Positions 1 through 64,000 of a stretch of DNA of 64,000 nucleotides are shown here, piece after piece. Below the pieces are notes generated by a model, which was given only the letters and a program-made list of their open reading frames with translations, was not told the origin of the DNA and made no database searches. Source of the stretch: Alphaproteobacteria bacterium (GTDB lineage Bacteria; Pseudomonadota; Alphaproteobacteria; UBA7887); contig CBDCGL010000011.1 in NCBI GenBank assembly GCA_965216755.1, forward strand, positions 4,224,001-4,288,000, given 5' to 3'. Both the position numbers and the translations under genes were made by a program. Position 1 is the first letter of the stretch; each line of letters begins with the position of its first letter.

Positions 1-499
1 CCAAACGCAGCATCATGTCGGATATGAAAAAACCAATTTCCTGAGGGCCTTTAAGTCGGTCCTCAAATGCCTTCAACAGCAAAGTCTGGTCGAGCTTGCC
101 GACCCCGATGCCGGCTTTCACGATCAAATCTCGAACATGTTCAGTGAACGCGCAGGCGCGCAAATCGGTTTTGTCCCCGACCGTGACGCGATCGCCCGCA
201 ACGCTGTAGGCCGGTGCGTTTTTGGCGATTTGATCGGCGCCCAAACCGGTCAAATTGAGCTGTCGCGAAATAAACAGAATTTGGACCATGCAATGGATCG
301 ACGTGATCACATACAGCAAGGTAATGGCAATGGAGATGTAGCTCTTGTCGCTTTCAAAGACCTTGCCGACCAAGCCGTAGGTCCACGCGATCACGAACGC
401 GAACAGGGCGACGCCGGTCAAGATCATCCATTTGAGAAGCAGTTGATGGTGCTTTTCAATACCAAACAAGCGCCACAGGCTGAACGGCTGTACTGCCAC
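1..499 (-). CDS. MotA/TolQ/ExbB proton-channel family membrane protein (partial, runs off the window start)
   Basis: Not in the ORF track. Manual translation from GTG at 499 (GGAG RBS just upstream) is open to base 1: MAVQPFSLWRLFGIEKHHQLLLKWMILTGVALFAFVIAWTYG...DQTLLLKAFEDRLKGPQEIGFFISDMMLRL. It has two N-terminal TM segments and stops at the start of the MotA/ExbB-type TM motif. Confidence 0.7.
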   Translation of the reverse strand, partial: MAVQPFSLWRLFGIEKHHQLLLKWMILTGVALFAFVIAWTYGLVGKVFESDKSYISIAITLLYVITSIHCMVQILFISRQLNLTGLGADQIAKNAPAYSVAGDRVTVGDKTDLRACAFTEHVRDLIVKAGIGVGKLDQTLLLKAFEDRLKGPQEIGFFISDMMLRL

Positions 500-673
500 G
501 ATCTCACTCCAACGCCGTGACCGCTTAATCGGCCAGTGGCTTCCAGACAAAGCAATGCAGACTGCGCGTGGCCCAAACCGTTCGCAAACGACCTGGGCGG
601 CGCGCAGCGCCAGAGGCTATTACAGCTGCGCGTGGGCATCAAGCCGACCCTGAGGCCAGGCCGGCATGTGACG

Positions 674-1132
674 TCAATCCATATTCGGAGCGTTGAAATC
701 CCAGCAGCGCGATCCTTGACGTTGGCCAGCGGCCAGCGAGCCGGTTGTGCCGGTCTGGAAATCGCGGACGAGTTTTAGCGCTTCGTAGTGGCAATGGCGG
801 GGGATGTGATCGCGCTGCAGCTTCTGATGATGCTGTTTCGCAGCGCGTATTCCCGCTTGGTCAGCCAACATCAGCCAGACATACGCCGATATCACGTCTT
901 TTTGTACGCCGGTGCCGTTGGCCAGCATCAAACCAAGTTGGTATTGCGCCTTGGCATCACCGGCCAAAGCGGCTTCGCGCCAATGCTGGTGCGCGGCCGG
1001 GTAATCCCGTGCATCATAGGCTTCCTGGCCGGCGTCGAAATCAGCCATGGCCGCGGTGGGCAGCGCCAGACCGGCGCACAATGCCGCCACAATGCGGTAT
1101 CTCCGTAGGGTGTGCAGAGGCTTGCTCACCAT
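674..1132 (-). CDS. Secreted Sel1-like repeat protein
   Basis: Signal peptide ending AAMA-D; Sel1 motif AALAGDAKAQYQLGLMLANGTGVQKDVISAYVWL. Start chosen at MVSKPL. Confidence 0.8.
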   Translation of the reverse strand: MVSKPLHTLRRYRIVAALCAGLALPTAAMADFDAGQEAYDARDYPAAHQHWREAALAGDAKAQYQLGLMLANGTGVQKDVISAYVWLMLADQAGIRAAKQHHQKLQRDHIPRHCHYEALKLVRDFQTGTTGSLAAGQRQGSRCWDFNAPNMD

Positions 1133-1219
1133 TGCTTCGCCTGTCCGTTGTCTGATCCCATGCCTGACGTGCCCATTGTGTTTGGCAATTTCAAGTCGCT
1201 TGCCCGCCAACAGGCTTGG

Positions 1220-2203
1220 TCAATAGGCCGGCGTCGCGGAATCCAAATCCTCGGCCTCATACTGGCGAAACAGCGTAAACATGGACCGTTGGAACTCAAT
1301 CTGCACGGTTTCCAGTTGCTTGTATTGGTCCAAGTTCGCCTCGCCGATGCTCTCGGCCAGCGTGTCGCCGCGCCGCGCCGCGGCCTGCGCATAGTCGCGC
1401 AGGAATCCCAGATAGTCGCGCAGATCGGCGAGCTCATCGGGATCGTTCACCATCGGGCCATGACCGGGAACCAGGCGTCGCCACCGCATGGTGGCAATCC
1501 TGTCCAGATGCTGTAGCCACACATCGATATTGGCATGCGGCACGGATGGCGCGCGATTGCGAAACACCAGGTCGCTGGCAAAAAGGGTTTCCGTGGCCTG
1601 GTCGAAGACGACCAAATCGCCAGGTGTATGACCGAATTCGAACGGCGTCACGCGGACGATGCGGTTGCCCAAGTTAAACGTCTTTTCCCGCCACGTGGTC
1701 TGGGTTGGGCGCACAATCTTCAGGCGCGAGGTCCACTGATTGCCGATCACCACGGTCATGAAGTTCAGCACCGCTTCGCCATCGCGGGCCAACAACGGCG
1801 CGGCATTGCGATGCATCAACACCGGCGTATTGATCTTCTTGAACGCGGCCATGCCATAGGAATGATCGAAGTGGTGGTGCGTCACCACGGCCTGACGGAT
1901 GGGTTTGTCGGTGATCGATCGGATCACCCGGATGAGCTCCTCGGCGTAATACTGGGTGGGTCCGGTATCGACCACCAGCACCGCGTCGTCGCCGACGATG
2001 AAAGCAATATTGACGACGTTGCCGCCGTTGCGCGGGGTCAGTTGTTCTTGCAAGCCCCACAAAACGTAAACGCCTGGGGCGACTTCATCCGGCGATAGAC
2101 CGTAGGTTGAACCGCGCGCCCAGGCTGCGCCCATAAAGGCGGTGTAAATGAACAGCCCAACGACAAGCAATTGTGCCACGGCAAAACGTAGCGGTTGTTT
2201 CAT
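1220..2203 (-). CDS. SoxH-like MBL-fold zinc metallohydrolase (quinoprotein relay system type)
   Basis: Signal peptide; VVDTG, THHHFDH, GHTPGD, SDL and LVPGHG metallo-beta-lactamase-fold motifs; adjacent to a fused SoxYZ-like gene. Confidence 0.8.
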   Translation of the reverse strand: MKQPLRFAVAQLLVVGLFIYTAFMGAAWARGSTYGLSPDEVAPGVYVLWGLQEQLTPRNGGNVVNIAFIVGDDAVLVVDTGPTQYYAEELIRVIRSITDKPIRQAVVTHHHFDHSYGMAAFKKINTPVLMHRNAAPLLARDGEAVLNFMTVVIGNQWTSRLKIVRPTQTTWREKTFNLGNRIVRVTPFEFGHTPGDLVVFDQATETLFASDLVFRNRAPSVPHANIDVWLQHLDRIATMRWRRLVPGHGPMVNDPDELADLRDYLGFLRDYAQAAARRGDTLAESIGEANLDQYKQLETVQIEFQRSMFTLFRQYEAEDLDSATPAY

Positions 2204-2247
2204 ACCACCGCGCTTTCTTTCTTGGTCAGACGCACCCGATGGTCAAT

Positions 2248-3054
2248 TTACCACTCGAACGCTGGCGACTCGAACTCCAGGCCTTTGTTGTCGCGTGCGC
2301 GCACTTGGACGTTCTGCTTTAGCTCCGGCATGTCGACCGTGATGATCGGGTCAGAGGCCATGGCCGCCCGCGTTACAACTTCCATCACGACACCGTCGCT
2401 ATCCGTGACTTCGACCTTTTCGACGTAATACGCTTCTATCAGGTCACCATCGTCGCCGACGGCAAATCCGGTATCCATCGGGTGCACAATACGAAATTTC
2501 AGCCGCTCTTGCCCGTCGCGGTCATATTTGCGCACCGCAATGTCACCGAGCATCCGGTTGCCTTCGGAGTCGACGGTCCAATCGCCGGGTACCGAACAGC
2601 CGCCCGGGGTCAACACGTTCACCCACTGAGAGCCGATATGCCACACGCCGTCATCGGTTTTTACGCCGGCACGAACGGCGGTCGACATTTCCAGGCGAAT
2701 CTTAAGGCCGAGCGATTCGATCGACCGATGTGGCATCAGTCGGGCGATATGCTGGATCGGGTTATTTTCCGCCACAACCATGATTTCGGTGACGGTGCCA
2801 AGCTCAGGCGACAAATAAATGGCCAGCGGTACATCCGCGCTGTCTTCGACGTCTTGCGGCAAAATCACCTCAACGCCATCGTCGAAAATGACATCGCCAT
2901 CCGCGTAAAACGTCTCGCGCACGTCCGGCCAAACCGGTGTGTCCAGCGGGTCAACCAAGAAATTTTGCGCATTGGCCACGCTGCCAAATGTTGCCGGCAC
3001 CAAGATACCGCACATCAACCATCGTAAATGTCTGCGCATAAGTGTCACCCTCAA
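2248..3054 (-). CDS. Quinoprotein dehydrogenase-associated fused SoxYZ-like carrier
   Basis: Signal peptide; SoxY-like half (ENNPI, KIRLE) ending in GGCS, followed by a SoxZ-like half (HPMDTG, SDP). Confidence 0.85.
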   Translation of the reverse strand: MRVTLMRRHLRWLMCGILVPATFGSVANAQNFLVDPLDTPVWPDVRETFYADGDVIFDDGVEVILPQDVEDSADVPLAIYLSPELGTVTEIMVVAENNPIQHIARLMPHRSIESLGLKIRLEMSTAVRAGVKTDDGVWHIGSQWVNVLTPGGCSVPGDWTVDSEGNRMLGDIAVRKYDRDGQERLKFRIVHPMDTGFAVGDDGDLIEAYYVEKVEVTDSDGVVMEVVTRAAMASDPIITVDMPELKQNVQVRARDNKGLEFESPAFEW

Positions 3055-3258
3055 TACAGGTCTGCCGCGGCAATGACCGCGTGGGCGCTATTCCGCAACG
3101 CTGATCACCGTGACGCCGATCGATTAGCCGAGCCAATCGTAAGGATATACAGATCCGCCGCAGCTGGGTCAAATTGCAGACCCGGAAAAACCAAGGATTC
3201 GTCTAGGATTTTAGGACCGGTACCGTACCATGATCGCAGGGATGCGGGTACGTGAAAT

Positions 3259-3303
3259 CGCATGTTCGGCGGTGGATCCGAAAGCCCACCCGCCGAGCAT
3301 GCG
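3259..3303 (-). terminator. Stem-loop after the LolA-like gene
   Basis: Imperfect inverted repeat cgcatgttcggcggtgg...ccacccgccgagcatgcg a few bases past the stop at 3316; weak U-tract. Confidence 0.5.
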
Positions 3304-3315
3304 GGATATCCCTCG

Positions 3316-4152
3316 TCAGCGGGCGCGCTTCAGGGCTGCCGTCGACAAGTCATTTTCCGAGATGCCGGTACGGAACTCATAGCCGTCATAGGCGAGTTCG
3401 GTGCGCTTGCCGGTTTGATGATTGATCATTTCCATTCGGTTTGGGCGCCAATACTGATCGAGATACTGCACGTAATCTTCGAAGGTCAGTGTTTTCAGCA
3501 GATCGTCCTTGCGGTCATAGAAATCGACTTTGATGATTCGATACTCTGCTTGATCGATCCAGGCGACCCGCCGGGTATACCCTGAATGTTCGTAAAGCGG
3601 ATATTGTTCGACCACGAAGCAGTTGAAGTCGCCACAAGGTTCGTCGCGCAACCATTTATACGTGTATTTGCCAACCTCTTGAGATGACAGATCTTCATAG
3701 GCGAACTCGCTGCCGACAAACGGCCCAGATTTGTTGGCGGATGATATTCTTTTGACGCGCTTTAGGGCCGGCAAATAGAGCCATTGGTCGTCAGGGTCGG
3801 TTATATGGGTGAAGCTCAGGAAGGCCGTACCTTTGACATCCGCCGGACGATCAAACACGGTCAGGCTCTTGTCACCTTGGGCGCGGTCCGGCACTTCCAG
3901 AGTCTTGATGCGCAGTTCGCGGGTGCTGGTTTCCCCTTGACGGTTGTGCAAGACCATTCGCAGCGTCACTTCGGAATCGCCAAAACCGGCGTCGCGCAAG
4001 TCGGCTTCCTCCGCAATTGCCAGCCCTTTTTCCTCCGGCGTTTGTGCGCTGGCAATATGTGCCCCGCCCAACGCCAGGGCCACGGCGCCAATGGCGACGC
4101 GCGCTTGCCTAAACAGGCGCTGTGACGGAATCGGGTTTTTCTTGAGGTACAT
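3316..4152 (-). CDS. Outer membrane lipoprotein-sorting (LolA-like) protein
   Basis: Signal peptide; PADVKGTAFL, DDQWLYLPALKRVKRI, FVGSEFAYEDL motifs; directly downstream of an MMPL transporter. Confidence 0.88.
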   Translation of the reverse strand: MYLKKNPIPSQRLFRQARVAIGAVALALGGAHIASAQTPEEKGLAIAEEADLRDAGFGDSEVTLRMVLHNRQGETSTRELRIKTLEVPDRAQGDKSLTVFDRPADVKGTAFLSFTHITDPDDQWLYLPALKRVKRISSANKSGPFVGSEFAYEDLSSQEVGKYTYKWLRDEPCGDFNCFVVEQYPLYEHSGYTRRVAWIDQAEYRIIKVDFYDRKDDLLKTLTFEDYVQYLDQYWRPNRMEMINHQTGKRTELAYDGYEFRTGISENDLSTAALKRAR

Positions 4153-6466
4153 GCTGTTCTCTCTCCATGGTGATCAAAACAGGCGGTAGGAAAAGGAAAT
4201 CGGCCAACAGCGCGAAGCCGATGGTGATCGCGGTCAGCAAGCCCATCCAGGCGTTGAGCATGAAGGTGGATTGCGACAACACCAAGAACCCGGCTATTAG
4301 CACGACCGACGTCACCCACAAGGCCGTCCCCACCGTGTGGAAGGCGTAGCGGACCGAGTCCGACGGGCTGGCGTCGCGTTCGCGACGTGCGCGCAAATAC
4401 TTGCTCAAGAAGTGAATGGTGAAGTCGACAACAATGCCCAGGCTCATCGCCGTCACAATCGAAATGGCAACATTGGCTTCGCCGACGATCAAGCCCCACA
4501 AACCGAACGCCATCAACGCCGGCACTAGATTGGGGAATAGGCTGATCACGCCAAATTTGACCGATCGCAACGCCAGGATGAGCGACAGCGAAATAAGAAT
4601 AAGCGCCGCGGTGGTCCCGAACAGCATGCTCTCGATGTTTCGTTTCGAGATGTAGGCGAACATGACGAAGGAGCCGGTTGCCGAACTGCGCATATGTTCG
4701 GGCGCATTGGCAGCCAGCCACGCATCCGCGCGCCCCGTTAACGCGCGCACTTCGCGCGTGCTGATGGCGTCCGTGGTGATCACCAACCTAGCCGCCGACT
4801 TATCGACATTGACCTGGTTGTTCAAGTCCAGCCCATAGGGCAGGGACATCTCATAGAGCAATAAATATTGCGCGGCCAATTGACGATCATCGGGCAAGCG
4901 ATACCAATCTTGATCGTCGCCATGCATGCTCTTGTTCAGACGCTTCATGATATCGGTCAAGCTGTTGACGTGCACGACACCCGGTTGCTCTCGATACCAA
5001 TTGGCGAACGCCTCCAGCACCGCGAGATATTCCGGATCCGCGACGCCGCCGCTGTCTTTGGCCGCCAGCGAGTATTCCACCGCATAGATCCCCGACAGCT
5101 TCTCAGCTGCAAAATCGGTATCCGCGCGAAATTCGATGGCCGGATCGAAATACTGAACAAACCGGTCGTTGAGATCGATACGCGGGATAAACGCCGCAAG
5201 GCCAATAATCAAAAGTCCGATGACGACGATTAACGGCGTCCGACGGGCGACGACAAATTCCGCTAAGCGATCCATGGCTGTCGTTTGCGCGCCTTTGCGC
5301 ACCCGCACCCGCATTGGCATGATGTCCAGGAACACAGGCAGAAAGAAGACCGAATAAACGTAGGCCGCTACGACCCCCATTGCCGTGATATTGCCCAGAT
5401 GCGCGAATGGTGGGGCGTCGCTGGCGTTCATGCTCAGAAAGCCGATCACGGTGGTCAAGCTTGTCAGGAACACCGGCTGCATATTGAGGCGCAGCGATTC
5501 AACAATCGCATCGCGTTTGGTCGCGCCGCCACGCATTTCCGCCAGCATGGTCACCAAAATGTGCACACTGTCGGCAATCGCCAGCGTCATGATGATGATC
5601 GGCGCGCTGGCACTGGGCGCCGTGAGCGGGATGTTGAGCCACCCGGCCAGCCCCATCGCCGAGCCGGCGGAAAAGATGATGATCAACACCGTGCCGAGCG
5701 TGCCGGCCGTCGAGCGGAACAACAGCGCGATCGCCAGCACGATAATGCCAAACATAATCGGGATCAGGGTTGCTGAATCGCGTTGGCTCGACTCCGGGAA
5801 GGCATTGTTGAGCATGACGATCCCGGTCAAGTAAATCCGGACTTCGGGATATTGTGCTTCAATCTTGGCGGCAAGCTCGCGGGCGAAATGGGCGGCCTTG
5901 GGCACCTCGGCGATTTCTTTGCCGGGCAATTGCAGGGTGACGTTGACCGCCGTCACGTCGGTTGTCTCGCGAATGAGGCGATCGCGCAGCAAAGGTTCGG
6001 CCAATGCGATGTCGCGTGCAGCCGCGATTTCGTCCGGCGTCCGCGCCCCCGCGTTTTGAACAAGATCGGCGACCACCAAGTCGTCGCCGTCAGCGGCGGT
6101 GTGTTGGTAGTTGGTGAGCGAATCAACCCGGATCGAGTATGGGACTTGCCATGCCTCTTCGGTCAGCGTTTCCACTGCCGCCAAAGTTTGCGGCGTGAAG
6201 ACGTCTTCGTCGCGCGGTGCAATCACGAAAAGAATGTTGTCATTCTTGGTGTAGCGTGCCTGCAAGGCCTCGAAGGCCTGCAATTGTGGGTTTTCGTCGC
6301 TGAAGAAAACCCGGTAATTGTTGACGAAAATCAGCCGCTGCGCGCCCATGAATGTGGCGACAACCATTACCAAAGTTAGCGCTAAGACGATCCATCGCCA
6401 TCGCAAAATGGTTTGGGCGTAAGAAACGGTCAGTCGGTCGGCGCGCGATAGTTCGCTTTTAGCCAT
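4109..6466 (-). CDS. MMPL/RND family efflux transporter
   Basis: About 785 aa; two TM clusters with large periplasmic loops; LAIADSVH and LGIVVDFTIHF RND signatures. Start at MAKSELS. Confidence 0.9.
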   Translation of the reverse strand: MAKSELSRADRLTVSYAQTILRWRWIVLALTLVMVVATFMGAQRLIFVNNYRVFFSDENPQLQAFEALQARYTKNDNILFVIAPRDEDVFTPQTLAAVETLTEEAWQVPYSIRVDSLTNYQHTAADGDDLVVADLVQNAGARTPDEIAAARDIALAEPLLRDRLIRETTDVTAVNVTLQLPGKEIAEVPKAAHFARELAAKIEAQYPEVRIYLTGIVMLNNAFPESSQRDSATLIPIMFGIIVLAIALLFRSTAGTLGTVLIIIFSAGSAMGLAGWLNIPLTAPSASAPIIIMTLAIADSVHILVTMLAEMRGGATKRDAIVESLRLNMQPVFLTSLTTVIGFLSMNASDAPPFAHLGNITAMGVVAAYVYSVFFLPVFLDIMPMRVRVRKGAQTTAMDRLAEFVVARRTPLIVVIGLLIIGLAAFIPRIDLNDRFVQYFDPAIEFRADTDFAAEKLSGIYAVEYSLAAKDSGGVADPEYLAVLEAFANWYREQPGVVHVNSLTDIMKRLNKSMHGDDQDWYRLPDDRQLAAQYLLLYEMSLPYGLDLNNQVNVDKSAARLVITTDAISTREVRALTGRADAWLAANAPEHMRSSATGSFVMFAYISKRNIESMLFGTTAALILISLSLILALRSVKFGVISLFPNLVPALMAFGLWGLIVGEANVAISIVTAMSLGIVVDFTIHFLSKYLRARRERDASPSDSVRYAFHTVGTALWVTSVVLIAGFLVLSQSTFMLNAWMGLLTAITIGFALLADFLFLPPVLITMEREQHVPQEKPDSVTAPV

Positions 6467-6468
6467 GG

Positions 6469-7074
6469 CTATCTCGCTTTCAAGCTTCCCAAATAGTGGA
6501 TCAAACCGGCGACGCAAGCCTCGATAACGTCTGGCCGCCGTGACGCCTTGATGGCGCCGATGCTGCCCTCCACAGCGGCAATGAAAAAGGTAGCGGTTTG
6601 TGTCGGATCGATGTCTGGGCGCACCTCTCCGGCGTTCTGGCCTTCCGCGATGGCTTCGGCTAGGCGTCTCTGCCAGATCGTGAATACATCACAAAGATGC
6701 GCCCGAAACTCGTCGTCAATCGGCGACATCTCTTGGGCCAAATTGTTCAACGGACAGCCGAGCGCCACGGTTTCCGGTGTTGCTTCTGCCGCAGCCGCCT
6801 TGACCCGTGCGATGAGGGAATCGATGACACCGCCACCGGTCGACGGCGCCTCCAGCCAGTCGGCGAGCACGCGGTCGGCGATCACCTCGTCTATGACCGC
6901 CAATCCGAGATGTCGCTTGGTCGGAAAATGATGATAAAGGGCTCCCTTTGTCACCCCCGTCCGCGCCAAGATCTCGGTCATGCTCGCGGCCTGAAATCCC
7001 TTTCGATGGATCTCGTGGAACGCCGCATCCAACAGGGCTTGTCGGGTGGCTTGTGGATTGTAGGCAGCGGGCAT
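6469..7074 (-). CDS. TetR/AcrR family transcriptional regulator
   Basis: HTH EILARTGVTKGALYHHFPTK; GCPLNNLAQEM C-terminal motif. Start at MPAAYNPQ. Confidence 0.9.
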   Translation of the reverse strand: MPAAYNPQATRQALLDAAFHEIHRKGFQAASMTEILARTGVTKGALYHHFPTKRHLGLAVIDEVIADRVLADWLEAPSTGGGVIDSLIARVKAAAAEATPETVALGCPLNNLAQEMSPIDDEFRAHLCDVFTIWQRRLAEAIAEGQNAGEVRPDIDPTQTATFFIAAVEGSIGAIKASRRPDVIEACVAGLIHYLGSLKAR

Positions 7075-7084
7075 GGAACCAAAG

Positions 7085-7110
7085 CGTATACATTCATACC
7101 TGTCGGTATG
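7085..7110 (-). promoter_or_regulatory. Putative TetR operator and -10 element
   Basis: Palindrome CATACC-tgtc-GGTATG at 7095-7110; TATACG on the minus strand at 7085-7090, about 10 nt upstream of the ATG at 7074. Confidence 0.6.
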
Positions 7111-7216
7111 ATTCATCAGAACACGATGTCCGTCAATCGGATTACGAAATGGTGAAGTCAAACGCGCATGTCAGGCGGCCAAGAAAGCGCGTCTAGGGCC
7201 GGTTGGCCAACTTCAG

Positions 7217-7513
7217 CTGTGGGACACCGTGGTCAACCGCGCATCGCCCGTTCGGGCGATGGCTGACGACTGTGGGGGCGGTCAACGGATCATCGCCCGT
7301 TCGGGCGATGGTTGACGACTGTGAGGGCGGTCAACGGATCATCGCCCGTTCGGGCGATGGTTGACGACTGTGAGGGCGGTCAACGGATCATCGCCCGTTC
7401 GGGCGATGGTTGACGACTGTGAGGGCGGTCAACGGATCATCGCCCGTTCGGGCGATGGTTGACGACTGTGAGGGCGGTCAACGGATCATCGCCCGTTCGG
7501 GCGATGGTTGACC
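7217..7513. repeat. Tandem array of a 49-bp palindromic unit (6 hairpin copies, REP/BIME-like)
   Basis: CATCGCCCGTTCGGGCGATG starts at 7242, 7291, 7340, 7389, 7438 and 7487 (period 49). Units 2-5 are identical, unit 1 has 2 substitutions, and there is a degenerate remnant at 7217-7241. Confidence 0.95.
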
Positions 7514-8692
7514 TTAGTACCTTCGAACTGCCCCTTTGTTTTCCAATGAACCAATCACGGGGACGCCGAGCACAGCTTCGGCGACTTCCGGTCGCTCCAC
7601 GCGGTGATTGAAATACTGCCGCAAAAAGGCGATCAGTAGCGATAGGACGAAGCCGCCGATCATGGCAATCTTTATGTAAAAGATGCGCGAGTGATTGGGC
7701 CGTGCAGGCGCCGAGGCATATTCGATGATCTGCACGTTGATGAGATTTTCGGGTACTGCCTCGCGGGCACGCTCTTGCTCGTAGCGGTCTCGATAGTCCA
7801 AAAAGATCGTCTCTTGAGCACTGATCCGGACGTTCAGATCGTTGATGGTTGATTGCCGTGACTCAAGCCCGCGCAAATCGCGGTTGCGCGCAGTCAGTTC
7901 GGTTTCCTGCGCGGTGATCGAATCAGTGATGGCCGTCACACGCGGATGGTCATTGGAATAAAGCGACAAAAGCTCCGATCGTTCGGTGTTGAGCGTTGCA
8001 ATGCGATCACGAATGCGGCCCACTTCCCGAAGCAGTTCGGCCTTGGCTTCTTCGGGCGAGGTCACCGAATGTTCGGCCATATAATCCGACAGCAACTGCC
8101 GCAGCCGATCCAATTCGATCGAGGCCTCCTCCAGCTTGGTCTCGAAATATTTGCTTGCGCCGCGCGAGTTCACCAACGAGCTGCGATAAGCGATATACGA
8201 CTCCGTCACCGCATTGACGATTAGCATGGCCAAGTTCGGATCACGACTGCCATAAGAAATTGTCATGATGTTCGAATCGACGATGGGTTTGATCTTGATA
8301 TCGTCGGTGAGATTCTCAATCCAGGCTTCGCGCGGCGGCACGGCCGTACGCAAGCCCAAGCGTTCCATGAGTGACGGCTTCTCGGCGCCCAACGGGTTGC
8401 CGCTGTCACCGGCATTCTGTGGAATGAATTCATCGACAACGGCTTCGATCACCGGTCGCGACCGAACAATCTCGATCTCGGTGTTCATGGCTTCAGCCAT
8501 TTCCGGAACGGTCGTCAGTGGCCCGGTGATAATCGGTGCTTTGGTCCGTTCAACCAAAACCGTGCCGCTGGCGATATAGGCGGGCGGCCTGAAATAGGTC
8601 AGTACGGTTACGATCGCGACCACAAACACCCACCAGCCGAGGATGCTGCTCTTATAGCGAAACAGAAACCATAGAATGTCGCGTTTGGTCAT
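7514..8692 (-). CDS. Polysaccharide co-polymerase / chain-length determinant (Wzz/GumC, Wzc N-terminal half)
   Basis: N-terminal TM, TEIEIVRSRPVIEAVV, coiled coils, C-terminal Pro-rich segment plus TM, LGVPVIGSL tail. Confidence 0.88.
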   Translation of the reverse strand: MTKRDILWFLFRYKSSILGWWVFVVAIVTVLTYFRPPAYIASGTVLVERTKAPIITGPLTTVPEMAEAMNTEIEIVRSRPVIEAVVDEFIPQNAGDSGNPLGAEKPSLMERLGLRTAVPPREAWIENLTDDIKIKPIVDSNIMTISYGSRDPNLAMLIVNAVTESYIAYRSSLVNSRGASKYFETKLEEASIELDRLRQLLSDYMAEHSVTSPEEAKAELLREVGRIRDRIATLNTERSELLSLYSNDHPRVTAITDSITAQETELTARNRDLRGLESRQSTINDLNVRISAQETIFLDYRDRYEQERAREAVPENLINVQIIEYASAPARPNHSRIFYIKIAMIGGFVLSLLIAFLRQYFNHRVERPEVAEAVLGVPVIGSLENKGAVRRY

Positions 8693-8784
8693 CGTGTCAG
8701 CTCTGGCTGTTTGTGCTTGCCTAAATCGAATTTACGGCATCGCCAATTCCGTCGTCTCGCTCGGCGCGGCGTTCTATTTGGCCA

Positions 8785-10005
8785 TCAATAGAAAAAACTC
8801 GGAATTGGGAAATCTCTCTTGTTCAAAACCACACTGCTCAACGTCAGCGTGGCGTTGCTCAGCTCGTCGCGTAGCCGCTCGATCGCTTGGACGGTCGTGC
8901 GTTGGGTATCGATCACCAAAATCACCTGTGTTGAAACACTGGCCCAACGATAAGGCGTGTCCGTGCTTAGGGCGCCTGCATCCACAACAACAACGTCATA
9001 GCGATTGCGTAAGTTCTCAAATGTATCCGACCAACCGTTTTCATAAGGAAAGCGGCCGTCCGCGCCATTGGCCAACGCCATCGCGTCGACGCCCCAATTG
9101 TCGATTTTAATGACGTTATCGTCATCGACGAGATTCGCCGGATCTTTGATCGGCGTCGGTCCACTACCCGGCAAACGCTGGGTCAGCCGATTGCCGTTTT
9201 CGGCCGCATCCACCAACAAGATTCGGTCGTCGCCGTTGCGTGCAAACGAGCGAGCCAGCCCACCGGCGACCGTTGACACGCCTTCGCCGGGCGTGCGGGA
9301 TGTCAGCACGATCACAATCGCGCCACGCCGCTCGCTGTAATCATTTGCCGCAGCAATTATCCGTAGCCGAATTGAATCAAAAACTTTCTCGATCCGCTGA
9401 ACGCGTCGGCTGACGCGACGCGGGCGCGACCGCTCCCGACGGCTGGGCGCAATCTTCTTGGTCCGCAGGTCAATTCCCGCTGCCGCTTCGGTGTCGCGGC
9501 TCCTTGTCGGTGTCGAAGGCACCTCGGCCACGAGTCCCTGACCGCTGCCGGGTTCGGTCGCGAACGGTTTGATCGTCGGACGTTCTGCCACCAACGGCTT
9601 GGTCGCGCGGCCATTGGGTTTTTCATCGCCCGACGCCGCAGTCGTCTTCAACTCAGGGCGCTCGGCAATCAGTGGTGTCGGTGCATCGCTACGCTGTTTT
9701 TTTTCAGGTTTCGTTTGGGAACTATCGAATTGCGCGAGAATGCGGGCAACGCGCAGATCGCCGGCTTGGCGCGATTTGTTGCAATTGGCGTGGACGAGCG
9801 CGAAGTTGGCAGGTTCGTCCTTACCGCCCTCGCGAATTGGTTCAACATGCTCGATATGCAGCGACGCGTCGTCGTTATCGGTCGCCTCGGCAACATCGAT
9901 CGGCTTGCCGCACAAATAACAGGTGCCGTTTTGGCGATTCGCTAGCCCTTGAACAAGGTCTTTGCGCTCAGATCCAGAAAGGCCTTTTAGGTACTGAGAT
10001 CCCAT
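8785..10005 (-). CDS. HNH endonuclease domain fused to a CpsD/CapB-type BY-kinase-like domain
   Basis: aa 1-95: CYLC...IEHVEPIREGGKDEPANFALVHANCN (HNH, Zn-binding). aa ~96-205: low-complexity linker. aa ~206-406: LTSRTPGEGVST, ILLVDA, YDVVVVDAG, VVLNKRDFPIP. One continuous ORF. Confidence 0.8.
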   Translation of the reverse strand: MGSQYLKGLSGSERKDLVQGLANRQNGTCYLCGKPIDVAEATDNDDASLHIEHVEPIREGGKDEPANFALVHANCNKSRQAGDLRVARILAQFDSSQTKPEKKQRSDAPTPLIAERPELKTTAASGDEKPNGRATKPLVAERPTIKPFATEPGSGQGLVAEVPSTPTRSRDTEAAAGIDLRTKKIAPSRRERSRPRRVSRRVQRIEKVFDSIRLRIIAAANDYSERRGAIVIVLTSRTPGEGVSTVAGGLARSFARNGDDRILLVDAAENGNRLTQRLPGSGPTPIKDPANLVDDDNVIKIDNWGVDAMALANGADGRFPYENGWSDTFENLRNRYDVVVVDAGALSTDTPYRWASVSTQVILVIDTQRTTVQAIERLRDELSNATLTLSSVVLNKRDFPIPSFFY

Positions 10006-10426
10006 CTGTCGCCCTTAGTCCACGCTCTTGCCGTCTTTTTTGAGCGTTTGTGTGTTCCACGCCGCAGCTTGTCGCCTCATGCCGCCATCGTTGCGGCGTG
10101 CACAAAGCGCCAGGCGCGGACGCCCCAATTCAATTTCGTCTCGGCGACAGCGATACCCCACCACCTTCGGCCGTAAGGGCTCGAAGACCGCTAACACCGG
10201 CATGTTTGCTTCTGCATATCAGAAGCTCAGCTTCGGTCGCCACGGCATAACTCTGGGCACTCCCAGTCTGTCATCCAATCGGCCCAACGATGACAAGCCG
10301 GCCCGTGCCTTCTTGCAACAGCATCCAGAGTATCGCCCAGGTTGGATGCTACCAGCAATTTGCTTGTTCTTATCGCACACCCTGCTACGCCGCACAATGA
10401 AACTAATCCGCAATAGTCCGACCAGA

Positions 10427-11458
10427 CTATGACGCCGACGGCGCGATTGGGCGGTCCAAAACCTGTGTTTGTGGGGGCCGTGATGATGTCGCCAGATGCC
10501 TTTCCCATTCCAGCGCCGTGCGCACGATATGTCCCAAATCATCATATTGTGGCTGCCAACCCAGCGTTTTCCTTATGCGGCTATTATCAGCGATAAGCGC
10601 TGGTGCATCGCCGGCGCGCCGCGCGTGTTCGTGCACCGGAAAATCGATCCCGGCTACCCGTTTCACTGCCGCAATTACCTCACGCACGCTGGCACCATGG
10701 CCGTAGCCACAGTTTAAAACTGCCGAATCACCGCCCCGGTCCAAATATTCCAAAGCATCAACATGGGCCTGCGCCAAGTCGTCGACATGAATATAGTCGC
10801 GAATACAAGTGCCGTCGGGCGTATCATAATCGGTGCCAAAAATAGCCATGTTCGGTCGTTTTCCGACAGCCACCTCGCACGCCACTTTGATCAGATGGGT
10901 CGCGTCGGCGGTTGCTTGCCCAACTCGGCCCATGGCATCCGCGCCGGCCACGTTGAAATAGCGCAAACTGATGAAGCGCAGCGCGGTCGCCGCAGCCAGA
11001 TCCATGATCATCCGTTCGCTCATCATTTTCGAGGCGCCATATGGGTTGATCGGCTGTAGCAGGGTATCTTCATCGATCAGTGAGGCCTCGGGTATGCCGT
11101 AGACGGCTGCGGTCGACGAGAACACGATCTTGCCGATCCCAAATCGGTCGCACAGGCGCAGCAGAGCCAAAGTATTGGCCGTATTGTTGTTGTAATATTT
11201 CAGTGGATCGCGAACCGATTCCGGCACGACGATATGGGCCGCCATGTGGCAGACGGCATCGAAACTCTGCGCGTCCAGCAGCTTCCCAAGGCGGGTCGCA
11301 TCGGCAATGTCACCCTCCACCAGGGTGCCTTGGGTCACCGCCCAAGCGTGCCCGGTCGAAAGATTGTCATAAGTGACGACTTCATGCCCGGCCTCTGCCA
11401 GACGAATGAGAATGTGGCTGCCGATATAGCCCGCGCCGCCGGTCACCAAAATACGCAT
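10427..11458 (-). CDS. galE: UDP-glucose 4-epimerase
   Basis: TGGAGYIGSH, FSSTAAVYG, YGASK, RYFNVAGA, DGTCIRDYIHV. Confidence 0.95.
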   Translation of the reverse strand: MRILVTGGAGYIGSHILIRLAEAGHEVVTYDNLSTGHAWAVTQGTLVEGDIADATRLGKLLDAQSFDAVCHMAAHIVVPESVRDPLKYYNNNTANTLALLRLCDRFGIGKIVFSSTAAVYGIPEASLIDEDTLLQPINPYGASKMMSERMIMDLAAATALRFISLRYFNVAGADAMGRVGQATADATHLIKVACEVAVGKRPNMAIFGTDYDTPDGTCIRDYIHVDDLAQAHVDALEYLDRGGDSAVLNCGYGHGASVREVIAAVKRVAGIDFPVHEHARRAGDAPALIADNSRIRKTLGWQPQYDDLGHIVRTALEWERHLATSSRPPQTQVLDRPIAPSAS

Positions 11459-11497
11459 GTCGCTATTCTCCGAAGACTTCTTTCGGCCCTGTTTGAC

Positions 11498-12679
11498 TTA
11501 GCGCGTGCGCCAAGCGGCGATCAGATCGCGCGCAGCGTTTTCCATTCGAAACGCCAATTTCGATCGCTGTAAAGTGAGCGCCGATCGGTATTCCTGGTCG
11601 GTGGCCAACCGCCGTTTATGAAACGTGTCTCCGTGCAGAAAATCGACAACCGCTGCGCCCGTGTGTAAGCCATGCACAATACCCAAATAGTCGCATAGCA
11701 AGCCGATGCTGACATCCTTGTGCGGGCTTCGCATAAGCCCCCACTGGTAACAGTAAATGCGACGGTCAAAGACGAAATTGTAAATGTAACCAATGGGTTT
11801 GGGCCCGGCACGTACACGCAAAAGCTGAATCTCACCTGCCGCGAAGCGCCGATTGACGAGATCAGCGTGGAATTGGCGAAACCAGGGGGATTCGAGCGAC
11901 GTCGAAAAGCCCCGATCTTGCCAATCCGCCAAATGAAGGTTCGCAAGTTCCGACAGATAGGTCTGCGCCTCGGGCAAGGTCGCGGCCGTGTCGATGCTGA
12001 GGGCGCCATTCTGTTCGACCATCTTCCGCGATTTGCGCAGATGACGGCGCGTCTTCTTGCCCAAAAGCGCCTCAAAATCGCCACCCGACGCGCGCACTTT
12101 GTCGAGGTCGACGATGTGGCTCGTCAGGTCGCGGGATACCAGGCCAGGCGCCTGCAACGCTGCGGCGTGTTGGACATAGTGGGGCGCCACGCCTGACAAC
12201 TGGATCTCGTCCCATTCGCCTTGTTGTAGGCCTGCCACCAGCCGCGTAATGGCGGCCCGCTCAATCGTCAGAGCGCCGACGTCTTGGGTCAGAAAGCCGT
12301 TATGCTCGATGGTTAGACGGTCGTACGGCATCGTCCCCGTCTCATGAAGATGGAGGCGACGAGACGAGATCAAACTGCGGCGCCGCAGGCGTTTTTCAAC
12401 AAGGATTCCCAGACCGACGGTCCGGTCCCGGTGATGCACACGCAAAACCAGCAGTCGCAACGCGGCCGGAATGTGTGCCAGCCAGCATTCGATCCAACTC
12501 CAGGACTGGAAAAAGCTGGGTTGGCCCTGGCATTGCAAGTTCTGCCAAGAATTGGCCAAGTCGCCAACATCCGTCAGCGGCATCAGCTCAGCATGCAGCT
12601 CATCCAGCGCAATAGTGGCCGGCCTGCTATCCGCTTGGGTGGTATCTCTTAGAACTGTGTTCGTATTCGAAACCATCAT
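11498..12679 (-). CDS. GNAT-family acetyltransferase (CelD/BcsL-like, polysaccharide-associated)
   Basis: FFQSWSWIECW, KKTRRHLRKSRK, YCYQWG, DFLHGDTFHKRRLA pattern; located in the polysaccharide export block. Confidence 0.8.
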   Translation of the reverse strand: MMVSNTNTVLRDTTQADSRPATIALDELHAELMPLTDVGDLANSWQNLQCQGQPSFFQSWSWIECWLAHIPAALRLLVLRVHHRDRTVGLGILVEKRLRRRSLISSRRLHLHETGTMPYDRLTIEHNGFLTQDVGALTIERAAITRLVAGLQQGEWDEIQLSGVAPHYVQHAAALQAPGLVSRDLTSHIVDLDKVRASGGDFEALLGKKTRRHLRKSRKMVEQNGALSIDTAATLPEAQTYLSELANLHLADWQDRGFSTSLESPWFRQFHADLVNRRFAAGEIQLLRVRAGPKPIGYIYNFVFDRRIYCYQWGLMRSPHKDVSIGLLCDYLGIVHGLHTGAAVVDFLHGDTFHKRRLATDQEYRSALTLQRSKLAFRMENAARDLIAAWRTR

Positions 12680-12934
12680 ATTAGATAATGGGGTCGCCGC
12701 TTGGCGCGGACGAGCCGCCGCGGTGCTTGGAATACCTGATGTTGTTAGTCCCCAACGGGGTCAGTGTCTGACGAGTGACGTAATATGGCAAGAGCCCTTG
12801 CCACGAACGCGCCCGTTATGGGCCATTTTGGGCGGCGTGGTGTGCTGAGCCAGGCCCCGACCGCAGTTTGCGACTTGGCCTTGGATGGCCGCGTGCGGTG
12901 TCAGTTAACTTTTTGAAATGATTGCGATTTGACC

Positions 12935-12970
12935 GAAAAATAAGGTCCGGCACAGTTGCTGTGCCGGACC
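12935..12970 (-). terminator. Rho-independent terminator of wza
   Basis: 12-bp stem ggtccggcacag/ctgtgccggacc (12944-12970) followed on the minus strand by TTATTTTT. Confidence 0.8.
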
Positions 12971-12995
12971 CATATGATGAAGCCGTTTGTTCGGT

Positions 12996-14018
12996 CTAGT
13001 CGTTTAAGTCATAGGTCAAGCCGAAGCCGGCGTTGAGGCTGAACGGCAGCATGTTCTTGATGTACTGCTCGATCCACAGATTCGCCTCGGCGATGCCGGA
13101 CGGCGGAACCACAACGATATCTTGCGGTATCAACTGAAAACTGGCGCCGTTCGGCGTGCCGCCGTCCGGCGACTTGCGCAAATTGAAACGCCAGTGGCTG
13201 TGCGTGCCGTCGTTGTTGAAACGTATTACCCGTACATCGCGGGGCGACGCCGTTGGCAAATAGCCCCCGGCGGCAGCGATGGCCATAAACGGATTGAAGG
13301 GGCGCGTATATTCGACGCCAATCGGGTTGACCACTTCGCCAACCACGTAGACCAGAGGAATGGCGCGCTCGGTGAGATTGACTGTCGCCTCGACCCGGCC
13401 GCCAAATTCACGTTCATAGGCGCTTCGCACGTCGGTCTGAACGTCGACGAGCGCCCTGTTGGCCATAATCGGGTCGATATAGGGCAGGGACAACATGCCC
13501 GAATCGGAGACCACAACGCTAAGCGGCAAATTGCCAAATCCCGAATCCAAGCCCATCAAACGCTCAAGCCGGCGATCGCCCTGTTCCACGACAACTGCGA
13601 CCTGTGACGTGCGAATCCCCCGGCTCCGGTAGGCGCTGGCCAGGTCTCGGCCAAGCGCATCGACCGATTTGCCGGCCGCCCGCACGCTGCCGACAACCGG
13701 CAGTGATATGTGCCCGTCTGGCAGGACAACGATGCCCGTGGTAGTCAGATTGTCGTGCTCCGCGACGCTGACCGCGAGCACGTCATATACGTTGATGAGA
13801 TAGCGCTGAGTCTCGACCTCGGTGTTGCGGTAATAGCGCACTTCCAGCCGGTCGCCGGGTCTGAGATTAAGCGACTGTGCGGCAGCATCATTGGCCGCCA
13901 TGGCTGATTCCGGAGAGCTCGCCGCGCCGCGTGGCGCCGGCGGATAAGCCTTAGTGGCGCAAGCCCCTAATAGCAAGGCTGAACATAAGGCTATCGCCTT
14001 GATTGTAAAGGAATGCAT
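12996..14018 (-). CDS. wza: Polysaccharide export lipoprotein (Wza/OPX family)
   Basis: Lipobox LLLGAC; PES motif VLPDGHISLPVVGSVRAAG; SLBB domain VYVVGEVVNP...AIAAAGG; C-terminal amphipathic helix. Confidence 0.88.
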   Translation of the reverse strand: MHSFTIKAIALCSALLLGACATKAYPPAPRGAASSPESAMAANDAAAQSLNLRPGDRLEVRYYRNTEVETQRYLINVYDVLAVSVAEHDNLTTTGIVVLPDGHISLPVVGSVRAAGKSVDALGRDLASAYRSRGIRTSQVAVVVEQGDRRLERLMGLDSGFGNLPLSVVVSDSGMLSLPYIDPIMANRALVDVQTDVRSAYEREFGGRVEATVNLTERAIPLVYVVGEVVNPIGVEYTRPFNPFMAIAAAGGYLPTASPRDVRVIRFNNDGTHSHWRFNLRKSPDGGTPNGASFQLIPQDIVVVPPSGIAEANLWIEQYIKNMLPFSLNAGFGLTYDLND

Positions 14019-15123
14019 GGATACTCCGTCCGTTCCGACTACGTAACTGCGTCAAATTCCGGCAGACTCGCCGCAACGGCAACACCGTTGACGAAAGCAC
14101 TTTGCGCTAACCGGAAACATGGTCCCCAAGAAAGAACGATACCGTGAAGGGTGAGTGTAGGCACGCAACGCGCCCGCGGCCAAGCCCTGTCGCGTTCTTT
14201 GCACGCGATGCTAGGGTGTGACGCGAATGCCGCAGCCAATATAGACGGAAATTCCCGCATACCTTCCCTGTTCGCCGTAAGTGGCCAACCTACCCCTCTT
14301 TTGTATCAACGGCGCCGTCCGATCGCTTGCAGCGATTCCCTAGACAATCACCGTGTCCAGCCTTGTTTCGGCTAGATCACAGATAACTTAACATTAACAA
14401 GCTTTTGTGTCACCCTTGTCCAATGTCGCCGGGTCCTTATCAAGGGTTCGTCGATGCCGCGCACCGGATCCCGGTACGGACAATTGGTGAATCGCAGGAT
14501 TAGCTATGGTGCCGATGACGACATCGCGCGCATGCCGGCTGTCGGTTCAACTGTGCCATTCGCGCCGCACTCTGCGCCGTCTCCTCCCATCCTCGCCGAT
14601 CATTTTGTCACGCAATTATCACAACACGAGCGACGCAAGCAGGCGAATCATTTTGTTAGACGCGGGTAGCGATTCGAAACACAGTCGCTCATGAGGGGCG
14701 ACACGAGCAGCGGGCGCGAAAGACCGAAAGGGGTAGGCCGGTCGCGAATGCCCATAGGCGGTGTTTAGGTCGTGGCAAGCGTGATTGCTGGTTGATTTGA
14801 GAGAAATCCTGTGACTTTCGAAATTCCTGGCCGCTTGTGCAGCGAGCAAGTGAAAGCGTCCACGACGATTGTTCTGATGGTCGTGGCAAGCGCTGCGATT
14901 TGGTCGGCCCTGGTCGTGATTGGCGCGATCATTTTCTAACGCAATTGCCGACGTTGAAACGTACCGCTTGAGAGTCTGTTCGCCGAAGCGAAGCAGTCAT
15001 TTATCCGGCTTCGCGAACGAGCTTGCGTGGGCGCGGCGCGTCTGAAGATCGCGATCCGGCAGCCGTGTAGAATGCGCCAAAGAGCGGGCGCACAATGTCG
15101 GCGCACAGTCTACCGCAAATCGT

Positions 15124-16659
15124 TTAGCCGTTCGGCGGATTTCGGTCACCGTCACTGGGTGCGCTCTTGTGCGTGGCGAGCCAAGTGCGGGCTTGGCTTT
15201 GGGCACTGTCGCGCTGGGCGGCCGACAACAGCGGTGCGCTCTTGGCGATATTCCGAGTGGCGCGGTTGCGCACCGCGCTGAGGTCGTCAGCCAGCGCGGC
15301 GGCGATATGCCACCATTTGTTCGCGCGCACGGTGTCTTGTGCGACGCCATGGCCCTTCAAGTACAAGACGCCAAGATTATGCTGCGATTCGACATGACCT
15401 TGCTCGGCGGCACGACGATACAGTCGGGCAGCGGCCCGATAGTCTTGGCCAACGCCTTGACCAAGATAGTAGAGTGTGGCGAGCGCGTGCTCGGCCTGCG
15501 GAAGGCCCACGTTCGCGGCGCGTTGGAACCATTGCGCGGCGACACTTGGATCGGCTGGAACACCCTGGCCATTTTCATAGAGCCCGCCGAGATTGTATTG
15601 GGCGATAGCCGATCCTTGTTCGGCGGCTTGGCGATACCAAAACGCCGCCGCGGCGAGGTCCCGGTCGACGCCATGTCCCAACGCATGCATGACGCCGAGA
15701 AAGTTTTGCGCGGTCGGATCACCGTCCTGCGCGAGCAACTCAAAAGCGCGGATCGCGCGGCCATGGTCTTGGGAATGATAGGCCGCGAAAGCATCGTCAA
15801 GGCCCTTGTCCCGGTCCTCTTTGCCCTTTGCGCCCCGGCCCGGCCCAGGTCCAGCGACCGCTGCCCCAGTCGCAGGCAAAGGCGACGAAGACGTCGTAGC
15901 GCCGTGCGTTGCCGTGACGGCGACGGCGTTGTCCGGTAAAGCCAGCACGCACGCGGCGCCGCGCGTCTTGAGTTGTGCGCAAATATGGCGTGCGCGCCGC
16001 TCATCGAGCGGCCCGGCGCGAACCCTGTGAATCTGGAAATTATTCGAGATCCCGTCACGCACGAATGTCTCGATTCCGGCGAACAGGTCGGCGTGCTTTT
16101 CCACCAATCCGCGTCGCAGATTTTCTGCTGGCGCGCGACCTGATCTGAATGCGCCCAATTGGATTTCGTAGCGCGGTGCCGCACGCGGCTGCGGCGGCGG
16201 TTCTTTCAGGCTTGGTCGTTCGGCCGGGACAGAACTGGACCGGGCAATCGTCGGCATTTGCCGGGCGTGCTGTGGCAAATTTCCTGGCGTCGGGATCGCG
16301 GGCGGCGCGGCGATCGAGTTCTTGCGGATACGCGTCCGTTGGAGCAAGTCAAGGACGTTGCGATGGCCCCACACGGCGGCCATCGTGGCAGGTGTCTCAC
16401 CAAATTGGTTGGTCGCTTCGACTTCGGCGCCATGGGCAATCAAGATGCCGACAATTTCGGTAAAGCCACTGGACGCTGCGACGTGCAAGGGCGTGTTGCC
16501 GTCGTGGCTCCGTGAGTCGACCGGGAGCCCAGCGCTGATAAGTTCGCGCACCCGGTCGGCATCGCCGGCGCGGGCGGCATCATGCAACGGGCCGGCTCGC
16601 GCCGCCGAAATCGTCAGTATGATTACCCACAGAAAGATGCCGTACCGAATCATTCGCAC
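15124..16659 (-). CDS. Secreted ankyrin-repeat / SPOR / Sel1-repeat protein
   Basis: Signal peptide; ankyrin repeats (GPLHDAA, GNTPLHVAA, GETP); SPOR domain (YEIQLGAFRS...HRVRAGP...C..LK.RG..C); 4 Sel1 repeats. Confidence 0.85.
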   Translation of the reverse strand: MRMIRYGIFLWVIILTISAARAGPLHDAARAGDADRVRELISAGLPVDSRSHDGNTPLHVAASSGFTEIVGILIAHGAEVEATNQFGETPATMAAVWGHRNVLDLLQRTRIRKNSIAAPPAIPTPGNLPQHARQMPTIARSSSVPAERPSLKEPPPQPRAAPRYEIQLGAFRSGRAPAENLRRGLVEKHADLFAGIETFVRDGISNNFQIHRVRAGPLDERRARHICAQLKTRGAACVLALPDNAVAVTATHGATTSSSPLPATGAAVAGPGPGRGAKGKEDRDKGLDDAFAAYHSQDHGRAIRAFELLAQDGDPTAQNFLGVMHALGHGVDRDLAAAAFWYRQAAEQGSAIAQYNLGGLYENGQGVPADPSVAAQWFQRAANVGLPQAEHALATLYYLGQGVGQDYRAAARLYRRAAEQGHVESQHNLGVLYLKGHGVAQDTVRANKWWHIAAALADDLSAVRNRATRNIAKSAPLLSAAQRDSAQSQARTWLATHKSAPSDGDRNPPNG

Positions 16660-16844
16660 TGTTGCTTCAGGGCGCCCGGCGCACTTTGTGGCGGATTGCT
16701 GTCCTTGGCAAGCGCAACCATTTGCACACGCAGCAAATAGTTCTTGGTGCTGTCATCAGCCGAATCGGTGGTGGCGGTCGGGACGTAATGCCATGCGTCC
16801 GAAGTCATTGCGACTTTGTCGGATTATTGGTAAGAAAAACCTGC

Positions 16845-16923
16845 AAAAAAAAGCCGCGCCACGAAGGTGCGGCGCGGCCCGAGGGAGGGAGGAAAAGCCC
16901 GATTGGGCAAGCATGCTACTAAC
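16845..16923 (-). ncRNA. suhB / alpha-r8 (MmgR-like) small RNA
   Basis: Minus strand reads GCCC-aatc-GGGC, UUUUCCUCCCUCCCU, then a GCCGCGCC/GGCGCGGC terminator stem and U8. UUUCCUCCCU is the family core motif. About 79 nt. Confidence 0.75.
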
Positions 16924-16929
16924 GAAATA

Positions 16930-16958
16930 AATATCGACGATATACTGATTAATACAAG
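16930..16958 (-). promoter_or_regulatory. Putative sigma70 promoter of the sRNA
   Basis: CTTGTA-N17-GATATT on the minus strand, similar to the alphaproteobacterial CTTGAC-N17-CTATAT consensus, in an AT-rich tract. Confidence 0.55.
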
Positions 16959-17127
16959 CTCCAGTCTTTCGGTCTGGGGCTTTTCTGTATCAGTGTCGTA
17001 TTTTCGCAACAGCAAAAGTCGTTATTCTCAGTATCTTACAAATTCTCAAATTGATCTTTCAAGTTCTGACAGAATTGGTTTGTCAAGCATTATCCAACGT
17101 GTACAAGTTCATTTTTGCGAGATCGAT

Positions 17128-17526
17128 ATGGTCAAAAATGACACGGAAAGCGGCGCATTTGTCGCGCATATCGTGGAGCTACTGTCGGTGGTCGGCAATG
17201 TCCGCGCCAAGCGGATGTTTGGCGGCCATGGCATTTTTCTCGATGACATGATGTTTGCACTAATTGCCGACGATGTTTTATATCTAAAAGCGAACGGACA
17301 AACGGCGGCGGCATTTGAATCGGCGGGGGCCGAGCCCTTTGTTTATACGGGCAAAGGTAAGCCAGTCACCATGTCCTATTGGAGCGCACCGGACGGCACG
17401 CTGGACAACGCGGTCGATATTGAGCCTTGGGCGCAGCTGGCCGTGGCGGCGGCGCGGGCGGCGAAAGCGGCCAAGCCAAATAAGGCGTCGAAACCAAAAT
17501 CGAAACGAAAATCGGCGAAACCGTAG
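17128..17526 (+). CDS. TfoX N-terminal domain protein
   Basis: KRMFGGHGIF, MFALIADDVLYLK, PFVY, MSYW; Lys-rich tail. Start at the ATG at 17128. Confidence 0.88.
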   Translation: MVKNDTESGAFVAHIVELLSVVGNVRAKRMFGGHGIFLDDMMFALIADDVLYLKANGQTAAAFESAGAEPFVYTGKGKPVTMSYWSAPDGTLDNAVDIEPWAQLAVAAARAAKAAKPNKASKPKSKRKSAKP

Positions 17527-17545
17527 CTCTGGGCTGCGCCGTTCG

Positions 17546-19126
17546 TCATGTTACAAGAGCCGCCAGAGTCTGGGTATGATCGGCTTGGTCCGCGGGTTTG
17601 TCCCACCGGATTCGGTGAATGCGGGGGAAACGCAGCGCCAGGCCGGACTTGTGCCGTTTCGATTGGTGAACCGAATCAAACGCGACCTCCAGAACAAGTT
17701 CGGCCGTAACGGCGCGGACCGGGCCAAATCTCTCGACTGTGTGCTGACGCACCCATTTATCCAATTGGCGTAGTTCTTCGTCAGTGAAGCCGAAATAAGC
17801 TTTGCCGACCGGCACCAGTTCCTTGCCGCCGTCTGCGGCCGTCCGCCAGCAACCAAACGTGTAGTCCGAATAGAATGATGATCGTTTGCCATGGCCGCGT
17901 TGGGCGTACATCAACACGCAATCAGCGGTGAGCGCATCGCGCTTCCATTTAAACCACGGACCTTTCGGGCGTCCCGTCACGTACGGGCTCTGGCGGTGTT
18001 TCAGCATCAAGCCCTCGATGCCGTTGACCCGTGTCTCTGCGCGCAATCCGGCCAACGCATGCCAGTTGTCAAAGGGAACCAATGGCGAAATATCCATTCG
18101 CGACGGTTGCATTTGGGCATACCACTGTTCCAGTTGCGCGCGCCGTTGTTCAAATGACTGGCCGCGCAGGTCTGCATCACCCCAAAACAGTATGTCGTAG
18201 AGTCGCACATGGGCGGGCAATTCATCGCGCATGCGCGCCGACACGCGCTTGCGGCCAAGCCGTTGTTGGAGATCGTTGAACGGTGCAGGGGTGCCGTCAT
18301 GGGCGACCAGAAGTTCGCCGTCCAGAACGGCATCGAAACACAGCACTTCGACAATATCGGGGAACGCGTTGCTGATATCGTCGCCCGCCCGCGAAAAGAC
18401 GCGCGCGGCGTCGGCCCGCCCCACCAGCTGTACGCGGATGCCGTCCCACTTCCACTCGGCCAGATAGTCGGCGGGATCAAGATTGGCGAGATCTTTTTCA
18501 GCCAATGGATTGGCCAACATCAACGGCCGAAACACCGCGTGATCTGCGATGTCGGGCCGGCCGCCGCGCCCCTCCAGCCAGGCAAACAGTGGCGTGTAGG
18601 GGGGCGCCAGGCCGTGCCAAATTTCTTCGATGTCGGCAACCGGCTTATTGCCAAACATGGCCAGGCTGGTCTTGGCCAGGCGTGAGGAAATGCCGACGCG
18701 CAAGCCGCCGGTCATCAGTTTCAACAAGGCAAATCGGCCACTTGCGTCAAGCTCATCGAGCCAGCCTTCAATGAGAGCCGCGACCTCGGTTCGTTTGGCG
18801 CCCTGCAAGGCCTCAACCACGGTCGCCAAGCTGGGTGGATTTCGCGTTGTCGCGCCAGGTGGCCATATCAATGCGGCTGTTTCCGCCAAGTCTCCGACGA
18901 AATCGTAAGACAGCGCAAATAGCTCGGCCGCAACGCGGGTACTGACAAGCTCTCGGATGACGCGTGGCGTCGCATGGCCCAATCTCAGCTCGCGGGTCAA
19001 AATCGCCAGTCCATAGCCACGGTCCGGGTCGGGTGTGTCCGCGAAATACCTCCTGAGCAAGCCGAGTTTGGCGTTGCGTCCCGGCGTAAAAACCAAGCGT
19101 TCCAGCAATGCGGCGAATGGCTTCAT
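17546..19126 (-). CDS. ATP-dependent DNA ligase (DNA-damage-response type)
   Basis: EWKWDGIRVQ adenylation motif, LDGELL, EGLMLK, WFKWK, LRFPRI. Confidence 0.95.
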   Translation of the reverse strand: MKPFAALLERLVFTPGRNAKLGLLRRYFADTPDPDRGYGLAILTRELRLGHATPRVIRELVSTRVAAELFALSYDFVGDLAETAALIWPPGATTRNPPSLATVVEALQGAKRTEVAALIEGWLDELDASGRFALLKLMTGGLRVGISSRLAKTSLAMFGNKPVADIEEIWHGLAPPYTPLFAWLEGRGGRPDIADHAVFRPLMLANPLAEKDLANLDPADYLAEWKWDGIRVQLVGRADAARVFSRAGDDISNAFPDIVEVLCFDAVLDGELLVAHDGTPAPFNDLQQRLGRKRVSARMRDELPAHVRLYDILFWGDADLRGQSFEQRRAQLEQWYAQMQPSRMDISPLVPFDNWHALAGLRAETRVNGIEGLMLKHRQSPYVTGRPKGPWFKWKRDALTADCVLMYAQRGHGKRSSFYSDYTFGCWRTAADGGKELVPVGKAYFGFTDEELRQLDKWVRQHTVERFGPVRAVTAELVLEVAFDSVHQSKRHKSGLALRFPRIHRIRWDKPADQADHTQTLAALVT

Positions 19127-20142
19127 GCGCTGTCTTCGTCAAAGCCAATCAGCGACAGCGCTTCCGCATCGAGACCACGGGATCGCGCGTGAAAGACCAG
19201 CGCATCCTCACGGCCATGGGTGACCCAAACACGTGGCGCGGCAACATCGTCGAGCGTCGCGGTCAATTCATCCCAATCGGCATGATCTGAGATCACCATC
19301 GGCAATTCGACGCCGCGTTGGCGGGCGCGTTGGCGGACACGCAACCAACCAGATGCGGCGGCGATGACCGGATCGGGCAAGTCGCGCGCCCAGCGATCCG
19401 CGGTCGCCGACGGTGGGCTCAGCACGATCGCACCGGCCAGATCGTGCTTGTTGGCGGCGGTGACGGGCTTCAAAGCGCCCAGCCCAATCCCCTGCCTGTG
19501 GTAGAGCTCGCACAATGAGACAAGTGCCCCGTGTAACCAAATTGGTCGGTCATAGCCGGCTTGGCGCAACAACGCGATCACCCGTTGGCATTTACCCAAA
19601 GCGTAGACGCCGACCAAATGGCAGCGGTCCGGTTGGTTCCGAACCGAGTCCAACAGCTTGCCGATCTCCCCGCGGTCGGGTGGATGGCGAAACACGGGCA
19701 GGGCGAACGTGGCTTCGGTGACAAACAGGTCGCATGTGACCGGCTCGAACGGCGCGCATGTCGGATCGGGGCGCCGTTTGTAATCGCCAGAGACCACCAC
19801 CCGAAAGCCGCGATAGTCCAGAACAACCTGTGCGCTGCCCAATATGTGGCCAGCCGGTTCGAGTGTCACCGTCACATCGCCGACTTTCTGCGGCTTGCCA
19901 TAAGCGCAGGTCTCGAATTGGTGGGCGGCATCGTCGCCATAGCGGACCCGCATGATGGCGGCGGTCTCGGCGGTGCACAGCACGGCCCGATGGCCACGTC
20001 GCGCGTGATCGCCATGGCCATGGGTGACCACGGCGCGCGCGACGGCCGGTTGCGGGTCGATATAGAATTGACCCGGCGCGCACCAAAGCCCTGCTTTGGT
20101 GTTGATCAGCCAAGCCTTGGGATCGGATGACGTGTCGAACAT
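19123..20142 (-). CDS. Ligase-associated DNA-damage-response exonuclease (MBL/beta-CASP fold)
   Basis: THGHGDHAR, AGHILGSAQ, SGDYKR, TEATF, SDHADW, WVTHG; ATGA overlap with the ligase gene. Confidence 0.92.
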   Translation of the reverse strand: MFDTSSDPKAWLINTKAGLWCAPGQFYIDPQPAVARAVVTHGHGDHARRGHRAVLCTAETAAIMRVRYGDDAAHQFETCAYGKPQKVGDVTVTLEPAGHILGSAQVVLDYRGFRVVVSGDYKRRPDPTCAPFEPVTCDLFVTEATFALPVFRHPPDRGEIGKLLDSVRNQPDRCHLVGVYALGKCQRVIALLRQAGYDRPIWLHGALVSLCELYHRQGIGLGALKPVTAANKHDLAGAIVLSPPSATADRWARDLPDPVIAAASGWLRVRQRARQRGVELPMVISDHADWDELTATLDDVAAPRVWVTHGREDALVFHARSRGLDAEALSLIGFDEDSA

Positions 20143-20184
20143 TGCGCACAGTATAGGCGGTCGCCGCGGGGGGCGCTTTGGGGT

Positions 20185-22626
20185 GTGGTCGTGACAGCTA
20201 AGCTGCCCGAGCCATTTCGTCGCTGGTTCGCCGGCCAGGGCTGGAAACCCCACGCCCATCAATTGGCGGTTGCTGCGACCGCCCAATCCAGGGGTGACGT
20301 GTTGCTGGTCGCGCCGACCGGTGGCGGCAAGACTTTGGCCGGCTTCCTACCAAGCTTGCTGACGCTCGCCGATGCTTCCGACACTGGTCTGCATACGCTC
20401 TATGTGTCACCGCTAAAGGCACTGACCGTAGACGTGCATCGCAATCTGCTGCAACCGATTGCGGATATGGCGTTGCCGATAAACGCCGAGACGCGCACCG
20501 GCGACACACCGCAGGCCCGCCGGCAGCGGCAACGGCGCCATCCACCGCACATTCTCCTCACCACGCCCGAATCCTTGGCGTTGATGTTGTCTTATGTCGA
20601 GGCCCCAGAGATCTTCCAGGGGCTGCGACAGGTTGTCGTCGACGAGTTGCACGCGATTGCAGGCACCAAACGCGGTGATCTTCTGGCCTTGGGGTTATCG
20701 CGCCTCAACGGTTTGGCCCCGGAGCATAGGCGGATAGGCTTGTCGGCGACCGTCGCCTGGCCCGACGATTTGCGCGCTTGGCTGGCCCGCGATGGCGACG
20801 GCGGCGACGTCCACATGATCAGCCATGACGACAGTGTGCCACCCGAGATCTCGATTCTCACACCCGATACACGTATTCCCTGGCGCGGCCACATGGGGGC
20901 CCATGCGATGGAAGCCGTGTACAAGCAGATCCAGGGTGCCGCGACGACCATCGTTTTCGTCAACACGCGGGCCCAGGCCGAGATCGTGTTTCGGCATTTG
21001 TGGGCACTCAATGACCAAAACCTGCCGATCGGCCTACATCACGGCAGTTTGGCGGTCGAACAACGACGTCGCATTGAGGCTGCGATGGCAGCCGGCAAAC
21101 TCCGCGCCGTGGTGGCGACTTCGTCATTGGATTTGGGCGTCGATTGGGCCGCGGTGGATTTGGTGATCCAAGTCGGCGCACCCAAGGGCGTCAGCCGGCT
21201 TATTCAGCGGGTCGGTCGCGCTGGCCATCGCCTGGACTGTCCGAGCCGCGCGGTATTGGTTCCAGCCAATCGCTTTGAAGTCCTGGAGTGCCGCGCCGCG
21301 GTCGATGCCGTGGCCGCGCGCACCCTGGACGGCGATCCGCCGCGGCCGGGCGGATTGGACGTGTTGGCACAGCACATATTGGGCACCGCGTGCTCGGTGC
21401 CCTTCGATGCCGATGCGTTGTATCGCGACGTGACCCAGGCCGCGCCCTATGCCGCTCTCAGCCGCACGGATTTCGATGACACACTGGCATTTGTCGAAAA
21501 TGGTGGATACGCGTTGAAAGCCTACGAACGCTATCGACGGATCCGCAAAGGCAAGGATGGTCGTTACCGGATTACCTCGGCGCGCGTCGCGCGTCTCTAT
21601 CGCATGAATGTCGGCACGATCGTCGAGGCGGTGACGATGAAAGTGAAGCTCAAAAAGGGCCGGTTCCTCGGCGAGATCGAGGAATATTTTATTCTCGGCC
21701 TGGTGCCCGGCGATACCTTCGTGTTTTCCGGCCAGGTCTTGCGCTTTGTCGGCTTGCAGGAAACCCACGCATTGGTCGAGCGAGCCACCGGTGGCGATCC
21801 GAAAGTGCCGGCCTATCAGGGTGGACGTTTGCCGTTGACCACCCACTTGGCGGATCGGGTGCGGGCGATGCTGGCCTCCCCCAAGAACTGGTCCGATCTT
21901 CCAGAACCGGTCAATGAGTGGCTGCGGTTGCAGCGCGCGCGGTCGACCTTGCCCAAGGCCAAGGGATTGCTGGTTGAGACCTTTCCGCGTGCGGACAAGG
22001 CGTATCTGGTCGCCTATTGCTTCGAAGGCCGTAACGCGCATCAAACACTCGGCATGCTGCTCACCCGTCGCATGGAGCGCGCCGGATTGGCACCGCTAGG
22101 CTTTGTCGCGACCGACTATGTGTTGGCGATTTGGAGCGTTCATCCGGCGACCGAGATCGAGTCTTTGTTCGACGAATCGATGCTCGGTGATGATCTGGAG
22201 GAATGGATGGACGAATCATCGATGCTCCGTCGCACGTTTCGCAATGTCGCCGTGATCGCCGGACTTATCGAGCGCCAGCATCCGGGGGAGCGGAAAACCC
22301 GGCGTCAGGTGACCTTCAACGCCGATCTGATCTACGATGTCTTGCGGCGCTACGACCCCAATCACATACTGCTGCGCGCCACGCGCGCGGATGCCGGCAG
22401 CGGATTGACCGATATCCGCCGCGTGGCCGGCATGCTGTCACGCATTCGGGGGCGTATCGTGCATCGCGAATTGGACAAAGTTTCGCCGTTGGCGGTTCCT
22501 GTGTTGTTGGAAATCGGCAAGGAAACCGTGTATGGCGCCGCATTTGATCATTTGCTCGACGAGGGCGAGCAACAACTGATTGACGAAGCATTGGCATTGC
22601 CGGGCCGGGCACGGGCATCCGCGTGA
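20185..22626 (+). CDS. Ligase-associated Lhr-like DEXH-box helicase
   Basis: APTGGGKT, SPLKAL, VDELH, GLSAT, HHGSL, QRVGRAGH. Confidence 0.93.
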   Translation: MVVTAKLPEPFRRWFAGQGWKPHAHQLAVAATAQSRGDVLLVAPTGGGKTLAGFLPSLLTLADASDTGLHTLYVSPLKALTVDVHRNLLQPIADMALPINAETRTGDTPQARRQRQRRHPPHILLTTPESLALMLSYVEAPEIFQGLRQVVVDELHAIAGTKRGDLLALGLSRLNGLAPEHRRIGLSATVAWPDDLRAWLARDGDGGDVHMISHDDSVPPEISILTPDTRIPWRGHMGAHAMEAVYKQIQGAATTIVFVNTRAQAEIVFRHLWALNDQNLPIGLHHGSLAVEQRRRIEAAMAAGKLRAVVATSSLDLGVDWAAVDLVIQVGAPKGVSRLIQRVGRAGHRLDCPSRAVLVPANRFEVLECRAAVDAVAARTLDGDPPRPGGLDVLAQHILGTACSVPFDADALYRDVTQAAPYAALSRTDFDDTLAFVENGGYALKAYERYRRIRKGKDGRYRITSARVARLYRMNVGTIVEAVTMKVKLKKGRFLGEIEEYFILGLVPGDTFVFSGQVLRFVGLQETHALVERATGGDPKVPAYQGGRLPLTTHLADRVRAMLASPKNWSDLPEPVNEWLRLQRARSTLPKAKGLLVETFPRADKAYLVAYCFEGRNAHQTLGMLLTRRMERAGLAPLGFVATDYVLAIWSVHPATEIESLFDESMLGDDLEEWMDESSMLRRTFRNVAVIAGLIERQHPGERKTRRQVTFNADLIYDVLRRYDPNHILLRATRADAGSGLTDIRRVAGMLSRIRGRIVHRELDKVSPLAVPVLLEIGKETVYGAAFDHLLDEGEQQLIDEALALPGRARASA

Positions 22627-23312
22627 CCGGGCGGTCGCTGGCGCTCAACGGGGCGACGCTTGTCGCCGATGTCAGTGGCGCGTTGTATTGGCCGAACGCG
22701 GAGACGGTGGTCGTCGCCGACTTGCATCTTGAAAAGGGCTCCCGATTCGCGCAGTTCGGCAATCTTCTGCCGCCGTATGACAGCCGTGCCACGTTGACAA
22801 CCTTGGCTGGCGTGCTGGCGCGGTTCCGGCCGCGCCGCGTTATCTGTCTGGGCGATAGCTTCCACGATGCGGACGCACCGGACCGGCTGTCCAAGGCGGA
22901 CGTCGGTCGGCTGATGACAATGACGGCGGCCCATGATTGGGTATGGGTGGCTGGAAATCACGATCCCGCGCCGCCCGGCGGTCTGGGTGGCCGCGTGGTT
23001 AGCTGGTTTGAGGATGGGCCGCTAAAATTTCGCCATGAAGCCCATCATGATGGTGACGTCAATGGCGAGGTTTCAGGACACTTCCATCCCCGCGCGGCGG
23101 TCACCGTACGTGGCCGACGCCTGGCGAACCGTTGCTTCGTCGGTGATCGATCGCGGGTGATCCTGCCAGCGTTCGGCGCTTATGCCGGTGGATTGGATGT
23201 CAGCGCGCCGGCGATCGCAGACCTGTTTGTCGATGGATTCACTGCCTACATATTGGGTCGACGCGGCGTGTATGCATTTGCCGGCGACGCCATCACGGCG
23301 GGGCGGTCGTAG
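22623..23312 (+). CDS. pdeM: Ligase-associated metallophosphoesterase/endonuclease
   Basis: ADLHLEKG, LGDSFHD, GNHD, RHE, SGHFHP, LPAFG; GTGA overlap with the helicase gene. Confidence 0.9.
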   Translation: MTGRSLALNGATLVADVSGALYWPNAETVVVADLHLEKGSRFAQFGNLLPPYDSRATLTTLAGVLARFRPRRVICLGDSFHDADAPDRLSKADVGRLMTMTAAHDWVWVAGNHDPAPPGGLGGRVVSWFEDGPLKFRHEAHHDGDVNGEVSGHFHPRAAVTVRGRRLANRCFVGDRSRVILPAFGAYAGGLDVSAPAIADLFVDGFTAYILGRRGVYAFAGDAITAGRS

Positions 23313-23346
23313 TCGTGACACGCTGGCCCCCAAGGAGAGCCCACCC

Positions 23347-24099
23347 ATGACCAAGACCAAATCTCATTTTTTCGTCGTCGCCGTCGTTGTCCTGATGTTC
23401 GGTGCCGGTAGCGCGCAGAGCCAGGACCTTCTGAACGATCTGTTGGGTGCGATTGAAGAGCTGGTGACCGGCGAGGAGGGGACTACGGCGGGACTCACCG
23501 ACGCCGACATCACGTCCGGCTTGCTGGAAGCGCTGCGGGTGGGCACCGAACGGGTGGTTGCGTCGGTCAGCGCGGTCGACGGCTACAATCTCGACGACGC
23601 CATCCATATTCCGCTACCGGAGAACTTGCACAAGGTGCAGGAAATCTTGGCGACGGTGGGATTGTCAAGTTTGGGTGATGATTTGGAGTTGAAACTGAAC
23701 CGTGCCGCCGAAGCCGCTGCACCGTTGGCTCGCGACGTATTCTGGAATTCGATCGATCAAATGACCATGGATGACGCGCTGGGCATATTCAACGGCCCCA
23801 ACGATGCCGCCACACGCTATTTCGAGCGCACCATGACTCCGCAATTGGTCACCCTGATGCGCCCGATCATCGACAACACCTTGGCCGATGTGGGCGCGCT
23901 CCAGGCCTATGATCAGATGATGGCGCCCTATCAAGCCCTGCCACTGGTCCCGGATGTCAAAGGCGATCTGCAGACCTATGCTGTCGAGCAGGCGCTCGGC
24001 GGTATGTTCTTCAAACTCGCCGAGGAAGAGGCCGCGATCCGCGAAGACCCGGCCAAACGAACAACAGAGATCTTGGAACGGGTCTTCGGACGCGGCTGA
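23347..24099 (+). CDS. DUF4197 domain protein
   Basis: Signal peptide; GLLEALRVG, LNRAAEAAAP, AATRYF, EEEAAIREDP..RTTEILERVFG. Confidence 0.85.
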   Translation: MTKTKSHFFVVAVVVLMFGAGSAQSQDLLNDLLGAIEELVTGEEGTTAGLTDADITSGLLEALRVGTERVVASVSAVDGYNLDDAIHIPLPENLHKVQEILATVGLSSLGDDLELKLNRAAEAAAPLARDVFWNSIDQMTMDDALGIFNGPNDAATRYFERTMTPQLVTLMRPIIDNTLADVGALQAYDQMMAPYQALPLVPDVKGDLQTYAVEQALGGMFFKLAEEEAAIREDPAKRTTEILERVFGRG

Positions 24100-24120
24100 G
24101 CGAGGCGCTATGGTGCCCCG

Positions 24121-24693
24121 TCAGCTGACCAACTCCCAAGATCCGTCCGGCTGCCGGCAGGCCCGACCATAGCCGTCTTCGACCTTGCCGCCGACGACGA
24201 CGGTGGTCGTATACTCGCGACAATAGCGCCCTTCGTCATAAGTGACCCGTGACGGTGTGACCGCGTAGTCGGCACGCGTGTTGGGGTTGGTCCAGCGTAC
24301 AGTCTGTCCGGGCGAGGCGTATTCGAGCGACTGCGAGACACAGTTGCCGTCGGCCGGATCCATATATTGCGACAAGGAACCGCCAAGCACGGCGCCCAAC
24401 AACGTGCCGGTGGCGGTGGCCGCCAACTGACCGGAGCCGTCACCGATTTGCGCGCCAAGCAAACCACCGACGACAGCGCCCAAGGCTCCGCCGAGCAGGT
24501 CACGGCCGCGGAAGCCGGCGTAGCATTGGTCCAAAAATCCGAAACCCGAAGGTTGGTGCGCGGCCTGGGTGCGATAGTCGTCGGCCACCGCCACTGTCGG
24601 CATGGCGATCGAAGCACCGGCCACGGCCACGGCCGCGGCGATCGCGATTGGCGCGCGGCGCGCGCGTTTCGATGGATTGCGGTACTGGGTCAT
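24121..24693 (-). CDS. RT0821/Lpp0805 (17 kDa antigen-like) glycine-zipper protein
   Basis: Glycine zipper GGALGAVVGGLLGAQIG; W.NP; CREY...GRACRQPDGSW. Confidence 0.88.
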   Translation of the reverse strand: MTQYRNPSKRARRAPIAIAAAVAVAGASIAMPTVAVADDYRTQAAHQPSGFGFLDQCYAGFRGRDLLGGALGAVVGGLLGAQIGDGSGQLAATATGTLLGAVLGGSLSQYMDPADGNCVSQSLEYASPGQTVRWTNPNTRADYAVTPSRVTYDEGRYCREYTTTVVVGGKVEDGYGRACRQPDGSWELVS

Positions 24694-24758
24694 AAGTCTT
24701 GTCCTCACTATCTCGACTTCACATTGTGGCAGACGCCAAATGGTCATCCGCGATTGCC

Positions 24759-25241
24759 TTACTGACTGACAATCTCCCAACTACCGTCGGGTCTGCGGCA
24801 GGCCGTGCCATAGCTGTTCTGCACGCGTCCGCCGACCACCACCGACTGCTGAAACTCGCGGCAATACTGACCGCCATGGGCCTGATAGGTACTTTGCGGC
24901 GTGAACGTGCCGTGATGGCCGCTATCGGGATTGCTCCATGAAACGGTGCTACCGCTGGGCACGGATTCCAATCCGTAGCCGGCTGTTTGGTTGGCATACA
25001 TCAAGTCGGCCCGGTCCAGGGACACACCGACTTCGCTGCCGATCAAGGCACCGATCAGGGTGCCGGCGCCAACCGCGGCAAGTTTGCCGGTACCCTTGCC
25101 GATTTGCGAGCCGGCCAGGGCGCCGAGGCCGCCACCGATCAGCGCGCCGCCAGTTTGTTTGGGTCCGTATGCGGTGGTGCAGCCTGAGAGGGCAAGCGCC
25201 GCCGCGACGGCAAAAACGATGCTCAATTTTGTGCGGGTCAT
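24759..25241 (-). CDS. RT0821/Lpp0805 (17 kDa antigen-like) lipoprotein
   Basis: Lipobox LSGC; glycine zipper; WSNPDSG; CREF...GTACRRPDGSW; AGGAGG RBS. Confidence 0.9.
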   Translation of the reverse strand: MTRTKLSIVFAVAAALALSGCTTAYGPKQTGGALIGGGLGALAGSQIGKGTGKLAAVGAGTLIGALIGSEVGVSLDRADLMYANQTAGYGLESVPSGSTVSWSNPDSGHHGTFTPQSTYQAHGGQYCREFQQSVVVGGRVQNSYGTACRRPDGSWEIVSQ

Positions 25242-25324
25242 AACCGACCTCCTTTCAGAACCGCGTCACGCGGGGGTGGCCACCGGTATCAACGTAAATG
25301 CCGGTGGCCGGTTTGTGGGCTGGG

Positions 25325-25651
25325 CTAATAACCCCGGAAATGGCGATAGTATTTGGGCGGGCAATAGGCGGGCGGCAGGTCGTACCAATACCGCTTGTGG
25401 GCGTGGCGATGCCGGCGCGGACGCTCGTCGTAGTACCAATCATCGGCGTGGTGCCGTCGCCGGTGCTTTACGTGATGGCGCTTATGACGTTTGATCACAT
25501 GATGGCTCCTGTGGGCCCGGTGATCGTACGCCCGCGGCGGCGGCTGCTGGTGGTTGTACCACCCGTCATGCCCGCGATCGTGTGCCAGCGCCGGTGTTGC
25601 CGCCAGCAGGCCGGTGATCAGCGTTCCCACCATGAACGAGGTCTTGAACAT
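25325..25651 (-). CDS. Small secreted His/Arg/Tyr-rich protein
   Basis: Signal peptide ending ALA-H; mature part dense in H, R and Y; first gene of the operon with the two 17 kDa-type genes. Confidence 0.7.
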   Translation of the reverse strand: MFKTSFMVGTLITGLLAATPALAHDRGHDGWYNHQQPPPRAYDHRAHRSHHVIKRHKRHHVKHRRRHHADDWYYDERPRRHRHAHKRYWYDLPPAYCPPKYYRHFRGY

Positions 25652-25708
25652 GCTTCCAGTCTCCAATGGACTTTGATCAGATGTTGCGGCGATCTTGGCA
25701 AATGGCGG

Positions 25709-25748
25709 CTGAATTGATCCTGAAGACCGCGTTCATCGACCGTTCATC
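25709..25748. promoter_or_regulatory. Four phased half-sites, probable OmpR/PhoB-family binding sites
   Basis: CTGAA at 25709 and 25720; GTTCATC at 25731 and 25742. All starts are 11 bp apart, in the divergent promoter region. Confidence 0.65.
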
Positions 25749-25771
25749 TGTTCGCGCATAGGGTTCCGGCC

Positions 25772-26062
25772 ATGCGCAGCCTCATTTTCGGTGTCATTTT
25801 CGCGGTATTTTTCAGCGCCGCCGGTGCGTTCGCGCAAAGTCATGAGCGCGCCCGCGATGCGTTACAGGCGGGGCAGATTCGGCCGCTGGGCGAGATTATC
25901 TCGCGGGTCATGGGGCAAACCGGGGGTGAAGTGCTCGATGCGGAGTTGCACCAGGGCCAGCGCGGTTGGATTTATCGAGTCAAGATCCTGACCCCGGACG
26001 GTCGCGTCGAAGTGGTCCCGGCCGACGCCCAAACCGGGCGCATCTTGAGGAGGCGGCGCTGA
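25772..26062 (+). CDS. PepSY domain periplasmic protein
   Basis: Signal peptide; HERARDALQAGQIRPL; YRVKILTPDGRV...DAQTG. Confidence 0.88.
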   Translation: MRSLIFGVIFAVFFSAAGAFAQSHERARDALQAGQIRPLGEIISRVMGQTGGEVLDAELHQGQRGWIYRVKILTPDGRVEVVPADAQTGRILRRRR

Positions 26063-26733
26063 TGCGGGTTTTGGTCGTTGAGGACGAATCCACGCTGGCC
26101 GGCCAATTGCGCGATGCCTTGAGCGACGCCGGTTACGCTGTCGACGTTGCCCATGACGGCGAGGAGGGGCATTTTTTGGGGGATACCGAGTCTTACGACG
26201 TGGTCATTCTCGATCTCGGCTTGCCGCAGATGGACGGTATCACGGTGCTTGGCCGCTGGCGCGCCGACGGTCGCGACATGCCGGTGTTGATCCTTACCGC
26301 GCGCGAGCGTTGGAGCGAGAAGGTTGCTGGCTTTGATGCCGGCGCCGACGACTATGTGGTCAAGCCATTTCAGATGGAGGAATTGCTCGCCCGCGTCCGT
26401 GCGCTGATGCGGCGATCGGCCGGGCATGCCTCTGCCGTGCTCCGTTGCGGGCCGGTCGAGCTTGACACCAATCTTGGTCGTGCGGTGGTTGATGGCAACG
26501 CCGTGAAGTTGACCGCGCACGAATATAAATTGCTGGCCTATTTGATGCATCACCAAGGACGTGTTGTTTCTCGGACCGAACTGACTGAACATATCTACAA
26601 CCAGGAATTCGATAAAGATTCGAACACGATCGAAGTGTTCGTCGCGCGCCTGCGCCGCAAGCTGGGGGCGGAAATTATTCACACCGTGCGCGGCCTCGGC
26701 TATTTGGTGGCGACCGAGGATGACGTCTCCTAA
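26062..26733 (+). CDS. OmpR-family response regulator (FeuP/PhoP-like)
   Basis: VVEDE, LDLGLP, LTAR, GADDYVVKPF, DSNTIEVFVARLRRKLG, TVRGLGY. Confidence 0.93.
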   Translation: MRVLVVEDESTLAGQLRDALSDAGYAVDVAHDGEEGHFLGDTESYDVVILDLGLPQMDGITVLGRWRADGRDMPVLILTARERWSEKVAGFDAGADDYVVKPFQMEELLARVRALMRRSAGHASAVLRCGPVELDTNLGRAVVDGNAVKLTAHEYKLLAYLMHHQGRVVSRTELTEHIYNQEFDKDSNTIEVFVARLRRKLGAEIIHTVRGLGYLVATEDDVS

Positions 26734-26768
26734 GGCGAATTCTGTTCAACGCGACGCAGCGTGCCGAA

Positions 26769-28106
26769 ATGCGCCCTAGATCAATCGCGCTCCGGTTGGT
26801 GCTGGGTGCGGCGCTGTGGATCGCGGCGGCGCTGGCCGGCGGTGGTTTCTTGATCGCGGGCCTGTTTGCCGATCATATCGATCGCAGCTTCGACGATCGC
26901 CTGGCCTTTCTGCTCAAAGGTTTGGTGGCGGCCGCCGAGATCAACGCCGCCGGCGAAGTGGTGTTGATTCGTCTGCTCGGCGAGCCGGCGTTCGAAAGGC
27001 CCTTCTCGGGCTGGTATTGGCAGATTGATGATGGCCACCGCGTTCATCTCACATCGCGGTCTTTGTGGGATCAAAGCTTGGCCACAAACGATGATGCTGG
27101 AGGACAGTGGCGCGACGATGTCAGTGGACCGCAGGGGCAACGGTTGCGTATACATGAACGCGCCATCATCTTGCCCGGCGGCGCCGGGCCGTTCCGATTC
27201 GCGGTCGCGGCCGACAACGCGATCATTGATTCCGCGCTCAAGCCGTTCGTCGACACGCTGTCATGGTCGCTGGCGGTATTGTGGATCGGTCTTATCGGCG
27301 CGGTGATGGTTCAGGTGCGCTATGGGCTTAAGCCGCTGCGACGCATCGGCCAGGCCTTGGCGGCGATCCGTACGGGACAGGCCACCCGGCTCGAAGGGCA
27401 ATTTCCGTCGGAAATCAGCCCACTCGCTGACGAACTCAATGCGCTGATCGCGCAAAATGAAGCGGTGGTCGAACGGTCGCGCACCCATGTTGGCAATTTG
27501 GCCCACGCATTGAAGACCCCGCTGACCCTGCTCAACAACGAGGCCGGCCGCGACGGCGGCAAACTTGGCGAGGTTGTGCGACGCCAAGTCGATGTCATGC
27601 GTCGTTGGGTGGACCACTATTTGGCGCGCGCGCGGGCGGCCGCGACACGCGGCGTGTTGGGCGCGCGCACGGATGTCGACGCGGTTGTCGGTGATCTGAC
27701 ACGAACATTGCGCAAACTCTACCGAGATCGCGGTCTACAATTCACCTGGGACAGTGCCGACGGTCTGGCGTTCCAGGGCGATCGGCAGGATCTCGAGGAA
27801 ATGCTCGGCAATTTGATGGACAATGCGTGCAAATGGGCGGCGACCTCGGTTCATGTTGGGGTTGCCGCGTCGGACGGCATGTTGCAGATACGAGTCGACG
27901 ATGACGGGCCGGGCATGCCCACCGACCAACGCCAGGAAGCTCTGACCAGAGGCAAGCGCCTGGATGAAACCGTGATGGGCAGTGGCTTGGGCTTGGCCAT
28001 TGTCGCCGATATCGCCGGGCTTTACGCGGGCGGATTGGATTTGCAGCAGGCGCCGGCTGGTGGCTTGCGCGCCGTGCTCACGCTACCCGTTGCGGCGGCG
28101 GGGTGA
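26769..28106 (+). CDS. Sensor histidine kinase (FeuQ/PhoQ-like)
   Basis: Two TMs, SGWYWQI sensor motif, AHALKTPL H-box, NLMDNACK, DDDGPG, GSGLGL. Confidence 0.93.
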   Translation: MRPRSIALRLVLGAALWIAAALAGGGFLIAGLFADHIDRSFDDRLAFLLKGLVAAAEINAAGEVVLIRLLGEPAFERPFSGWYWQIDDGHRVHLTSRSLWDQSLATNDDAGGQWRDDVSGPQGQRLRIHERAIILPGGAGPFRFAVAADNAIIDSALKPFVDTLSWSLAVLWIGLIGAVMVQVRYGLKPLRRIGQALAAIRTGQATRLEGQFPSEISPLADELNALIAQNEAVVERSRTHVGNLAHALKTPLTLLNNEAGRDGGKLGEVVRRQVDVMRRWVDHYLARARAAATRGVLGARTDVDAVVGDLTRTLRKLYRDRGLQFTWDSADGLAFQGDRQDLEEMLGNLMDNACKWAATSVHVGVAASDGMLQIRVDDDGPGMPTDQRQEALTRGKRLDETVMGSGLGLAIVADIAGLYAGGLDLQQAPAGGLRAVLTLPVAAAG

Positions 28107-28115
28107 GGCGATATC

Positions 28116-29063
28116 TTGAGCGAGGTCGTTCTTGTTGTTCACGGCGGCGCCGGACGGCTCAGCAGGCGAAGGATCGCGCGTCGGAGGCGCACAGAATACC
28201 AAAACGGCCTGGCGTGCGCGCTTCGGACCGGGCAGGACGTGCTTTTGCGTGGCGGCTCGGCGGTGCGCGCGGTCGCGGCTGCGGTGACCGTGCTTGAGGA
28301 TAATTCGCGGTTCAATGCCGGCACCGGGGCGGTCCTCTGTGCCGACGGCACGATTGAACTCAGTGCATCGATTATGAACGGCCGCGACCTGAGAGTTGGT
28401 GCGATGGTTGGGATGACGCGGACGAAAAACCCGGTCCGGGCCGCGCAAGCGCTAATGCGCCATCAACACGGTTTGTTGTTCGGTACCCACGCGGATGCCT
28501 ATGCCGAATCTCAAGGTCTCGCCGCGGTGGCGGCCGAGACGCTTGTTGTTCCGTTTCGACGGCGCCAGTGGCAAAGGGCAAAAAGGCATGGCCGTCTTAG
28601 TCTGGACCATAGCGATGGCGGCAATGCCGGTGCCATGGGAACCGTTGGCGCGGTGGCGCGCGACCGACGCGGTAATTTGGCGGCCGCGACATCGACGGGC
28701 GGTTTGGTCAATCAGCTGCCGGGTCGGGTCGGAGATACGCCTGTGGTTGGCGCCGGGACCTGGGCGGCCAACGGCGTGTGTGCCGTTAGCGCGACGGGCC
28801 AGGGCGATACCTTTGCCCGAGTGAGTTTCGCACGTCGCGTCGCTGATCTTATCGAATTGGCCAAAATGCCGACGGATTTGGCGGCGCAGCGCGCGCTGGG
28901 GGATGTGAAGCAGATTGGTGGGGTGGGCGGCTGTATTATCATTGACGCCGATGGTCAAATTGCGATGCCGTTTACCACTGCGCATATGTTGCGCGGCTGG
29001 GTGAGGGGGCGGGCCGCCCCATCGGTTGCGATTCTGCCCGACGACGCGTGCACACCGAACTAG
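28116..29063 (+). CDS. iaaA: Isoaspartyl peptidase / L-asparaginase (Ntn hydrolase)
   Basis: VHGGAG, FNAG.G, GTVGAVA (Thr nucleophile), AATSTGG, GRVGDTP. Confidence 0.88.
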   Translation: MSEVVLVVHGGAGRLSRRRIARRRRTEYQNGLACALRTGQDVLLRGGSAVRAVAAAVTVLEDNSRFNAGTGAVLCADGTIELSASIMNGRDLRVGAMVGMTRTKNPVRAAQALMRHQHGLLFGTHADAYAESQGLAAVAAETLVVPFRRRQWQRAKRHGRLSLDHSDGGNAGAMGTVGAVARDRRGNLAAATSTGGLVNQLPGRVGDTPVVGAGTWAANGVCAVSATGQGDTFARVSFARRVADLIELAKMPTDLAAQRALGDVKQIGGVGGCIIIDADGQIAMPFTTAHMLRGWVRGRAAPSVAILPDDACTPN

Positions 29064-29080
29064 TCGGCCGATGGCGTATG

Positions 29081-29407
29081 TCAGGGGTACTCGATCGGTA
29101 GACCGTCGTTGATCCAATCCAATATACCGCCATCCAGATGAACGGCGTTCGGCCCGGCCGCGTCGATCAAAAACGGCCCGGACAGGGCTGTTCGGGTGCC
29201 GCTGCGACAATAAAAAACAACCGTCTTGCCGTTCGTCTGGGGCATCGATGCCGCGGTCACATCGGACAGTGGGACGTGGAATGCGCCGGCAATATGTCCT
29301 TGCCGCCACTCCTCGGGCTCGCGAACATCGACCAACACGGCGCGCCCTTGTTCGACCCAGTTCTTGGCTGTTCTGGCATCGATGGCTTTGATGGGGGTGC
29401 TGTTCAT
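29081..29407 (-). CDS. Rhodanese-like sulfurtransferase
   Basis: VDVREPEEW..GHIAGA; YCRSGTR active loop; GGILDW. Confidence 0.9.
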   Translation of the reverse strand: MNSTPIKAIDARTAKNWVEQGRAVLVDVREPEEWRQGHIAGAFHVPLSDVTAASMPQTNGKTVVFYCRSGTRTALSGPFLIDAAGPNAVHLDGGILDWINDGLPIEYP

Positions 29408-29730
29408 TTACGAGCCTTTCTGGATCGTGCGGCCGACGGCGCGCAGTAGGTTTGGTACAGAAAATTCATCACTTCGCGCACGTCCTTGCGGGCGATCTGG
29501 TAGTAGATCGTTTGCGCCTCACGCCGTGTTGCCACCAATCCCATCTGGCGCAACATGGCCAGCTGCTGCGACATGGCGGGTTCACGCACGCCGACTGCCG
29601 CCGCGAGTTCGCCGACCGATTGCTCGTTCTCGACAAGAAGGCACAGGATAAGCAGCCGCGTCGGGTGCGATAGCACTTTCATCAAGCCGCTCACATCCTC
29701 AGCACGTGCACGCATTTCGTTGACGACCAT
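29404..29730 (-). CDS. ArsR-family persulfide-sensing repressor (SqrR/BigR-like)
   Basis: LSHPTRLLILCLL...SQQLAMLR...IYY...LYQTYC, with the two Cys positions typical of SqrR/BigR. Confidence 0.85.
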   Translation of the reverse strand: MVVNEMRARAEDVSGLMKVLSHPTRLLILCLLVENEQSVGELAAAVGVREPAMSQQLAMLRQMGLVATRREAQTIYYQIARKDVREVMNFLYQTYCAPSAARSRKARK

Positions 29731-29740
29731 GTTTGCATTG

Positions 29741-29758
29741 ATATGCAGATACGCATAT
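29741..29758. promoter_or_regulatory. Putative ArsR-family operator
   Basis: Inverted repeat ATATGC-N6-GCATAT between the divergent regulator and dioxygenase genes. Confidence 0.6.
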
Positions 29759-29814
29759 ATGTCAAGCTGCGTGATATTTCGAAGATGCCAATGTGTGTTG
29801 TATTAGGGGGTGTC

Positions 29815-30681
29815 ATGAACAGGCCGGACGTCAAAGCGTTTTTCGACAAAGCCACATTCACGGTTTCCTACATTGTCAGTGATCCGGCGACAAGAGCCGC
29901 GGCGATTGTTGATTCGGTACTTGATTACGATCCGCACTCTGGACGCACGCGCACCGACTCGGCCGACGCGATTGTTGCCGATGTGCGTGAACGCGGCCTG
30001 GATGTGCACTGGATCATGGAGACCCATGCCCATGCCGATCATTTGACAGCCGCGCAATATCTGAAGGCGGAACTTGGCGGTAAGACCGGAATCGGCGCCC
30101 ACATCAGTGCGGCCCAGGCGGGGTTGGCCAAGGTGTTCAATCTGGGTCCGGAGTTTCGTGCCGACGGTTCACAGTTTGACCATTTGTTCAATGACGACGG
30201 TTGCTTCACGATTGGGACCTTGGCCGGTCGGGTCTTGCACACGCCGGGCCACACACCGGCGTGCGTCACCTACGTTGTCGGCGATGCCGCATTTGTTGGC
30301 GATACGATTTTCATGCCCGACTATGGCACCGCGCGCTGCGACTTTCCGGGTGGCGACGCGCGGGTCCTTTATCGCTCTATCCGCAAGCTATTCGCGCTGC
30401 CGGCGGAGACCCGGCTGTTCATGTGTCATGATTACAAGGCCCCCGGCCGCGATGACTTCAGTTGGGAGACCACGGTCGCCGCCGAACGTGCCGACAATGT
30501 CCATGTACACGATGGCGTCACCGAGGATGACTTTGTCGCGACCCGCACCGCGCGCGACGCGACCCTGGACATGCCGCGCCTGATCTTGCCTGCCGTGCAA
30601 GTCAATATCCGCGCCGGTCACTTTCCGCCTCCGGAAGCGAATGGCGTCAGCTATCTTAAGATCCCGGTGAATGCCATTTGA
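29815..30681 (+). CDS. Persulfide dioxygenase (ETHE1/Blh-type MBL fold)
   Basis: ETHAHADH, TPGHTPAC, GDTIFMPDYGTARCDFPGG, MCHDY, YLKIPVN. Confidence 0.9.
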   Translation: MNRPDVKAFFDKATFTVSYIVSDPATRAAAIVDSVLDYDPHSGRTRTDSADAIVADVRERGLDVHWIMETHAHADHLTAAQYLKAELGGKTGIGAHISAAQAGLAKVFNLGPEFRADGSQFDHLFNDDGCFTIGTLAGRVLHTPGHTPACVTYVVGDAAFVGDTIFMPDYGTARCDFPGGDARVLYRSIRKLFALPAETRLFMCHDYKAPGRDDFSWETTVAAERADNVHVHDGVTEDDFVATRTARDATLDMPRLILPAVQVNIRAGHFPPPEANGVSYLKIPVNAI

Positions 30682-30694
30682 CGCGCCGGTCGCG

Positions 30695-31711
30695 CTATGG
30701 GCCAACAACGCGCGCGCGCCCGAGCGTGTTCTTGTCAGTGCCGAACCAAACACTCCCCGTCCCGACGCGATAATGCATGTGGCGAATCGAGCCGGCGCCG
30801 GAGGGTACCGGTGTGATCGATATGAACTCGGCTGAACGGGTGTCGAAGCCGACAAACAGGTTCGGCGAGACGCCCGTTTCGACCACCCAAACTCGGTCGT
30901 GGTCATCGGCGGCCATACCATAGGGCAACGCGGCATCGCCGGATGGCAATTGCCATTCGGCAAATTCTTGGGCGTGCGGATCGTATAAGCCCAGATAGCC
31001 GCGATTGTAGTCGGCATACCAGACACGACCGTCGCTGGTGATGTCCAAGCGTCGCGGTCGCGCCCCGGCGGCCGGAATCTCATACTCGGTCAATGCCAAG
31101 GTATCTGGGTTCACCGCCGCCAACTTGTTGCTGCCCAAAAGAACCACCCAGGGCGTTCCATCGGGCGCGATTTTGATGCCATAGGGCCGGGCGCGGGGCG
31201 TCGGAACCGGAACAAGGTCGACGGCCGAATCGGCAATGGTCAGGCGGCCAACGAAATTGCCGCCTTGTACCGTAAACCAGATCCGTCGCTCGTCTCGGTC
31301 AAAGACCAAGGTATGCGGATCGCTGGCTTGCGGATTTGGCATGGCGATCTTGTCGATGACATCCGTCGCGGGGTCATAGCGCCCGATGTAACCCTTGCGA
31401 TTGCCCGCATACCAGACGATACCGTCGCGGCCGACGATCAAATTGTGTGGCCCCGCGGAGTCCGGCAAATCGCGTTTGAAAAACGCGCCGGTTGTTGGCG
31501 TGAAGCGGGCCAGATAGTGGCCTGCCTGGCCGACGAACCACACTTCATCTGCGCCAGCCGCAAAGGGATCGCGCGTGCGTCCACCATAGGGGACATCCCA
31601 TTCCGTGATCTCAATGGGATTGAGCGGGTCGGCCGCGCGGCTTTGCCACGCGCCGACGGGCAAGCAAAAGACGACGAGCAGGGCGATGGCAACGGCGTTT
31701 TGTGCGGACAT
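30695..31711 (-). CDS. Secreted Vgb-family beta-propeller protein
   Basis: Signal peptide; repeated blades (GPHNL..DGIVWY, PYGI..PDGTPW, PYGM..DRVWV). The start is uncertain (31711 or 31741). Confidence 0.8.
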   Translation of the reverse strand: MSAQNAVAIALLVVFCLPVGAWQSRAADPLNPIEITEWDVPYGGRTRDPFAAGADEVWFVGQAGHYLARFTPTTGAFFKRDLPDSAGPHNLIVGRDGIVWYAGNRKGYIGRYDPATDVIDKIAMPNPQASDPHTLVFDRDERRIWFTVQGGNFVGRLTIADSAVDLVPVPTPRARPYGIKIAPDGTPWVVLLGSNKLAAVNPDTLALTEYEIPAAGARPRRLDITSDGRVWYADYNRGYLGLYDPHAQEFAEWQLPSGDAALPYGMAADDHDRVWVVETGVSPNLFVGFDTRSAEFISITPVPSGAGSIRHMHYRVGTGSVWFGTDKNTLGRARVVGP

Positions 31712-31767
31712 GTGGGTACCATGAGTCTCGTGGACGGCCATGTTACCACGCCGACGTGCCCACGCGG

Positions 31768-33321
31768 TCACGTCGCGCGGGGATTGTCGCGACTGGCGTT
31801 GTTCACATGTTGCCGAAGGTCTGCGAACAGCGCTGCATCCGTGACCACGCGCGGCACCTTGTGTTGGCCGCCAAGCTGACCGCGCTTGCGCATCCATTCG
31901 GCGAATCCGCCCGGGGGCAGGCAGACGACGGACGGCGGCGCCAGCCCGGATTCGGCCATGCGGTGCACTTCATAGTCTTCGTTGGTGGCGCACAGGCTTC
32001 GGTCGATGCTCTCGACAAAGACTTTCAGCGCCGTTGGGTCGTCAATCGCGTGCGAAAACTCGACCACATAAAGGTGGCTGCCATGCTTACCGCCGAGCGT
32101 GGTGAACTGTGGCCCGACGGCGAAGTTGGTCACCTGTGCGTTGATCGCGGCGGCCGCATCCGCGACCGCCTGCTCGATCTCGGCCTCGATGACATGCTCG
32201 CCAAAGGCCGACAACATGTAGGACGTGCGCCCGGTGATTAGGAGTCGCGGTGGGTGCACATCGACAAAGCGCACGGTGTCGCCGACCACATAGCTCCAGA
32301 CGCCGGCGCAGGAACTGACGACCAGGGCGTAGTCGATTCCCGGCTCGATGGTTGCGACCCAATGTCGGGTCGGGGCCGGCCGATCCAGATCTTCGATCGG
32401 GACAAACTCGTAGAACAAGCCATTGTCGACGTTCAGTCTGAGTCCGTCTCCATCGCCACGATCCGCGACGGCGAAAAAACCTTCGCTGGCCGGATACACC
32501 TCGCGTGTCTCGGCCGGCGTGCCACGCAGCCATTCCTGAAATCGCGTCCGATAGGGCGCGAAGTGAACACCGCCGTGGACCACCAGCGAAAGATCCGGCC
32601 ACAAATCCGCGGCGCACGTCGCACCAATGTCTTCGGTTGCAAGCCGCGCGAACAGCGAGACGAGCCAACTCGGTGTCCCCGAAACGACCCCGATCCGCTG
32701 GTGTTTGGTGCCGCGCGCTATGGCCTCGATCTTGGCGTCCCAATCCGTGAGCAACGCGATCTCCGGCGGCGGATAGCGCCATGGTTTGGCGAACCAAGGC
32801 GTTTCCTCAACCGCGATGCCGCTCAGGTCGCCGCTTTTGACCCCCGGGGCGAGGTGTTTAAGATCCGTTGATCCGCCGAGCATCAACATGCGCCCGCGCA
32901 GGACGCGACTTGAGGGCCTATTGACCACATGCCAGGCGAGCACATCCAGGGCCGCGCGCGCGTTCGCCCGCACCATTTCACGGGAACAGGGGATGTATTT
33001 GGTGCGGCCGGTTGTCGTGCCGGACGTGACCGCGAAATAGGGAATTGTGCCGGGCCAGGTCTTGTCGCGCAGGTTGGGAAAGCCCTGTTGCCAATAGGCC
33101 GACCAGAAATCCTCGTAGCGTTTCAAGGCGACGCTGTCTTGGAACGCCTCGACGGATTCGATTCGGTCGAAACCGTGGTCCCGTCCGAACTGGGTCCGCG
33201 CCGCGCGCCGGACCAGCTGGTCCAATTGTCGCCGTTGGGTGGCAACGGGATCCGCCGCGGCGATACGCGCCACGCGCCAGCGCGCAAAGGCGCGAAGGGC
33301 CGTTGTCGAACCCGGAATCAT
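31768..33321 (-). CDS. GH3 family acyl-adenylate/amide synthetase
   Basis: TSGTTTGRTKYIP, YPASEG, YVVGD motifs I-III; GGQHKVPRV C-terminus; ATGA overlap with the acylase stop. Confidence 0.9.
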   Translation of the reverse strand: MIPGSTTALRAFARWRVARIAAADPVATQRRQLDQLVRRAARTQFGRDHGFDRIESVEAFQDSVALKRYEDFWSAYWQQGFPNLRDKTWPGTIPYFAVTSGTTTGRTKYIPCSREMVRANARAALDVLAWHVVNRPSSRVLRGRMLMLGGSTDLKHLAPGVKSGDLSGIAVEETPWFAKPWRYPPPEIALLTDWDAKIEAIARGTKHQRIGVVSGTPSWLVSLFARLATEDIGATCAADLWPDLSLVVHGGVHFAPYRTRFQEWLRGTPAETREVYPASEGFFAVADRGDGDGLRLNVDNGLFYEFVPIEDLDRPAPTRHWVATIEPGIDYALVVSSCAGVWSYVVGDTVRFVDVHPPRLLITGRTSYMLSAFGEHVIEAEIEQAVADAAAAINAQVTNFAVGPQFTTLGGKHGSHLYVVEFSHAIDDPTALKVFVESIDRSLCATNEDYEVHRMAESGLAPPSVVCLPPGGFAEWMRKRGQLGGQHKVPRVVTDAALFADLRQHVNNASRDNPRAT

Positions 33322-35588
33322 CTCCGTGGGGTCAGACGCATGACATGTTTGTAGGTCGCCCGGACCGTCGCCATTTGCAAGGGAACCTGGACATAGTCGC
33401 CTTTGCGCCACATTGGCACTTGGTCGACAAATGCGGGGCTACCGAACCAGCCGTCTTGCCCGCCCAACAATGCGAAGTAATTGCTGTCCGGATCGGCAAG
33501 ATCCGCCACGTGCCGGGCTTGTGAACCATATTGCGTGCGGTGTCGCTTTTTTGCGTCGGCGTGGGCGGTTTTCATCACCGTTGTCGAGCCGCCGCTGGCG
33601 GGATAGTCGATAAATTGATAACGGCCGCCGAGCAATGGCGCAAACTGCAACGGATGGGCGAGAGACAACCGATGCATGTCACCCCATGTCGGATAGGTTT
33701 CAAGCATTTGCGCGGCGGCCCGCAGCGCCGTGTCGCAGGCGGCGGCAAGGCGATCATCGGTGATTTCGGCGACGTGGGCGACGAGGGAGAACCGTCCGCG
33801 ACCGACACCGGTGGTTGCGTTCAGGGTGTCGTTGGTATCGAGTTCGGCAATGAAGCGATCGAGAAAAACCTCAAACAAGAGCGGTTCAGGCTTGTCCGCG
33901 TCGTAGTCGCCGGACCAGTTTCGCAGGCGTGCGACAACGGCCCTGCCATCGGGTTCCGTGGCGGCCGCGACAGTCAACTTGTCCAGACGGGCGAACAAGG
34001 CGTCCCGCAAAGCGAGCGCCGAAGGCATGACCACATCCCGCTGCAGCGCCTTCAAATCGGTCAAAGATAAGTCTCGGCGGTTGGTCAAGATAGCGGTCAG
34101 ACGAACCACGCGATCGTCCGGTGAGAAGAAATACCCGACCGGAATGTGGGCCGAGGCGGGCTTGTTGTTGGCGGAGACCAAAATGCCGTTTTCCGGATCA
34201 TAGGCCTGCGGCAGCGTCGCGGCGGTCGCAAAGTCTTGCCAGGCCGCGGCGGCTTCCAACGGCAAGGCCAAGTCGTCGGGTAGTGTCAACGGCCGTCGTG
34301 GCAGCCGCGTTGCCAGCACATGGCCGATGTGGCCCTGCGCGTCGGCATAGAGCATGTTTTGTCCAGAGACCCAAAACCCGTCCATCGCCGCCACGAATTG
34401 GTCCCAATCACGGGCGCGATTGGCTGCCAGCATGGCCGTGATTTCGTCGCTGGCCATGTGCCCGGTCCACCGCAGGGCCAGTTCGGCCGCGTCGGCGTTG
34501 AGGAGCGGCGCATCAGTTATCACCGGCCCATAGTCGGTCTCGCGGATGGTTACTTTGCTGTCCAGCCACCAGCGCGTGCGAATCGTTTCCGTGCGCGTGC
34601 GGATCGCATCATCCGACAGCGACGATATGTCGAACAAGTCGCTACTGGCCGAACGCATGTTGGTGCCGCCCCAGGCAATGTGCGGGTTGCGACCGAGCGC
34701 GACAAACGGCAGCCCGGGAATCATCAATCCCGCAGCGTGGTGAGACGGCGACTTGTAGCCGGCGATCAGCCACAGATTGGGCAGGAAAATGCCCAGATGC
34801 GGGTCGCTGGCGATCATTGCCGCACCGTTGACGCTGTTTGCGCCAGATATAACAACGGAATTGCTGCCGGACCGGCTGACGCTGGCCAGCATGGCGTCCA
34901 GGGTCGCCAGCTCGTCCGACGCGTCGGCGCCGAAACTGGGGATCGACCGGGTGCCGGCGGCAAGCAGCTGGCGCCAACGCTGCGGCCAATCGGGCGCGTT
35001 GAGTTTTGCTAGCAAGCGGAACCAAATCAGCCAATTCACATCGGTTGAAGCGAGCCGTCCAATCGCCATCAAATCATTGCCATGCCACGGTTCGCGGTCC
35101 ATAGCGAAGATATCGAACTCGTGCGGCAGAGTGTCCACATTGGCGACATAGTGGTTGACCCCGGCGACAAACGCCTCGACCCACTGGCGGGTTTCGTCGG
35201 GCATCATGGCCATCATGTCGGGCGCGGCGCGCCCAAATCCCAGAATGCGCAGCGACTTGTCGATGTCGACGGCGACGGGACCGGCGATCTCCGCCAAACG
35301 ACCCTGCGCGATACGGCGCAAAATCTCCATCTGTCCGAGGCGCAGGTGAGCGTGAACCACCCCGAGGGTCACGGCGAGGTCGTGGTCGGTATCTGCGGCA
35401 ATGAACGGGACCAGATTGTCGTTCCAAAAGATTGTAACCGGCTCTTCCAGCGGCATGGCGTCGCGCGGCAGCGTGTCGAGACGTTCGGCCAAGCTGAGGC
35501 TCTGTGGGGGCGGCGCCAAAAGCGCGCACGAGGTCAGCATGCCGCCCGTCAAACTGAGACCAAATGCGCGCCGCAACTTGGACATCAT
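33318..35588 (-). CDS. Penicillin acylase family Ntn hydrolase (predicted lipoprotein)
   Basis: Lipobox LTSC; G.SNS beta-subunit start; ASDPHL; GRNPHIAWG; QNMLYAD; SANN. Confidence 0.9.
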   Translation of the reverse strand: MMSKLRRAFGLSLTGGMLTSCALLAPPPQSLSLAERLDTLPRDAMPLEEPVTIFWNDNLVPFIAADTDHDLAVTLGVVHAHLRLGQMEILRRIAQGRLAEIAGPVAVDIDKSLRILGFGRAAPDMMAMMPDETRQWVEAFVAGVNHYVANVDTLPHEFDIFAMDREPWHGNDLMAIGRLASTDVNWLIWFRLLAKLNAPDWPQRWRQLLAAGTRSIPSFGADASDELATLDAMLASVSRSGSNSVVISGANSVNGAAMIASDPHLGIFLPNLWLIAGYKSPSHHAAGLMIPGLPFVALGRNPHIAWGGTNMRSASSDLFDISSLSDDAIRTRTETIRTRWWLDSKVTIRETDYGPVITDAPLLNADAAELALRWTGHMASDEITAMLAANRARDWDQFVAAMDGFWVSGQNMLYADAQGHIGHVLATRLPRRPLTLPDDLALPLEAAAAWQDFATAATLPQAYDPENGILVSANNKPASAHIPVGYFFSPDDRVVRLTAILTNRRDLSLTDLKALQRDVVMPSALALRDALFARLDKLTVAAATEPDGRAVVARLRNWSGDYDADKPEPLLFEVFLDRFIAELDTNDTLNATTGVGRGRFSLVAHVAEITDDRLAAACDTALRAAAQMLETYPTWGDMHRLSLAHPLQFAPLLGGRYQFIDYPASGGSTTVMKTAHADAKKRHRTQYGSQARHVADLADPDSNYFALLGGQDGWFGSPAFVDQVPMWRKGDYVQVPLQMATVRATYKHVMRLTPRR

Positions 35589-35927
35589 GTCGAATGACTT
35601 TCGATCCGGTTCATTTTGTGGATTGCACACAAAGCGTGCGTGACGATCAGTGTAACGCTTGGCGCCACGCATATGGTGACGGCGGGCCGAGATGGAAGGC
35701 GATCGGCCTGTTGCTCATCTGCCACTATACGTTGCAAGAATAAGAGATCCACACTGAAAGGGCGCGGAATTCCTTTGTCTGCGGCGAGTCGCGCACCTAG
35801 AGTGTGCGCCAAATAAAACAAGATTATGACGCCGAGTGAATCGGCGCCGAGTTCGGTCTCAGCCAGCGGAACATGTTGTGAGGCTTAGATGCTGCCGGGG
35901 ACTATTTGGGTGGATAAAGGGAATATA

Positions 35928-36476
35928 ATGCCGCGCATAACGCGCTGGGCAGCGGCGCTGGGGGCTATCTGCCTTTTGGCATCGCCGGGTGTCGCGACCG
36001 CCGAGCCGGAGTTTTTTGGTATGCCGTCGATTGGCGAGCTGCCCTGGATCTCCGGTGAAATTAGCGATGGTGGCGGCCGCTATGTGGATCTGGGCCTATG
36101 TGGCTCAGCGCCGGCAACTTTGCGGGCCGGCGGCGACGAATTGACTTTGGTGGCGGTCGGTGGCGGTACGGACTTGTCCGCGGCGGACGTTGTCAATGGC
36201 GCGTTGGTCGGCGGTACCATCGGTGCGGCGATGGACGCATATGACCAGCGTTGCGTTGGCCGCGTCTTGGAACTTGGCGCTGACCATGAAGCCGTGGTTT
36301 GGCACAATCAAACCTCGGATACCGCGTATCGCGTTGTCCCCGTGAAAACGTTCGAGCGTGTCACCGGATTGGTGTGCCGCGTCTTCGCGATACAAGCCAC
36401 CACTAGCGCCGACTCACAAGCCGTTTATCAAAGCGCTTGCCGCCAGATGAATGGCAGTTGGACGTCGATGATCTAG
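35928..36476 (+). CDS. Divergent RT0821/Lpp0805-like surface protein
   Basis: Signal peptide; short glycine zipper; W.N; CRVF...ACRQMNGSW. Confidence 0.75.
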   Translation: MPRITRWAAALGAICLLASPGVATAEPEFFGMPSIGELPWISGEISDGGGRYVDLGLCGSAPATLRAGGDELTLVAVGGGTDLSAADVVNGALVGGTIGAAMDAYDQRCVGRVLELGADHEAVVWHNQTSDTAYRVVPVKTFERVTGLVCRVFAIQATTSADSQAVYQSACRQMNGSWTSMI

Positions 36477-36707
36477 GGCGGCACGCTGCCGCGACGGCGT
36501 AGAACTTGGCAGCGAGCCATATCGGGTTGCCCACTTGAGTGAGGCAATGCCTTCATCTGGAGCGCGTACGTATGTTGGCGGGCGCCGACGTCGGGCGCCG
36601 CCCAATCGGTGCGCCGAGTGCGTTTCAAAATCTGAATTAATTTCGGCGAAAAGTCTGCTAGTGTAATCTCTGGGATCTAACCAAGAGACGCGGGGTGGAC
36701 GGATTCC

Positions 36708-37886
36708 GTGAATGCAAAGAGCCGATGGCTCGCTGGATTGGCACTGTTTCTTACTCTCTGGTGGGCGGGCGGAGGCTCTGCGCAGGAACCGCCAGCTGAA
36801 ATCGAATACAACATCTCTCGAGCCCATGAGCTGTTTGATGCTGGCCAGTCACGCGAAGCGCTAACATTTTATGCGACCGCTTTGGGACAGAGCGCGGCCG
36901 CCTTTGGCGCTAACAGCGCGGCGATTACCGTGCTGCTCGGCGATATTAGCGACCGCTACTGGAACGCTCGCCACTTCGATCTTGCCGAGGTCCTGTATCG
37001 CAATTGGATCGCCCTGATCGAACGCGACTATGGCACCAAGAACGGTGGCTTGGCACAGCCCCTAAGCTATTTGAGCGTGTTGCTGGGAACCCAAGGTCGA
37101 TTTGCCGAGGCGCAGCGCGCCTATGTGCGTTGCGTCTCAATTCTGGAAACCGAGAAATCGCGCGACAATCGGCGGATCGGCATGGCGGCCTTCAATTTGG
37201 CCACGGCCTATGAATATCACGGCCGATTGAATGAGGCCCGGGTCCTGTACACGCGCGCGGTCGAGATATGGCAGGCGGCAACCGACACGCAAGAAGCGAT
37301 TCTGACGACCGCAAAAGAGCGGCTGGCTGGGTTGGATCGACCGCCCCCGGCGCGGCCGATGGTCGCCGCGGAAAATGTCGTGGAGCTAACGGAGGAGCAA
37401 GCACAAGCGGCGGCGGCTGATGCTGTTGTGGGCGGTTTGATCACCGATGCCGGTTTGGGGGGCATCGGCCAACAATCCGCTAGCAATTCAGCGGGCGATG
37501 GCGATGCGGCCGGAGCCGGTGTTGGCACGGAGCCGGCGCCAGTGAATGACACCGCCACAGTGGTCGCGGTGGGTACGGCAGGGGACGCCGTCGCGCCATC
37601 GCTACCTTCAGTGCCGCCAAGTTTGGCGGCGGCATCGCGCGATTTCCGGGTTCACCTTGCCTCAGTCAAGGATGTCGAAGGCACGCACTATGAGTGGGAG
37701 CGGTTGAAAAAGCTGTACCCGGACTTACTTCGCGGACTCGATTTATCCGTTGTATCTGCCGATTTGGGGCCGGACAAGGGCGTCTTTTATCAGATCCAAG
37801 CCGGCCCGCTGTCCGAATCTTCGGCACGCGCGCTATGCGCGGCCCTTGCCGAACGCGATGCATGGTGCCGCGCCGTTCATACATAA
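36708..37886 (+). CDS. Secreted TPR-repeat + SPOR domain protein
   Basis: Signal peptide; kinesin-light-chain-like TPRs; Ala/Gly/Pro linker; SPOR (FRVHLASV..W..L...YP..L...GVFYQIQAGP..C...C). Confidence 0.8.
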   Translation: MNAKSRWLAGLALFLTLWWAGGGSAQEPPAEIEYNISRAHELFDAGQSREALTFYATALGQSAAAFGANSAAITVLLGDISDRYWNARHFDLAEVLYRNWIALIERDYGTKNGGLAQPLSYLSVLLGTQGRFAEAQRAYVRCVSILETEKSRDNRRIGMAAFNLATAYEYHGRLNEARVLYTRAVEIWQAATDTQEAILTTAKERLAGLDRPPPARPMVAAENVVELTEEQAQAAAADAVVGGLITDAGLGGIGQQSASNSAGDGDAAGAGVGTEPAPVNDTATVVAVGTAGDAVAPSLPSVPPSLAAASRDFRVHLASVKDVEGTHYEWERLKKLYPDLLRGLDLSVVSADLGPDKGVFYQIQAGPLSESSARALCAALAERDAWCRAVHT

Positions 37887-38190
37887 GTCATTAATACAAA
37901 AAGAAAATTCTGTTTGAGCCAGATCCTTTGCCGAATCTGACCGAAAGGCCTACGGTCGGCTCGATTGACGTCGGCACAGCGCCTATTTTATTGCTAGCGG
38001 TATCGGCACCGGCGTGGCCGCCGGCACCGTCGCCAGCGGACAGAGCAAGGCTGGGCATGTATGTGGCCGGCTCAACACGGGGCCCCAATACGCTGCGAGA
38101 TTCGGCGGCGGAGCTGGGTTGGTGCGCCGGATTTTGCGTGATCTGGCGATCGACGCGTCGATGTTTGCGTGTGGTCAGGAGACGGTGCAC

Positions 38191-39192
38191 ATGAAACAGG
38201 TGATCAAGGCCGCCGCGAAAGCGGTCGACCGCGGTGTCGTTTCGGCGTCTTTGGCTGTCGCCAAGGAACGTCCAGCCTTGTTGAGCTTCACCTTTCACGG
38301 CTTGTTCGAGACACGCGATGAAGCGCGCGACGGGACGATCTATCCGCACCAAATGGTGACCATCGACGATTTGCACTTTTTCATTGGCCATTTCAAAAAC
38401 GCCGGCTATCGCTTCATCAGCCCTGCCGAGCTTCTCTCCGGGCTTGACGCCGATGGCCACTATGCGCTGATGACGTTTGACGATGGCTACGCCAACAATC
38501 TGCGCGCTCTGCCTGTGTTGCGGGAACACAATGCTCCGGCGACCTTTTTTGTGACGACGAATAACGTTGCGCGCAGCCGGTGCTTTTGGTGGGACGTGCA
38601 TTACCGCGAACGTACCGCCCAGGGCATGGGAAAAGGAGCCGTGATCGAAGAACAGGAGGCGTGGAAGCGGGCGCCGTTTAACGAGATCGAAAGTCGGACC
38701 CGGGAAGCTTTTGGCGACGGCGCGTTTGCGCCACGTGGCGAAACCGATCGACCCATGACCGAAGATGAACTTAAGGCGTTCGCGGCTGATCCTTTGGTGA
38801 CGATCGGCAACCACACGGCCGACCACGCGATCTTGACCATGTGTGATGCGGAGGCGCGTGACCGCCAGTTGCGCGATAGCCAGGCGTACTTCGGCCGTGC
38901 TTTGGGGTCTCCGCCGGACATCATTGCCTATCCGAATGGCAATTTTGACGACGCCGTTATTGCGGCGGCGCGCGCGGCGGGGCTCAAGCTTGGCATGATC
39001 GTCGGCCCACGAAAAACGCGGCTGCCGCTCGCCGACTCTGAAATGATGATGCTCGATCGTTACGTTATCGATCCCATAGAAGGTGGGCCGAGTCTCGAGC
39101 AGCAATGCCGCGCTTGTCGCAGCGACATCCAGATCCTTAACACTGTGCGCCGAGTGCGTCGGCTGCGCCGCGCGCATCAAGGCATGCAATAG
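38191..39192 (+). CDS. Polysaccharide deacetylase (CE4/NodB)
   Basis: TFDDGY, GNHTADH, AYPNG; CAGGAG RBS before the ATG at 38191. Confidence 0.9.
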   Translation: MKQVIKAAAKAVDRGVVSASLAVAKERPALLSFTFHGLFETRDEARDGTIYPHQMVTIDDLHFFIGHFKNAGYRFISPAELLSGLDADGHYALMTFDDGYANNLRALPVLREHNAPATFFVTTNNVARSRCFWWDVHYRERTAQGMGKGAVIEEQEAWKRAPFNEIESRTREAFGDGAFAPRGETDRPMTEDELKAFAADPLVTIGNHTADHAILTMCDAEARDRQLRDSQAYFGRALGSPPDIIAYPNGNFDDAVIAAARAAGLKLGMIVGPRKTRLPLADSEMMMLDRYVIDPIEGGPSLEQQCRACRSDIQILNTVRRVRRLRRAHQGMQ

Positions 39193-39238
39193 TCGACGAT
39201 CGGGATAGCCAGACGATGATTGCGCGGTGGTTCGTGGG

Positions 39239-40735
39239 ATGACCCGCAAGGAAAGCGAATTTCGCGCGGTATGGCGACAAGGGCGCGTTTATGGACTGGG
39301 CAACGCGCTCAATCGAGTCGCAGCCCTCCTGCTGATTCCGGTTCTTCTCCATTCGCTGTCGGCCGAGGAATGGGGCGCCTACGCGCTGATCCTGATATTC
39401 AGTCAAGCGCTGTCCATGGGGGCGTCGGTGATCAACGACTCCATGGCACGTATCTATTACGACTATGAGGAAGAAACGAAACGTTGCCAGGTGGTCGGCA
39501 CGGCATTCGTTTTGTTCCTGATGGCCGCGGCGCTTCTGGGTGTTCTGGCTTACCCCTTGGCCATCGCCATAAATGGATTTCTGTTCGACCATGATCGCTA
39601 TTTCAACGCGGTGTTGTTGGCGAACTTCGGTGTCATTTTCGAGTTACTGCTGGGCATGTTGCTGATCTATGTGCGGTTGCGCCGCCGCCCGCTCATTTTT
39701 GTCTCGATCAGTCTTGCCCGGTCGCTTATTCAACTCAGTCTAAGCATCGTGTTGGTCGCCTATCTGGGTATGGGCGTCATGGGTGTGGTGATTGGGAATT
39801 TCGCCGCGATCACGCTGCTTTCGATTCCGGCGGCTGCGATGATGCTGCGGCATACCGGCCTTCATTACCGGCGACCGGTGGCGCGCGAGATGACCCGCTT
39901 GGCGGTACCGATGGTTCCCGCCTGGTTCGTGCGTAGCTCGTTCAATTTGATTGAGCGCACGATGCTCAATCAATTGACGACGACGGCGACGGTTGGCGTC
40001 TACGCGGTCGGTCGGCGACTGACGGAGCAATTCGACAATTTACTGACGCTGCCCTTCGCCCATGTCTGGGGCGTCCATTTGCTTGAAGTCGGCGATTCGG
40101 TGGAACGCGCGAAAGAGCTGAATCGGGTACTCAATTTGGTCATGTTCGTGCTGACCGGCGCGTCGCTTACATTGTCCCTGTTTTGCTTGGAGATTTTGCA
40201 GATCATCGCGGCGCCCGAATTTTGGGACGTGGCGCCGGTCATCCCGATCATGGCACTGACTGGTATTGTTGGTGTGCCGATCTATCATTTCGAGAGGTGT
40301 TTGCTTCAGAAAAAGCAGACAGTCTACATGCCGATCATCAACTGGAGCGTGGTCGCGTTCAGTATTGGCATATTCTTTATCATGATACCGATTCACCCAC
40401 TTTGGGGCACCGCGTGTGCCGGTCTGATGGTATTTCTTTTTAAGCTGTCACTGACGGTGTTTTTCGTCGCGCGGTGTTCCGACGTCCATAGGCTGTTTCC
40501 TTGGGGAGGCGTCGCGACCTATATCTTGTTGGCGATCATCACCTATGGCGTGTCGCTATGGCTGATCGGCGACACGGTCAGTCTGGCCGGGATTGCCGGA
40601 AAGCTTGCTTTGCTGGCGATCGGTGGCACGATCGCGTTCTACAGCCCGGCCTTCGATCGTGATGAACGGCGCGCGGCGATCGGCATGGCCAATGGCTTCG
40701 CCCAGCGGCTGGGTTTGAATTTCGGAGGACGGTGA
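39239..40735 (+). CDS. wzx: Wzx-type oligosaccharide flippase
   Basis: About 13-14 TM segments; YGLGNALNR..ALLLIP..LS.EEWG N-terminus; VGVYAVG. Confidence 0.85.
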   Translation: MTRKESEFRAVWRQGRVYGLGNALNRVAALLLIPVLLHSLSAEEWGAYALILIFSQALSMGASVINDSMARIYYDYEEETKRCQVVGTAFVLFLMAAALLGVLAYPLAIAINGFLFDHDRYFNAVLLANFGVIFELLLGMLLIYVRLRRRPLIFVSISLARSLIQLSLSIVLVAYLGMGVMGVVIGNFAAITLLSIPAAAMMLRHTGLHYRRPVAREMTRLAVPMVPAWFVRSSFNLIERTMLNQLTTTATVGVYAVGRRLTEQFDNLLTLPFAHVWGVHLLEVGDSVERAKELNRVLNLVMFVLTGASLTLSLFCLEILQIIAAPEFWDVAPVIPIMALTGIVGVPIYHFERCLLQKKQTVYMPIINWSVVAFSIGIFFIMIPIHPLWGTACAGLMVFLFKLSLTVFFVARCSDVHRLFPWGGVATYILLAIITYGVSLWLIGDTVSLAGIAGKLALLAIGGTIAFYSPAFDRDERRAAIGMANGFAQRLGLNFGGR

Positions 40736-40750
40736 AACCGCGCGCCAGGT

Positions 40751-42694
40751 TCAGACCAATTCGGGCGTGCGCGTTTGTTCTTCTGCCAGCGCATCTGCCG
40801 TCAAGCCATATTTTCTGCACCATACCTCAAACATGAGCAACGTCCATACGGCACGACTGTGATCCCGTGCGAGCGAGCGATGTTCGGCCAGCAAAGCGGC
40901 GACCGAATCACGATCGATGATCCGTGTCACCACGGAGTCCGAGGCCAGGATCCGGTCTTGGGCAAAGCGACCCAAGTCTTCCTTGAACCAATAAGTCATG
41001 GGGATCACGAAGCCCTGCTTACGCCGCCACAAAAATCCCTTGGGGAAGTAATTTTCCATGACCCGTTTCAAGATGTATTTGGTCTTGCCACCACACATAT
41101 GCGTGCGCAGCGCGATGCGGTTGGCAAGTTCGGCCAAGCGGTGATCCAGGAACGGCGTCCGTAATTCCAAACTGTGCGCCATACTCGTACGGTCTGTCTT
41201 GACCAGCATTTGGTCGGTCAAACTGGCGTGTTGGTGGAATAGGGCGAACGCTTCCAACGGCGACAGCGTATCATCGTAGAGCACGCGCAATTGGGCGCGG
41301 TCATTGGTATTGACGCAGAGTTGCGAAAGATAGTCCGACATAAGCGCCAGACGTTCGCGCCGAAAACCCTGTTGATGCTTAGAGTTTAGCCTTATGCGCG
41401 CCGGCAACTCGACGTCGGCGATATTCTGCGCCAGCCTGTCGAAGCGTTCCCGTCGCGCGGCATCTGTGGCGGGGAGGCGGCGCAATGCGGAGATCGCAGC
41501 GTTGCGAATAAAACTCGGAACATAGCGCAAACGTTCGCTGAGAATATGGCCACGATAACTGTCATAACCGGCGAACATTTCATCGCCGCCGTCACCGGTA
41601 AGCGCGACGGTGACCGACTCGCGCGCGTGTTCGGCCAGATACCAAACCGGCAAAGCCGCGGGATCCGCGAACGGTTCGTCCAAATGCCAAGCGAGCTCTT
41701 CGATCACGTCCAAAGACTGCGGCGTTAGAACGATTTCGTGGTGATTGATGCCGAACCGCTTCGCCACAAAACGCTGATAGGGGCGTTCGTCGTAGATCGT
41801 TTCTTCGAAGCCGATGCCGAACGTTTCCAGCCGTGTATCGCTGACATCTTGCGCGAGCGCGACGATGGCGCTCGAATCGACGCCGCCACTGAGGAAAAAC
41901 CCCAACGGCACGTCGCTGATCATGCGCTTCTCGACCGAATCCCTCAGCAATTCGTGGGTCAGACGGACGCCTTCGCGTTCATCGGTGATTTCCGGCGAAC
42001 CCCGTTGCGGCGTCCAATAGGGCCAGACCTTGCAGGAGCCAGCCTCAATTCGTAATGCATGTCCTGGCAATAATTTATGTACGCCGCGAAATATCGTGCC
42101 GGGACCACGTACGTAATTGTAGACGAAATACCAATAGAGACCCAGCGGGTCGATCTTGGGTTCAAAGACCCCGCCAACGAAAAGCGCCTTCAGTTCCGAC
42201 GCGAAATAGAAAGCATCGTCGGTCTCGCAATAGTAAAGGGGTTTTTCGCCAAACCGATCACGTGCCGCGAAGACCCGATTTTTTCGCTTGTCGTAAATGA
42301 CAAACGCAAACATGCCGTTCAGATGGTCAAGGCAGCCTTCACCCCACTCGACATAGGCGGCCAGCAATACTTCGGTATCGGATTTCCCGGTGAGATTGTG
42401 GCCGCGCCCACGTAGGATACGAGCCACCTCTTTATAGTTGTATATCTCACCATTATAGACCACGGCGAACGTGCCGTCGGGTGTTGTCATCGGCTGTTGA
42501 CCACCTACCAGGTCAATGACACTCAGCCGCCTATGCGCCATAAGTGCGGACCCTAGTTGCAACTCGCCATATTCGTCGGGCCCGCGATGAACGATCGCGG
42601 CCGCCATATCCCGCACGCGCGCGCGCTCGCGCGCAATCCAGCCAACGTTGCCGCTGACATGGTGCTTTTCATGAGTGAAGACAAACCCGCACAT
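40751..42694 (-). CDS. asnB: Asparagine synthase-like glutamine amidotransferase
   Basis: MCG N-terminus, HRGPD, RRLSVID, NGEIYN, LSGGVDSS, GDGGDE, RRKQGF. Confidence 0.9.
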   Translation of the reverse strand: MCGFVFTHEKHHVSGNVGWIARERARVRDMAAAIVHRGPDEYGELQLGSALMAHRRLSVIDLVGGQQPMTTPDGTFAVVYNGEIYNYKEVARILRGRGHNLTGKSDTEVLLAAYVEWGEGCLDHLNGMFAFVIYDKRKNRVFAARDRFGEKPLYYCETDDAFYFASELKALFVGGVFEPKIDPLGLYWYFVYNYVRGPGTIFRGVHKLLPGHALRIEAGSCKVWPYWTPQRGSPEITDEREGVRLTHELLRDSVEKRMISDVPLGFFLSGGVDSSAIVALAQDVSDTRLETFGIGFEETIYDERPYQRFVAKRFGINHHEIVLTPQSLDVIEELAWHLDEPFADPAALPVWYLAEHARESVTVALTGDGGDEMFAGYDSYRGHILSERLRYVPSFIRNAAISALRRLPATDAARRERFDRLAQNIADVELPARIRLNSKHQQGFRRERLALMSDYLSQLCVNTNDRAQLRVLYDDTLSPLEAFALFHQHASLTDQMLVKTDRTSMAHSLELRTPFLDHRLAELANRIALRTHMCGGKTKYILKRVMENYFPKGFLWRRKQGFVIPMTYWFKEDLGRFAQDRILASDSVVTRIIDRDSVAALLAEHRSLARDHSRAVWTLLMFEVWCRKYGLTADALAEEQTRTPELV

Positions 42695-42968
42695 GGGCCC
42701 GCGCCTACCTCTTTGCCGCTCCGTCGAGGCCAGCCCCGAACATCGAGTGGCGCGACAAGATTGATGAAATTGCGAGCGGATCGTCGTTTCGGTTCACGCG
42801 AGACACTGTCATATTGCGGCTGTCGACGGCCGACTGTTGAGGGCGATTTGTTCGCGGCCCAGTGCCCGGCGGCGCGACGCGGCCAAGCGGGGCATATGGC
42901 GGCGCAGCCAAGGCACGCGTACGTGGCGATGACCTCGTTGGATTTTCGACACGCCTTGGAGTGTGAGG

Positions 42969-44075
42969 ATGAACAATAGGTTGGCCGATATGAAGATTGT
43001 CTTCACGGGGGCCATAGCCCGGCCGGGCCAGCCCGCTGTTGGTGGCGTCGAGGCGAGCAATCGCGCGATTATCGACGCATTGGTCCACCGTGGTGTATCG
43101 GTCACCGAATTGCGCTACCCAACCCCCGATCGTCATGGCGGCATGGGCGCAAAGCTGGTGGCTTATGGTTTTGGCCTGCTTGCCGTCGCATGGCGCGAGA
43201 TTGTGACCGCGCCACGTTCGCAGTTGTTGCATGTGACCAGTCTTTATCGCCATTTCATCTATCCGGAGCTTGCTTATGTTTGTATCGGGCGCGTTCTCGG
43301 GAAACCGGTTTTCTTTCACATTCGAGGCGGCGACTGGCTGGAACAATATGGGAGACGAACCGGAATCTACCGGTGGGCGTGTGAACGTGCCCTGAAGTAC
43401 AGTCACTATGTTGCCGTTCAAGGCAAGGAAATAGTACCGTTTGTTGAAGAAAGAGAAGCAAAGTCATTTTATTTTCCAAATTTCGTCACGGTGCCGCCCC
43501 GTTTCAACCCCCGCCTTGAGCATCTGGGCGACACCATAAAGTTGGTTTATCTCGGCGCCTTACGGGAAGAAAAAGGTGTCGAGGTCGTGCTGCAAACACG
43601 GCGACAATTGGAGTTGTCCGGCAAAACTGCAACCGTGCGTTTGATCGGCGCCGGCGATGACGCGTATGTGGCCGGTCTCAGGGAGCGTTACGACGAAGCC
43701 AGCATCGAATGGCTGGGGGCGATCGACCACGACCGTGTCCGAGATGCCGTTGGCGGGTCGCATTTCTTCGTGTTTCCAACGCGTTGGCATGGCGAGGGAC
43801 AATCCAACGCTCTGACCGAATGTATGGCGGAGGGCGTGGTGCCGATTTGCAGCGACCATGGGTTCAACAAACGAATGGTGGCCGATGCCGGGACGGTTAT
43901 GGACAAATATGCCAGCGCCGAACAATATGCCGACGCGATCATCGACATTTGGGATCATGACCAGTGGCGTGCGCTGTCCGAGCTGTGCACAAAGCGCGTA
44001 CGCGACAGTTTTACCGCGGACGTTGTCATCGATCGTCTCATGTGCACCTATAAGGAGTTGGTTGACTCGCGGTAA
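42969..44075 (+). CDS. Glycosyltransferase family 4
   Basis: LGALREEKG; FPTRWHGEGQSNALTECMA (EX7E). Confidence 0.85.
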   Translation: MNNRLADMKIVFTGAIARPGQPAVGGVEASNRAIIDALVHRGVSVTELRYPTPDRHGGMGAKLVAYGFGLLAVAWREIVTAPRSQLLHVTSLYRHFIYPELAYVCIGRVLGKPVFFHIRGGDWLEQYGRRTGIYRWACERALKYSHYVAVQGKEIVPFVEEREAKSFYFPNFVTVPPRFNPRLEHLGDTIKLVYLGALREEKGVEVVLQTRRQLELSGKTATVRLIGAGDDAYVAGLRERYDEASIEWLGAIDHDRVRDAVGGSHFFVFPTRWHGEGQSNALTECMAEGVVPICSDHGFNKRMVADAGTVMDKYASAEQYADAIIDIWDHDQWRALSELCTKRVRDSFTADVVIDRLMCTYKELVDSR

Positions 44076-45262
44076 CGCGATGCCATCGACGGCAAGGGAT
44101 TTCCCGCCAAGACACTGTGGTACAGCTTTAGATGCGCGCGCGCCATCGCCGTGAGGCTGTATTGTGCGTCGACCAAGTCGAACGCTCGCGCCCCACACGC
44201 TTCGGCCAAGCCTGGATTGGCCAGCATTTCGGTACAGGTCACCGCGGCTGCGGCGGCGTCGTCGAGCGGAAACAATCGACCCGTTTTGCTGTCATCGACG
44301 ATGTCATTGTGGCCGGGAATGTCGGTCGCAACGATGGGCAAAGCCCACGCCATGCCTTCCAAGAGCGCAAACGGCAGACCTTCCTCGCGCGACGCCGAAA
44401 TCATGACATCGGCCTTGCTCAGTCTTTCGCCGACATTCGTGACGGCACCGGCAAAGCGAACGACATCGGTCAGGCCGAGTGACCGTGCCTGGGCCTCGAA
44501 ACGCGCGCGATCAACACCATCCCCGAGAATGTCGAGCGTCGCGCGCGGATGTGACTCGTGGATCGCTTTCATGGCGTTGATCAGTGTCTCGACGCCTTTG
44601 CGCAGGTCCAATCGTCCGACAAACACCAGTGACGGTCCATCCGGATAATTGTTTTGCGCGCGCGCCAATCGCGCTGATCGTGACTCTTCAAGCTCTTCGG
44701 CCGAGGGTACGTCAACGCCGTTGGGGATCACTCGGACGTCGGCCTTGTCGATACCAAATTTGTGATAGAGCGAATCGCGTACGGACTCGGAGACAGCGAT
44801 ATTCTTGGCTGCGATCTTGATGCCATGCCGCAACATCTGCCGCCGGATCCAGCCGTATATCGGTCGGCCCTCCCCAGCCGCTTCCATCAGGTTTGTTGAG
44901 TGATGCGAGGCGACCATCGGGGGGCCACCCATGCGGTGCGCACGTGCCGCCCAAAACGTCGAGTCCGACATGTGTGCATGAATCAGGTCGACATCGTTCG
45001 CGGCGGCGATTTCGTGGACGCGTCGTGGAACCCTCGTCAGTCCGCGCAGCCCGATCACCGGACCAAAATTCAGAAGTGGTATATCCGCGTCGACAAACCG
45101 CGATTCGAGTGCGCCGCGTCGTCGCCACGGCAATACGATCGGCTGGCAGCCGAGCCCTTTCAATCCTTTCGACAGGCTCAGAACCGCCACCTGACCGCCG
45201 CCGATCTCGATTTCTCGAATGAGGAACAGCACCCGCAACGGTCGGTCGCGATCAGAAATCAT
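44048..45262 (-). CDS. Glycosyltransferase family 4
   Basis: GGGQ, IPNGVD, VGRLDLRKG, EGLPFALLEGMA. Confidence 0.9.
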   Translation of the reverse strand: MISDRDRPLRVLFLIREIEIGGGQVAVLSLSKGLKGLGCQPIVLPWRRRGALESRFVDADIPLLNFGPVIGLRGLTRVPRRVHEIAAANDVDLIHAHMSDSTFWAARAHRMGGPPMVASHHSTNLMEAAGEGRPIYGWIRRQMLRHGIKIAAKNIAVSESVRDSLYHKFGIDKADVRVIPNGVDVPSAEELEESRSARLARAQNNYPDGPSLVFVGRLDLRKGVETLINAMKAIHESHPRATLDILGDGVDRARFEAQARSLGLTDVVRFAGAVTNVGERLSKADVMISASREEGLPFALLEGMAWALPIVATDIPGHNDIVDDSKTGRLFPLDDAAAAAVTCTEMLANPGLAEACGARAFDLVDAQYSLTAMARAHLKLYHSVLAGNPLPSMASRYRESTNSL

Positions 45263-45393
45263 CTCTGACCTCCGTGCTCAAGGTCGACGCCGCCCATTAT
45301 GCGCCCGCGTCAGTCTGTTTTCTTGCGATAAAGCGCATGGCGGCAACAAAACGCCACCGAAGCCGATCAACGGGCCATCGTCGGATCGGATTA

Positions 45394-46614
45394 TTACCGC
45401 CACAAAGAGCCATATGCCGCCAACAGATGCGGGACCTCATGCGGCCACGCCAGTTCATTCTCCACCCGCGCACGTCCAAATTCACCCATTGTCCGGCGCC
45501 GGTTCGGATCGTCCAATAACTCTAGAATCTTTTCGGCAAAATCGATCGCGTCGTCATGGCGCGCATAAAGCGACGCGTCGCGTGCCGAAAACCGTCCCTC
45601 GGTCATGTCGAATTGCACAACCGGCTTGGCCAGTGCCATGTATTCCATGATCTTGTTCATGGTGGATTTGTCGTTGAGGGCGTTGAACGAATCCGGATTG
45701 ACGCAAACATCTGCAGTGTTCAATACGGCGAGCAGTTCCTCGTCCGGCGCACGGCCGGTGAAATTGACATGATCCTGAAGTTTCAAATCATTTGCCAATG
45801 CAATCAGGGCATCAAGCTCAGGCCCCGAGCCGACCAGCGTGAAATGCACATCATCGCGGCCGAGGGTCTTGACGATATGTGCTGCCGCGCTGAGCAAGAG
45901 ATCGATACCTTCCTGCTGGCCCATCACACCGACATAGCCGACCAGGAAGGTTCGTCCGTGCTTGAGCGTCGGGTCGGGCGGCATGACCCGCATGCGGTCC
46001 AGGTTGGGACCAGAGCGCACAACAAACACTTGGTCTGCGCGTTTGCCGCCGCGCGTCGTCGCGATCTTTCTATAGGAATTGTTGGTGGCGATCACGGCGT
46101 CGGCTGTCCGAAACGTGCAGCGTTCGAACCAACACAACAGGCGATAAAAGAAATCGCGCCGCGCGAACTTCGCTTCGTAGAGCTCCGGCCCCAAGTCGTG
46201 CTGGTCGAATAGAAACTTCTTGCGAAAGAAAAGCTTAAAGAACCCACCGACCAAAAAGATTAGGTCTGGTGGGTTGCAGGCGTGGATGACATCGAATCCA
46301 CGCCGCCACAACACCACCCAGCTCAGATAGAACTCCCAGAACAAGGCGCTGGTATATTCCAGCAAGTAGCCGCGCGCGCCGCGCGCCTCCAAGGGCAGCG
46401 TGTGACGGTAAATGTGAATGCCGTCGATCACTTCGCGCCGCGCCTCGTGACCCTTACCGGTCGGGCAAATGACAGACACGTTATAGCCGGCCTGCTGCAA
46501 AGTGGTTGCTTCATGCCAGACCCGCCGATCGAACGGCACGGGCAGATTTTCGACGATGATCAGAACACGGCGTGGGCGCGGCACGGTCGAACGGTCACCA
46601 GTTGATGCCATCAT
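45394..46614 (-). CDS. Glycosyltransferase family 4
   Basis: ENLPVPFDRRV, HACNPPD, VGVMGQQEG, STMNKIMEYMA. Confidence 0.9.
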   Translation of the reverse strand: MMASTGDRSTVPRPRRVLIIVENLPVPFDRRVWHEATTLQQAGYNVSVICPTGKGHEARREVIDGIHIYRHTLPLEARGARGYLLEYTSALFWEFYLSWVVLWRRGFDVIHACNPPDLIFLVGGFFKLFFRKKFLFDQHDLGPELYEAKFARRDFFYRLLCWFERCTFRTADAVIATNNSYRKIATTRGGKRADQVFVVRSGPNLDRMRVMPPDPTLKHGRTFLVGYVGVMGQQEGIDLLLSAAAHIVKTLGRDDVHFTLVGSGPELDALIALANDLKLQDHVNFTGRAPDEELLAVLNTADVCVNPDSFNALNDKSTMNKIMEYMALAKPVVQFDMTEGRFSARDASLYARHDDAIDFAEKILELLDDPNRRRTMGEFGRARVENELAWPHEVPHLLAAYGSLWR

Positions 46615-47923
46615 ACCGGTCTCCCAAATCGCCGCCGTCGGGCACCCGTACCATATCGATCAGGCTTTGATCGGCGTTGAGCCGAGACGCGGCCTGGTGG
46701 AAATCCGGGTCATTGTTGCCAATGACAATCACTTTGCCATGCGCGAGCACGTCGTCGATCGAATCGACCATCAAGTTCGAGATATGCGGAATGGTCTCCA
46801 GTATGTAGGCCTTGTTAGAGCCGACCAAGCGCGCCAGGCTCACATTCTTGTCATAAAGACGAAGGTCGTAGCCCTTGCCAATCAGCCGTTCGATCAGTTC
46901 GACCATCGGGCTTTCGCGCAAATCATCGGTACCGGCCTTGAAACTGAAACCCAATACGCCGATTTCCCGACTACCCGCCGCCATGACCATGCGCACAGCC
47001 CGCGCCACCTGTTCTTGATTGCTGGGCATCAAGCTGTTCAACAACGGCAAATTCAGGTCCAATGTGCGACCGGTATAGGTGATTGCACGCACATCTTTCG
47101 GCAGGCAAGAACCGCCAAAGGCGAACCCCGGCTTCAGGTAATACGGAGACAGGTTCAGCTTGGTGTCTTGGCAGAATATTTCCATGACGTGGTGGCTGTC
47201 GATGTCCAGCGCCTTGCAGATATTGCCGATTTCGTTGCCAAAGCCAACTTTGACCGCATGCCAGGCATTGTCGGCATATTTGATCATTTCCGCCACCTCA
47301 TGCGGAGTGATGAACACCGGCGCGTCGATGCCATGATAAAGCGCGGCGACGCGCGCGCCGGTTTCTTCATCGCTGGCGCCGATGACCGTCTTGGGCGGGT
47401 TTGTGAAATCATAGACGGCCGTGCCTTCGCGCAGAAACTCAGGGTTGTTGGCAACGCCGAAGTCCACTCCGGCGCGTTTGCCGCTATGCGCCTCCAAGGT
47501 GGGACGGACCAAATCCCGCATGGTGCCCGGCAAAATCGTCGAACGTACGACAACGACGTGATGGCCTGATTTGTCGCGCAAGGCCTGTCCGATCTCTTCG
47601 CACACCTTGCCGACGGCGGCGACGTCAAGGCTGCCGTTCGGACGGCTGGGCGTGCCGACGCAAATAATCGAAACATCCGAATTGGCGACGGCGTCAGCGG
47701 CCGACTGGGTGGCGCGCAAGCGGCCGGCCTGACCGGCTTCTTGGACCAGCGTTTCCAAATCCTTCTCGATGATTGGCGCCCGTTGCGCGTTAATCAGGTC
47801 GACCTTGGCGGCTTGTGCGTCGACACCGATCACGCTGTGGCCCATGCGCGCAAAACATGCAGCGGAAACGCTGCCGACATAGCCGAGGCCAAAAATACTG
47901 ATACGGGTTGTGGAGTCGGGCAT
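46595..47923 (-). CDS. GDP-mannose/UDP-glucose 6-dehydrogenase (AlgD-like)
   Basis: GLGYVG, ICVGTP, NPEFLREG, FGGSCLPKD, FKAGTDDLRESP. Confidence 0.92.
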   Translation of the reverse strand: MPDSTTRISIFGLGYVGSVSAACFARMGHSVIGVDAQAAKVDLINAQRAPIIEKDLETLVQEAGQAGRLRATQSAADAVANSDVSIICVGTPSRPNGSLDVAAVGKVCEEIGQALRDKSGHHVVVVRSTILPGTMRDLVRPTLEAHSGKRAGVDFGVANNPEFLREGTAVYDFTNPPKTVIGASDEETGARVAALYHGIDAPVFITPHEVAEMIKYADNAWHAVKVGFGNEIGNICKALDIDSHHVMEIFCQDTKLNLSPYYLKPGFAFGGSCLPKDVRAITYTGRTLDLNLPLLNSLMPSNQEQVARAVRMVMAAGSREIGVLGFSFKAGTDDLRESPMVELIERLIGKGYDLRLYDKNVSLARLVGSNKAYILETIPHISNLMVDSIDDVLAHGKVIVIGNNDPDFHQAASRLNADQSLIDMVRVPDGGDLGDRYDGINW

Positions 47924-48154
47924 GGCTCGCTGTGACTTATCGGACGATGGGGTGGGCACCCACGTTCATGGCGGGCGAGAAGAACAGCCTTCCCCTACCT
48001 GATTTAACGTAGTCGCTGCCGTCGGCAAGGCGTGAGGCGCCGCACAATGAAACAACTGCGCCGCCGCACTCTGGCGCCATTGCCTTCGTCACGCAAGGGA
48101 GCCGGCGCGAAATTGCCGTGTTGGTGGATGAACGCACAGGCCACTTTTGGCTCA

Positions 48155-50200
48155 TCACTTGATTTCGAAGCGTGTTTCCAAGATCGCCGGCGCCACGAGC
48201 TGACAGCGGCCACGCAGGGTTGTGGCCGGCTCGCGGTATCCTAGCGCTCCAGAGTACCAGCCCAATGGCGCCGATTCGTCGCCGCGCACGATGTCCCATT
48301 GCCAGTGACCATCGACCGTGATGGTCATCAGCGAGCCGGTATCCGCGTCGACCGCCGACCAGGTCGGATGATTGGCGCCGCCGGTGCCCGTGTCGCGCGC
48401 GGACAGCACAAGGTGTGGGGCAAAATGAAAGTGTAAGGCGCAGTCATGGGGCACCGTTGCGGCTTGGTTGCCTGGTACACAGTCGATTCGGTCGCGAACG
48501 ACCAAGCACCTCTGCTCGCTATCTATCTCTACCGTTCGGTCGTGGACAACGCCCAGAGCCATGTACCCGTCGTGGCTGCCGCGTGCCCATTGGCTGCCAT
48601 CGTCTTCGAGCGCCCATTCGCGCAGCCGGGCCTTGGCGTGACGCAGCCACAAAAACGGACCGCCGATCAACGACTGGTCGTGATCGTCGACCGTGAGCGT
48701 GTTGTGGGCGCGCGTGCCGCGGAAATAGGATCGCCAGACCGGGTCTGAATGGTAGGCGAAGGTGCCCGGGTCGACCAACCACCAGGCACCGTCCACGGCC
48801 AGGCACAGGCTAAGGGCGTCGGCGTGGCCATGGGCGGCGATCGACGGGTAGCCGAGGGGGCCAGCGTCAAACACGAGGTGAAACTTCGGATCGCCGAGCA
48901 CCGCATAGCCGCCCTCAGGAAAGATCCGCGGATATGTGACGTCGGCCGATGCCGACCCGCCATCGCGGTTGGCGCCTGCGGGGACCGCCATGCGATACCA
49001 GTACGCTTTTTCGCCAATTGCCCGCGCATCGTCAGGTGGGTCGTCGCCGAACACGGCGTCGACCGCTTCCAAGACTTGGCCGTACGGATCCGTCGGCCAA
49101 CGTGCATCGAACCGGGTGACGAAGCCGTCGTCGGCGTCGCCAATCTGCGGTGGCGTACCTCCAGGTGGGGCGATTGCGCGCAGGAATGCTGCCATTGCCA
49201 ATATGCGATTGCGGAACGCGGCCGAGAAGGGTCTCGCGCAGGATTCACCGACGATCCAGGCGACCAAGAAATACTCTAAGACCCACAGATGATAATACGC
49301 CGCTTGCTCTTTGTTGACGCCGTCGGCAAAGACTTGAGCCGCGGCTTCGCGTTCCAATTCGCGTTGCGCGCGCCGCGCCCAGCGCGCGCCCCAGGCACCC
49401 ATATCGAAGGTGCAGGTGGCTACCCAAATACCGGTTAGCTCGCCGATGAGGTGGTTGTTTGCCGATGAATGTCGAGACAAAAAGCGGCTGATAAAATGCG
49501 TTTGTTGGTAAATCGCCGTTCCAAAACGCTGTTGATTGCGCATCGCCGGAAATATGCCGTCGGTGCCGTCGCGAACCGCGATCAACGCTTGGATGAATGA
49601 CCAAGCAATCAGTCGCAATGCCGGTTCCAAAGCGCTGCACCAATGCACGCCGAGGCCATAGGGATTGGCCAGGCACCAGCCATCGATCTGTTCGGCGACC
49701 GCGTCGCGGTAACGGGAGTCACCGCTATGGGCATAGGCGGCGGCCAGCGGTATCAAATGCTGATGGCGGCCCAGCTCCCACAGCACCTTGATGTCGCCGA
49801 CCAGCCGGTCATCGCGATAGTTGATGGTCTTGCCAAAGCTCAGAGGCGCGCGCAGACCGGTTTTCGGATCGCGGTGCCAGTCTACCGGATGACCGACTTC
49901 AAGTGGCGCGTTGCCGAAAAAATCAATCCGCCCGGCAGCGATATCCGCGAGGCCCGGCGCATCAATTGTATAGGCGGCCAACCTCTTGGCCTGCCACCCG
50001 TTCGGCGGATCGAACATGGACTGGCCAGGTTGGACAGGTCGCGATGGTCGCGGTTGTCGTTCAAGCCCGACCATGGTTTGTTCCACGCGCTGATCAACGG
50101 CGCGCCACAGTCGGTGCACGACTTCGCCCGCGCTCATTGCGCGCAGGCGGTTCAATTTCCAAGAAAGTCCGCTCAACCGACCAGATACTGACGATGCCAT
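48155..50200 (-). CDS. Heparinase II/III family protein
   Basis: WELGRHQH, SANNH, GDADDG, HGHADALS, DPGTFAY, AHNT. Confidence 0.9.
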   Translation of the reverse strand: MASSVSGRLSGLSWKLNRLRAMSAGEVVHRLWRAVDQRVEQTMVGLERQPRPSRPVQPGQSMFDPPNGWQAKRLAAYTIDAPGLADIAAGRIDFFGNAPLEVGHPVDWHRDPKTGLRAPLSFGKTINYRDDRLVGDIKVLWELGRHQHLIPLAAAYAHSGDSRYRDAVAEQIDGWCLANPYGLGVHWCSALEPALRLIAWSFIQALIAVRDGTDGIFPAMRNQQRFGTAIYQQTHFISRFLSRHSSANNHLIGELTGIWVATCTFDMGAWGARWARRAQRELEREAAAQVFADGVNKEQAAYYHLWVLEYFLVAWIVGESCARPFSAAFRNRILAMAAFLRAIAPPGGTPPQIGDADDGFVTRFDARWPTDPYGQVLEAVDAVFGDDPPDDARAIGEKAYWYRMAVPAGANRDGGSASADVTYPRIFPEGGYAVLGDPKFHLVFDAGPLGYPSIAAHGHADALSLCLAVDGAWWLVDPGTFAYHSDPVWRSYFRGTRAHNTLTVDDHDQSLIGGPFLWLRHAKARLREWALEDDGSQWARGSHDGYMALGVVHDRTVEIDSEQRCLVVRDRIDCVPGNQAATVPHDCALHFHFAPHLVLSARDTGTGGANHPTWSAVDADTGSLMTITVDGHWQWDIVRGDESAPLGWYSGALGYREPATTLRGRCQLVAPAILETRFEIK

Positions 50201-52065
50201 AATTCCAACGTGAGCAGGCTCCACAACAGTTTTTCGTGGTTCTGACGTCCGTCGACATGCGCGCGCAGGATGTTGTTGAGCGCATCGGAATCATAGAATG
50301 CACGGGTTTTCGACTCGGCACCGGTCAGGTGGTCGTACAGATAATCGCGCATGGTGCCACGGAACCATTCATTGACGGGCACGCGGAAGCCAACTTTTGG
50401 TCGCTCGAGTATGGCAGCCGGCAAGATCTGTTTCATGGTCTGACGAAACAGCCATTTGGTCTGCATTCCGCGGACTCGGAAATGATCGGGTAGAGTCGAA
50501 AGATAGCCCGCGATTTCGTGATCGACGAATGGCATTCGTGCTTCCAACGATGCTGCCATCGTCACGCGGTCGCCGCGCTCAAGCAGATTGTCCGGTAGCC
50601 AGCTGGTCTGATCGAAATAGAGAATTTTGCGTAGCGGACTGCTCGTACAGGGCGGCGACAAGTGCCAAGGCTGTTCTGCCGATTCGACTGGCGGCGCGAA
50701 GGCCGTCAGGTGCGCACGCGCGTGCGGTGTCAGAGCGCCAAACCAGCGCGGCATGCGGGCGGTCCAATCATCCAAACCAAGGTTGGTCGCGGCAGTCTTG
50801 GCGCGACGAAAGCGATAGGGCAGGGCCTGTACCAAGGGTTCGACCAGATGACGGCGCAGACCACCCGGGATGAGCTGATACCAGGGGGTGAAACGTTCGT
50901 AGACATGTTTGGGGTAGCCGCCGAAAAACTCATCGCCGCCTTCGCCGGTCAAAACCATCTTGACCGTGCGGCGCGCTTCCTTGGAAAGCAGGAAGATCGG
51001 AATATCCGACGGCTCGGCGACCGGCGCGTCGCGGTGCCAGATCATGCGCGGCAAGTCGTCCATGAGATGATCGGACGACACCACCAGTTCGTGGTGGTCG
51101 GTTTTGAACAGCTCCGCCGCCATGCGCGCATAAGCTAACTCACTATAAGCGGCTTCGGAGAAACCCACAGAATAGGTTTTGATGGGCAGGCTGCTGTGGC
51201 GGCTCATCAACGCGACCACGGCCGACGAATCGATGCCGCCGGATAGAAATGCGCCAAACGGCACATCGCTGACCATGCGCGCTTGTACCGAATCCTCGAT
51301 CAACGCCGACATCTTGGCGATCGGCGACGGATCCACCGCGGACCGATCATACGGCGCCCGGTCAGGTGGCGTGTAGTAGCGGTTGTCAGGCCCCAACCGA
51401 CCATTTTCCCAAATCCGCCAGCAACCCGGCGCGAGCTTGGTGATTCCTTTGAACATGGTGCGCGGACCAGGCACATAGCGGTAGGCGAGATAGTCCCAGA
51501 CCGCGTCCATATCGACGCGCGCAGTCACCACCGACAAAGTCAGCAGCGCTTTAATTTCTGATCCAAAGGCCAGCTGGTCGTCGCTTGCAAAAACAAACAA
51601 AGGTTTTTTGCCAAAGCGATCGCGGGCCAAAAAAAGCCGCTGCCTTTTTGCATCCCAAATTGCGAAGGCGAACATGCCACGCAGGCGCTGGACACACGCC
51701 TCACCGAATTCCTCGTAGGCGTGAACGATGGTCTCCGTATCTGACGCGGTTTTGAACCGATGGCCACGCGTGATTAGCTCATCACGCAACGCTTTGAAAT
51801 TGTAGATCTCGCCATTGAAGATGATGTGGATTGTGCCGTCCTCGTTGGTCATCGGCTGCTGGCCGGTGTCCAGATCGATGATCGACAGACGCCGATGGCC
51901 CAAGGCGACGACCCGTCGACCATCGGCGGTGCGGGTCACAAAAGTACTGCTGTCGTCCGGGCCACGATGGGCGATAGCATCGGCCATGGCCGTAACGGCG
52001 GCCTGAGCGCCGTGTGGGCCACCGGCAGCGTCGCCGTGCATAATGAAGCCCGCGATCCCACACAT
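50173..52065 (-). CDS. asnB: Asparagine synthase-like glutamine amidotransferase (second paralog)
   Basis: MCGIAG, HRGPD, RRLSIID, LSGGIDSS, GEGGDE, RPKVGF. Confidence 0.92.
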   Translation of the reverse strand: MCGIAGFIMHGDAAGGPHGAQAAVTAMADAIAHRGPDDSSTFVTRTADGRRVVALGHRRLSIIDLDTGQQPMTNEDGTIHIIFNGEIYNFKALRDELITRGHRFKTASDTETIVHAYEEFGEACVQRLRGMFAFAIWDAKRQRLFLARDRFGKKPLFVFASDDQLAFGSEIKALLTLSVVTARVDMDAVWDYLAYRYVPGPRTMFKGITKLAPGCWRIWENGRLGPDNRYYTPPDRAPYDRSAVDPSPIAKMSALIEDSVQARMVSDVPFGAFLSGGIDSSAVVALMSRHSSLPIKTYSVGFSEAAYSELAYARMAAELFKTDHHELVVSSDHLMDDLPRMIWHRDAPVAEPSDIPIFLLSKEARRTVKMVLTGEGGDEFFGGYPKHVYERFTPWYQLIPGGLRRHLVEPLVQALPYRFRRAKTAATNLGLDDWTARMPRWFGALTPHARAHLTAFAPPVESAEQPWHLSPPCTSSPLRKILYFDQTSWLPDNLLERGDRVTMAASLEARMPFVDHEIAGYLSTLPDHFRVRGMQTKWLFRQTMKQILPAAILERPKVGFRVPVNEWFRGTMRDYLYDHLTGAESKTRAFYDSDALNNILRAHVDGRQNHEKLLWSLLTLELWHRQYLVG

Positions 52066-52121
52066 GGGCTAGGCCGCCCCCAGAGGCCGAACATGGCCGC
52101 CCATCGCCGAATTGGCGTGCT

Positions 52122-53186
52122 TCATTGGGCGGATAACCCGCCCGCCATTGCGGTGGCCTGGTTGACCAACGCCTCGACGGTGGGCAGCAGACCGGTGGTC
52201 ATCATCTGGTGAGCCTGGGCATTGGGGTGACCGTCTTTCGGCACGCGCAGGCTTTGCTCGGAAGCGCGGTCGCCGGCTGGATGGACCTCGATAAATGCAA
52301 GCTCAGGAAACTCGGCGCGCATAATTTGGGCGAGCGTCTGGGTCATGGGGCTGGCCGAAAGGTCGAGACAGGCCACCAAATGGGGCCGGTCACCGACTAT
52401 GTCGCGAAATTTGGCGATTGTTTGGCGAAACGTTTGAAGACGTGGATCGTCGTCGGAAACCTCTGGTGCACGCCCGACCTGGGCGCGGGCGCCAACATAG
52501 CGAAACCGCCGCAGATGTGTCTCCTTGCCGACGATGGCCAGATGCGATTTGCGCAGACCGGCGCGAAAAACGTCCATGGCCCAAGACGGCGGACCAAATG
52601 TGGTTTTGGTCAAATAGCCGAATCGGTCGACGCGATTGTTCGCCCGCTCAGGATTAAGGTCATGGGAGATGAACGCCAGCAACACGATATCGGCGTCGAT
52701 CTCTGGCAAACGGTCCTGCAGATGGGCCACTTCCATGGGCAGGGAGTGACCCGGCACGCCAAAGTTGAGCACCGCGATATTGTGGCCAGCATCCCCCAAG
52801 GCATACTCAAGCTGTGCCGGGAATCCTTCTTCGGCCGCGATTGATTGGCCGAAAGTGACCGAATCACCAAATACAGCGATCGTCGTTCTGGGCGCCGTCG
52901 GGTCTATCGTGGCCGCATATGGCGTGTGCAGACGATTGCCGAACGGCCCCGTTTCCGTCCAGGTGGGACCCTTGAGCCGGCCTTGATAGTTCGACTTGAG
53001 GACCCAATAGCTGTCTTGGCCGGCGGCCTCGAAGGCGGCTTCTGTGTACAAATGATCGGCCAAGCCAAGGACCCGGACGGCGACCTCCAACAAGGCAAAT
53101 GTGACGATGGCGATGATCGCCGCCGACCGCAAAAACGAAAAAATCCTTCTAAATGCGGACTTTCCTGAGGTCTTGCCGTCGTTCAT
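52122..53186 (-). CDS. Membrane-anchored SGNH/GDSL hydrolase
   Basis: N-terminal TM (LLEVAVR), FGDSVTFG, NFGVPG, DGHPN. Confidence 0.85.
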   Translation of the reverse strand: MNDGKTSGKSAFRRIFSFLRSAAIIAIVTFALLEVAVRVLGLADHLYTEAAFEAAGQDSYWVLKSNYQGRLKGPTWTETGPFGNRLHTPYAATIDPTAPRTTIAVFGDSVTFGQSIAAEEGFPAQLEYALGDAGHNIAVLNFGVPGHSLPMEVAHLQDRLPEIDADIVLLAFISHDLNPERANNRVDRFGYLTKTTFGPPSWAMDVFRAGLRKSHLAIVGKETHLRRFRYVGARAQVGRAPEVSDDDPRLQTFRQTIAKFRDIVGDRPHLVACLDLSASPMTQTLAQIMRAEFPELAFIEVHPAGDRASEQSLRVPKDGHPNAQAHQMMTTGLLPTVEALVNQATAMAGGLSAQ

Positions 53187-53470
53187 AAAGTTCCCCTGAT
53201 CGACCCGGCCCGCGATCAAACATGGCCGTGCCAGTTTCGGCTATATAATGTGGTGTGCCGCCGTCATTGAATCCCGCCGCGCCCCGCGCATTTTTTCGCG
53301 GGCAGAAATCGTGGCACCGTCTGACCATGTCGGTCGCGCGCCGTCATTCCCTGCCGCTGGAAAAGGCGGGCATTCGCGGGATGCGTGATACATTAATGCA
53401 TGATTGCATAACATCCCGTTGACGATGATCGCAGCGGCAGAGAAATCGGAACAAAACCCGCCATCGGTCA

Positions 53471-55018
53471 ATGCTGAGAAATTTTAGCCTTAAGATCGAT
53501 ATTGAATGGGTCTTCGCTTTTGTGATGGCCACCGGCTTCGCCTATTTTGTGGGCACCGGATTTTGGCTTGGCGCGGCTGGCATCATGGCGATCATGGTGT
53601 CGATCTGGCTGGGGCTCACGCAGCAATATATGCTGACCGTCGTGTGGTTGGTCGGAATGCCGACGATCTTCGTCATGGCCAACAACGTTATGAGTAGCAT
53701 TCCGATCTTGAATGCAGACCGGGCGCTGTTTTTCGTCTTGCTCGGTTTCTTGATTGCCCATGCCCTGGTGCGCTCGAACATGGTCGCGGGGGGCGGCACG
53801 CTTGGCGCCGCACTTGGCATCTATTTGTTTTATGTCCTCGTGTCCTGGTCATTCACCTTGCCGGACCGCGCCTGGAGCGATGTCTATCGCGACATCGCGT
53901 TTCTGCTTGACCGTTTCCTGATGCCGACCGTGGCTTATCTCATGGCTCGGTTTTTGCCGTGGGAACGTGAGCGCCTGACGACTTTTCTTTGGATCGTGGT
54001 CGCCTGGATGGGCTCATATCTGATTATTACGGGCTTGCTGCAATATGCCTTGGGCTGGACGTTCTTCATGCCGGCGGGGCCCGAACGGCTGTTTCCCGAT
54101 CGCGTAACCGGTCCGTTCGTCAACTCCACCTATTACGGCATGGCGGTCGCCATGGTGATGCTGATGGCTCTGTTCTTGGCCTTGCACACCAAGGCACTTG
54201 GCTGGCGGTCGGTGTTGTTGGCGTTCGTTGGCGCTCTCTTGCTGATGGTGTTGTTGAGCAAGTCGCGCTCTGTTTGGCTGGCCGCACCGATTGTCCTGGC
54301 GTATCTGTTTTTGCGGGTGCAGCGCACGCGTCCGATGATCACGTTTGCGGCCGTTGCGGTCGCCGCTGTCGCGCCGGTCGCACTGCCGCTAATTGTTGAT
54401 TTCGGCGATCTCGCAACCCGACTTGGGTCTTTGGGGCCGATCTACAATCGCCTGACCTTGTGGGGCACGGCGGTGAACATGATCATCGACAAGCCAATTT
54501 TCGGCTTTGGATTCGGTTGGGCCACATTCGGGCAATATAAGGCAGATTTCTATGCCAGTGTGGCCGGCGTTCCGGCCCAATATGCGGCGATTCCCAAGAT
54601 CCCGCACAATGAATATTTGAATGTTGGCGTCATGTTGGGTTTGGTCGGCTTGGTGCTTTATTTCGTTTGCCTATCCCGGGCCTGGCGGGTCTTGACGGCG
54701 GTTCGGCAATCATGGGCGCATGAGGACTCGTTCGTGTCCGACTTGGCCGTGTTTGTACAAAGCTGTCTTCTGTTGGTCTTGGTCGGCGTGGTTTTCATTG
54801 ACTTGGCTGAATCCTCGTCGGTCATCGTAATTTTCTTGTTCTTCTTGATCGGCATCGTGACCCGGTTTCATGACATCGTGAAACCGACAACAGCGCCGGC
54901 GCCCGAGCCATCGCGCGCACGTTCGCTGATCCTGCGCACGCCAGCGACTGCCACGCCCCGGACCGCAAAAGGCACGCCGACGCGCCCGGCACTCAGTCGC
55001 GCGCGGCCACGCGGCTAG
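53471..55018 (+). CDS. O-antigen ligase / Wzy polymerase family membrane protein
   Basis: Many TMs; RVTGPFVN, SKSRS.W, R..LW, PIFGFG, PHNEYL. Confidence 0.85.
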   Translation: MLRNFSLKIDIEWVFAFVMATGFAYFVGTGFWLGAAGIMAIMVSIWLGLTQQYMLTVVWLVGMPTIFVMANNVMSSIPILNADRALFFVLLGFLIAHALVRSNMVAGGGTLGAALGIYLFYVLVSWSFTLPDRAWSDVYRDIAFLLDRFLMPTVAYLMARFLPWERERLTTFLWIVVAWMGSYLIITGLLQYALGWTFFMPAGPERLFPDRVTGPFVNSTYYGMAVAMVMLMALFLALHTKALGWRSVLLAFVGALLLMVLLSKSRSVWLAAPIVLAYLFLRVQRTRPMITFAAVAVAAVAPVALPLIVDFGDLATRLGSLGPIYNRLTLWGTAVNMIIDKPIFGFGFGWATFGQYKADFYASVAGVPAQYAAIPKIPHNEYLNVGVMLGLVGLVLYFVCLSRAWRVLTAVRQSWAHEDSFVSDLAVFVQSCLLLVLVGVVFIDLAESSSVIVIFLFFLIGIVTRFHDIVKPTTAPAPEPSRARSLILRTPATATPRTAKGTPTRPALSRARPRG

Positions 55019-55021
55019 CGC

Positions 55022-56140
55022 CTAGGGTGTCGTAGCTGCTTCGCCGTCGCTGGCTACGTGGGTCATGGCCTGATCTTCCACCAATATCCGGGTGACTTCA
55101 TCGCCGATCATCCGATGAGCTCGCGCCGAAATATGGCGATGGCCGTGTGCAACATGGACTTGGTCCGGAGCGACCTGGTCAGAGGCAAACAAAATCGTGC
55201 TGTCGATGAACGCATCGCTGTTGTCTTGCAAGGTCTGACGTATGTCGGCGGCAGCCGATGGCCGAATGCCGCCGTCGCGAGACACACTTGGGATATCGAC
55301 GATGATCAAAAAAATGCCCTGTTGCTTCGTGAATGCATAGAGCCTCTCAAAAAGGGCGTGGCCGAGTGCAACTTCATAATTGTCGACCTCGCCGGTGGCG
55401 ACGGCGTACTCCGTGGTCAGTTTTGCGCGTTCTTTGCTCAGCAAAGCCGCTTTGGCCAATTGCCATAGCGAGTTGAACCCAAATGAATACAGATATGAAT
55501 TCTCACTCAGCCATCTGAGCACGGCAAACTGGTTGATCGCGTCCATGATCGCCACGCCGGGTATGTGGCTTTTCTTGACGACCACAAGCTCGTCATCTTC
55601 CAGGCGAAAGATCCCAGCCTTGGTGTTGTCGCTCAGATCGTTGGCATAGAAGCCGACAACCACGACATCAGGCCGATAGCGCACGCCTTCCTGTTCCAAG
55701 AGCACCAGCTGTTCGGCCGTGCTGAAGCCTGATACGCCGGCGTTGATCACCTCGGCGTTTATGCCGGAGTGGTTCAAATTCGTCGCGATCACCTCAGAGA
55801 ACGTTTCGTTTTGGTGAACCTCCGCGCCGGCGGTTTGCGAATCGCCGAGACTCAGCACGCGAAAGACACCGTTCGGCTTGTCATAGGAAAAATCCTTGGT
55901 GCTGCGAAACCCTTGGGCATTGATGTCATAGCGCCACGCCCCATCGACGCTGGTGTGCCAAAATGTCGCGTCGGGCCGGTAGCGGCGCAGCGTGAAGTCG
56001 CCATAGGTTGCCGAGGTGTGATAGCGCGGATACATCAAGATCTGGTCTTTCATGAACAGCCGCAGGCAGGCTTCGCCGAGCAGACAAGCGACCAAAATCG
56101 ATATGGCGACCAACGCAAATGACGATAGAAAAGCTCTCAT
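55022..56140 (-). CDS. Membrane-anchored SGNH/GDSL hydrolase (second)
   Basis: TM (LGEACLR), INAQGFR, LGDSQTAG, NAGVSG, NDLSDN. Confidence 0.85.
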   Translation of the reverse strand: MRAFLSSFALVAISILVACLLGEACLRLFMKDQILMYPRYHTSATYGDFTLRRYRPDATFWHTSVDGAWRYDINAQGFRSTKDFSYDKPNGVFRVLSLGDSQTAGAEVHQNETFSEVIATNLNHSGINAEVINAGVSGFSTAEQLVLLEQEGVRYRPDVVVVGFYANDLSDNTKAGIFRLEDDELVVVKKSHIPGVAIMDAINQFAVLRWLSENSYLYSFGFNSLWQLAKAALLSKERAKLTTEYAVATGEVDNYEVALGHALFERLYAFTKQQGIFLIIVDIPSVSRDGGIRPSAAADIRQTLQDNSDAFIDSTILFASDQVAPDQVHVAHGHRHISARAHRMIGDEVTRILVEDQAMTHVASDGEAATTP

Positions 56141-56940
56141 AAACGATTGCGTCCTTATTGCTGCAGGGTCGGTGCTTGTCCGCTGTTTTGGCTACGCCCC
56201 GATATGCGATGGCCGGAACATGTTGAAGCTATATACGAGCGCAAGAATCGGCGATCAACGTTCGGATGGCTGGCCGAGGCAACGATCCTGCACGAGCCAA
56301 TGATTCGGCGTCCTTCAGTTCGAGCAAATACAATAATAACCGTTTAAAGATCTCAGATTAGCTTGCTCCGGACAGGCGAGAGGGGCCCGCAAGGTGCCTG
56401 CCGGCGTATCCATGTACCGTGGGGGTTCGGCTGTGCCAACGTCTCCGACTTGTCGCCGTGTTTGCGCATTTGATCTCGGGCCGATATGGCCGGCCGCGGC
56501 CTGCGCCGCCCCTCGGGTCGCATTCGGCGCCTTCGATGGCCTTCTAGCCTATTGCTTTTCAACGAGATTCTTGGCGGCGGGACACGGGCTGGCAGTTGAT
56601 CCGGAAATGTGCACACGGGTCGGCGGCATGACAAGGAAGCTACAGGTGTCATCAAAGTTCAGCCTCGGTTCACGGTCAGCTTGGAATGATTCGCATGCGG
56701 AACTAAAATCCGAGACGAATTCCCGATCACTACTGCCGATCAAAGTTTCCTGGGCTTTGTGGTCGTGGCAAAGGGATCGACCTAAATCGATCGTAAGGGG
56801 CAGACCCCCTGAGGATAATTCGGAGTGTCGTCGGCGCCGCAGAGGGTCGTGCGCCGTCGTCGCGCGTCGATCGGATGAGGGTCGGAGTCGCCGGCGTTGA
56901 CGGCGCGCAACGATGCTTGAAGGGCATGTGGGCGAGGACA

Positions 56941-57381
56941 ATGGGCGCAAAAAAGGATACCGGTACACACGAACGATTGCAGCGATCGGAAGTCGTTCAA
57001 GGTTCGTCGGATCGATCGTTTGGGATCGTCTTCGCGGTCGTATTTGGCATTATCGCCATTTGGCCGTTGCTCCACGAGGGTGGTCTGCGCTGGTGGTCTT
57101 TGATCATCGGGTTGGGTTTCCTGGCCGTGTCATTCGTGCGCCCAACGTTGCTTGCGCCACTCAACTACATTTGGACCAAATTCGGCTTGCTGCTTCACCG
57201 CATCGTCAACCCGCTGATTATGGGTATTCTGTTCTTTATCGTCGTGACCCCGATCGGACTTGTGATGCGACTCGGCGGCAAAGATCTGCTGCGACTCCGA
57301 TTTGAGCCAAATCAACAGTCCTATTGGATTGAGCGTGAACCACCCGGACCAGCGCCGGACTCTATGAAACATCAGTTCTGA
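56941..57381 (+). CDS. SxtJ family membrane protein
   Basis: SDRSFG.VF, PLN..W..FG, TPIG..MR..GKD.L, SYWI, M..QF C-terminus. Confidence 0.88.
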   Translation: MGAKKDTGTHERLQRSEVVQGSSDRSFGIVFAVVFGIIAIWPLLHEGGLRWWSLIIGLGFLAVSFVRPTLLAPLNYIWTKFGLLLHRIVNPLIMGILFFIVVTPIGLVMRLGGKDLLRLRFEPNQQSYWIEREPPGPAPDSMKHQF

Positions 57382-57388
57382 GGCTGAA

Positions 57389-57538
57389 ATGGACTTCTTG
57401 AAAGAGCTTTGGCAGTTCATGCGTGTGCGCAAGAAGTTTTGGCTGATGCCAATTCTTTTGATGATGCTGCTTCTTGGCGGATTGGTGGTGCTGACTCAAG
57501 GCAGTGCCGTGGCGCCGTTCATCTACACAATCTTTTAG
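57389..57538 (+). CDS. DUF5989 / SxtK-like small membrane protein (49 aa)
   Basis: Below the ORF-track size cutoff. Manual translation: MDFLKELWQFMRVRKKFWLMPILLMMLLLGGLVVLTQGSAVAPFIYTIF. Confidence 0.9.
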   Translation: MDFLKELWQFMRVRKKFWLMPILLMMLLLGGLVVLTQGSAVAPFIYTIF

Positions 57539-57552
57539 TTTAGGCGGCTCCG

Positions 57553-59388
57553 ATGCGCATTTTGGGTCTTTCGGCCTTCTATCACGACAGTGCCGCGGCG
57601 CTGGTGGATGAAACTGGGATTGTCGCGGCGGCGCAGGAAGAGCGCTTTACCCGGGTCAAGCACGACTCGGGCTTTCCCAGCCATGCCATCGAATATTGTT
57701 TGAAAGAAGCGGGTATCGGCCTGGGCGATGTCGACTTCGTGGCATTCTACGATAAGCCGTTTTTGAAGTTCGAACGACTGCTTGAGACGTACCTGGCATT
57801 CGCGCCACGGGGCTTCAAATCGTTCCGCATGGCGATCCCGGTTTGGCTCAAGGAGAAGCTGTTTCAGAAGAAGCTGCTCAAGGACGAACTCAAGCAATAC
57901 GCGCCCGACTATGACTGGGAGAAGCGCCTGGTGTTCGCCGAGCATCACCAGAGCCATGCTGCCAGCGCGTTTTATGCCTCACCGTTTGAGTCTGCTGTCG
58001 TGTTGACAATGGATGGTGTTGGCGAATGGGCGACGACGTCGGTTGGCATGGGCTATGGCGGCGGTTTGGAGATGGCGAAGGAGATCCATTTCCCCCATTC
58101 CATCGGGCTACTCTATTCGGCGTTCACCTACTACACCGGCTTCAAGGTGAACTCGGGCGAGTACAAAGTCATGGGATTGGCTCCCTATGGCGAACCGAAA
58201 TACAAGCAGCTGATTCTGGATAATCTGGTTGACCTGAAAAAAGACGGCACATTCCGCCTGGACCTGGACTATTTCGACTACTGCACCGGCCTTCGCATGA
58301 CCAACGACAAGTTCGACGCGCTGTTTGGCGCGCCGGCGCGACAACCGGAACAGCGGCTGACCCAGCGCGAGATGGACCTGGCGGCGTCGATCCAAGCGGT
58401 GACCGAAGAGATCGTCCTGCGATTGACACGGTCTTTGGCGGACGAGACCGGCTCGAGGAACCTGTGTTTGGCCGGCGGTGTGGCACTGAACTGTGTTGCC
58501 AATGGCAAGGTGCTGCGTGACGGTAGGTTTGAGCATATGTGGATTCAACCGGCGGCCGGCGACGCGGGCGGCGCGTTGGGGGCGGCCTTGGCCGCGTATC
58601 ACCTGTACCAAGGAAAGCCACGGCACATCAACGGCGCCATGGACGCGATGAGCGGCAGTTATCTGGGGCCGGCCTTTGCCCAAGACGATATCGAGGGACG
58701 CTTAACCGCGGTCGGTGCCAAATTCGAAACGCTCAGCGACGATGATCTGGTCAATGCAGTGGCCGATGCTTTGGTCGACGAAAAGGCGGTCGGTTGGTTC
58801 CAAGGCCGCATGGAGTTTGGGCCGCGCGCCTTGGGTGGTCGTTCCATACTGGGCGATCCGCGTTCGCCGACAATGCAGAAAACGCTCAACCTGAAGGTCA
58901 AGTATCGCGAGAGCTTTCGACCCTTTGCGCCATCGGTGTTGGCCGGCGACGTGTCGTCTTGGTTCGAACTGGACAGTGAAAGCCCGTACATGCTGCAGGT
59001 CGCCGATGTTGCCAAGGAGCGGCGGCGCGAGATGACCAATGAGGAACATGCCTTGTTCGGGATCGAAAAGCTAAACGTTGCCCGGTCAGAAATTCCGGCC
59101 GTGACCCACGTCGACTATTCGGCCCGAATTCAGACTGTCCACGAAGAAACCAATCCGCGTTACCACGCCTTACTCGAGGCATTCAAGGCGCGCACCGGTT
59201 GCCCGATCTTGGTCAATACGTCGTTTAATGTTCGCGGCGAGCCGATCGTCTGCACGCCCGAAGATGCTTTCCGTTGCTTCATGGGCACGGAGATCGAACG
59301 TCTCGCGGTCGGCAATTGTCTGCTGAAAAAGGAAGATCAGGATCCTTCGTTGAAGCTCGACTATAAGGATGCGTTTGAGCTTGACTGA
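57553..59388 (+). CDS. O-carbamoyltransferase (NodU/CmcH/SxtI family)
   Basis: HDSAAAL, QEERF, EHHQSHAASAF, DGVGE, GEYKVMGLA, GGVALNC, EFGPRALG, LVNTSFN. Confidence 0.95.
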   Translation: MRILGLSAFYHDSAAALVDETGIVAAAQEERFTRVKHDSGFPSHAIEYCLKEAGIGLGDVDFVAFYDKPFLKFERLLETYLAFAPRGFKSFRMAIPVWLKEKLFQKKLLKDELKQYAPDYDWEKRLVFAEHHQSHAASAFYASPFESAVVLTMDGVGEWATTSVGMGYGGGLEMAKEIHFPHSIGLLYSAFTYYTGFKVNSGEYKVMGLAPYGEPKYKQLILDNLVDLKKDGTFRLDLDYFDYCTGLRMTNDKFDALFGAPARQPEQRLTQREMDLAASIQAVTEEIVLRLTRSLADETGSRNLCLAGGVALNCVANGKVLRDGRFEHMWIQPAAGDAGGALGAALAAYHLYQGKPRHINGAMDAMSGSYLGPAFAQDDIEGRLTAVGAKFETLSDDDLVNAVADALVDEKAVGWFQGRMEFGPRALGGRSILGDPRSPTMQKTLNLKVKYRESFRPFAPSVLAGDVSSWFELDSESPYMLQVADVAKERRREMTNEEHALFGIEKLNVARSEIPAVTHVDYSARIQTVHEETNPRYHALLEAFKARTGCPILVNTSFNVRGEPIVCTPEDAFRCFMGTEIERLAVGNCLLKKEDQDPSLKLDYKDAFELD

Positions 59389-59758
59389 CCGACCGAGAAT
59401 AGAGCCGCATCGCCACCGGCGGCGGATAGTACGGTCGCACCTGGCAAGCAACCGCGTGCACGCGATAAGGTTTGAGCAGTGGACGGAGATATCGGGCGCC
59501 AATGTCGGCCTTAAAGGTCGAACCGGCGTTGCCGTTGGCGTGCGCGAAAAATGGTTATGGGTCGCGGATTCGGCTGCTTCGCCCAAGTTACAACTGTGCT
59601 GGCGGAGTTTGGCGAACTACGGCCACAAAGTCGGAATACGGACAATATCTGGATTGGCCGGAAACGTTGCGATGCGAGGGAACTGACAAGTCTTCGTTTC
59701 GACGAGGGCGGAGTCCGGAGACAAGCCGAAACAGCGAGCTGAACAAAGGTACAGGCAG

Positions 59759-62700
59759 ATGACCGCGAATGTCTTCGACTGTGTGATTCTCGGTGATGAA
59801 TCACTGCTCATCGGGTGCGGTGATATCTTGCGTGAACGCGGCCATCGGATCCGCGCGATTATGTCGGCCAATCCGCAAATCGCCACCTGGGCAAAAAGCA
59901 ACGATATAACGTGCGTGTCGGATTTAGAGAGCTTGCGCGCTTCGATGGCCGAGGGCGCGATCGACTATTTGTTCAGCATCACCTATTTGTCGATTGTTCC
60001 GACGGATCTCTTGGCGGCGGCGCGGCATGGCGCGATCAATTTTCACGATGGGCGCTTGCCGGACTATGCGGGCCTCAATACACCGGTTTGGGCGCTGCTC
60101 AATGACGAGCGAGATTACGGCATCACCTGGCACTTGATGGCCGAAAAAGTCGACCAAGGCGATATTTTGATGCGTGTCCCGGTGGCGATCCAGGACCACG
60201 ATACGGCCCTGAGTCTCAACACCAAATGTTACGAAGCGGCGCTGCAATCATTTCCCGTTCTTCTGGATGCGCTGGAGAGCGAGAACGTTGCGCGCAGCCC
60301 GCAGAATCCGAGCGCGATTCGCTACTTCGGCAAATACAAAAAGCCGGATGCGGCCTGCGCCATACGCTGGGATCAAGATGCGGCTGCGATCACACGTTTG
60401 GTGCGCGCCCTGGAATTTGGCGCGTATCGCAATCCGGTGGGCGCGGCCAAACTGTTGCTTGGCGACACGGCAGTTATCGTCCACGAGGCCGACAACGTGG
60501 GGACAGCGGCACAACACGCGGCCGGCGAGGTTGTTGGGATCAGCGAAGAGACAATCACCGTGGCTGCCGGACAGGGCGCCGTTGCGCTGCGCCGTCTCAG
60601 CCAATTGTCAGGGGCCAGTTGCACGATATCCGACATTGTCGCACATCATGACCTCAAGGTCGGTGATCGACTGACAGTGATTGACGACGCCAGCGCCCAA
60701 AGCCTGGGCGCGCGGCAGAGCGATGTCGCCAAGCACGAGGACTACTGGGTCCGACGTTTGGCGAACCTGGATGGGGTCAGATTGCCCGGACATGGGGGGG
60801 GCGCATCCGCACCGACTCAGCCAAGCATGCACGCCGAGCCGTTTGTCGTGCCCTCTGATGCCCAATCCTTGCTGGGCGGCGACCCGCTCGCGTTTATGGT
60901 CGCCTTGGGTGCGTTCGTGGCACGAATGGATGGCAAGACAAGCTTCGACGTTGCATACCGCGATGGCGCCCTGCGGGCATTGGTCCCGGTCGATGATCCG
61001 ATTTTTTCACGCTTCGTGCCACTGCGGTTTGAGATTGATTTGGCAACGCCGTTCGCCGACCAACGTGCGCAGCTGTCTGCGGCCATCCAAGAACTGACCA
61101 AACGCAAGACATTTCTGATTGATGCGAAGGCGCGGCACCCGGCGGTGGCGCAGGCGACGGCTAACGGCGCGCCGGTTTTGCCGGTCCGAATTAACGTCGG
61201 TGGCATAACCGAGCCAGCCAACGCGGGCGGCCTAACGATCGCAATTGATGACGCCGCGACAGAATGTATCTGGCACTACGATTCCGCTGCCGTCAGTGCG
61301 TCCGCCGTGCACGCGGCCCAAACGCGCTTCGCCGCTTTCTTGGAAAATCTGTCGCGCATGTCGACCGCGTCGCTCGCTGATGTGCCGATGTTGAGCGCGG
61401 ACGAACAGCAGACCATGCTGCGCGACTGGAACGACACCGTGCGCGATTATCCGCGCGACCGTTGCGTCCATCAGCTGTTTGCGCAACGCGCGGCGCAAAC
61501 GCCCGACGCGGTTGCCTTGGTGTTCGAAAATCAATCGCTCACCTATGGCGCGCTCAACGCACGGGCCAACCGAGTCGCGCACCAATTGCGTGATATGGGC
61601 ATTGGGCCCGACAAACTGGTCGGCGTCGCGGTGGAGCGCTCGATCGATTTGATGGTTGCTGTTTTGGGTGTCTTGAAGGCGGGCGGCGCCTATGTGCCGA
61701 TCGATCCGTCGTATCCGCACGAACGCGTTCGGCTCATGCTCGAGGATTCGAATGTGCCGGTCCTGCTCACGCAACGACATTTGATGGTGGATCTGCCGGA
61801 TCATGCGGGCCGGGTTTTGTGCGTTGACGCGGACGGCGTGCAAGCTGACGCGGCCGGCGACCATGATCCGGACGTTGCCGTTCAACCCGACAATCTCGCC
61901 TACGTCATTTACACGTCTGGTTCCACGGGACGACCCAAAGGGGTCATGGTCGAACATCGCAACGTGGTCAATTTCTTTGCCGGCATGGACGACTGCATTG
62001 CACACGATCCGCCTGGCGTGTGGTTGGCGGTGACCAGCCTATCGTTCGATATTTCGGTGTTGGAGCTGTTTTGGACCCTGGCGCGCGGCTTCAAGATTGT
62101 CCTCCACGGCGATACGCCGCAGCGTAAAGTGGCCGCGGCGACAAGCGGCGCGGCACGAAAGCGACCGGTGAACTTCAGCTTGTTTTATTTTGCCAGCGAT
62201 CAGCAGGGCCAGGGTTCAGAGCGGTATCGATTGCTAATGGATGGCGCCAAGTTTGCCGATGAGCATGGCTTTGAAGCGGTCTGGACCCCGGAGCGCCATT
62301 TCCACGATTTCGGCGGCTTGTATCCGAATCCGTCGGTGGCCGGTGCAGCCATCGCCGCGATCACCAAGAACGTTGGCATTCGGTCAGGCAGTTGTGTTTT
62401 GCCCTTGCACCATCCGATTCGTGTCGCCGAAGAATGGAGCCTGGTCGACAATCTGTCCGACGGCCGCGTCGGAATCGGCATTGCATCTGGTTGGCAACCT
62501 AATGATTTTGTCTTGCGTCCGCAAAATCATGCCAAGGCCAAGGACATCATGTTCCATTCCTTGGAACAAGTGCAGAGGCTGTGGGCCGGCGAAAGCGTCA
62601 CGTTTCCGGGGCCGAAAGGTGATGTCGATGTCGCGATAATGCCAAAGCCGGTCCAAGATTCGTTGCCGGTTTGGATCACCACCGCCGGAAATCCCGAGAC

Positions 62701-64000
62701 CTATCGGCAGGCCGCACAGGCCAAGAGTTTCGTTTTGACGCATCTTCTTGGCCAAAGTCTCGATCAGGTCGCGGAAAAGATCGAGATCTATCGGCAAGCG
62801 TGGCGAGAAGCGGGGCACGAAGGCGAAGGCCACGTCACTTTGATGCTGCACACGTTCGTCGGCGACGATCCCAGCTTCGTCAAGGATATCGTCCGCGAAC
62901 CGATGAAACGCTATCTGTCGACCGCGATGAGCCTGGTCAAGGCCGCCGCGTGGAACTTTCCGACTTTGCAGAAGAAGTTCGTCGAGAAGTCCGGCGACGA
63001 GCTAGACGCCTATTTTGCCAACGCCTCCGAATCCGATCTGGATGCGCTGCTGGAGTTCGCGTTCGACCGCTATTACGAGCAGAGCGGCCTGTTCGGAACG
63101 CCGGAGCATTGTATCGAAATCGCCGAACGTGTTCGCGCGATCGGCGTCGACGAGGTTGCGTGTTTGATCGATTTCGGTGTGCCGACCGATATCGTTCTTG
63201 AACATCTCCCGCACCTTAACAAGGTTCGGCAGGCGATCGTGGCAGCCAATGATGATGGCGACACAGACGATCATTCGATCGCCGCCTTGATTGCGCGTCA
63301 CGGTGTCACGCACCTGCAATGCACGCCCTCGATGGCGAGTATGCTGTTGGCGGACACGGCGACCCGCGACGGGCTTCGCTCCGTCAAGCAGATGTTTGTC
63401 GGTGGCGAGGCCTTCCCGACACCGTTGGCCGAGGATTTGCGCGCGGCCGTCGGTGGCGACGTGACCAACATGTATGGCCCCACCGAAACAACGATTTGGT
63501 CATCGGTGCACAAGGTCGATGACACGTCCGCGGCAATCCCCATTGGGCGTCCGATTGCCAACACGCAGCTCTATGTATTGGATGAGTCCCAGCACCCGGT
63601 ACCAGTAGACGTGGTTGGTGAACTATATATCGGCGGCGACGGCGTCGTGCGCGGCTATAAGGACCGGCCGGACTTGACCGCCGAGCGCTTTGTCGACATC
63701 AGTGTCGTGCCGGGTGAGACGCCCCGTCGCTTGTATCGCACCGGTGATTTGGTGCGCTATCGCGAAGACGGCGTCATTGATTTCCTCGGTCGGGCGGATC
63801 ACCAGGTCAAGGTTCGCGGCTATCGAATCGAGTTGGGCGAAATCGAGTCGGTGCTGGGTCGTCATCCCGCAGTGCGATCGGCGGTCGTCGTCGCCCGAGA
63901 CGATGATGCCGGCGGACGTGGTTTGGTAGGTTATTATGTCCCGGACACGGGTTGGTCGCCAACCGTGCAAGAACTGCGCGATTTCACCGCGGCGCGATTG
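59759..64000 (+). CDS. NRPS-like protein: formyltransferase + adenylation domain interrupted by a luciferase-like monooxygenase (MupA/Atu3671 type); partial, runs off the window end
   Basis: Not in the ORF track because it is open at the edge. From ATG 59759, in one frame: INFHDG.LP.YAG (formyltransferase); YVIYTSGSTGRPKG (61901); SFDISV; FSLFYF (62174), WTPERHFH (LLM); THLQCTPS (~63310); NMYGPTETT; YRTGD; QVKVRGYRIELGEIE. Confidence 0.9.
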   Translation, partial: MTANVFDCVILGDESLLIGCGDILRERGHRIRAIMSANPQIATWAKSNDITCVSDLESLRASMAEGAIDYLFSITYLSIVPTDLLAAARHGAINFHDGRLPDYAGLNTPVWALLNDERDYGITWHLMAEKVDQGDILMRVPVAIQDHDTALSLNTKCYEAALQSFPVLLDALESENVARSPQNPSAIRYFGKYKKPDAACAIRWDQDAAAITRLVRALEFGAYRNPVGAAKLLLGDTAVIVHEADNVGTAAQHAAGEVVGISEETITVAAGQGAVALRRLSQLSGASCTISDIVAHHDLKVGDRLTVIDDASAQSLGARQSDVAKHEDYWVRRLANLDGVRLPGHGGGASAPTQPSMHAEPFVVPSDAQSLLGGDPLAFMVALGAFVARMDGKTSFDVAYRDGALRALVPVDDPIFSRFVPLRFEIDLATPFADQRAQLSAAIQELTKRKTFLIDAKARHPAVAQATANGAPVLPVRINVGGITEPANAGGLTIAIDDAATECIWHYDSAAVSASAVHAAQTRFAAFLENLSRMSTASLADVPMLSADEQQTMLRDWNDTVRDYPRDRCVHQLFAQRAAQTPDAVALVFENQSLTYGALNARANRVAHQLRDMGIGPDKLVGVAVERSIDLMVAVLGVLKAGGAYVPIDPSYPHERVRLMLEDSNVPVLLTQRHLMVDLPDHAGRVLCVDADGVQADAAGDHDPDVAVQPDNLAYVIYTSGSTGRPKGVMVEHRNVVNFFAGMDDCIAHDPPGVWLAVTSLSFDISVLELFWTLARGFKIVLHGDTPQRKVAAATSGAARKRPVNFSLFYFASDQQGQGSERYRLLMDGAKFADEHGFEAVWTPERHFHDFGGLYPNPSVAGAAIAAITKNVGIRSGSCVLPLHHPIRVAEEWSLVDNLSDGRVGIGIASGWQPNDFVLRPQNHAKAKDIMFHSLEQVQRLWAGESVTFPGPKGDVDVAIMPKPVQDSLPVWITTAGNPETYRQAAQAKSFVLTHLLGQSLDQVAEKIEIYRQAWREAGHEGEGHVTLMLHTFVGDDPSFVKDIVREPMKRYLSTAMSLVKAAAWNFPTLQKKFVEKSGDELDAYFANASESDLDALLEFAFDRYYEQSGLFGTPEHCIEIAERVRAIGVDEVACLIDFGVPTDIVLEHLPHLNKVRQAIVAANDDGDTDDHSIAALIARHGVTHLQCTPSMASMLLADTATRDGLRSVKQMFVGGEAFPTPLAEDLRAAVGGDVTNMYGPTETTIWSSVHKVDDTSAAIPIGRPIANTQLYVLDESQHPVPVDVVGELYIGGDGVVRGYKDRPDLTAERFVDISVVPGETPRRLYRTGDLVRYREDGVIDFLGRADHQVKVRGYRIELGEIESVLGRHPAVRSAVVVARDDDAGGRGLVGYYVPDTGWSPTVQELRDFTAARL

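What the first reader, a model, noticed from the sequence alone, without database searches (positions are those of the whole stretch)
8785..10005. HNH nuclease domain fused to the BY-kinase-like subunit of a polysaccharide export system
Seen: one uninterrupted 406-aa ORF. The N-terminus has a complete-looking Zn-binding HNH module (C29, C32, E52-H53, N67, H72, C75, N76). A ~110-aa linker leads to a CpsD/CapB-like P-loop domain. There is no internal ATG before the kinase-like domain, which favours a true fusion. The gene occupies the usual kinase position, just upstream of the Wzz/Wzc-N gene and downstream of wza-GNAT-galE. Known: BY-kinases oligomerise on the co-polymerase at the inner membrane; I know of no described member carrying a nuclease domain. 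Inference: a membrane-tethered nuclease at the capsule/EPS export pore (for example defence against capsule-targeting phage or incoming DNA), or a nucleic-acid-binding domain linking polysaccharide export to the chromosome or cell cycle.
Basis: partly seen in the sequence, partly recalled or inferred. Interest (0 to 1): 0.8.

Follow-up and report, generated by a model that had tools for sequence, protein, structure and literature searches.

The report
HNH nuclease fused to export pseudokinase
One bacterium has a gene that joins a small DNA-cutting module to the inactive-kinase scaffold of a sugar-polymer export machine; the combination was found nowhere else in the databases searched, and whether it has a use is unproven.

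Summary
The 406-aa ORF at 8785-10005 (-) is real and uninterrupted. Contigs from three sequencing runs cover the junction with no differences.

- **aa 1-100:** a complete HNH module. It passes the Pfam cut-off, keeps its Zn and catalytic residues, and gives a confident fold model resembling Cas9 HNH domains.
- **aa 101-199:** a basic linker predicted to be disordered.
- **aa 200-406:** homologous to BY-kinase domains, but from a large subfamily with Val in place of the Walker A lysine and no tyrosine cluster. It is a BY-pseudokinase-like scaffold, not a kinase.

In 9 of 9 related loci this domain's gene sits directly upstream of a Wzz-like PCP gene, as it does here.

No other protein has both halves, in a scan of 1.84 billion representatives and in two word-index searches. 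The HNH part is only the first ~100 residues of a widespread ~540-aa HNH family. Similarity to that family ends at an A8 run.

A peptide repeat in the linker is conserved through synonymous codon changes, which argues that HNH and linker are translated together.

Best reading: a genuine fusion, so far seen only in this genome, that tethers an intact-looking nuclease module to the export scaffold. The HNH function is unproven. The main rival is an accidental in-frame remnant, with the pseudokinase started at internal GTG159/162.

The parts
8785..10005 (-). Whole ORF, 406 aa plus stop: HNH, linker and BY-pseudokinase-like domain
   Evidence: Open frame. Single copy in its own genome. Contigs of runs X1 and X2 span it with 0 differences.
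10012..10016 (-). Shine-Dalgarno-like AAGGG, 6 nt upstream of the ATG at 10005
   Evidence: Read directly from the sequence.
9706..10005 (-). HNH module, aa 1-100 (Pfam match aa 29-79 = 9769-9921). Zn ligands C29, C32, H72, C75; catalytic E52-H53, N76; structural N67.
   Evidence: PF01844 at 33.9 bits against a cut-off of 21.4. 45-52% identity to the N-termini of the ~540-aa HNH family. AF2 pLDDT 74-97 by 10-residue block (nine of the ten blocks 85 or more), with two strands followed by a helix. Foldseek top hits are Cas9 HNH domains at E 8e-4.
9697..9704 (-). A8 homopolymer (T8 on the + strand) at codons 101-103, where similarity to the HNH family ends
   Evidence: A run one base shorter would stop the frame at aa 112; one base longer, at aa 106. 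The 5.0-Mb genome holds only 80 A/T runs of 8 or more. X4 record 11, X1 and X2 cover it without gaps.
9409..9705 (-). Linker, aa 101-199: rich in R/A/P/T/E/K, net charge +8, predicted disordered
   Evidence: pLDDT 48-69 and no secondary structure. Composition. No tblastn hit in 34 related loci.
9646..9684 (-). Linker peptide repeat, copy 1 (aa 108-120)
   Evidence: Its best 10-mer pair with copy 2 shares 7 of 10 residues, a level reached by 5 of 2000 shuffles. All 8 identical residues use different codons.
9568..9606 (-). Linker peptide repeat, copy 2 (aa 134-146)
9517..9537 (-). Partial third copy of the repeat (aa 157-163). It overlaps the candidate internal starts GTG159 (9529-9531) and GTG162 (9520-9522).
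   Evidence: An AGGGA lies 3 nt before GTG159.
8788..9408 (-). BY-pseudokinase-like P-loop domain, aa 200-406. Walker A-like G240-T245 (9271-9288) has Val243 at the lysine position. The protein ends F-P-I-P-S-F-F-Y.
   Evidence: 38-50% identity to stand-alone proteins of 205-270 aa.
7514..8692 (-). Wzz-like PCP partner gene (392 aa): two hydrophobic segments, no P-loop domain
   Evidence: Pfam Wzz and NCBIfam EpsF / chain-length-determinant matches, all below cut-offs. Hydrophobic segments at aa 13-40 and 335-361. A homolog lies directly downstream of the C-domain gene in 9 of 9 related loci. 44% identity over the full length to the L010 partner.
10427..14018 (-). Upstream genes: galE-like epimerase (10427-11458), Acetyltransf_6 GNAT (11498-12679) and Wza-type exporter (12996-14018). 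A terminator-like hairpin at 12943-12971 follows wza.
   Evidence: Pfam; terminator scan.

Best explanation
This is a genuine gene fusion, so far seen only in this genome.

Origin (inferred): the first ~100 codons of a gene of a widespread ~540-aa nuclease family (HNH followed by a ParB/Srx-like part) were joined, at or near an A8 run, to the gene for the stand-alone BY-pseudokinase subunit of a two-part PCP-2 polysaccharide export module.

Product (inferred): a soluble cytoplasmic protein of about 44 kDa.
- The C-terminal domain has the BY-kinase fold but lacks the Walker A lysine and the tyrosine cluster. It acts as a phosphorylation-independent scaffold, docking on the short cytoplasmic tail of the adjacent Wzz-like PCP, as proposed for EcpK/EpsV and HfsB/HfsA.
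- This holds an intact-looking HNH module at the inner face of the membrane, on a ~100-aa basic disordered tether.

Shown: the ORF, the domains, the degenerate P-loop, the conserved pairing with the Wzz gene, the uniqueness of the architecture in the databases searched, and a protein-level repeat in the linker.

Inferred: that the full-length protein is made, that the C-domain binds the PCP, and that the HNH still binds or cuts DNA. What the HNH contributes is open. I rate a selected role at roughly one in four.
For: - **ORF and reads:**
- **HNH:** above the Pfam cut-off. Of the 15 columns invariant among 11 relatives, the query keeps all. D52 is only 'nearly invariant' and is E here. The fold model is confident for aa 1-100 and resembles Cas9 and Cap5 HNH domains.
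- **C-domain:** homologous to solved BY-kinases, with Val aligned to the Walker A Lys. Val is typical of the subfamily: 80 of the 102 sequences where the regex found a motif have Val, and 1 has Lys (this set includes near-identical cluster members).
- **Pairing:** a Wzz-like gene lies directly downstream in 9 of 9 loci with a 38-47% identical C-domain.
- **Translation of the linker:** the repeat at aa 108-120 / 134-146 is reached by 5 of 2000 shuffles, and all 8 identical residues use different codons. That indicates selection on the peptide in this frame. The repeat lies upstream of every internal start except TTG31 and TTG119, so HNH and linker appear to be read as one.
- **Start and composition:** a Shine-Dalgarno-like AAGGG lies 6 nt before M1. 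The hexamer coding score of the HNH part is 0.316, at the 26th percentile of this genome's real genes; 3% of open shadow frames score higher. GC shows no anomaly.
- **Literature:** the concept of BY-pseudokinase / PCP-2 pairs comes from PMC12004946 (abstract and passages).
Against: - **A singleton:** no second protein has both halves. The gene has no match in 0 of 22 genomes of the same family. There is therefore no conservation evidence for the fusion.
- **Truncated HNH:** it is a fragment of a family with a tightly conserved length. 2481 proteins score E <= 1e-10; the 120 listed are 409-573 aa, mostly 535-546.
- **Substituted residues:** two columns invariant in the long family are changed here, D to E at 52 and K to R at 79.
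- **Possible internal start:** GTG159 or GTG162 would give a 245-248-aa protein, the size of the closest stand-alone relatives (235-268 aa).
- **Weak coding signal in the linker:** the score for aa 100-195 is ambiguous at 0.168, the 7th percentile of real genes; 15% of open shadow frames score higher. For aa 160-200 it is -0.04.
- **No expression data.**
- **Read support is not independent:** all supporting runs come from one study, and three of them from one sample that may be the assembly's source.
Confidence: 0.5

Rival explanations
1. The fusion is accidental. A deletion or rearrangement left the first ~100 codons of an HNH gene in frame with the pseudokinase gene. The working product is the ordinary ~245-aa pseudokinase, started at GTG159 or GTG162. 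The HNH-linker extension is a neutral or decaying passenger, whether or not some full-length protein is made.
For: - The architecture is unique.
- The HNH is a truncated piece of a ~540-aa family, and no trace of the rest exists anywhere in the genome.
- Similarity ends at a slippage-prone or recombination-prone A8 run.
- Internal GTG codons would give family-typical lengths, and an AGGGA lies just upstream.
- The coding score of aa 160-200 is non-coding-like.
- Upstream ORF extensions are common in this kind of GC-rich DNA. In L010, for example, the C-domain ORF runs 190 nt upstream of the start of similarity.
Against: - 100 codons of HNH are intact, with every Zn and catalytic position kept.
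- HNH codon usage is like that of native genes.
- The linker repeat, conserved through synonymous changes, lies upstream of GTG159/162.
- M1 has the better-spaced ribosome-binding site.
- No promoter-like site was found inside the gene on its strand (a weak test).
Confidence: 0.3
2. The fusion is a working membrane-proximal nuclease. The ring-forming pseudokinase/PCP assembly controls clustering of the HNH modules, so DNA cleavage is coupled to the state of the polysaccharide export machine, for example as defence against phage or incoming DNA. Alternatively, the domain links export to the chromosome.
For: - The HNH looks catalytically competent.
- Its weak best matches in the defence library are Septu PtuB HNH models, at E 4e-5 to 0.04.
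- Its parent family pairs the HNH with a ParB/Srx-like domain. That rests on weak fold matches only (E 0.013-0.06, none at E <= 0.001) and on a D-G-Q-H-K motif. As I recall it, this arrangement resembles modification-dependent restriction enzymes. The GmrSD paper appeared only in a search listing.
- Another member of the pseudokinase family, P0061, carries two Cro/YdaS-type HTH units (PF14549, E 6.7e-11). DNA-binding add-ons therefore recur in this family.
Against: - It is a singleton with no conserved partner genes for defence.
- The neighbours are export and sugar genes, a TetR/MMPL pair and DNA-repair genes.
- The PADLOC and fold matches are weak and generic for HNH domains.
- There is no evidence of regulation or of nuclease activity.
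Confidence: 0.07
3. The A8 run at the domain boundary is a slipped-strand switch. In frame it gives the fusion. One base more or less gives a free ~105-111-aa HNH protein plus a separately started pseudokinase.
For: - The run sits exactly at the boundary, and shifts stop the frame at aa 106 or 112.
- Runs of 8 or more are rare in this genome: 80 in 5.0 Mb.
Against: - No length variant appears in any contig of the three runs that cover the tract. Contigs do drop rare variants, so this is weak evidence.
- A8 is short for a phase-variable tract.
- The run is made up of Lys codons in a Lys/Glu-rich stretch.
Confidence: 0.05
4. The continuous frame is a sequencing or assembly artefact, from a homopolymer miscount or a chimeric join.
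For: - The genome is dominated by one 4.85-Mb contig.
- A homopolymer lies at the junction.
Against: Contigs assembled separately from runs X1 and X2 span 8700-10450 with 0 differences and 0 gaps, and X4 spans the A8 run. These runs come from one sample and may be the source data.
Confidence: 0.03

Closest known systems
[quoted passage not shown]
   Same: - A BY-kinase-fold protein that lacks catalytic residues and a Tyr-rich tail.
- It is encoded with a PCP-2/Wzz-like membrane protein that has no kinase domain of its own, in a polysaccharide export setting.
   Different: - Here an HNH module and a ~100-aa linker precede the pseudokinase.
- This subfamily keeps a recognisable P-loop (G-E-G-V-S/T-T), a Walker B-like Asp and a conserved C-terminal Tyr. 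EcpK is reported to lack all the motifs.
- Sequence orthology to EcpK or HfsB was not tested.
Canonical BY-kinases (VpsO 6u1q, CapB in 2ved/3bfv, Etk 3cio, Wzc 7nhr)
   Same: Homologous domain (profile E 1.3e-20 down to 7.6e-6), and the same association with a PCP.
   Different: - Walker A Lys is replaced by Val.
- The second Asp and the Arg of Walker A' are absent in the query (V-D-A-A-E-N).
- There is no Tyr cluster.
- Scores are far below the NCBIfam cut-offs: 43 against 230.65 and 42.5 against 108.05.
- The gene order is pseudokinase first, then PCP.
- The genome separately encodes three canonical Wzc-size proteins.
Uncharacterised ~540-aa family of HNH plus a ParB/Srx-like part (P0065 and more than 2,400 relatives; sources call it only 'HNH endonuclease')
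   Same: The first ~100 residues share 45-52% identity, including the N-terminal helices, C-x-x-C, D/E-H, N, H-x-x-C-N and the following helix.
   Different: The query lacks everything after about aa 100: the N-R-x-P-N-L-G-D motif, the D-G-Q-H-K domain and the helical C-terminus. No remnant of these is present in the genome.
HNH effectors controlled by an oligomerising partner or domain (Septu PtuA/PtuB, CBASS Cap5). This is an analogy only, partly recalled.
   Same: An HNH nuclease joined to, or working with, a P-loop or oligomerising module. There are weak PtuB model hits, and Cap5 is among the fold matches.
   Different: - There are no sensor or ATPase motifs of those systems.
- The partner here is an export scaffold with a dead P-loop.
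- No defence context was seen.

Membership tests
HNH endonuclease (Pfam PF01844, beta-beta-alpha-metal fold) | Profile match above the curated cut-off | tested here: met
   33.9 bits against a cut-off of 21.4, aa 29-79. The genome scan gives 37.9 bits.
HNH endonuclease (Pfam PF01844, beta-beta-alpha-metal fold) | Catalytic His preceded by an acidic residue, structural Asn, and metal-binding Asn/His | tested here: met
   E52-H53, N67 and N76 align with invariant or nearly invariant columns. Position 52 is E where relatives have D.
HNH endonuclease (Pfam PF01844, beta-beta-alpha-metal fold) | Zn site C-x-x-C ... H/C-x-x-C | tested here: met
   C29, C32, H72 and C75 are present and conserved. The assignment of ligands is by analogy, from recall.
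HNH endonuclease (Pfam PF01844, beta-beta-alpha-metal fold) | Two strands plus a helix, similar to solved HNH domains | tested here: met
   AF2 model: E49-53, E68-72, H73-78; pLDDT 74-97 by 10-residue block over aa 1-100, nine of the ten blocks 85 or more. Foldseek best hits are Cas9 HNH domains at E 8.3e-4, TM 0.45-0.57 on the target. This is a prediction, not a solved structure.
HNH endonuclease (Pfam PF01844, beta-beta-alpha-metal fold) | Metal-dependent nuclease activity | not testable with these tools
   Needs purified protein.
~540-aa family of HNH plus a ParB/Srx-like part (P0065-like) | Full architecture: HNH, then the N-R-x-P-N-L-G-D motif, then the D-G-Q-H-K domain and a helical C-terminus | tested here: not met
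   Only aa 1 to about 100 align. There is no remnant of the rest in the gene or the genome.
Canonical BY-kinase | Homology to the BY-kinase catalytic domain | tested here: met
   Family profile against PDB: VpsO 1.3e-20, CapA/CapB 1.4e-15, Etk 8.3e-9, Wzc 7.6e-6.
Canonical BY-kinase | Walker A with the catalytic Lys | tested here: not met
   G-E-G-V-S-T; Val243 aligns with the Lys of VpsO. Val in 80 of the 102 relatives where the regex found a motif, Lys in 1.
Canonical BY-kinase | Walker A' (Asp-x-Asp-x-Arg) and Walker B Asp | tested here: inconclusive
   Walker B-like V-V-V-V-D-A-G is present. Walker A' reads L-L-V-D-A-A-E-N, so the second Asp and the Arg are missing; relatives mostly read V-D-A-D.
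Canonical BY-kinase | C-terminal tyrosine cluster | tested here: not met
   A single Tyr (Y406) at the very end. The next Tyr upstream is Y352.
Canonical BY-kinase | Curated family cut-offs (TIGR03018, TIGR01007) | tested here: not met
   43 bits against 230.65, and 42.5 against 108.05.
BY pseudokinase / PCP-2 two-part module (EcpK/EpsV, HfsB/HfsA type) | BY-kinase fold without the residues needed for catalysis or Tyr phosphorylation | tested here: met
   The definition is taken from PMC12004946.
BY pseudokinase / PCP-2 two-part module (EcpK/EpsV, HfsB/HfsA type) | Encoded with a PCP-2 that lacks its own kinase domain | tested here: met
   P0002 has Wzz/GNVR-type matches, two hydrophobic segments and no P-loop family. 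The adjacency holds in 9 of 9 related loci.
BY pseudokinase / PCP-2 two-part module (EcpK/EpsV, HfsB/HfsA type) | Direct binding to the cytoplasmic tail of the PCP, and a requirement for polysaccharide production | not tested
   No complex prediction was run. Experiments are needed.

The most novel reading that the evidence does not exclude
An HNH nuclease tethered to the ring-forming pseudokinase/PCP scaffold of a polysaccharide export machine. Assembly or disassembly of the export complex would cluster and switch on the nuclease at the inner membrane, for instance when a capsule-targeting phage or incoming DNA perturbs the complex. That would be a previously unknown link between envelope polysaccharide export and DNA cleavage or defence.
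Probability: 0.07. Interest if true: 0.85.

Novelty: new variant of a known kind. Interest (0 to 1): 0.45.

Why it matters
BY-kinase-fold subunits of polysaccharide export machines are known as kinases or, more recently, as inactive scaffolds. None has been reported with a nuclease domain, and none was found here: not in a scan of 1.84 billion representative proteins, not in two word-index searches of a 5.8-billion-cluster collection, and not in three literature searches.

If the HNH is active in this setting, the protein would place a DNA-cutting or DNA-binding activity at the cytoplasmic face of an export complex. That would give a simple construct for asking whether export machines communicate with DNA.

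If it is only a passenger, the gene is still a clean natural example of how a domain fragment is captured at a homopolymer run and kept in frame.

The work also shows that the 'kinase' here belongs to a large, little-described subfamily that lacks the Walker A lysine and is always paired with a Wzz-like gene.

Tried and rejected
1. **Insertion element in the linker - rejected.** Run X3 showed contig branches at 9571/9575 that I first read as a 5-bp target duplication of an insertion. The two loose ends map exactly to two unrelated places of the same genome, and both joints read G-A-T-C twice in a row. These are proximity-ligation junctions at a GATC site, not biology.

2. **Combined alignment A3 - not used.** This was the full protein with both sets of relatives. 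MAFFT misaligned the HNH relatives: identity fell from about 45% to about 21%. The two halves were handled separately instead.

3. **Frame posterior from the six-frame hexamer model - not relied on.** It favoured the gene's frame across most of the linker, but it penalises frames that contain stops. I replaced it with the comparison against open shadow frames, which is ambiguous for the linker.

4. **Remnants of the ~540-aa HNH family elsewhere in the genome:** none found.

5. **The same HNH family in relatives:** 0 of 300 other genomes of the class at E <= 1e-10.

6. **Plasmid and phage collections.** With aa 1-110 as query, only generic HNH matches at under 60% identity were found (listed rows 29.6-40.0%), and none covered 80% of the query: 19 plasmid records and 113 phage records.

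7. **ESM Atlas.** The nearest clusters are BY-kinase-like proteins of 215-265 aa with scores of 0.81 or less. These are leads only, and none carries an HNH.

8. **Other scans.**
   - Rfam: 0 matches in the window.
   - tRNA scan of 1-30000: 0 genes.
   - GC profile: no island signal.
   - The linker repeat motif appears in no other of the 313 stored proteins, and in no locus outside the window's own genome (61 loci held, 4 of them from this genome).

9. **Expression.** No RNA holder was listed among the sequencing runs, so nothing can be said about expression.

10. **Literature.**
    - 'BY-kinase' + 'HNH': 1 paper, unrelated by its title and abstract.
    - 'tyrosine kinase' + 'polysaccharide co-polymerase' + 'nuclease domain': 0 papers.
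    - 'HNH' + 'DGQHR': 3 papers, seen as a listing only.
    - Supplements of PMC12004946 were not seen. They may hold alignments relevant to this subfamily.

11. Complex prediction was not used.
Full report
**1.

The minus-strand ORF 8785-10005 is open for 406 codons. Pfam places an HNH domain at aa 29-79 (E 3.5e-8, 33.9 bits against a cut-off of 21.4). NCBIfam gives weak partial matches of aa ~203-399 to tyrosine-autokinase models: 43 bits against a cut-off of 230.65, and 42.5 against 108.05.

- a Wzz-like gene 92 nt downstream (7514-8692);
- galE-like (10427-11458);
- an Acetyltransf_6 GNAT (11498-12679);
- a Wza-type exporter (12996-14018).

The cluster is small. Further out lie a TetR/MMPL pair, an Ank/Sel1/SPOR protein and a ligase-Lhr repair cluster, not glycosyltransferases.

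The 'no internal ATG' remark is correct up to aa 309. In-frame TTG/GTG codons do exist at aa 119, 138, 139, 159 and 162.

**2. The sequence is not an assembly slip, as far as the data allow**

An A8 run sits at codons 101-103. A run one base shorter would stop the frame at aa 112; one base longer, at aa 106. I therefore checked public runs.
- Four runs of one study hold the stretch.
- Contigs of X1 and X2 each span 8700-10450 with 0 differences and 0 gaps.
- X4 spans 9477-9991.
- These three runs are from one sample, possibly the assembly's source. They confirm the letters but are not an independent population.
- X3, from a second sample, covers 8700-9600 identically. Its branches at 9571/9575 proved to be proximity-ligation joints at a GATC site.

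**3. The C-terminal domain is a BY pseudokinase-like scaffold, not a kinase**

Its closest relatives are stand-alone proteins of 205-270 aa at 38-50% identity.

A profile of ten of them hits solved BY-kinases:

| Structure | E-value |
|---|---|
| VpsO | 1.3e-20 |
| CapA/CapB | 1.4e-15 |
| Etk | 8.3e-9 |
| BceF | 8.8e-9 |
| Wzc | 7.6e-6 |

The Walker A lysine of those kinases aligns with Val. Val occupies the lysine position in 80 and Lys in 1. That set includes near-identical cluster members, and some non-Val hits are spurious regex matches.

Other features of the query:
- It lacks the second Asp and the Arg of Walker A'.
- It has no tyrosine cluster, only a conserved terminal Tyr in an F-P-I-P-x-F-L-Y ending.

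In 9 of 9 loci with a 38-47% identical C-domain (L010, L018-L025), a homolog of the Wzz-like gene follows directly. In 2 of them a wza precedes. The Wzz-like protein has two hydrophobic segments and a ~31-aa C-terminal tail, and it is conserved end to end with the partner in L010 (44% identity).

This matches the recently described class of PCP-2 proteins that work with a BY pseudokinase: EcpK/EpsV and HfsB/HfsA (PMC12004946; I read the abstract and passages). The genome also has three canonical Wzc-size BY-kinases elsewhere.

**4. The HNH part is intact-looking but is a fragment of a larger family**

About sixty of the 150 listed hits of the exhaustive scan match only aa 1 to ~107. One search counts 63 HNH-like proteins among all those held. 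Their full-length form is a ~540-aa protein:
- P0065 has nine cluster members, all 541 aa.
- 2481 proteins score E <= 1e-10; the 120 listed are 409-573 aa, mostly 535-546. Sources name them only 'HNH endonuclease'.

The query shares 45-52% identity over its first ~100 residues with this family, then diverges. It lacks the N-R-x-P-N-L-G-D motif, the D-G-Q-H-K region and the rest. No remnant of those parts occurs anywhere in the genome.

A model of P0065 (mean pLDDT 86.6) gives only weak fold matches for its middle part, to ParB-N and sulfiredoxin folds (E 0.013-0.06, none at E <= 0.001). The 'ParB/Srx-like' label is therefore a lead, not a result.

Within the fragment, every Zn and catalytic position is kept. 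E replaces the usual D at 52, and R replaces the invariant K at 79. AF2 with 34 sequences folds aa 1-100 confidently (pLDDT 74-97 by 10-residue block) with two strands followed by a helix. Foldseek's best hits are Cas9 HNH domains, with Cap5 and a nicking HNH further down.

The family was not found in 300 other genomes of the class.

**5. The architecture was found in no other protein**

- Every listed hit of the no-index scan of 1.84 billion representatives matches one half only. The four multi-stretch hits have no HNH.
- The word-index search found 5 proteins, none fused to an HNH.
- The search for longer forms of the C-domain found 12 proteins, none with PF01844. Of these, 8 carry Wzz and/or GNVR domains.
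- Of all stored proteins, only P0001 hits both halves.
- The HNH and the linker hit 0 of 34 related loci.
- No genome of the same family has the gene: 0 of 22.

**6. Is the whole ORF translated?**

The linker (aa 101-199) is basic (net +8), rich in R/A/P/T, and predicted to be disordered.

Its hexamer coding score is ambiguous:

| Region | Score | Percentile of real genes | Open shadow frames scoring higher |
|---|---|---|---|
| HNH, aa 1-96 | 0.316 | 26th | 3% |
| Linker, aa 100-195 | 0.168 | 7th | 15% |

The most useful clue is a peptide repeat. Residues 108-120 and 134-146 share 8 residues (7 of 10 in the best 10-mer pair), and aa 157-163 form a partial third copy. That level is reached by 5 of 2000 shuffles of the linker. 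All 8 identical residues are encoded by different codons.

That pattern points to selection on the peptide in this frame. The first copy lies upstream of all internal starts except TTG31 and TTG119. M1 has an AAGGG 6 nt upstream. I therefore think HNH and linker are read together, and with no stop the frame runs on into the pseudokinase.

This is inference from one genome, and no expression data exist. Against it, GTG159 or GTG162 (AGGGA 3 or 12 nt upstream) would give a 245-248-aa protein, the size of the closest stand-alone relatives.

**7. Origin**

Similarity to the HNH family fades between about aa 96 and 106, exactly at the A8 run. Such runs are rare in this genome: 80 of 8 or more in 5.0 Mb. 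The simplest history is that a ~540-aa HNH gene next to the pseudokinase gene lost everything after codon ~100 in a deletion or illegitimate join at the A-rich site, which left the frames continuous. GC content and codon usage show nothing foreign.

**8. Function**

Shown by homology and context: the C-domain is the cytoplasmic partner of the Wzz-like PCP in an export module with Wza.

Inferred: it acts as a phosphorylation-independent scaffold, and thereby places the HNH near the inner membrane on a long flexible tether.

What the HNH does there is unknown. It may be a neutral passenger, a DNA-binding handle, or an active nuclease gated by clustering. Two observations keep the bolder reading alive. 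PtuB-type defence models give weak hits. Another family member, P0061, has two Cro/YdaS-type HTH units inserted in the pseudokinase. Neither observation tests that reading.

**9. Verdict**

It is a new variant of a known kind, with moderate interest because it is a singleton without conservation or expression evidence.

Noticed in passing
window 9697-9704: An A8 run (T8 on the + strand) sits exactly at the boundary between the HNH module and the linker. A one-base change in its length would uncouple the two domains (stops at aa 106 or 112). The genome holds only 80 A/T runs of 8 or more in 5.0 Mb.
   Followed up: partly
window 9571-9575 (run X3): Contig branches in one public run join this GATC site to two distant places of the same genome, through duplicated G-A-T-C junctions. 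This is the signature of a proximity-ligation library, not a structural variant.
   Followed up: yes
protein P0061 (487 aa, from the representative library): A relative of the same lysine-less pseudokinase family carries two Cro/YdaS-type helix-turn-helix units (PF14549, E 6.7e-11) inserted between its P-loop and the rest of the domain. It is a second case of a DNA-binding add-on in this family.
   Followed up: partly
proteins P0065 and P0195-P0313: A large (more than 2,400 hits at E <= 1e-10), length-conserved ~540-aa family. It has an N-terminal HNH, an invariant F-D-G-Q-H-K motif and a helical C-terminus. Only the HNH part has Pfam, NCBIfam or PADLOC matches. The fold model gives weak ParB-N/sulfiredoxin-like matches. 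It appears to be uncharacterised.
   Followed up: partly
C-domain relatives (alignment A1): The stand-alone BY-kinase-like proteins of 205-270 aa form a populous subfamily. It has G-E/D-G-V-S/T-T instead of a Walker A lysine, and a conserved F/Y-P-I/V-P-x-F-L-Y ending. It is always followed by a Wzz-like gene, and some members are fused to Wzz/GNVR (P0011, P0161, P0162).
   Followed up: partly
window 17546-23312: A DNA-repair-type cluster: an ATP-dependent DNA ligase (17546-19126, -), a metallo-beta-lactamase-fold protein (19123-20286, -), an Lhr-type helicase with a DEAD-associated domain (20185-22626, +) and a metallophosphoesterase (22623-23312, +).
   Followed up: no
window 15124-16659 (-): A 511-aa protein that combines ankyrin repeats, a SPOR domain and four Sel1 repeats.
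   Followed up: no
window 12943-12971 (-): A strong terminator-like hairpin (13 pairs, 9 of them G-C, followed by a T run) directly after wza. This suggests wza is transcribed separately from the GNAT-galE genes and the fusion gene.
   Followed up: no
own genome C11:1149304-1149906, 1891965-1892549, 670050-670634: Three canonical Wzc-size BY-kinase ORFs (760-777 aa), all above the TIGR01007 cut-off. The window's locus is therefore a fourth, non-canonical export module in this genome.
   Followed up: no
window 2248-3054 (-): A single ORF with SoxY and SoxZ domains fused.
   Followed up: no
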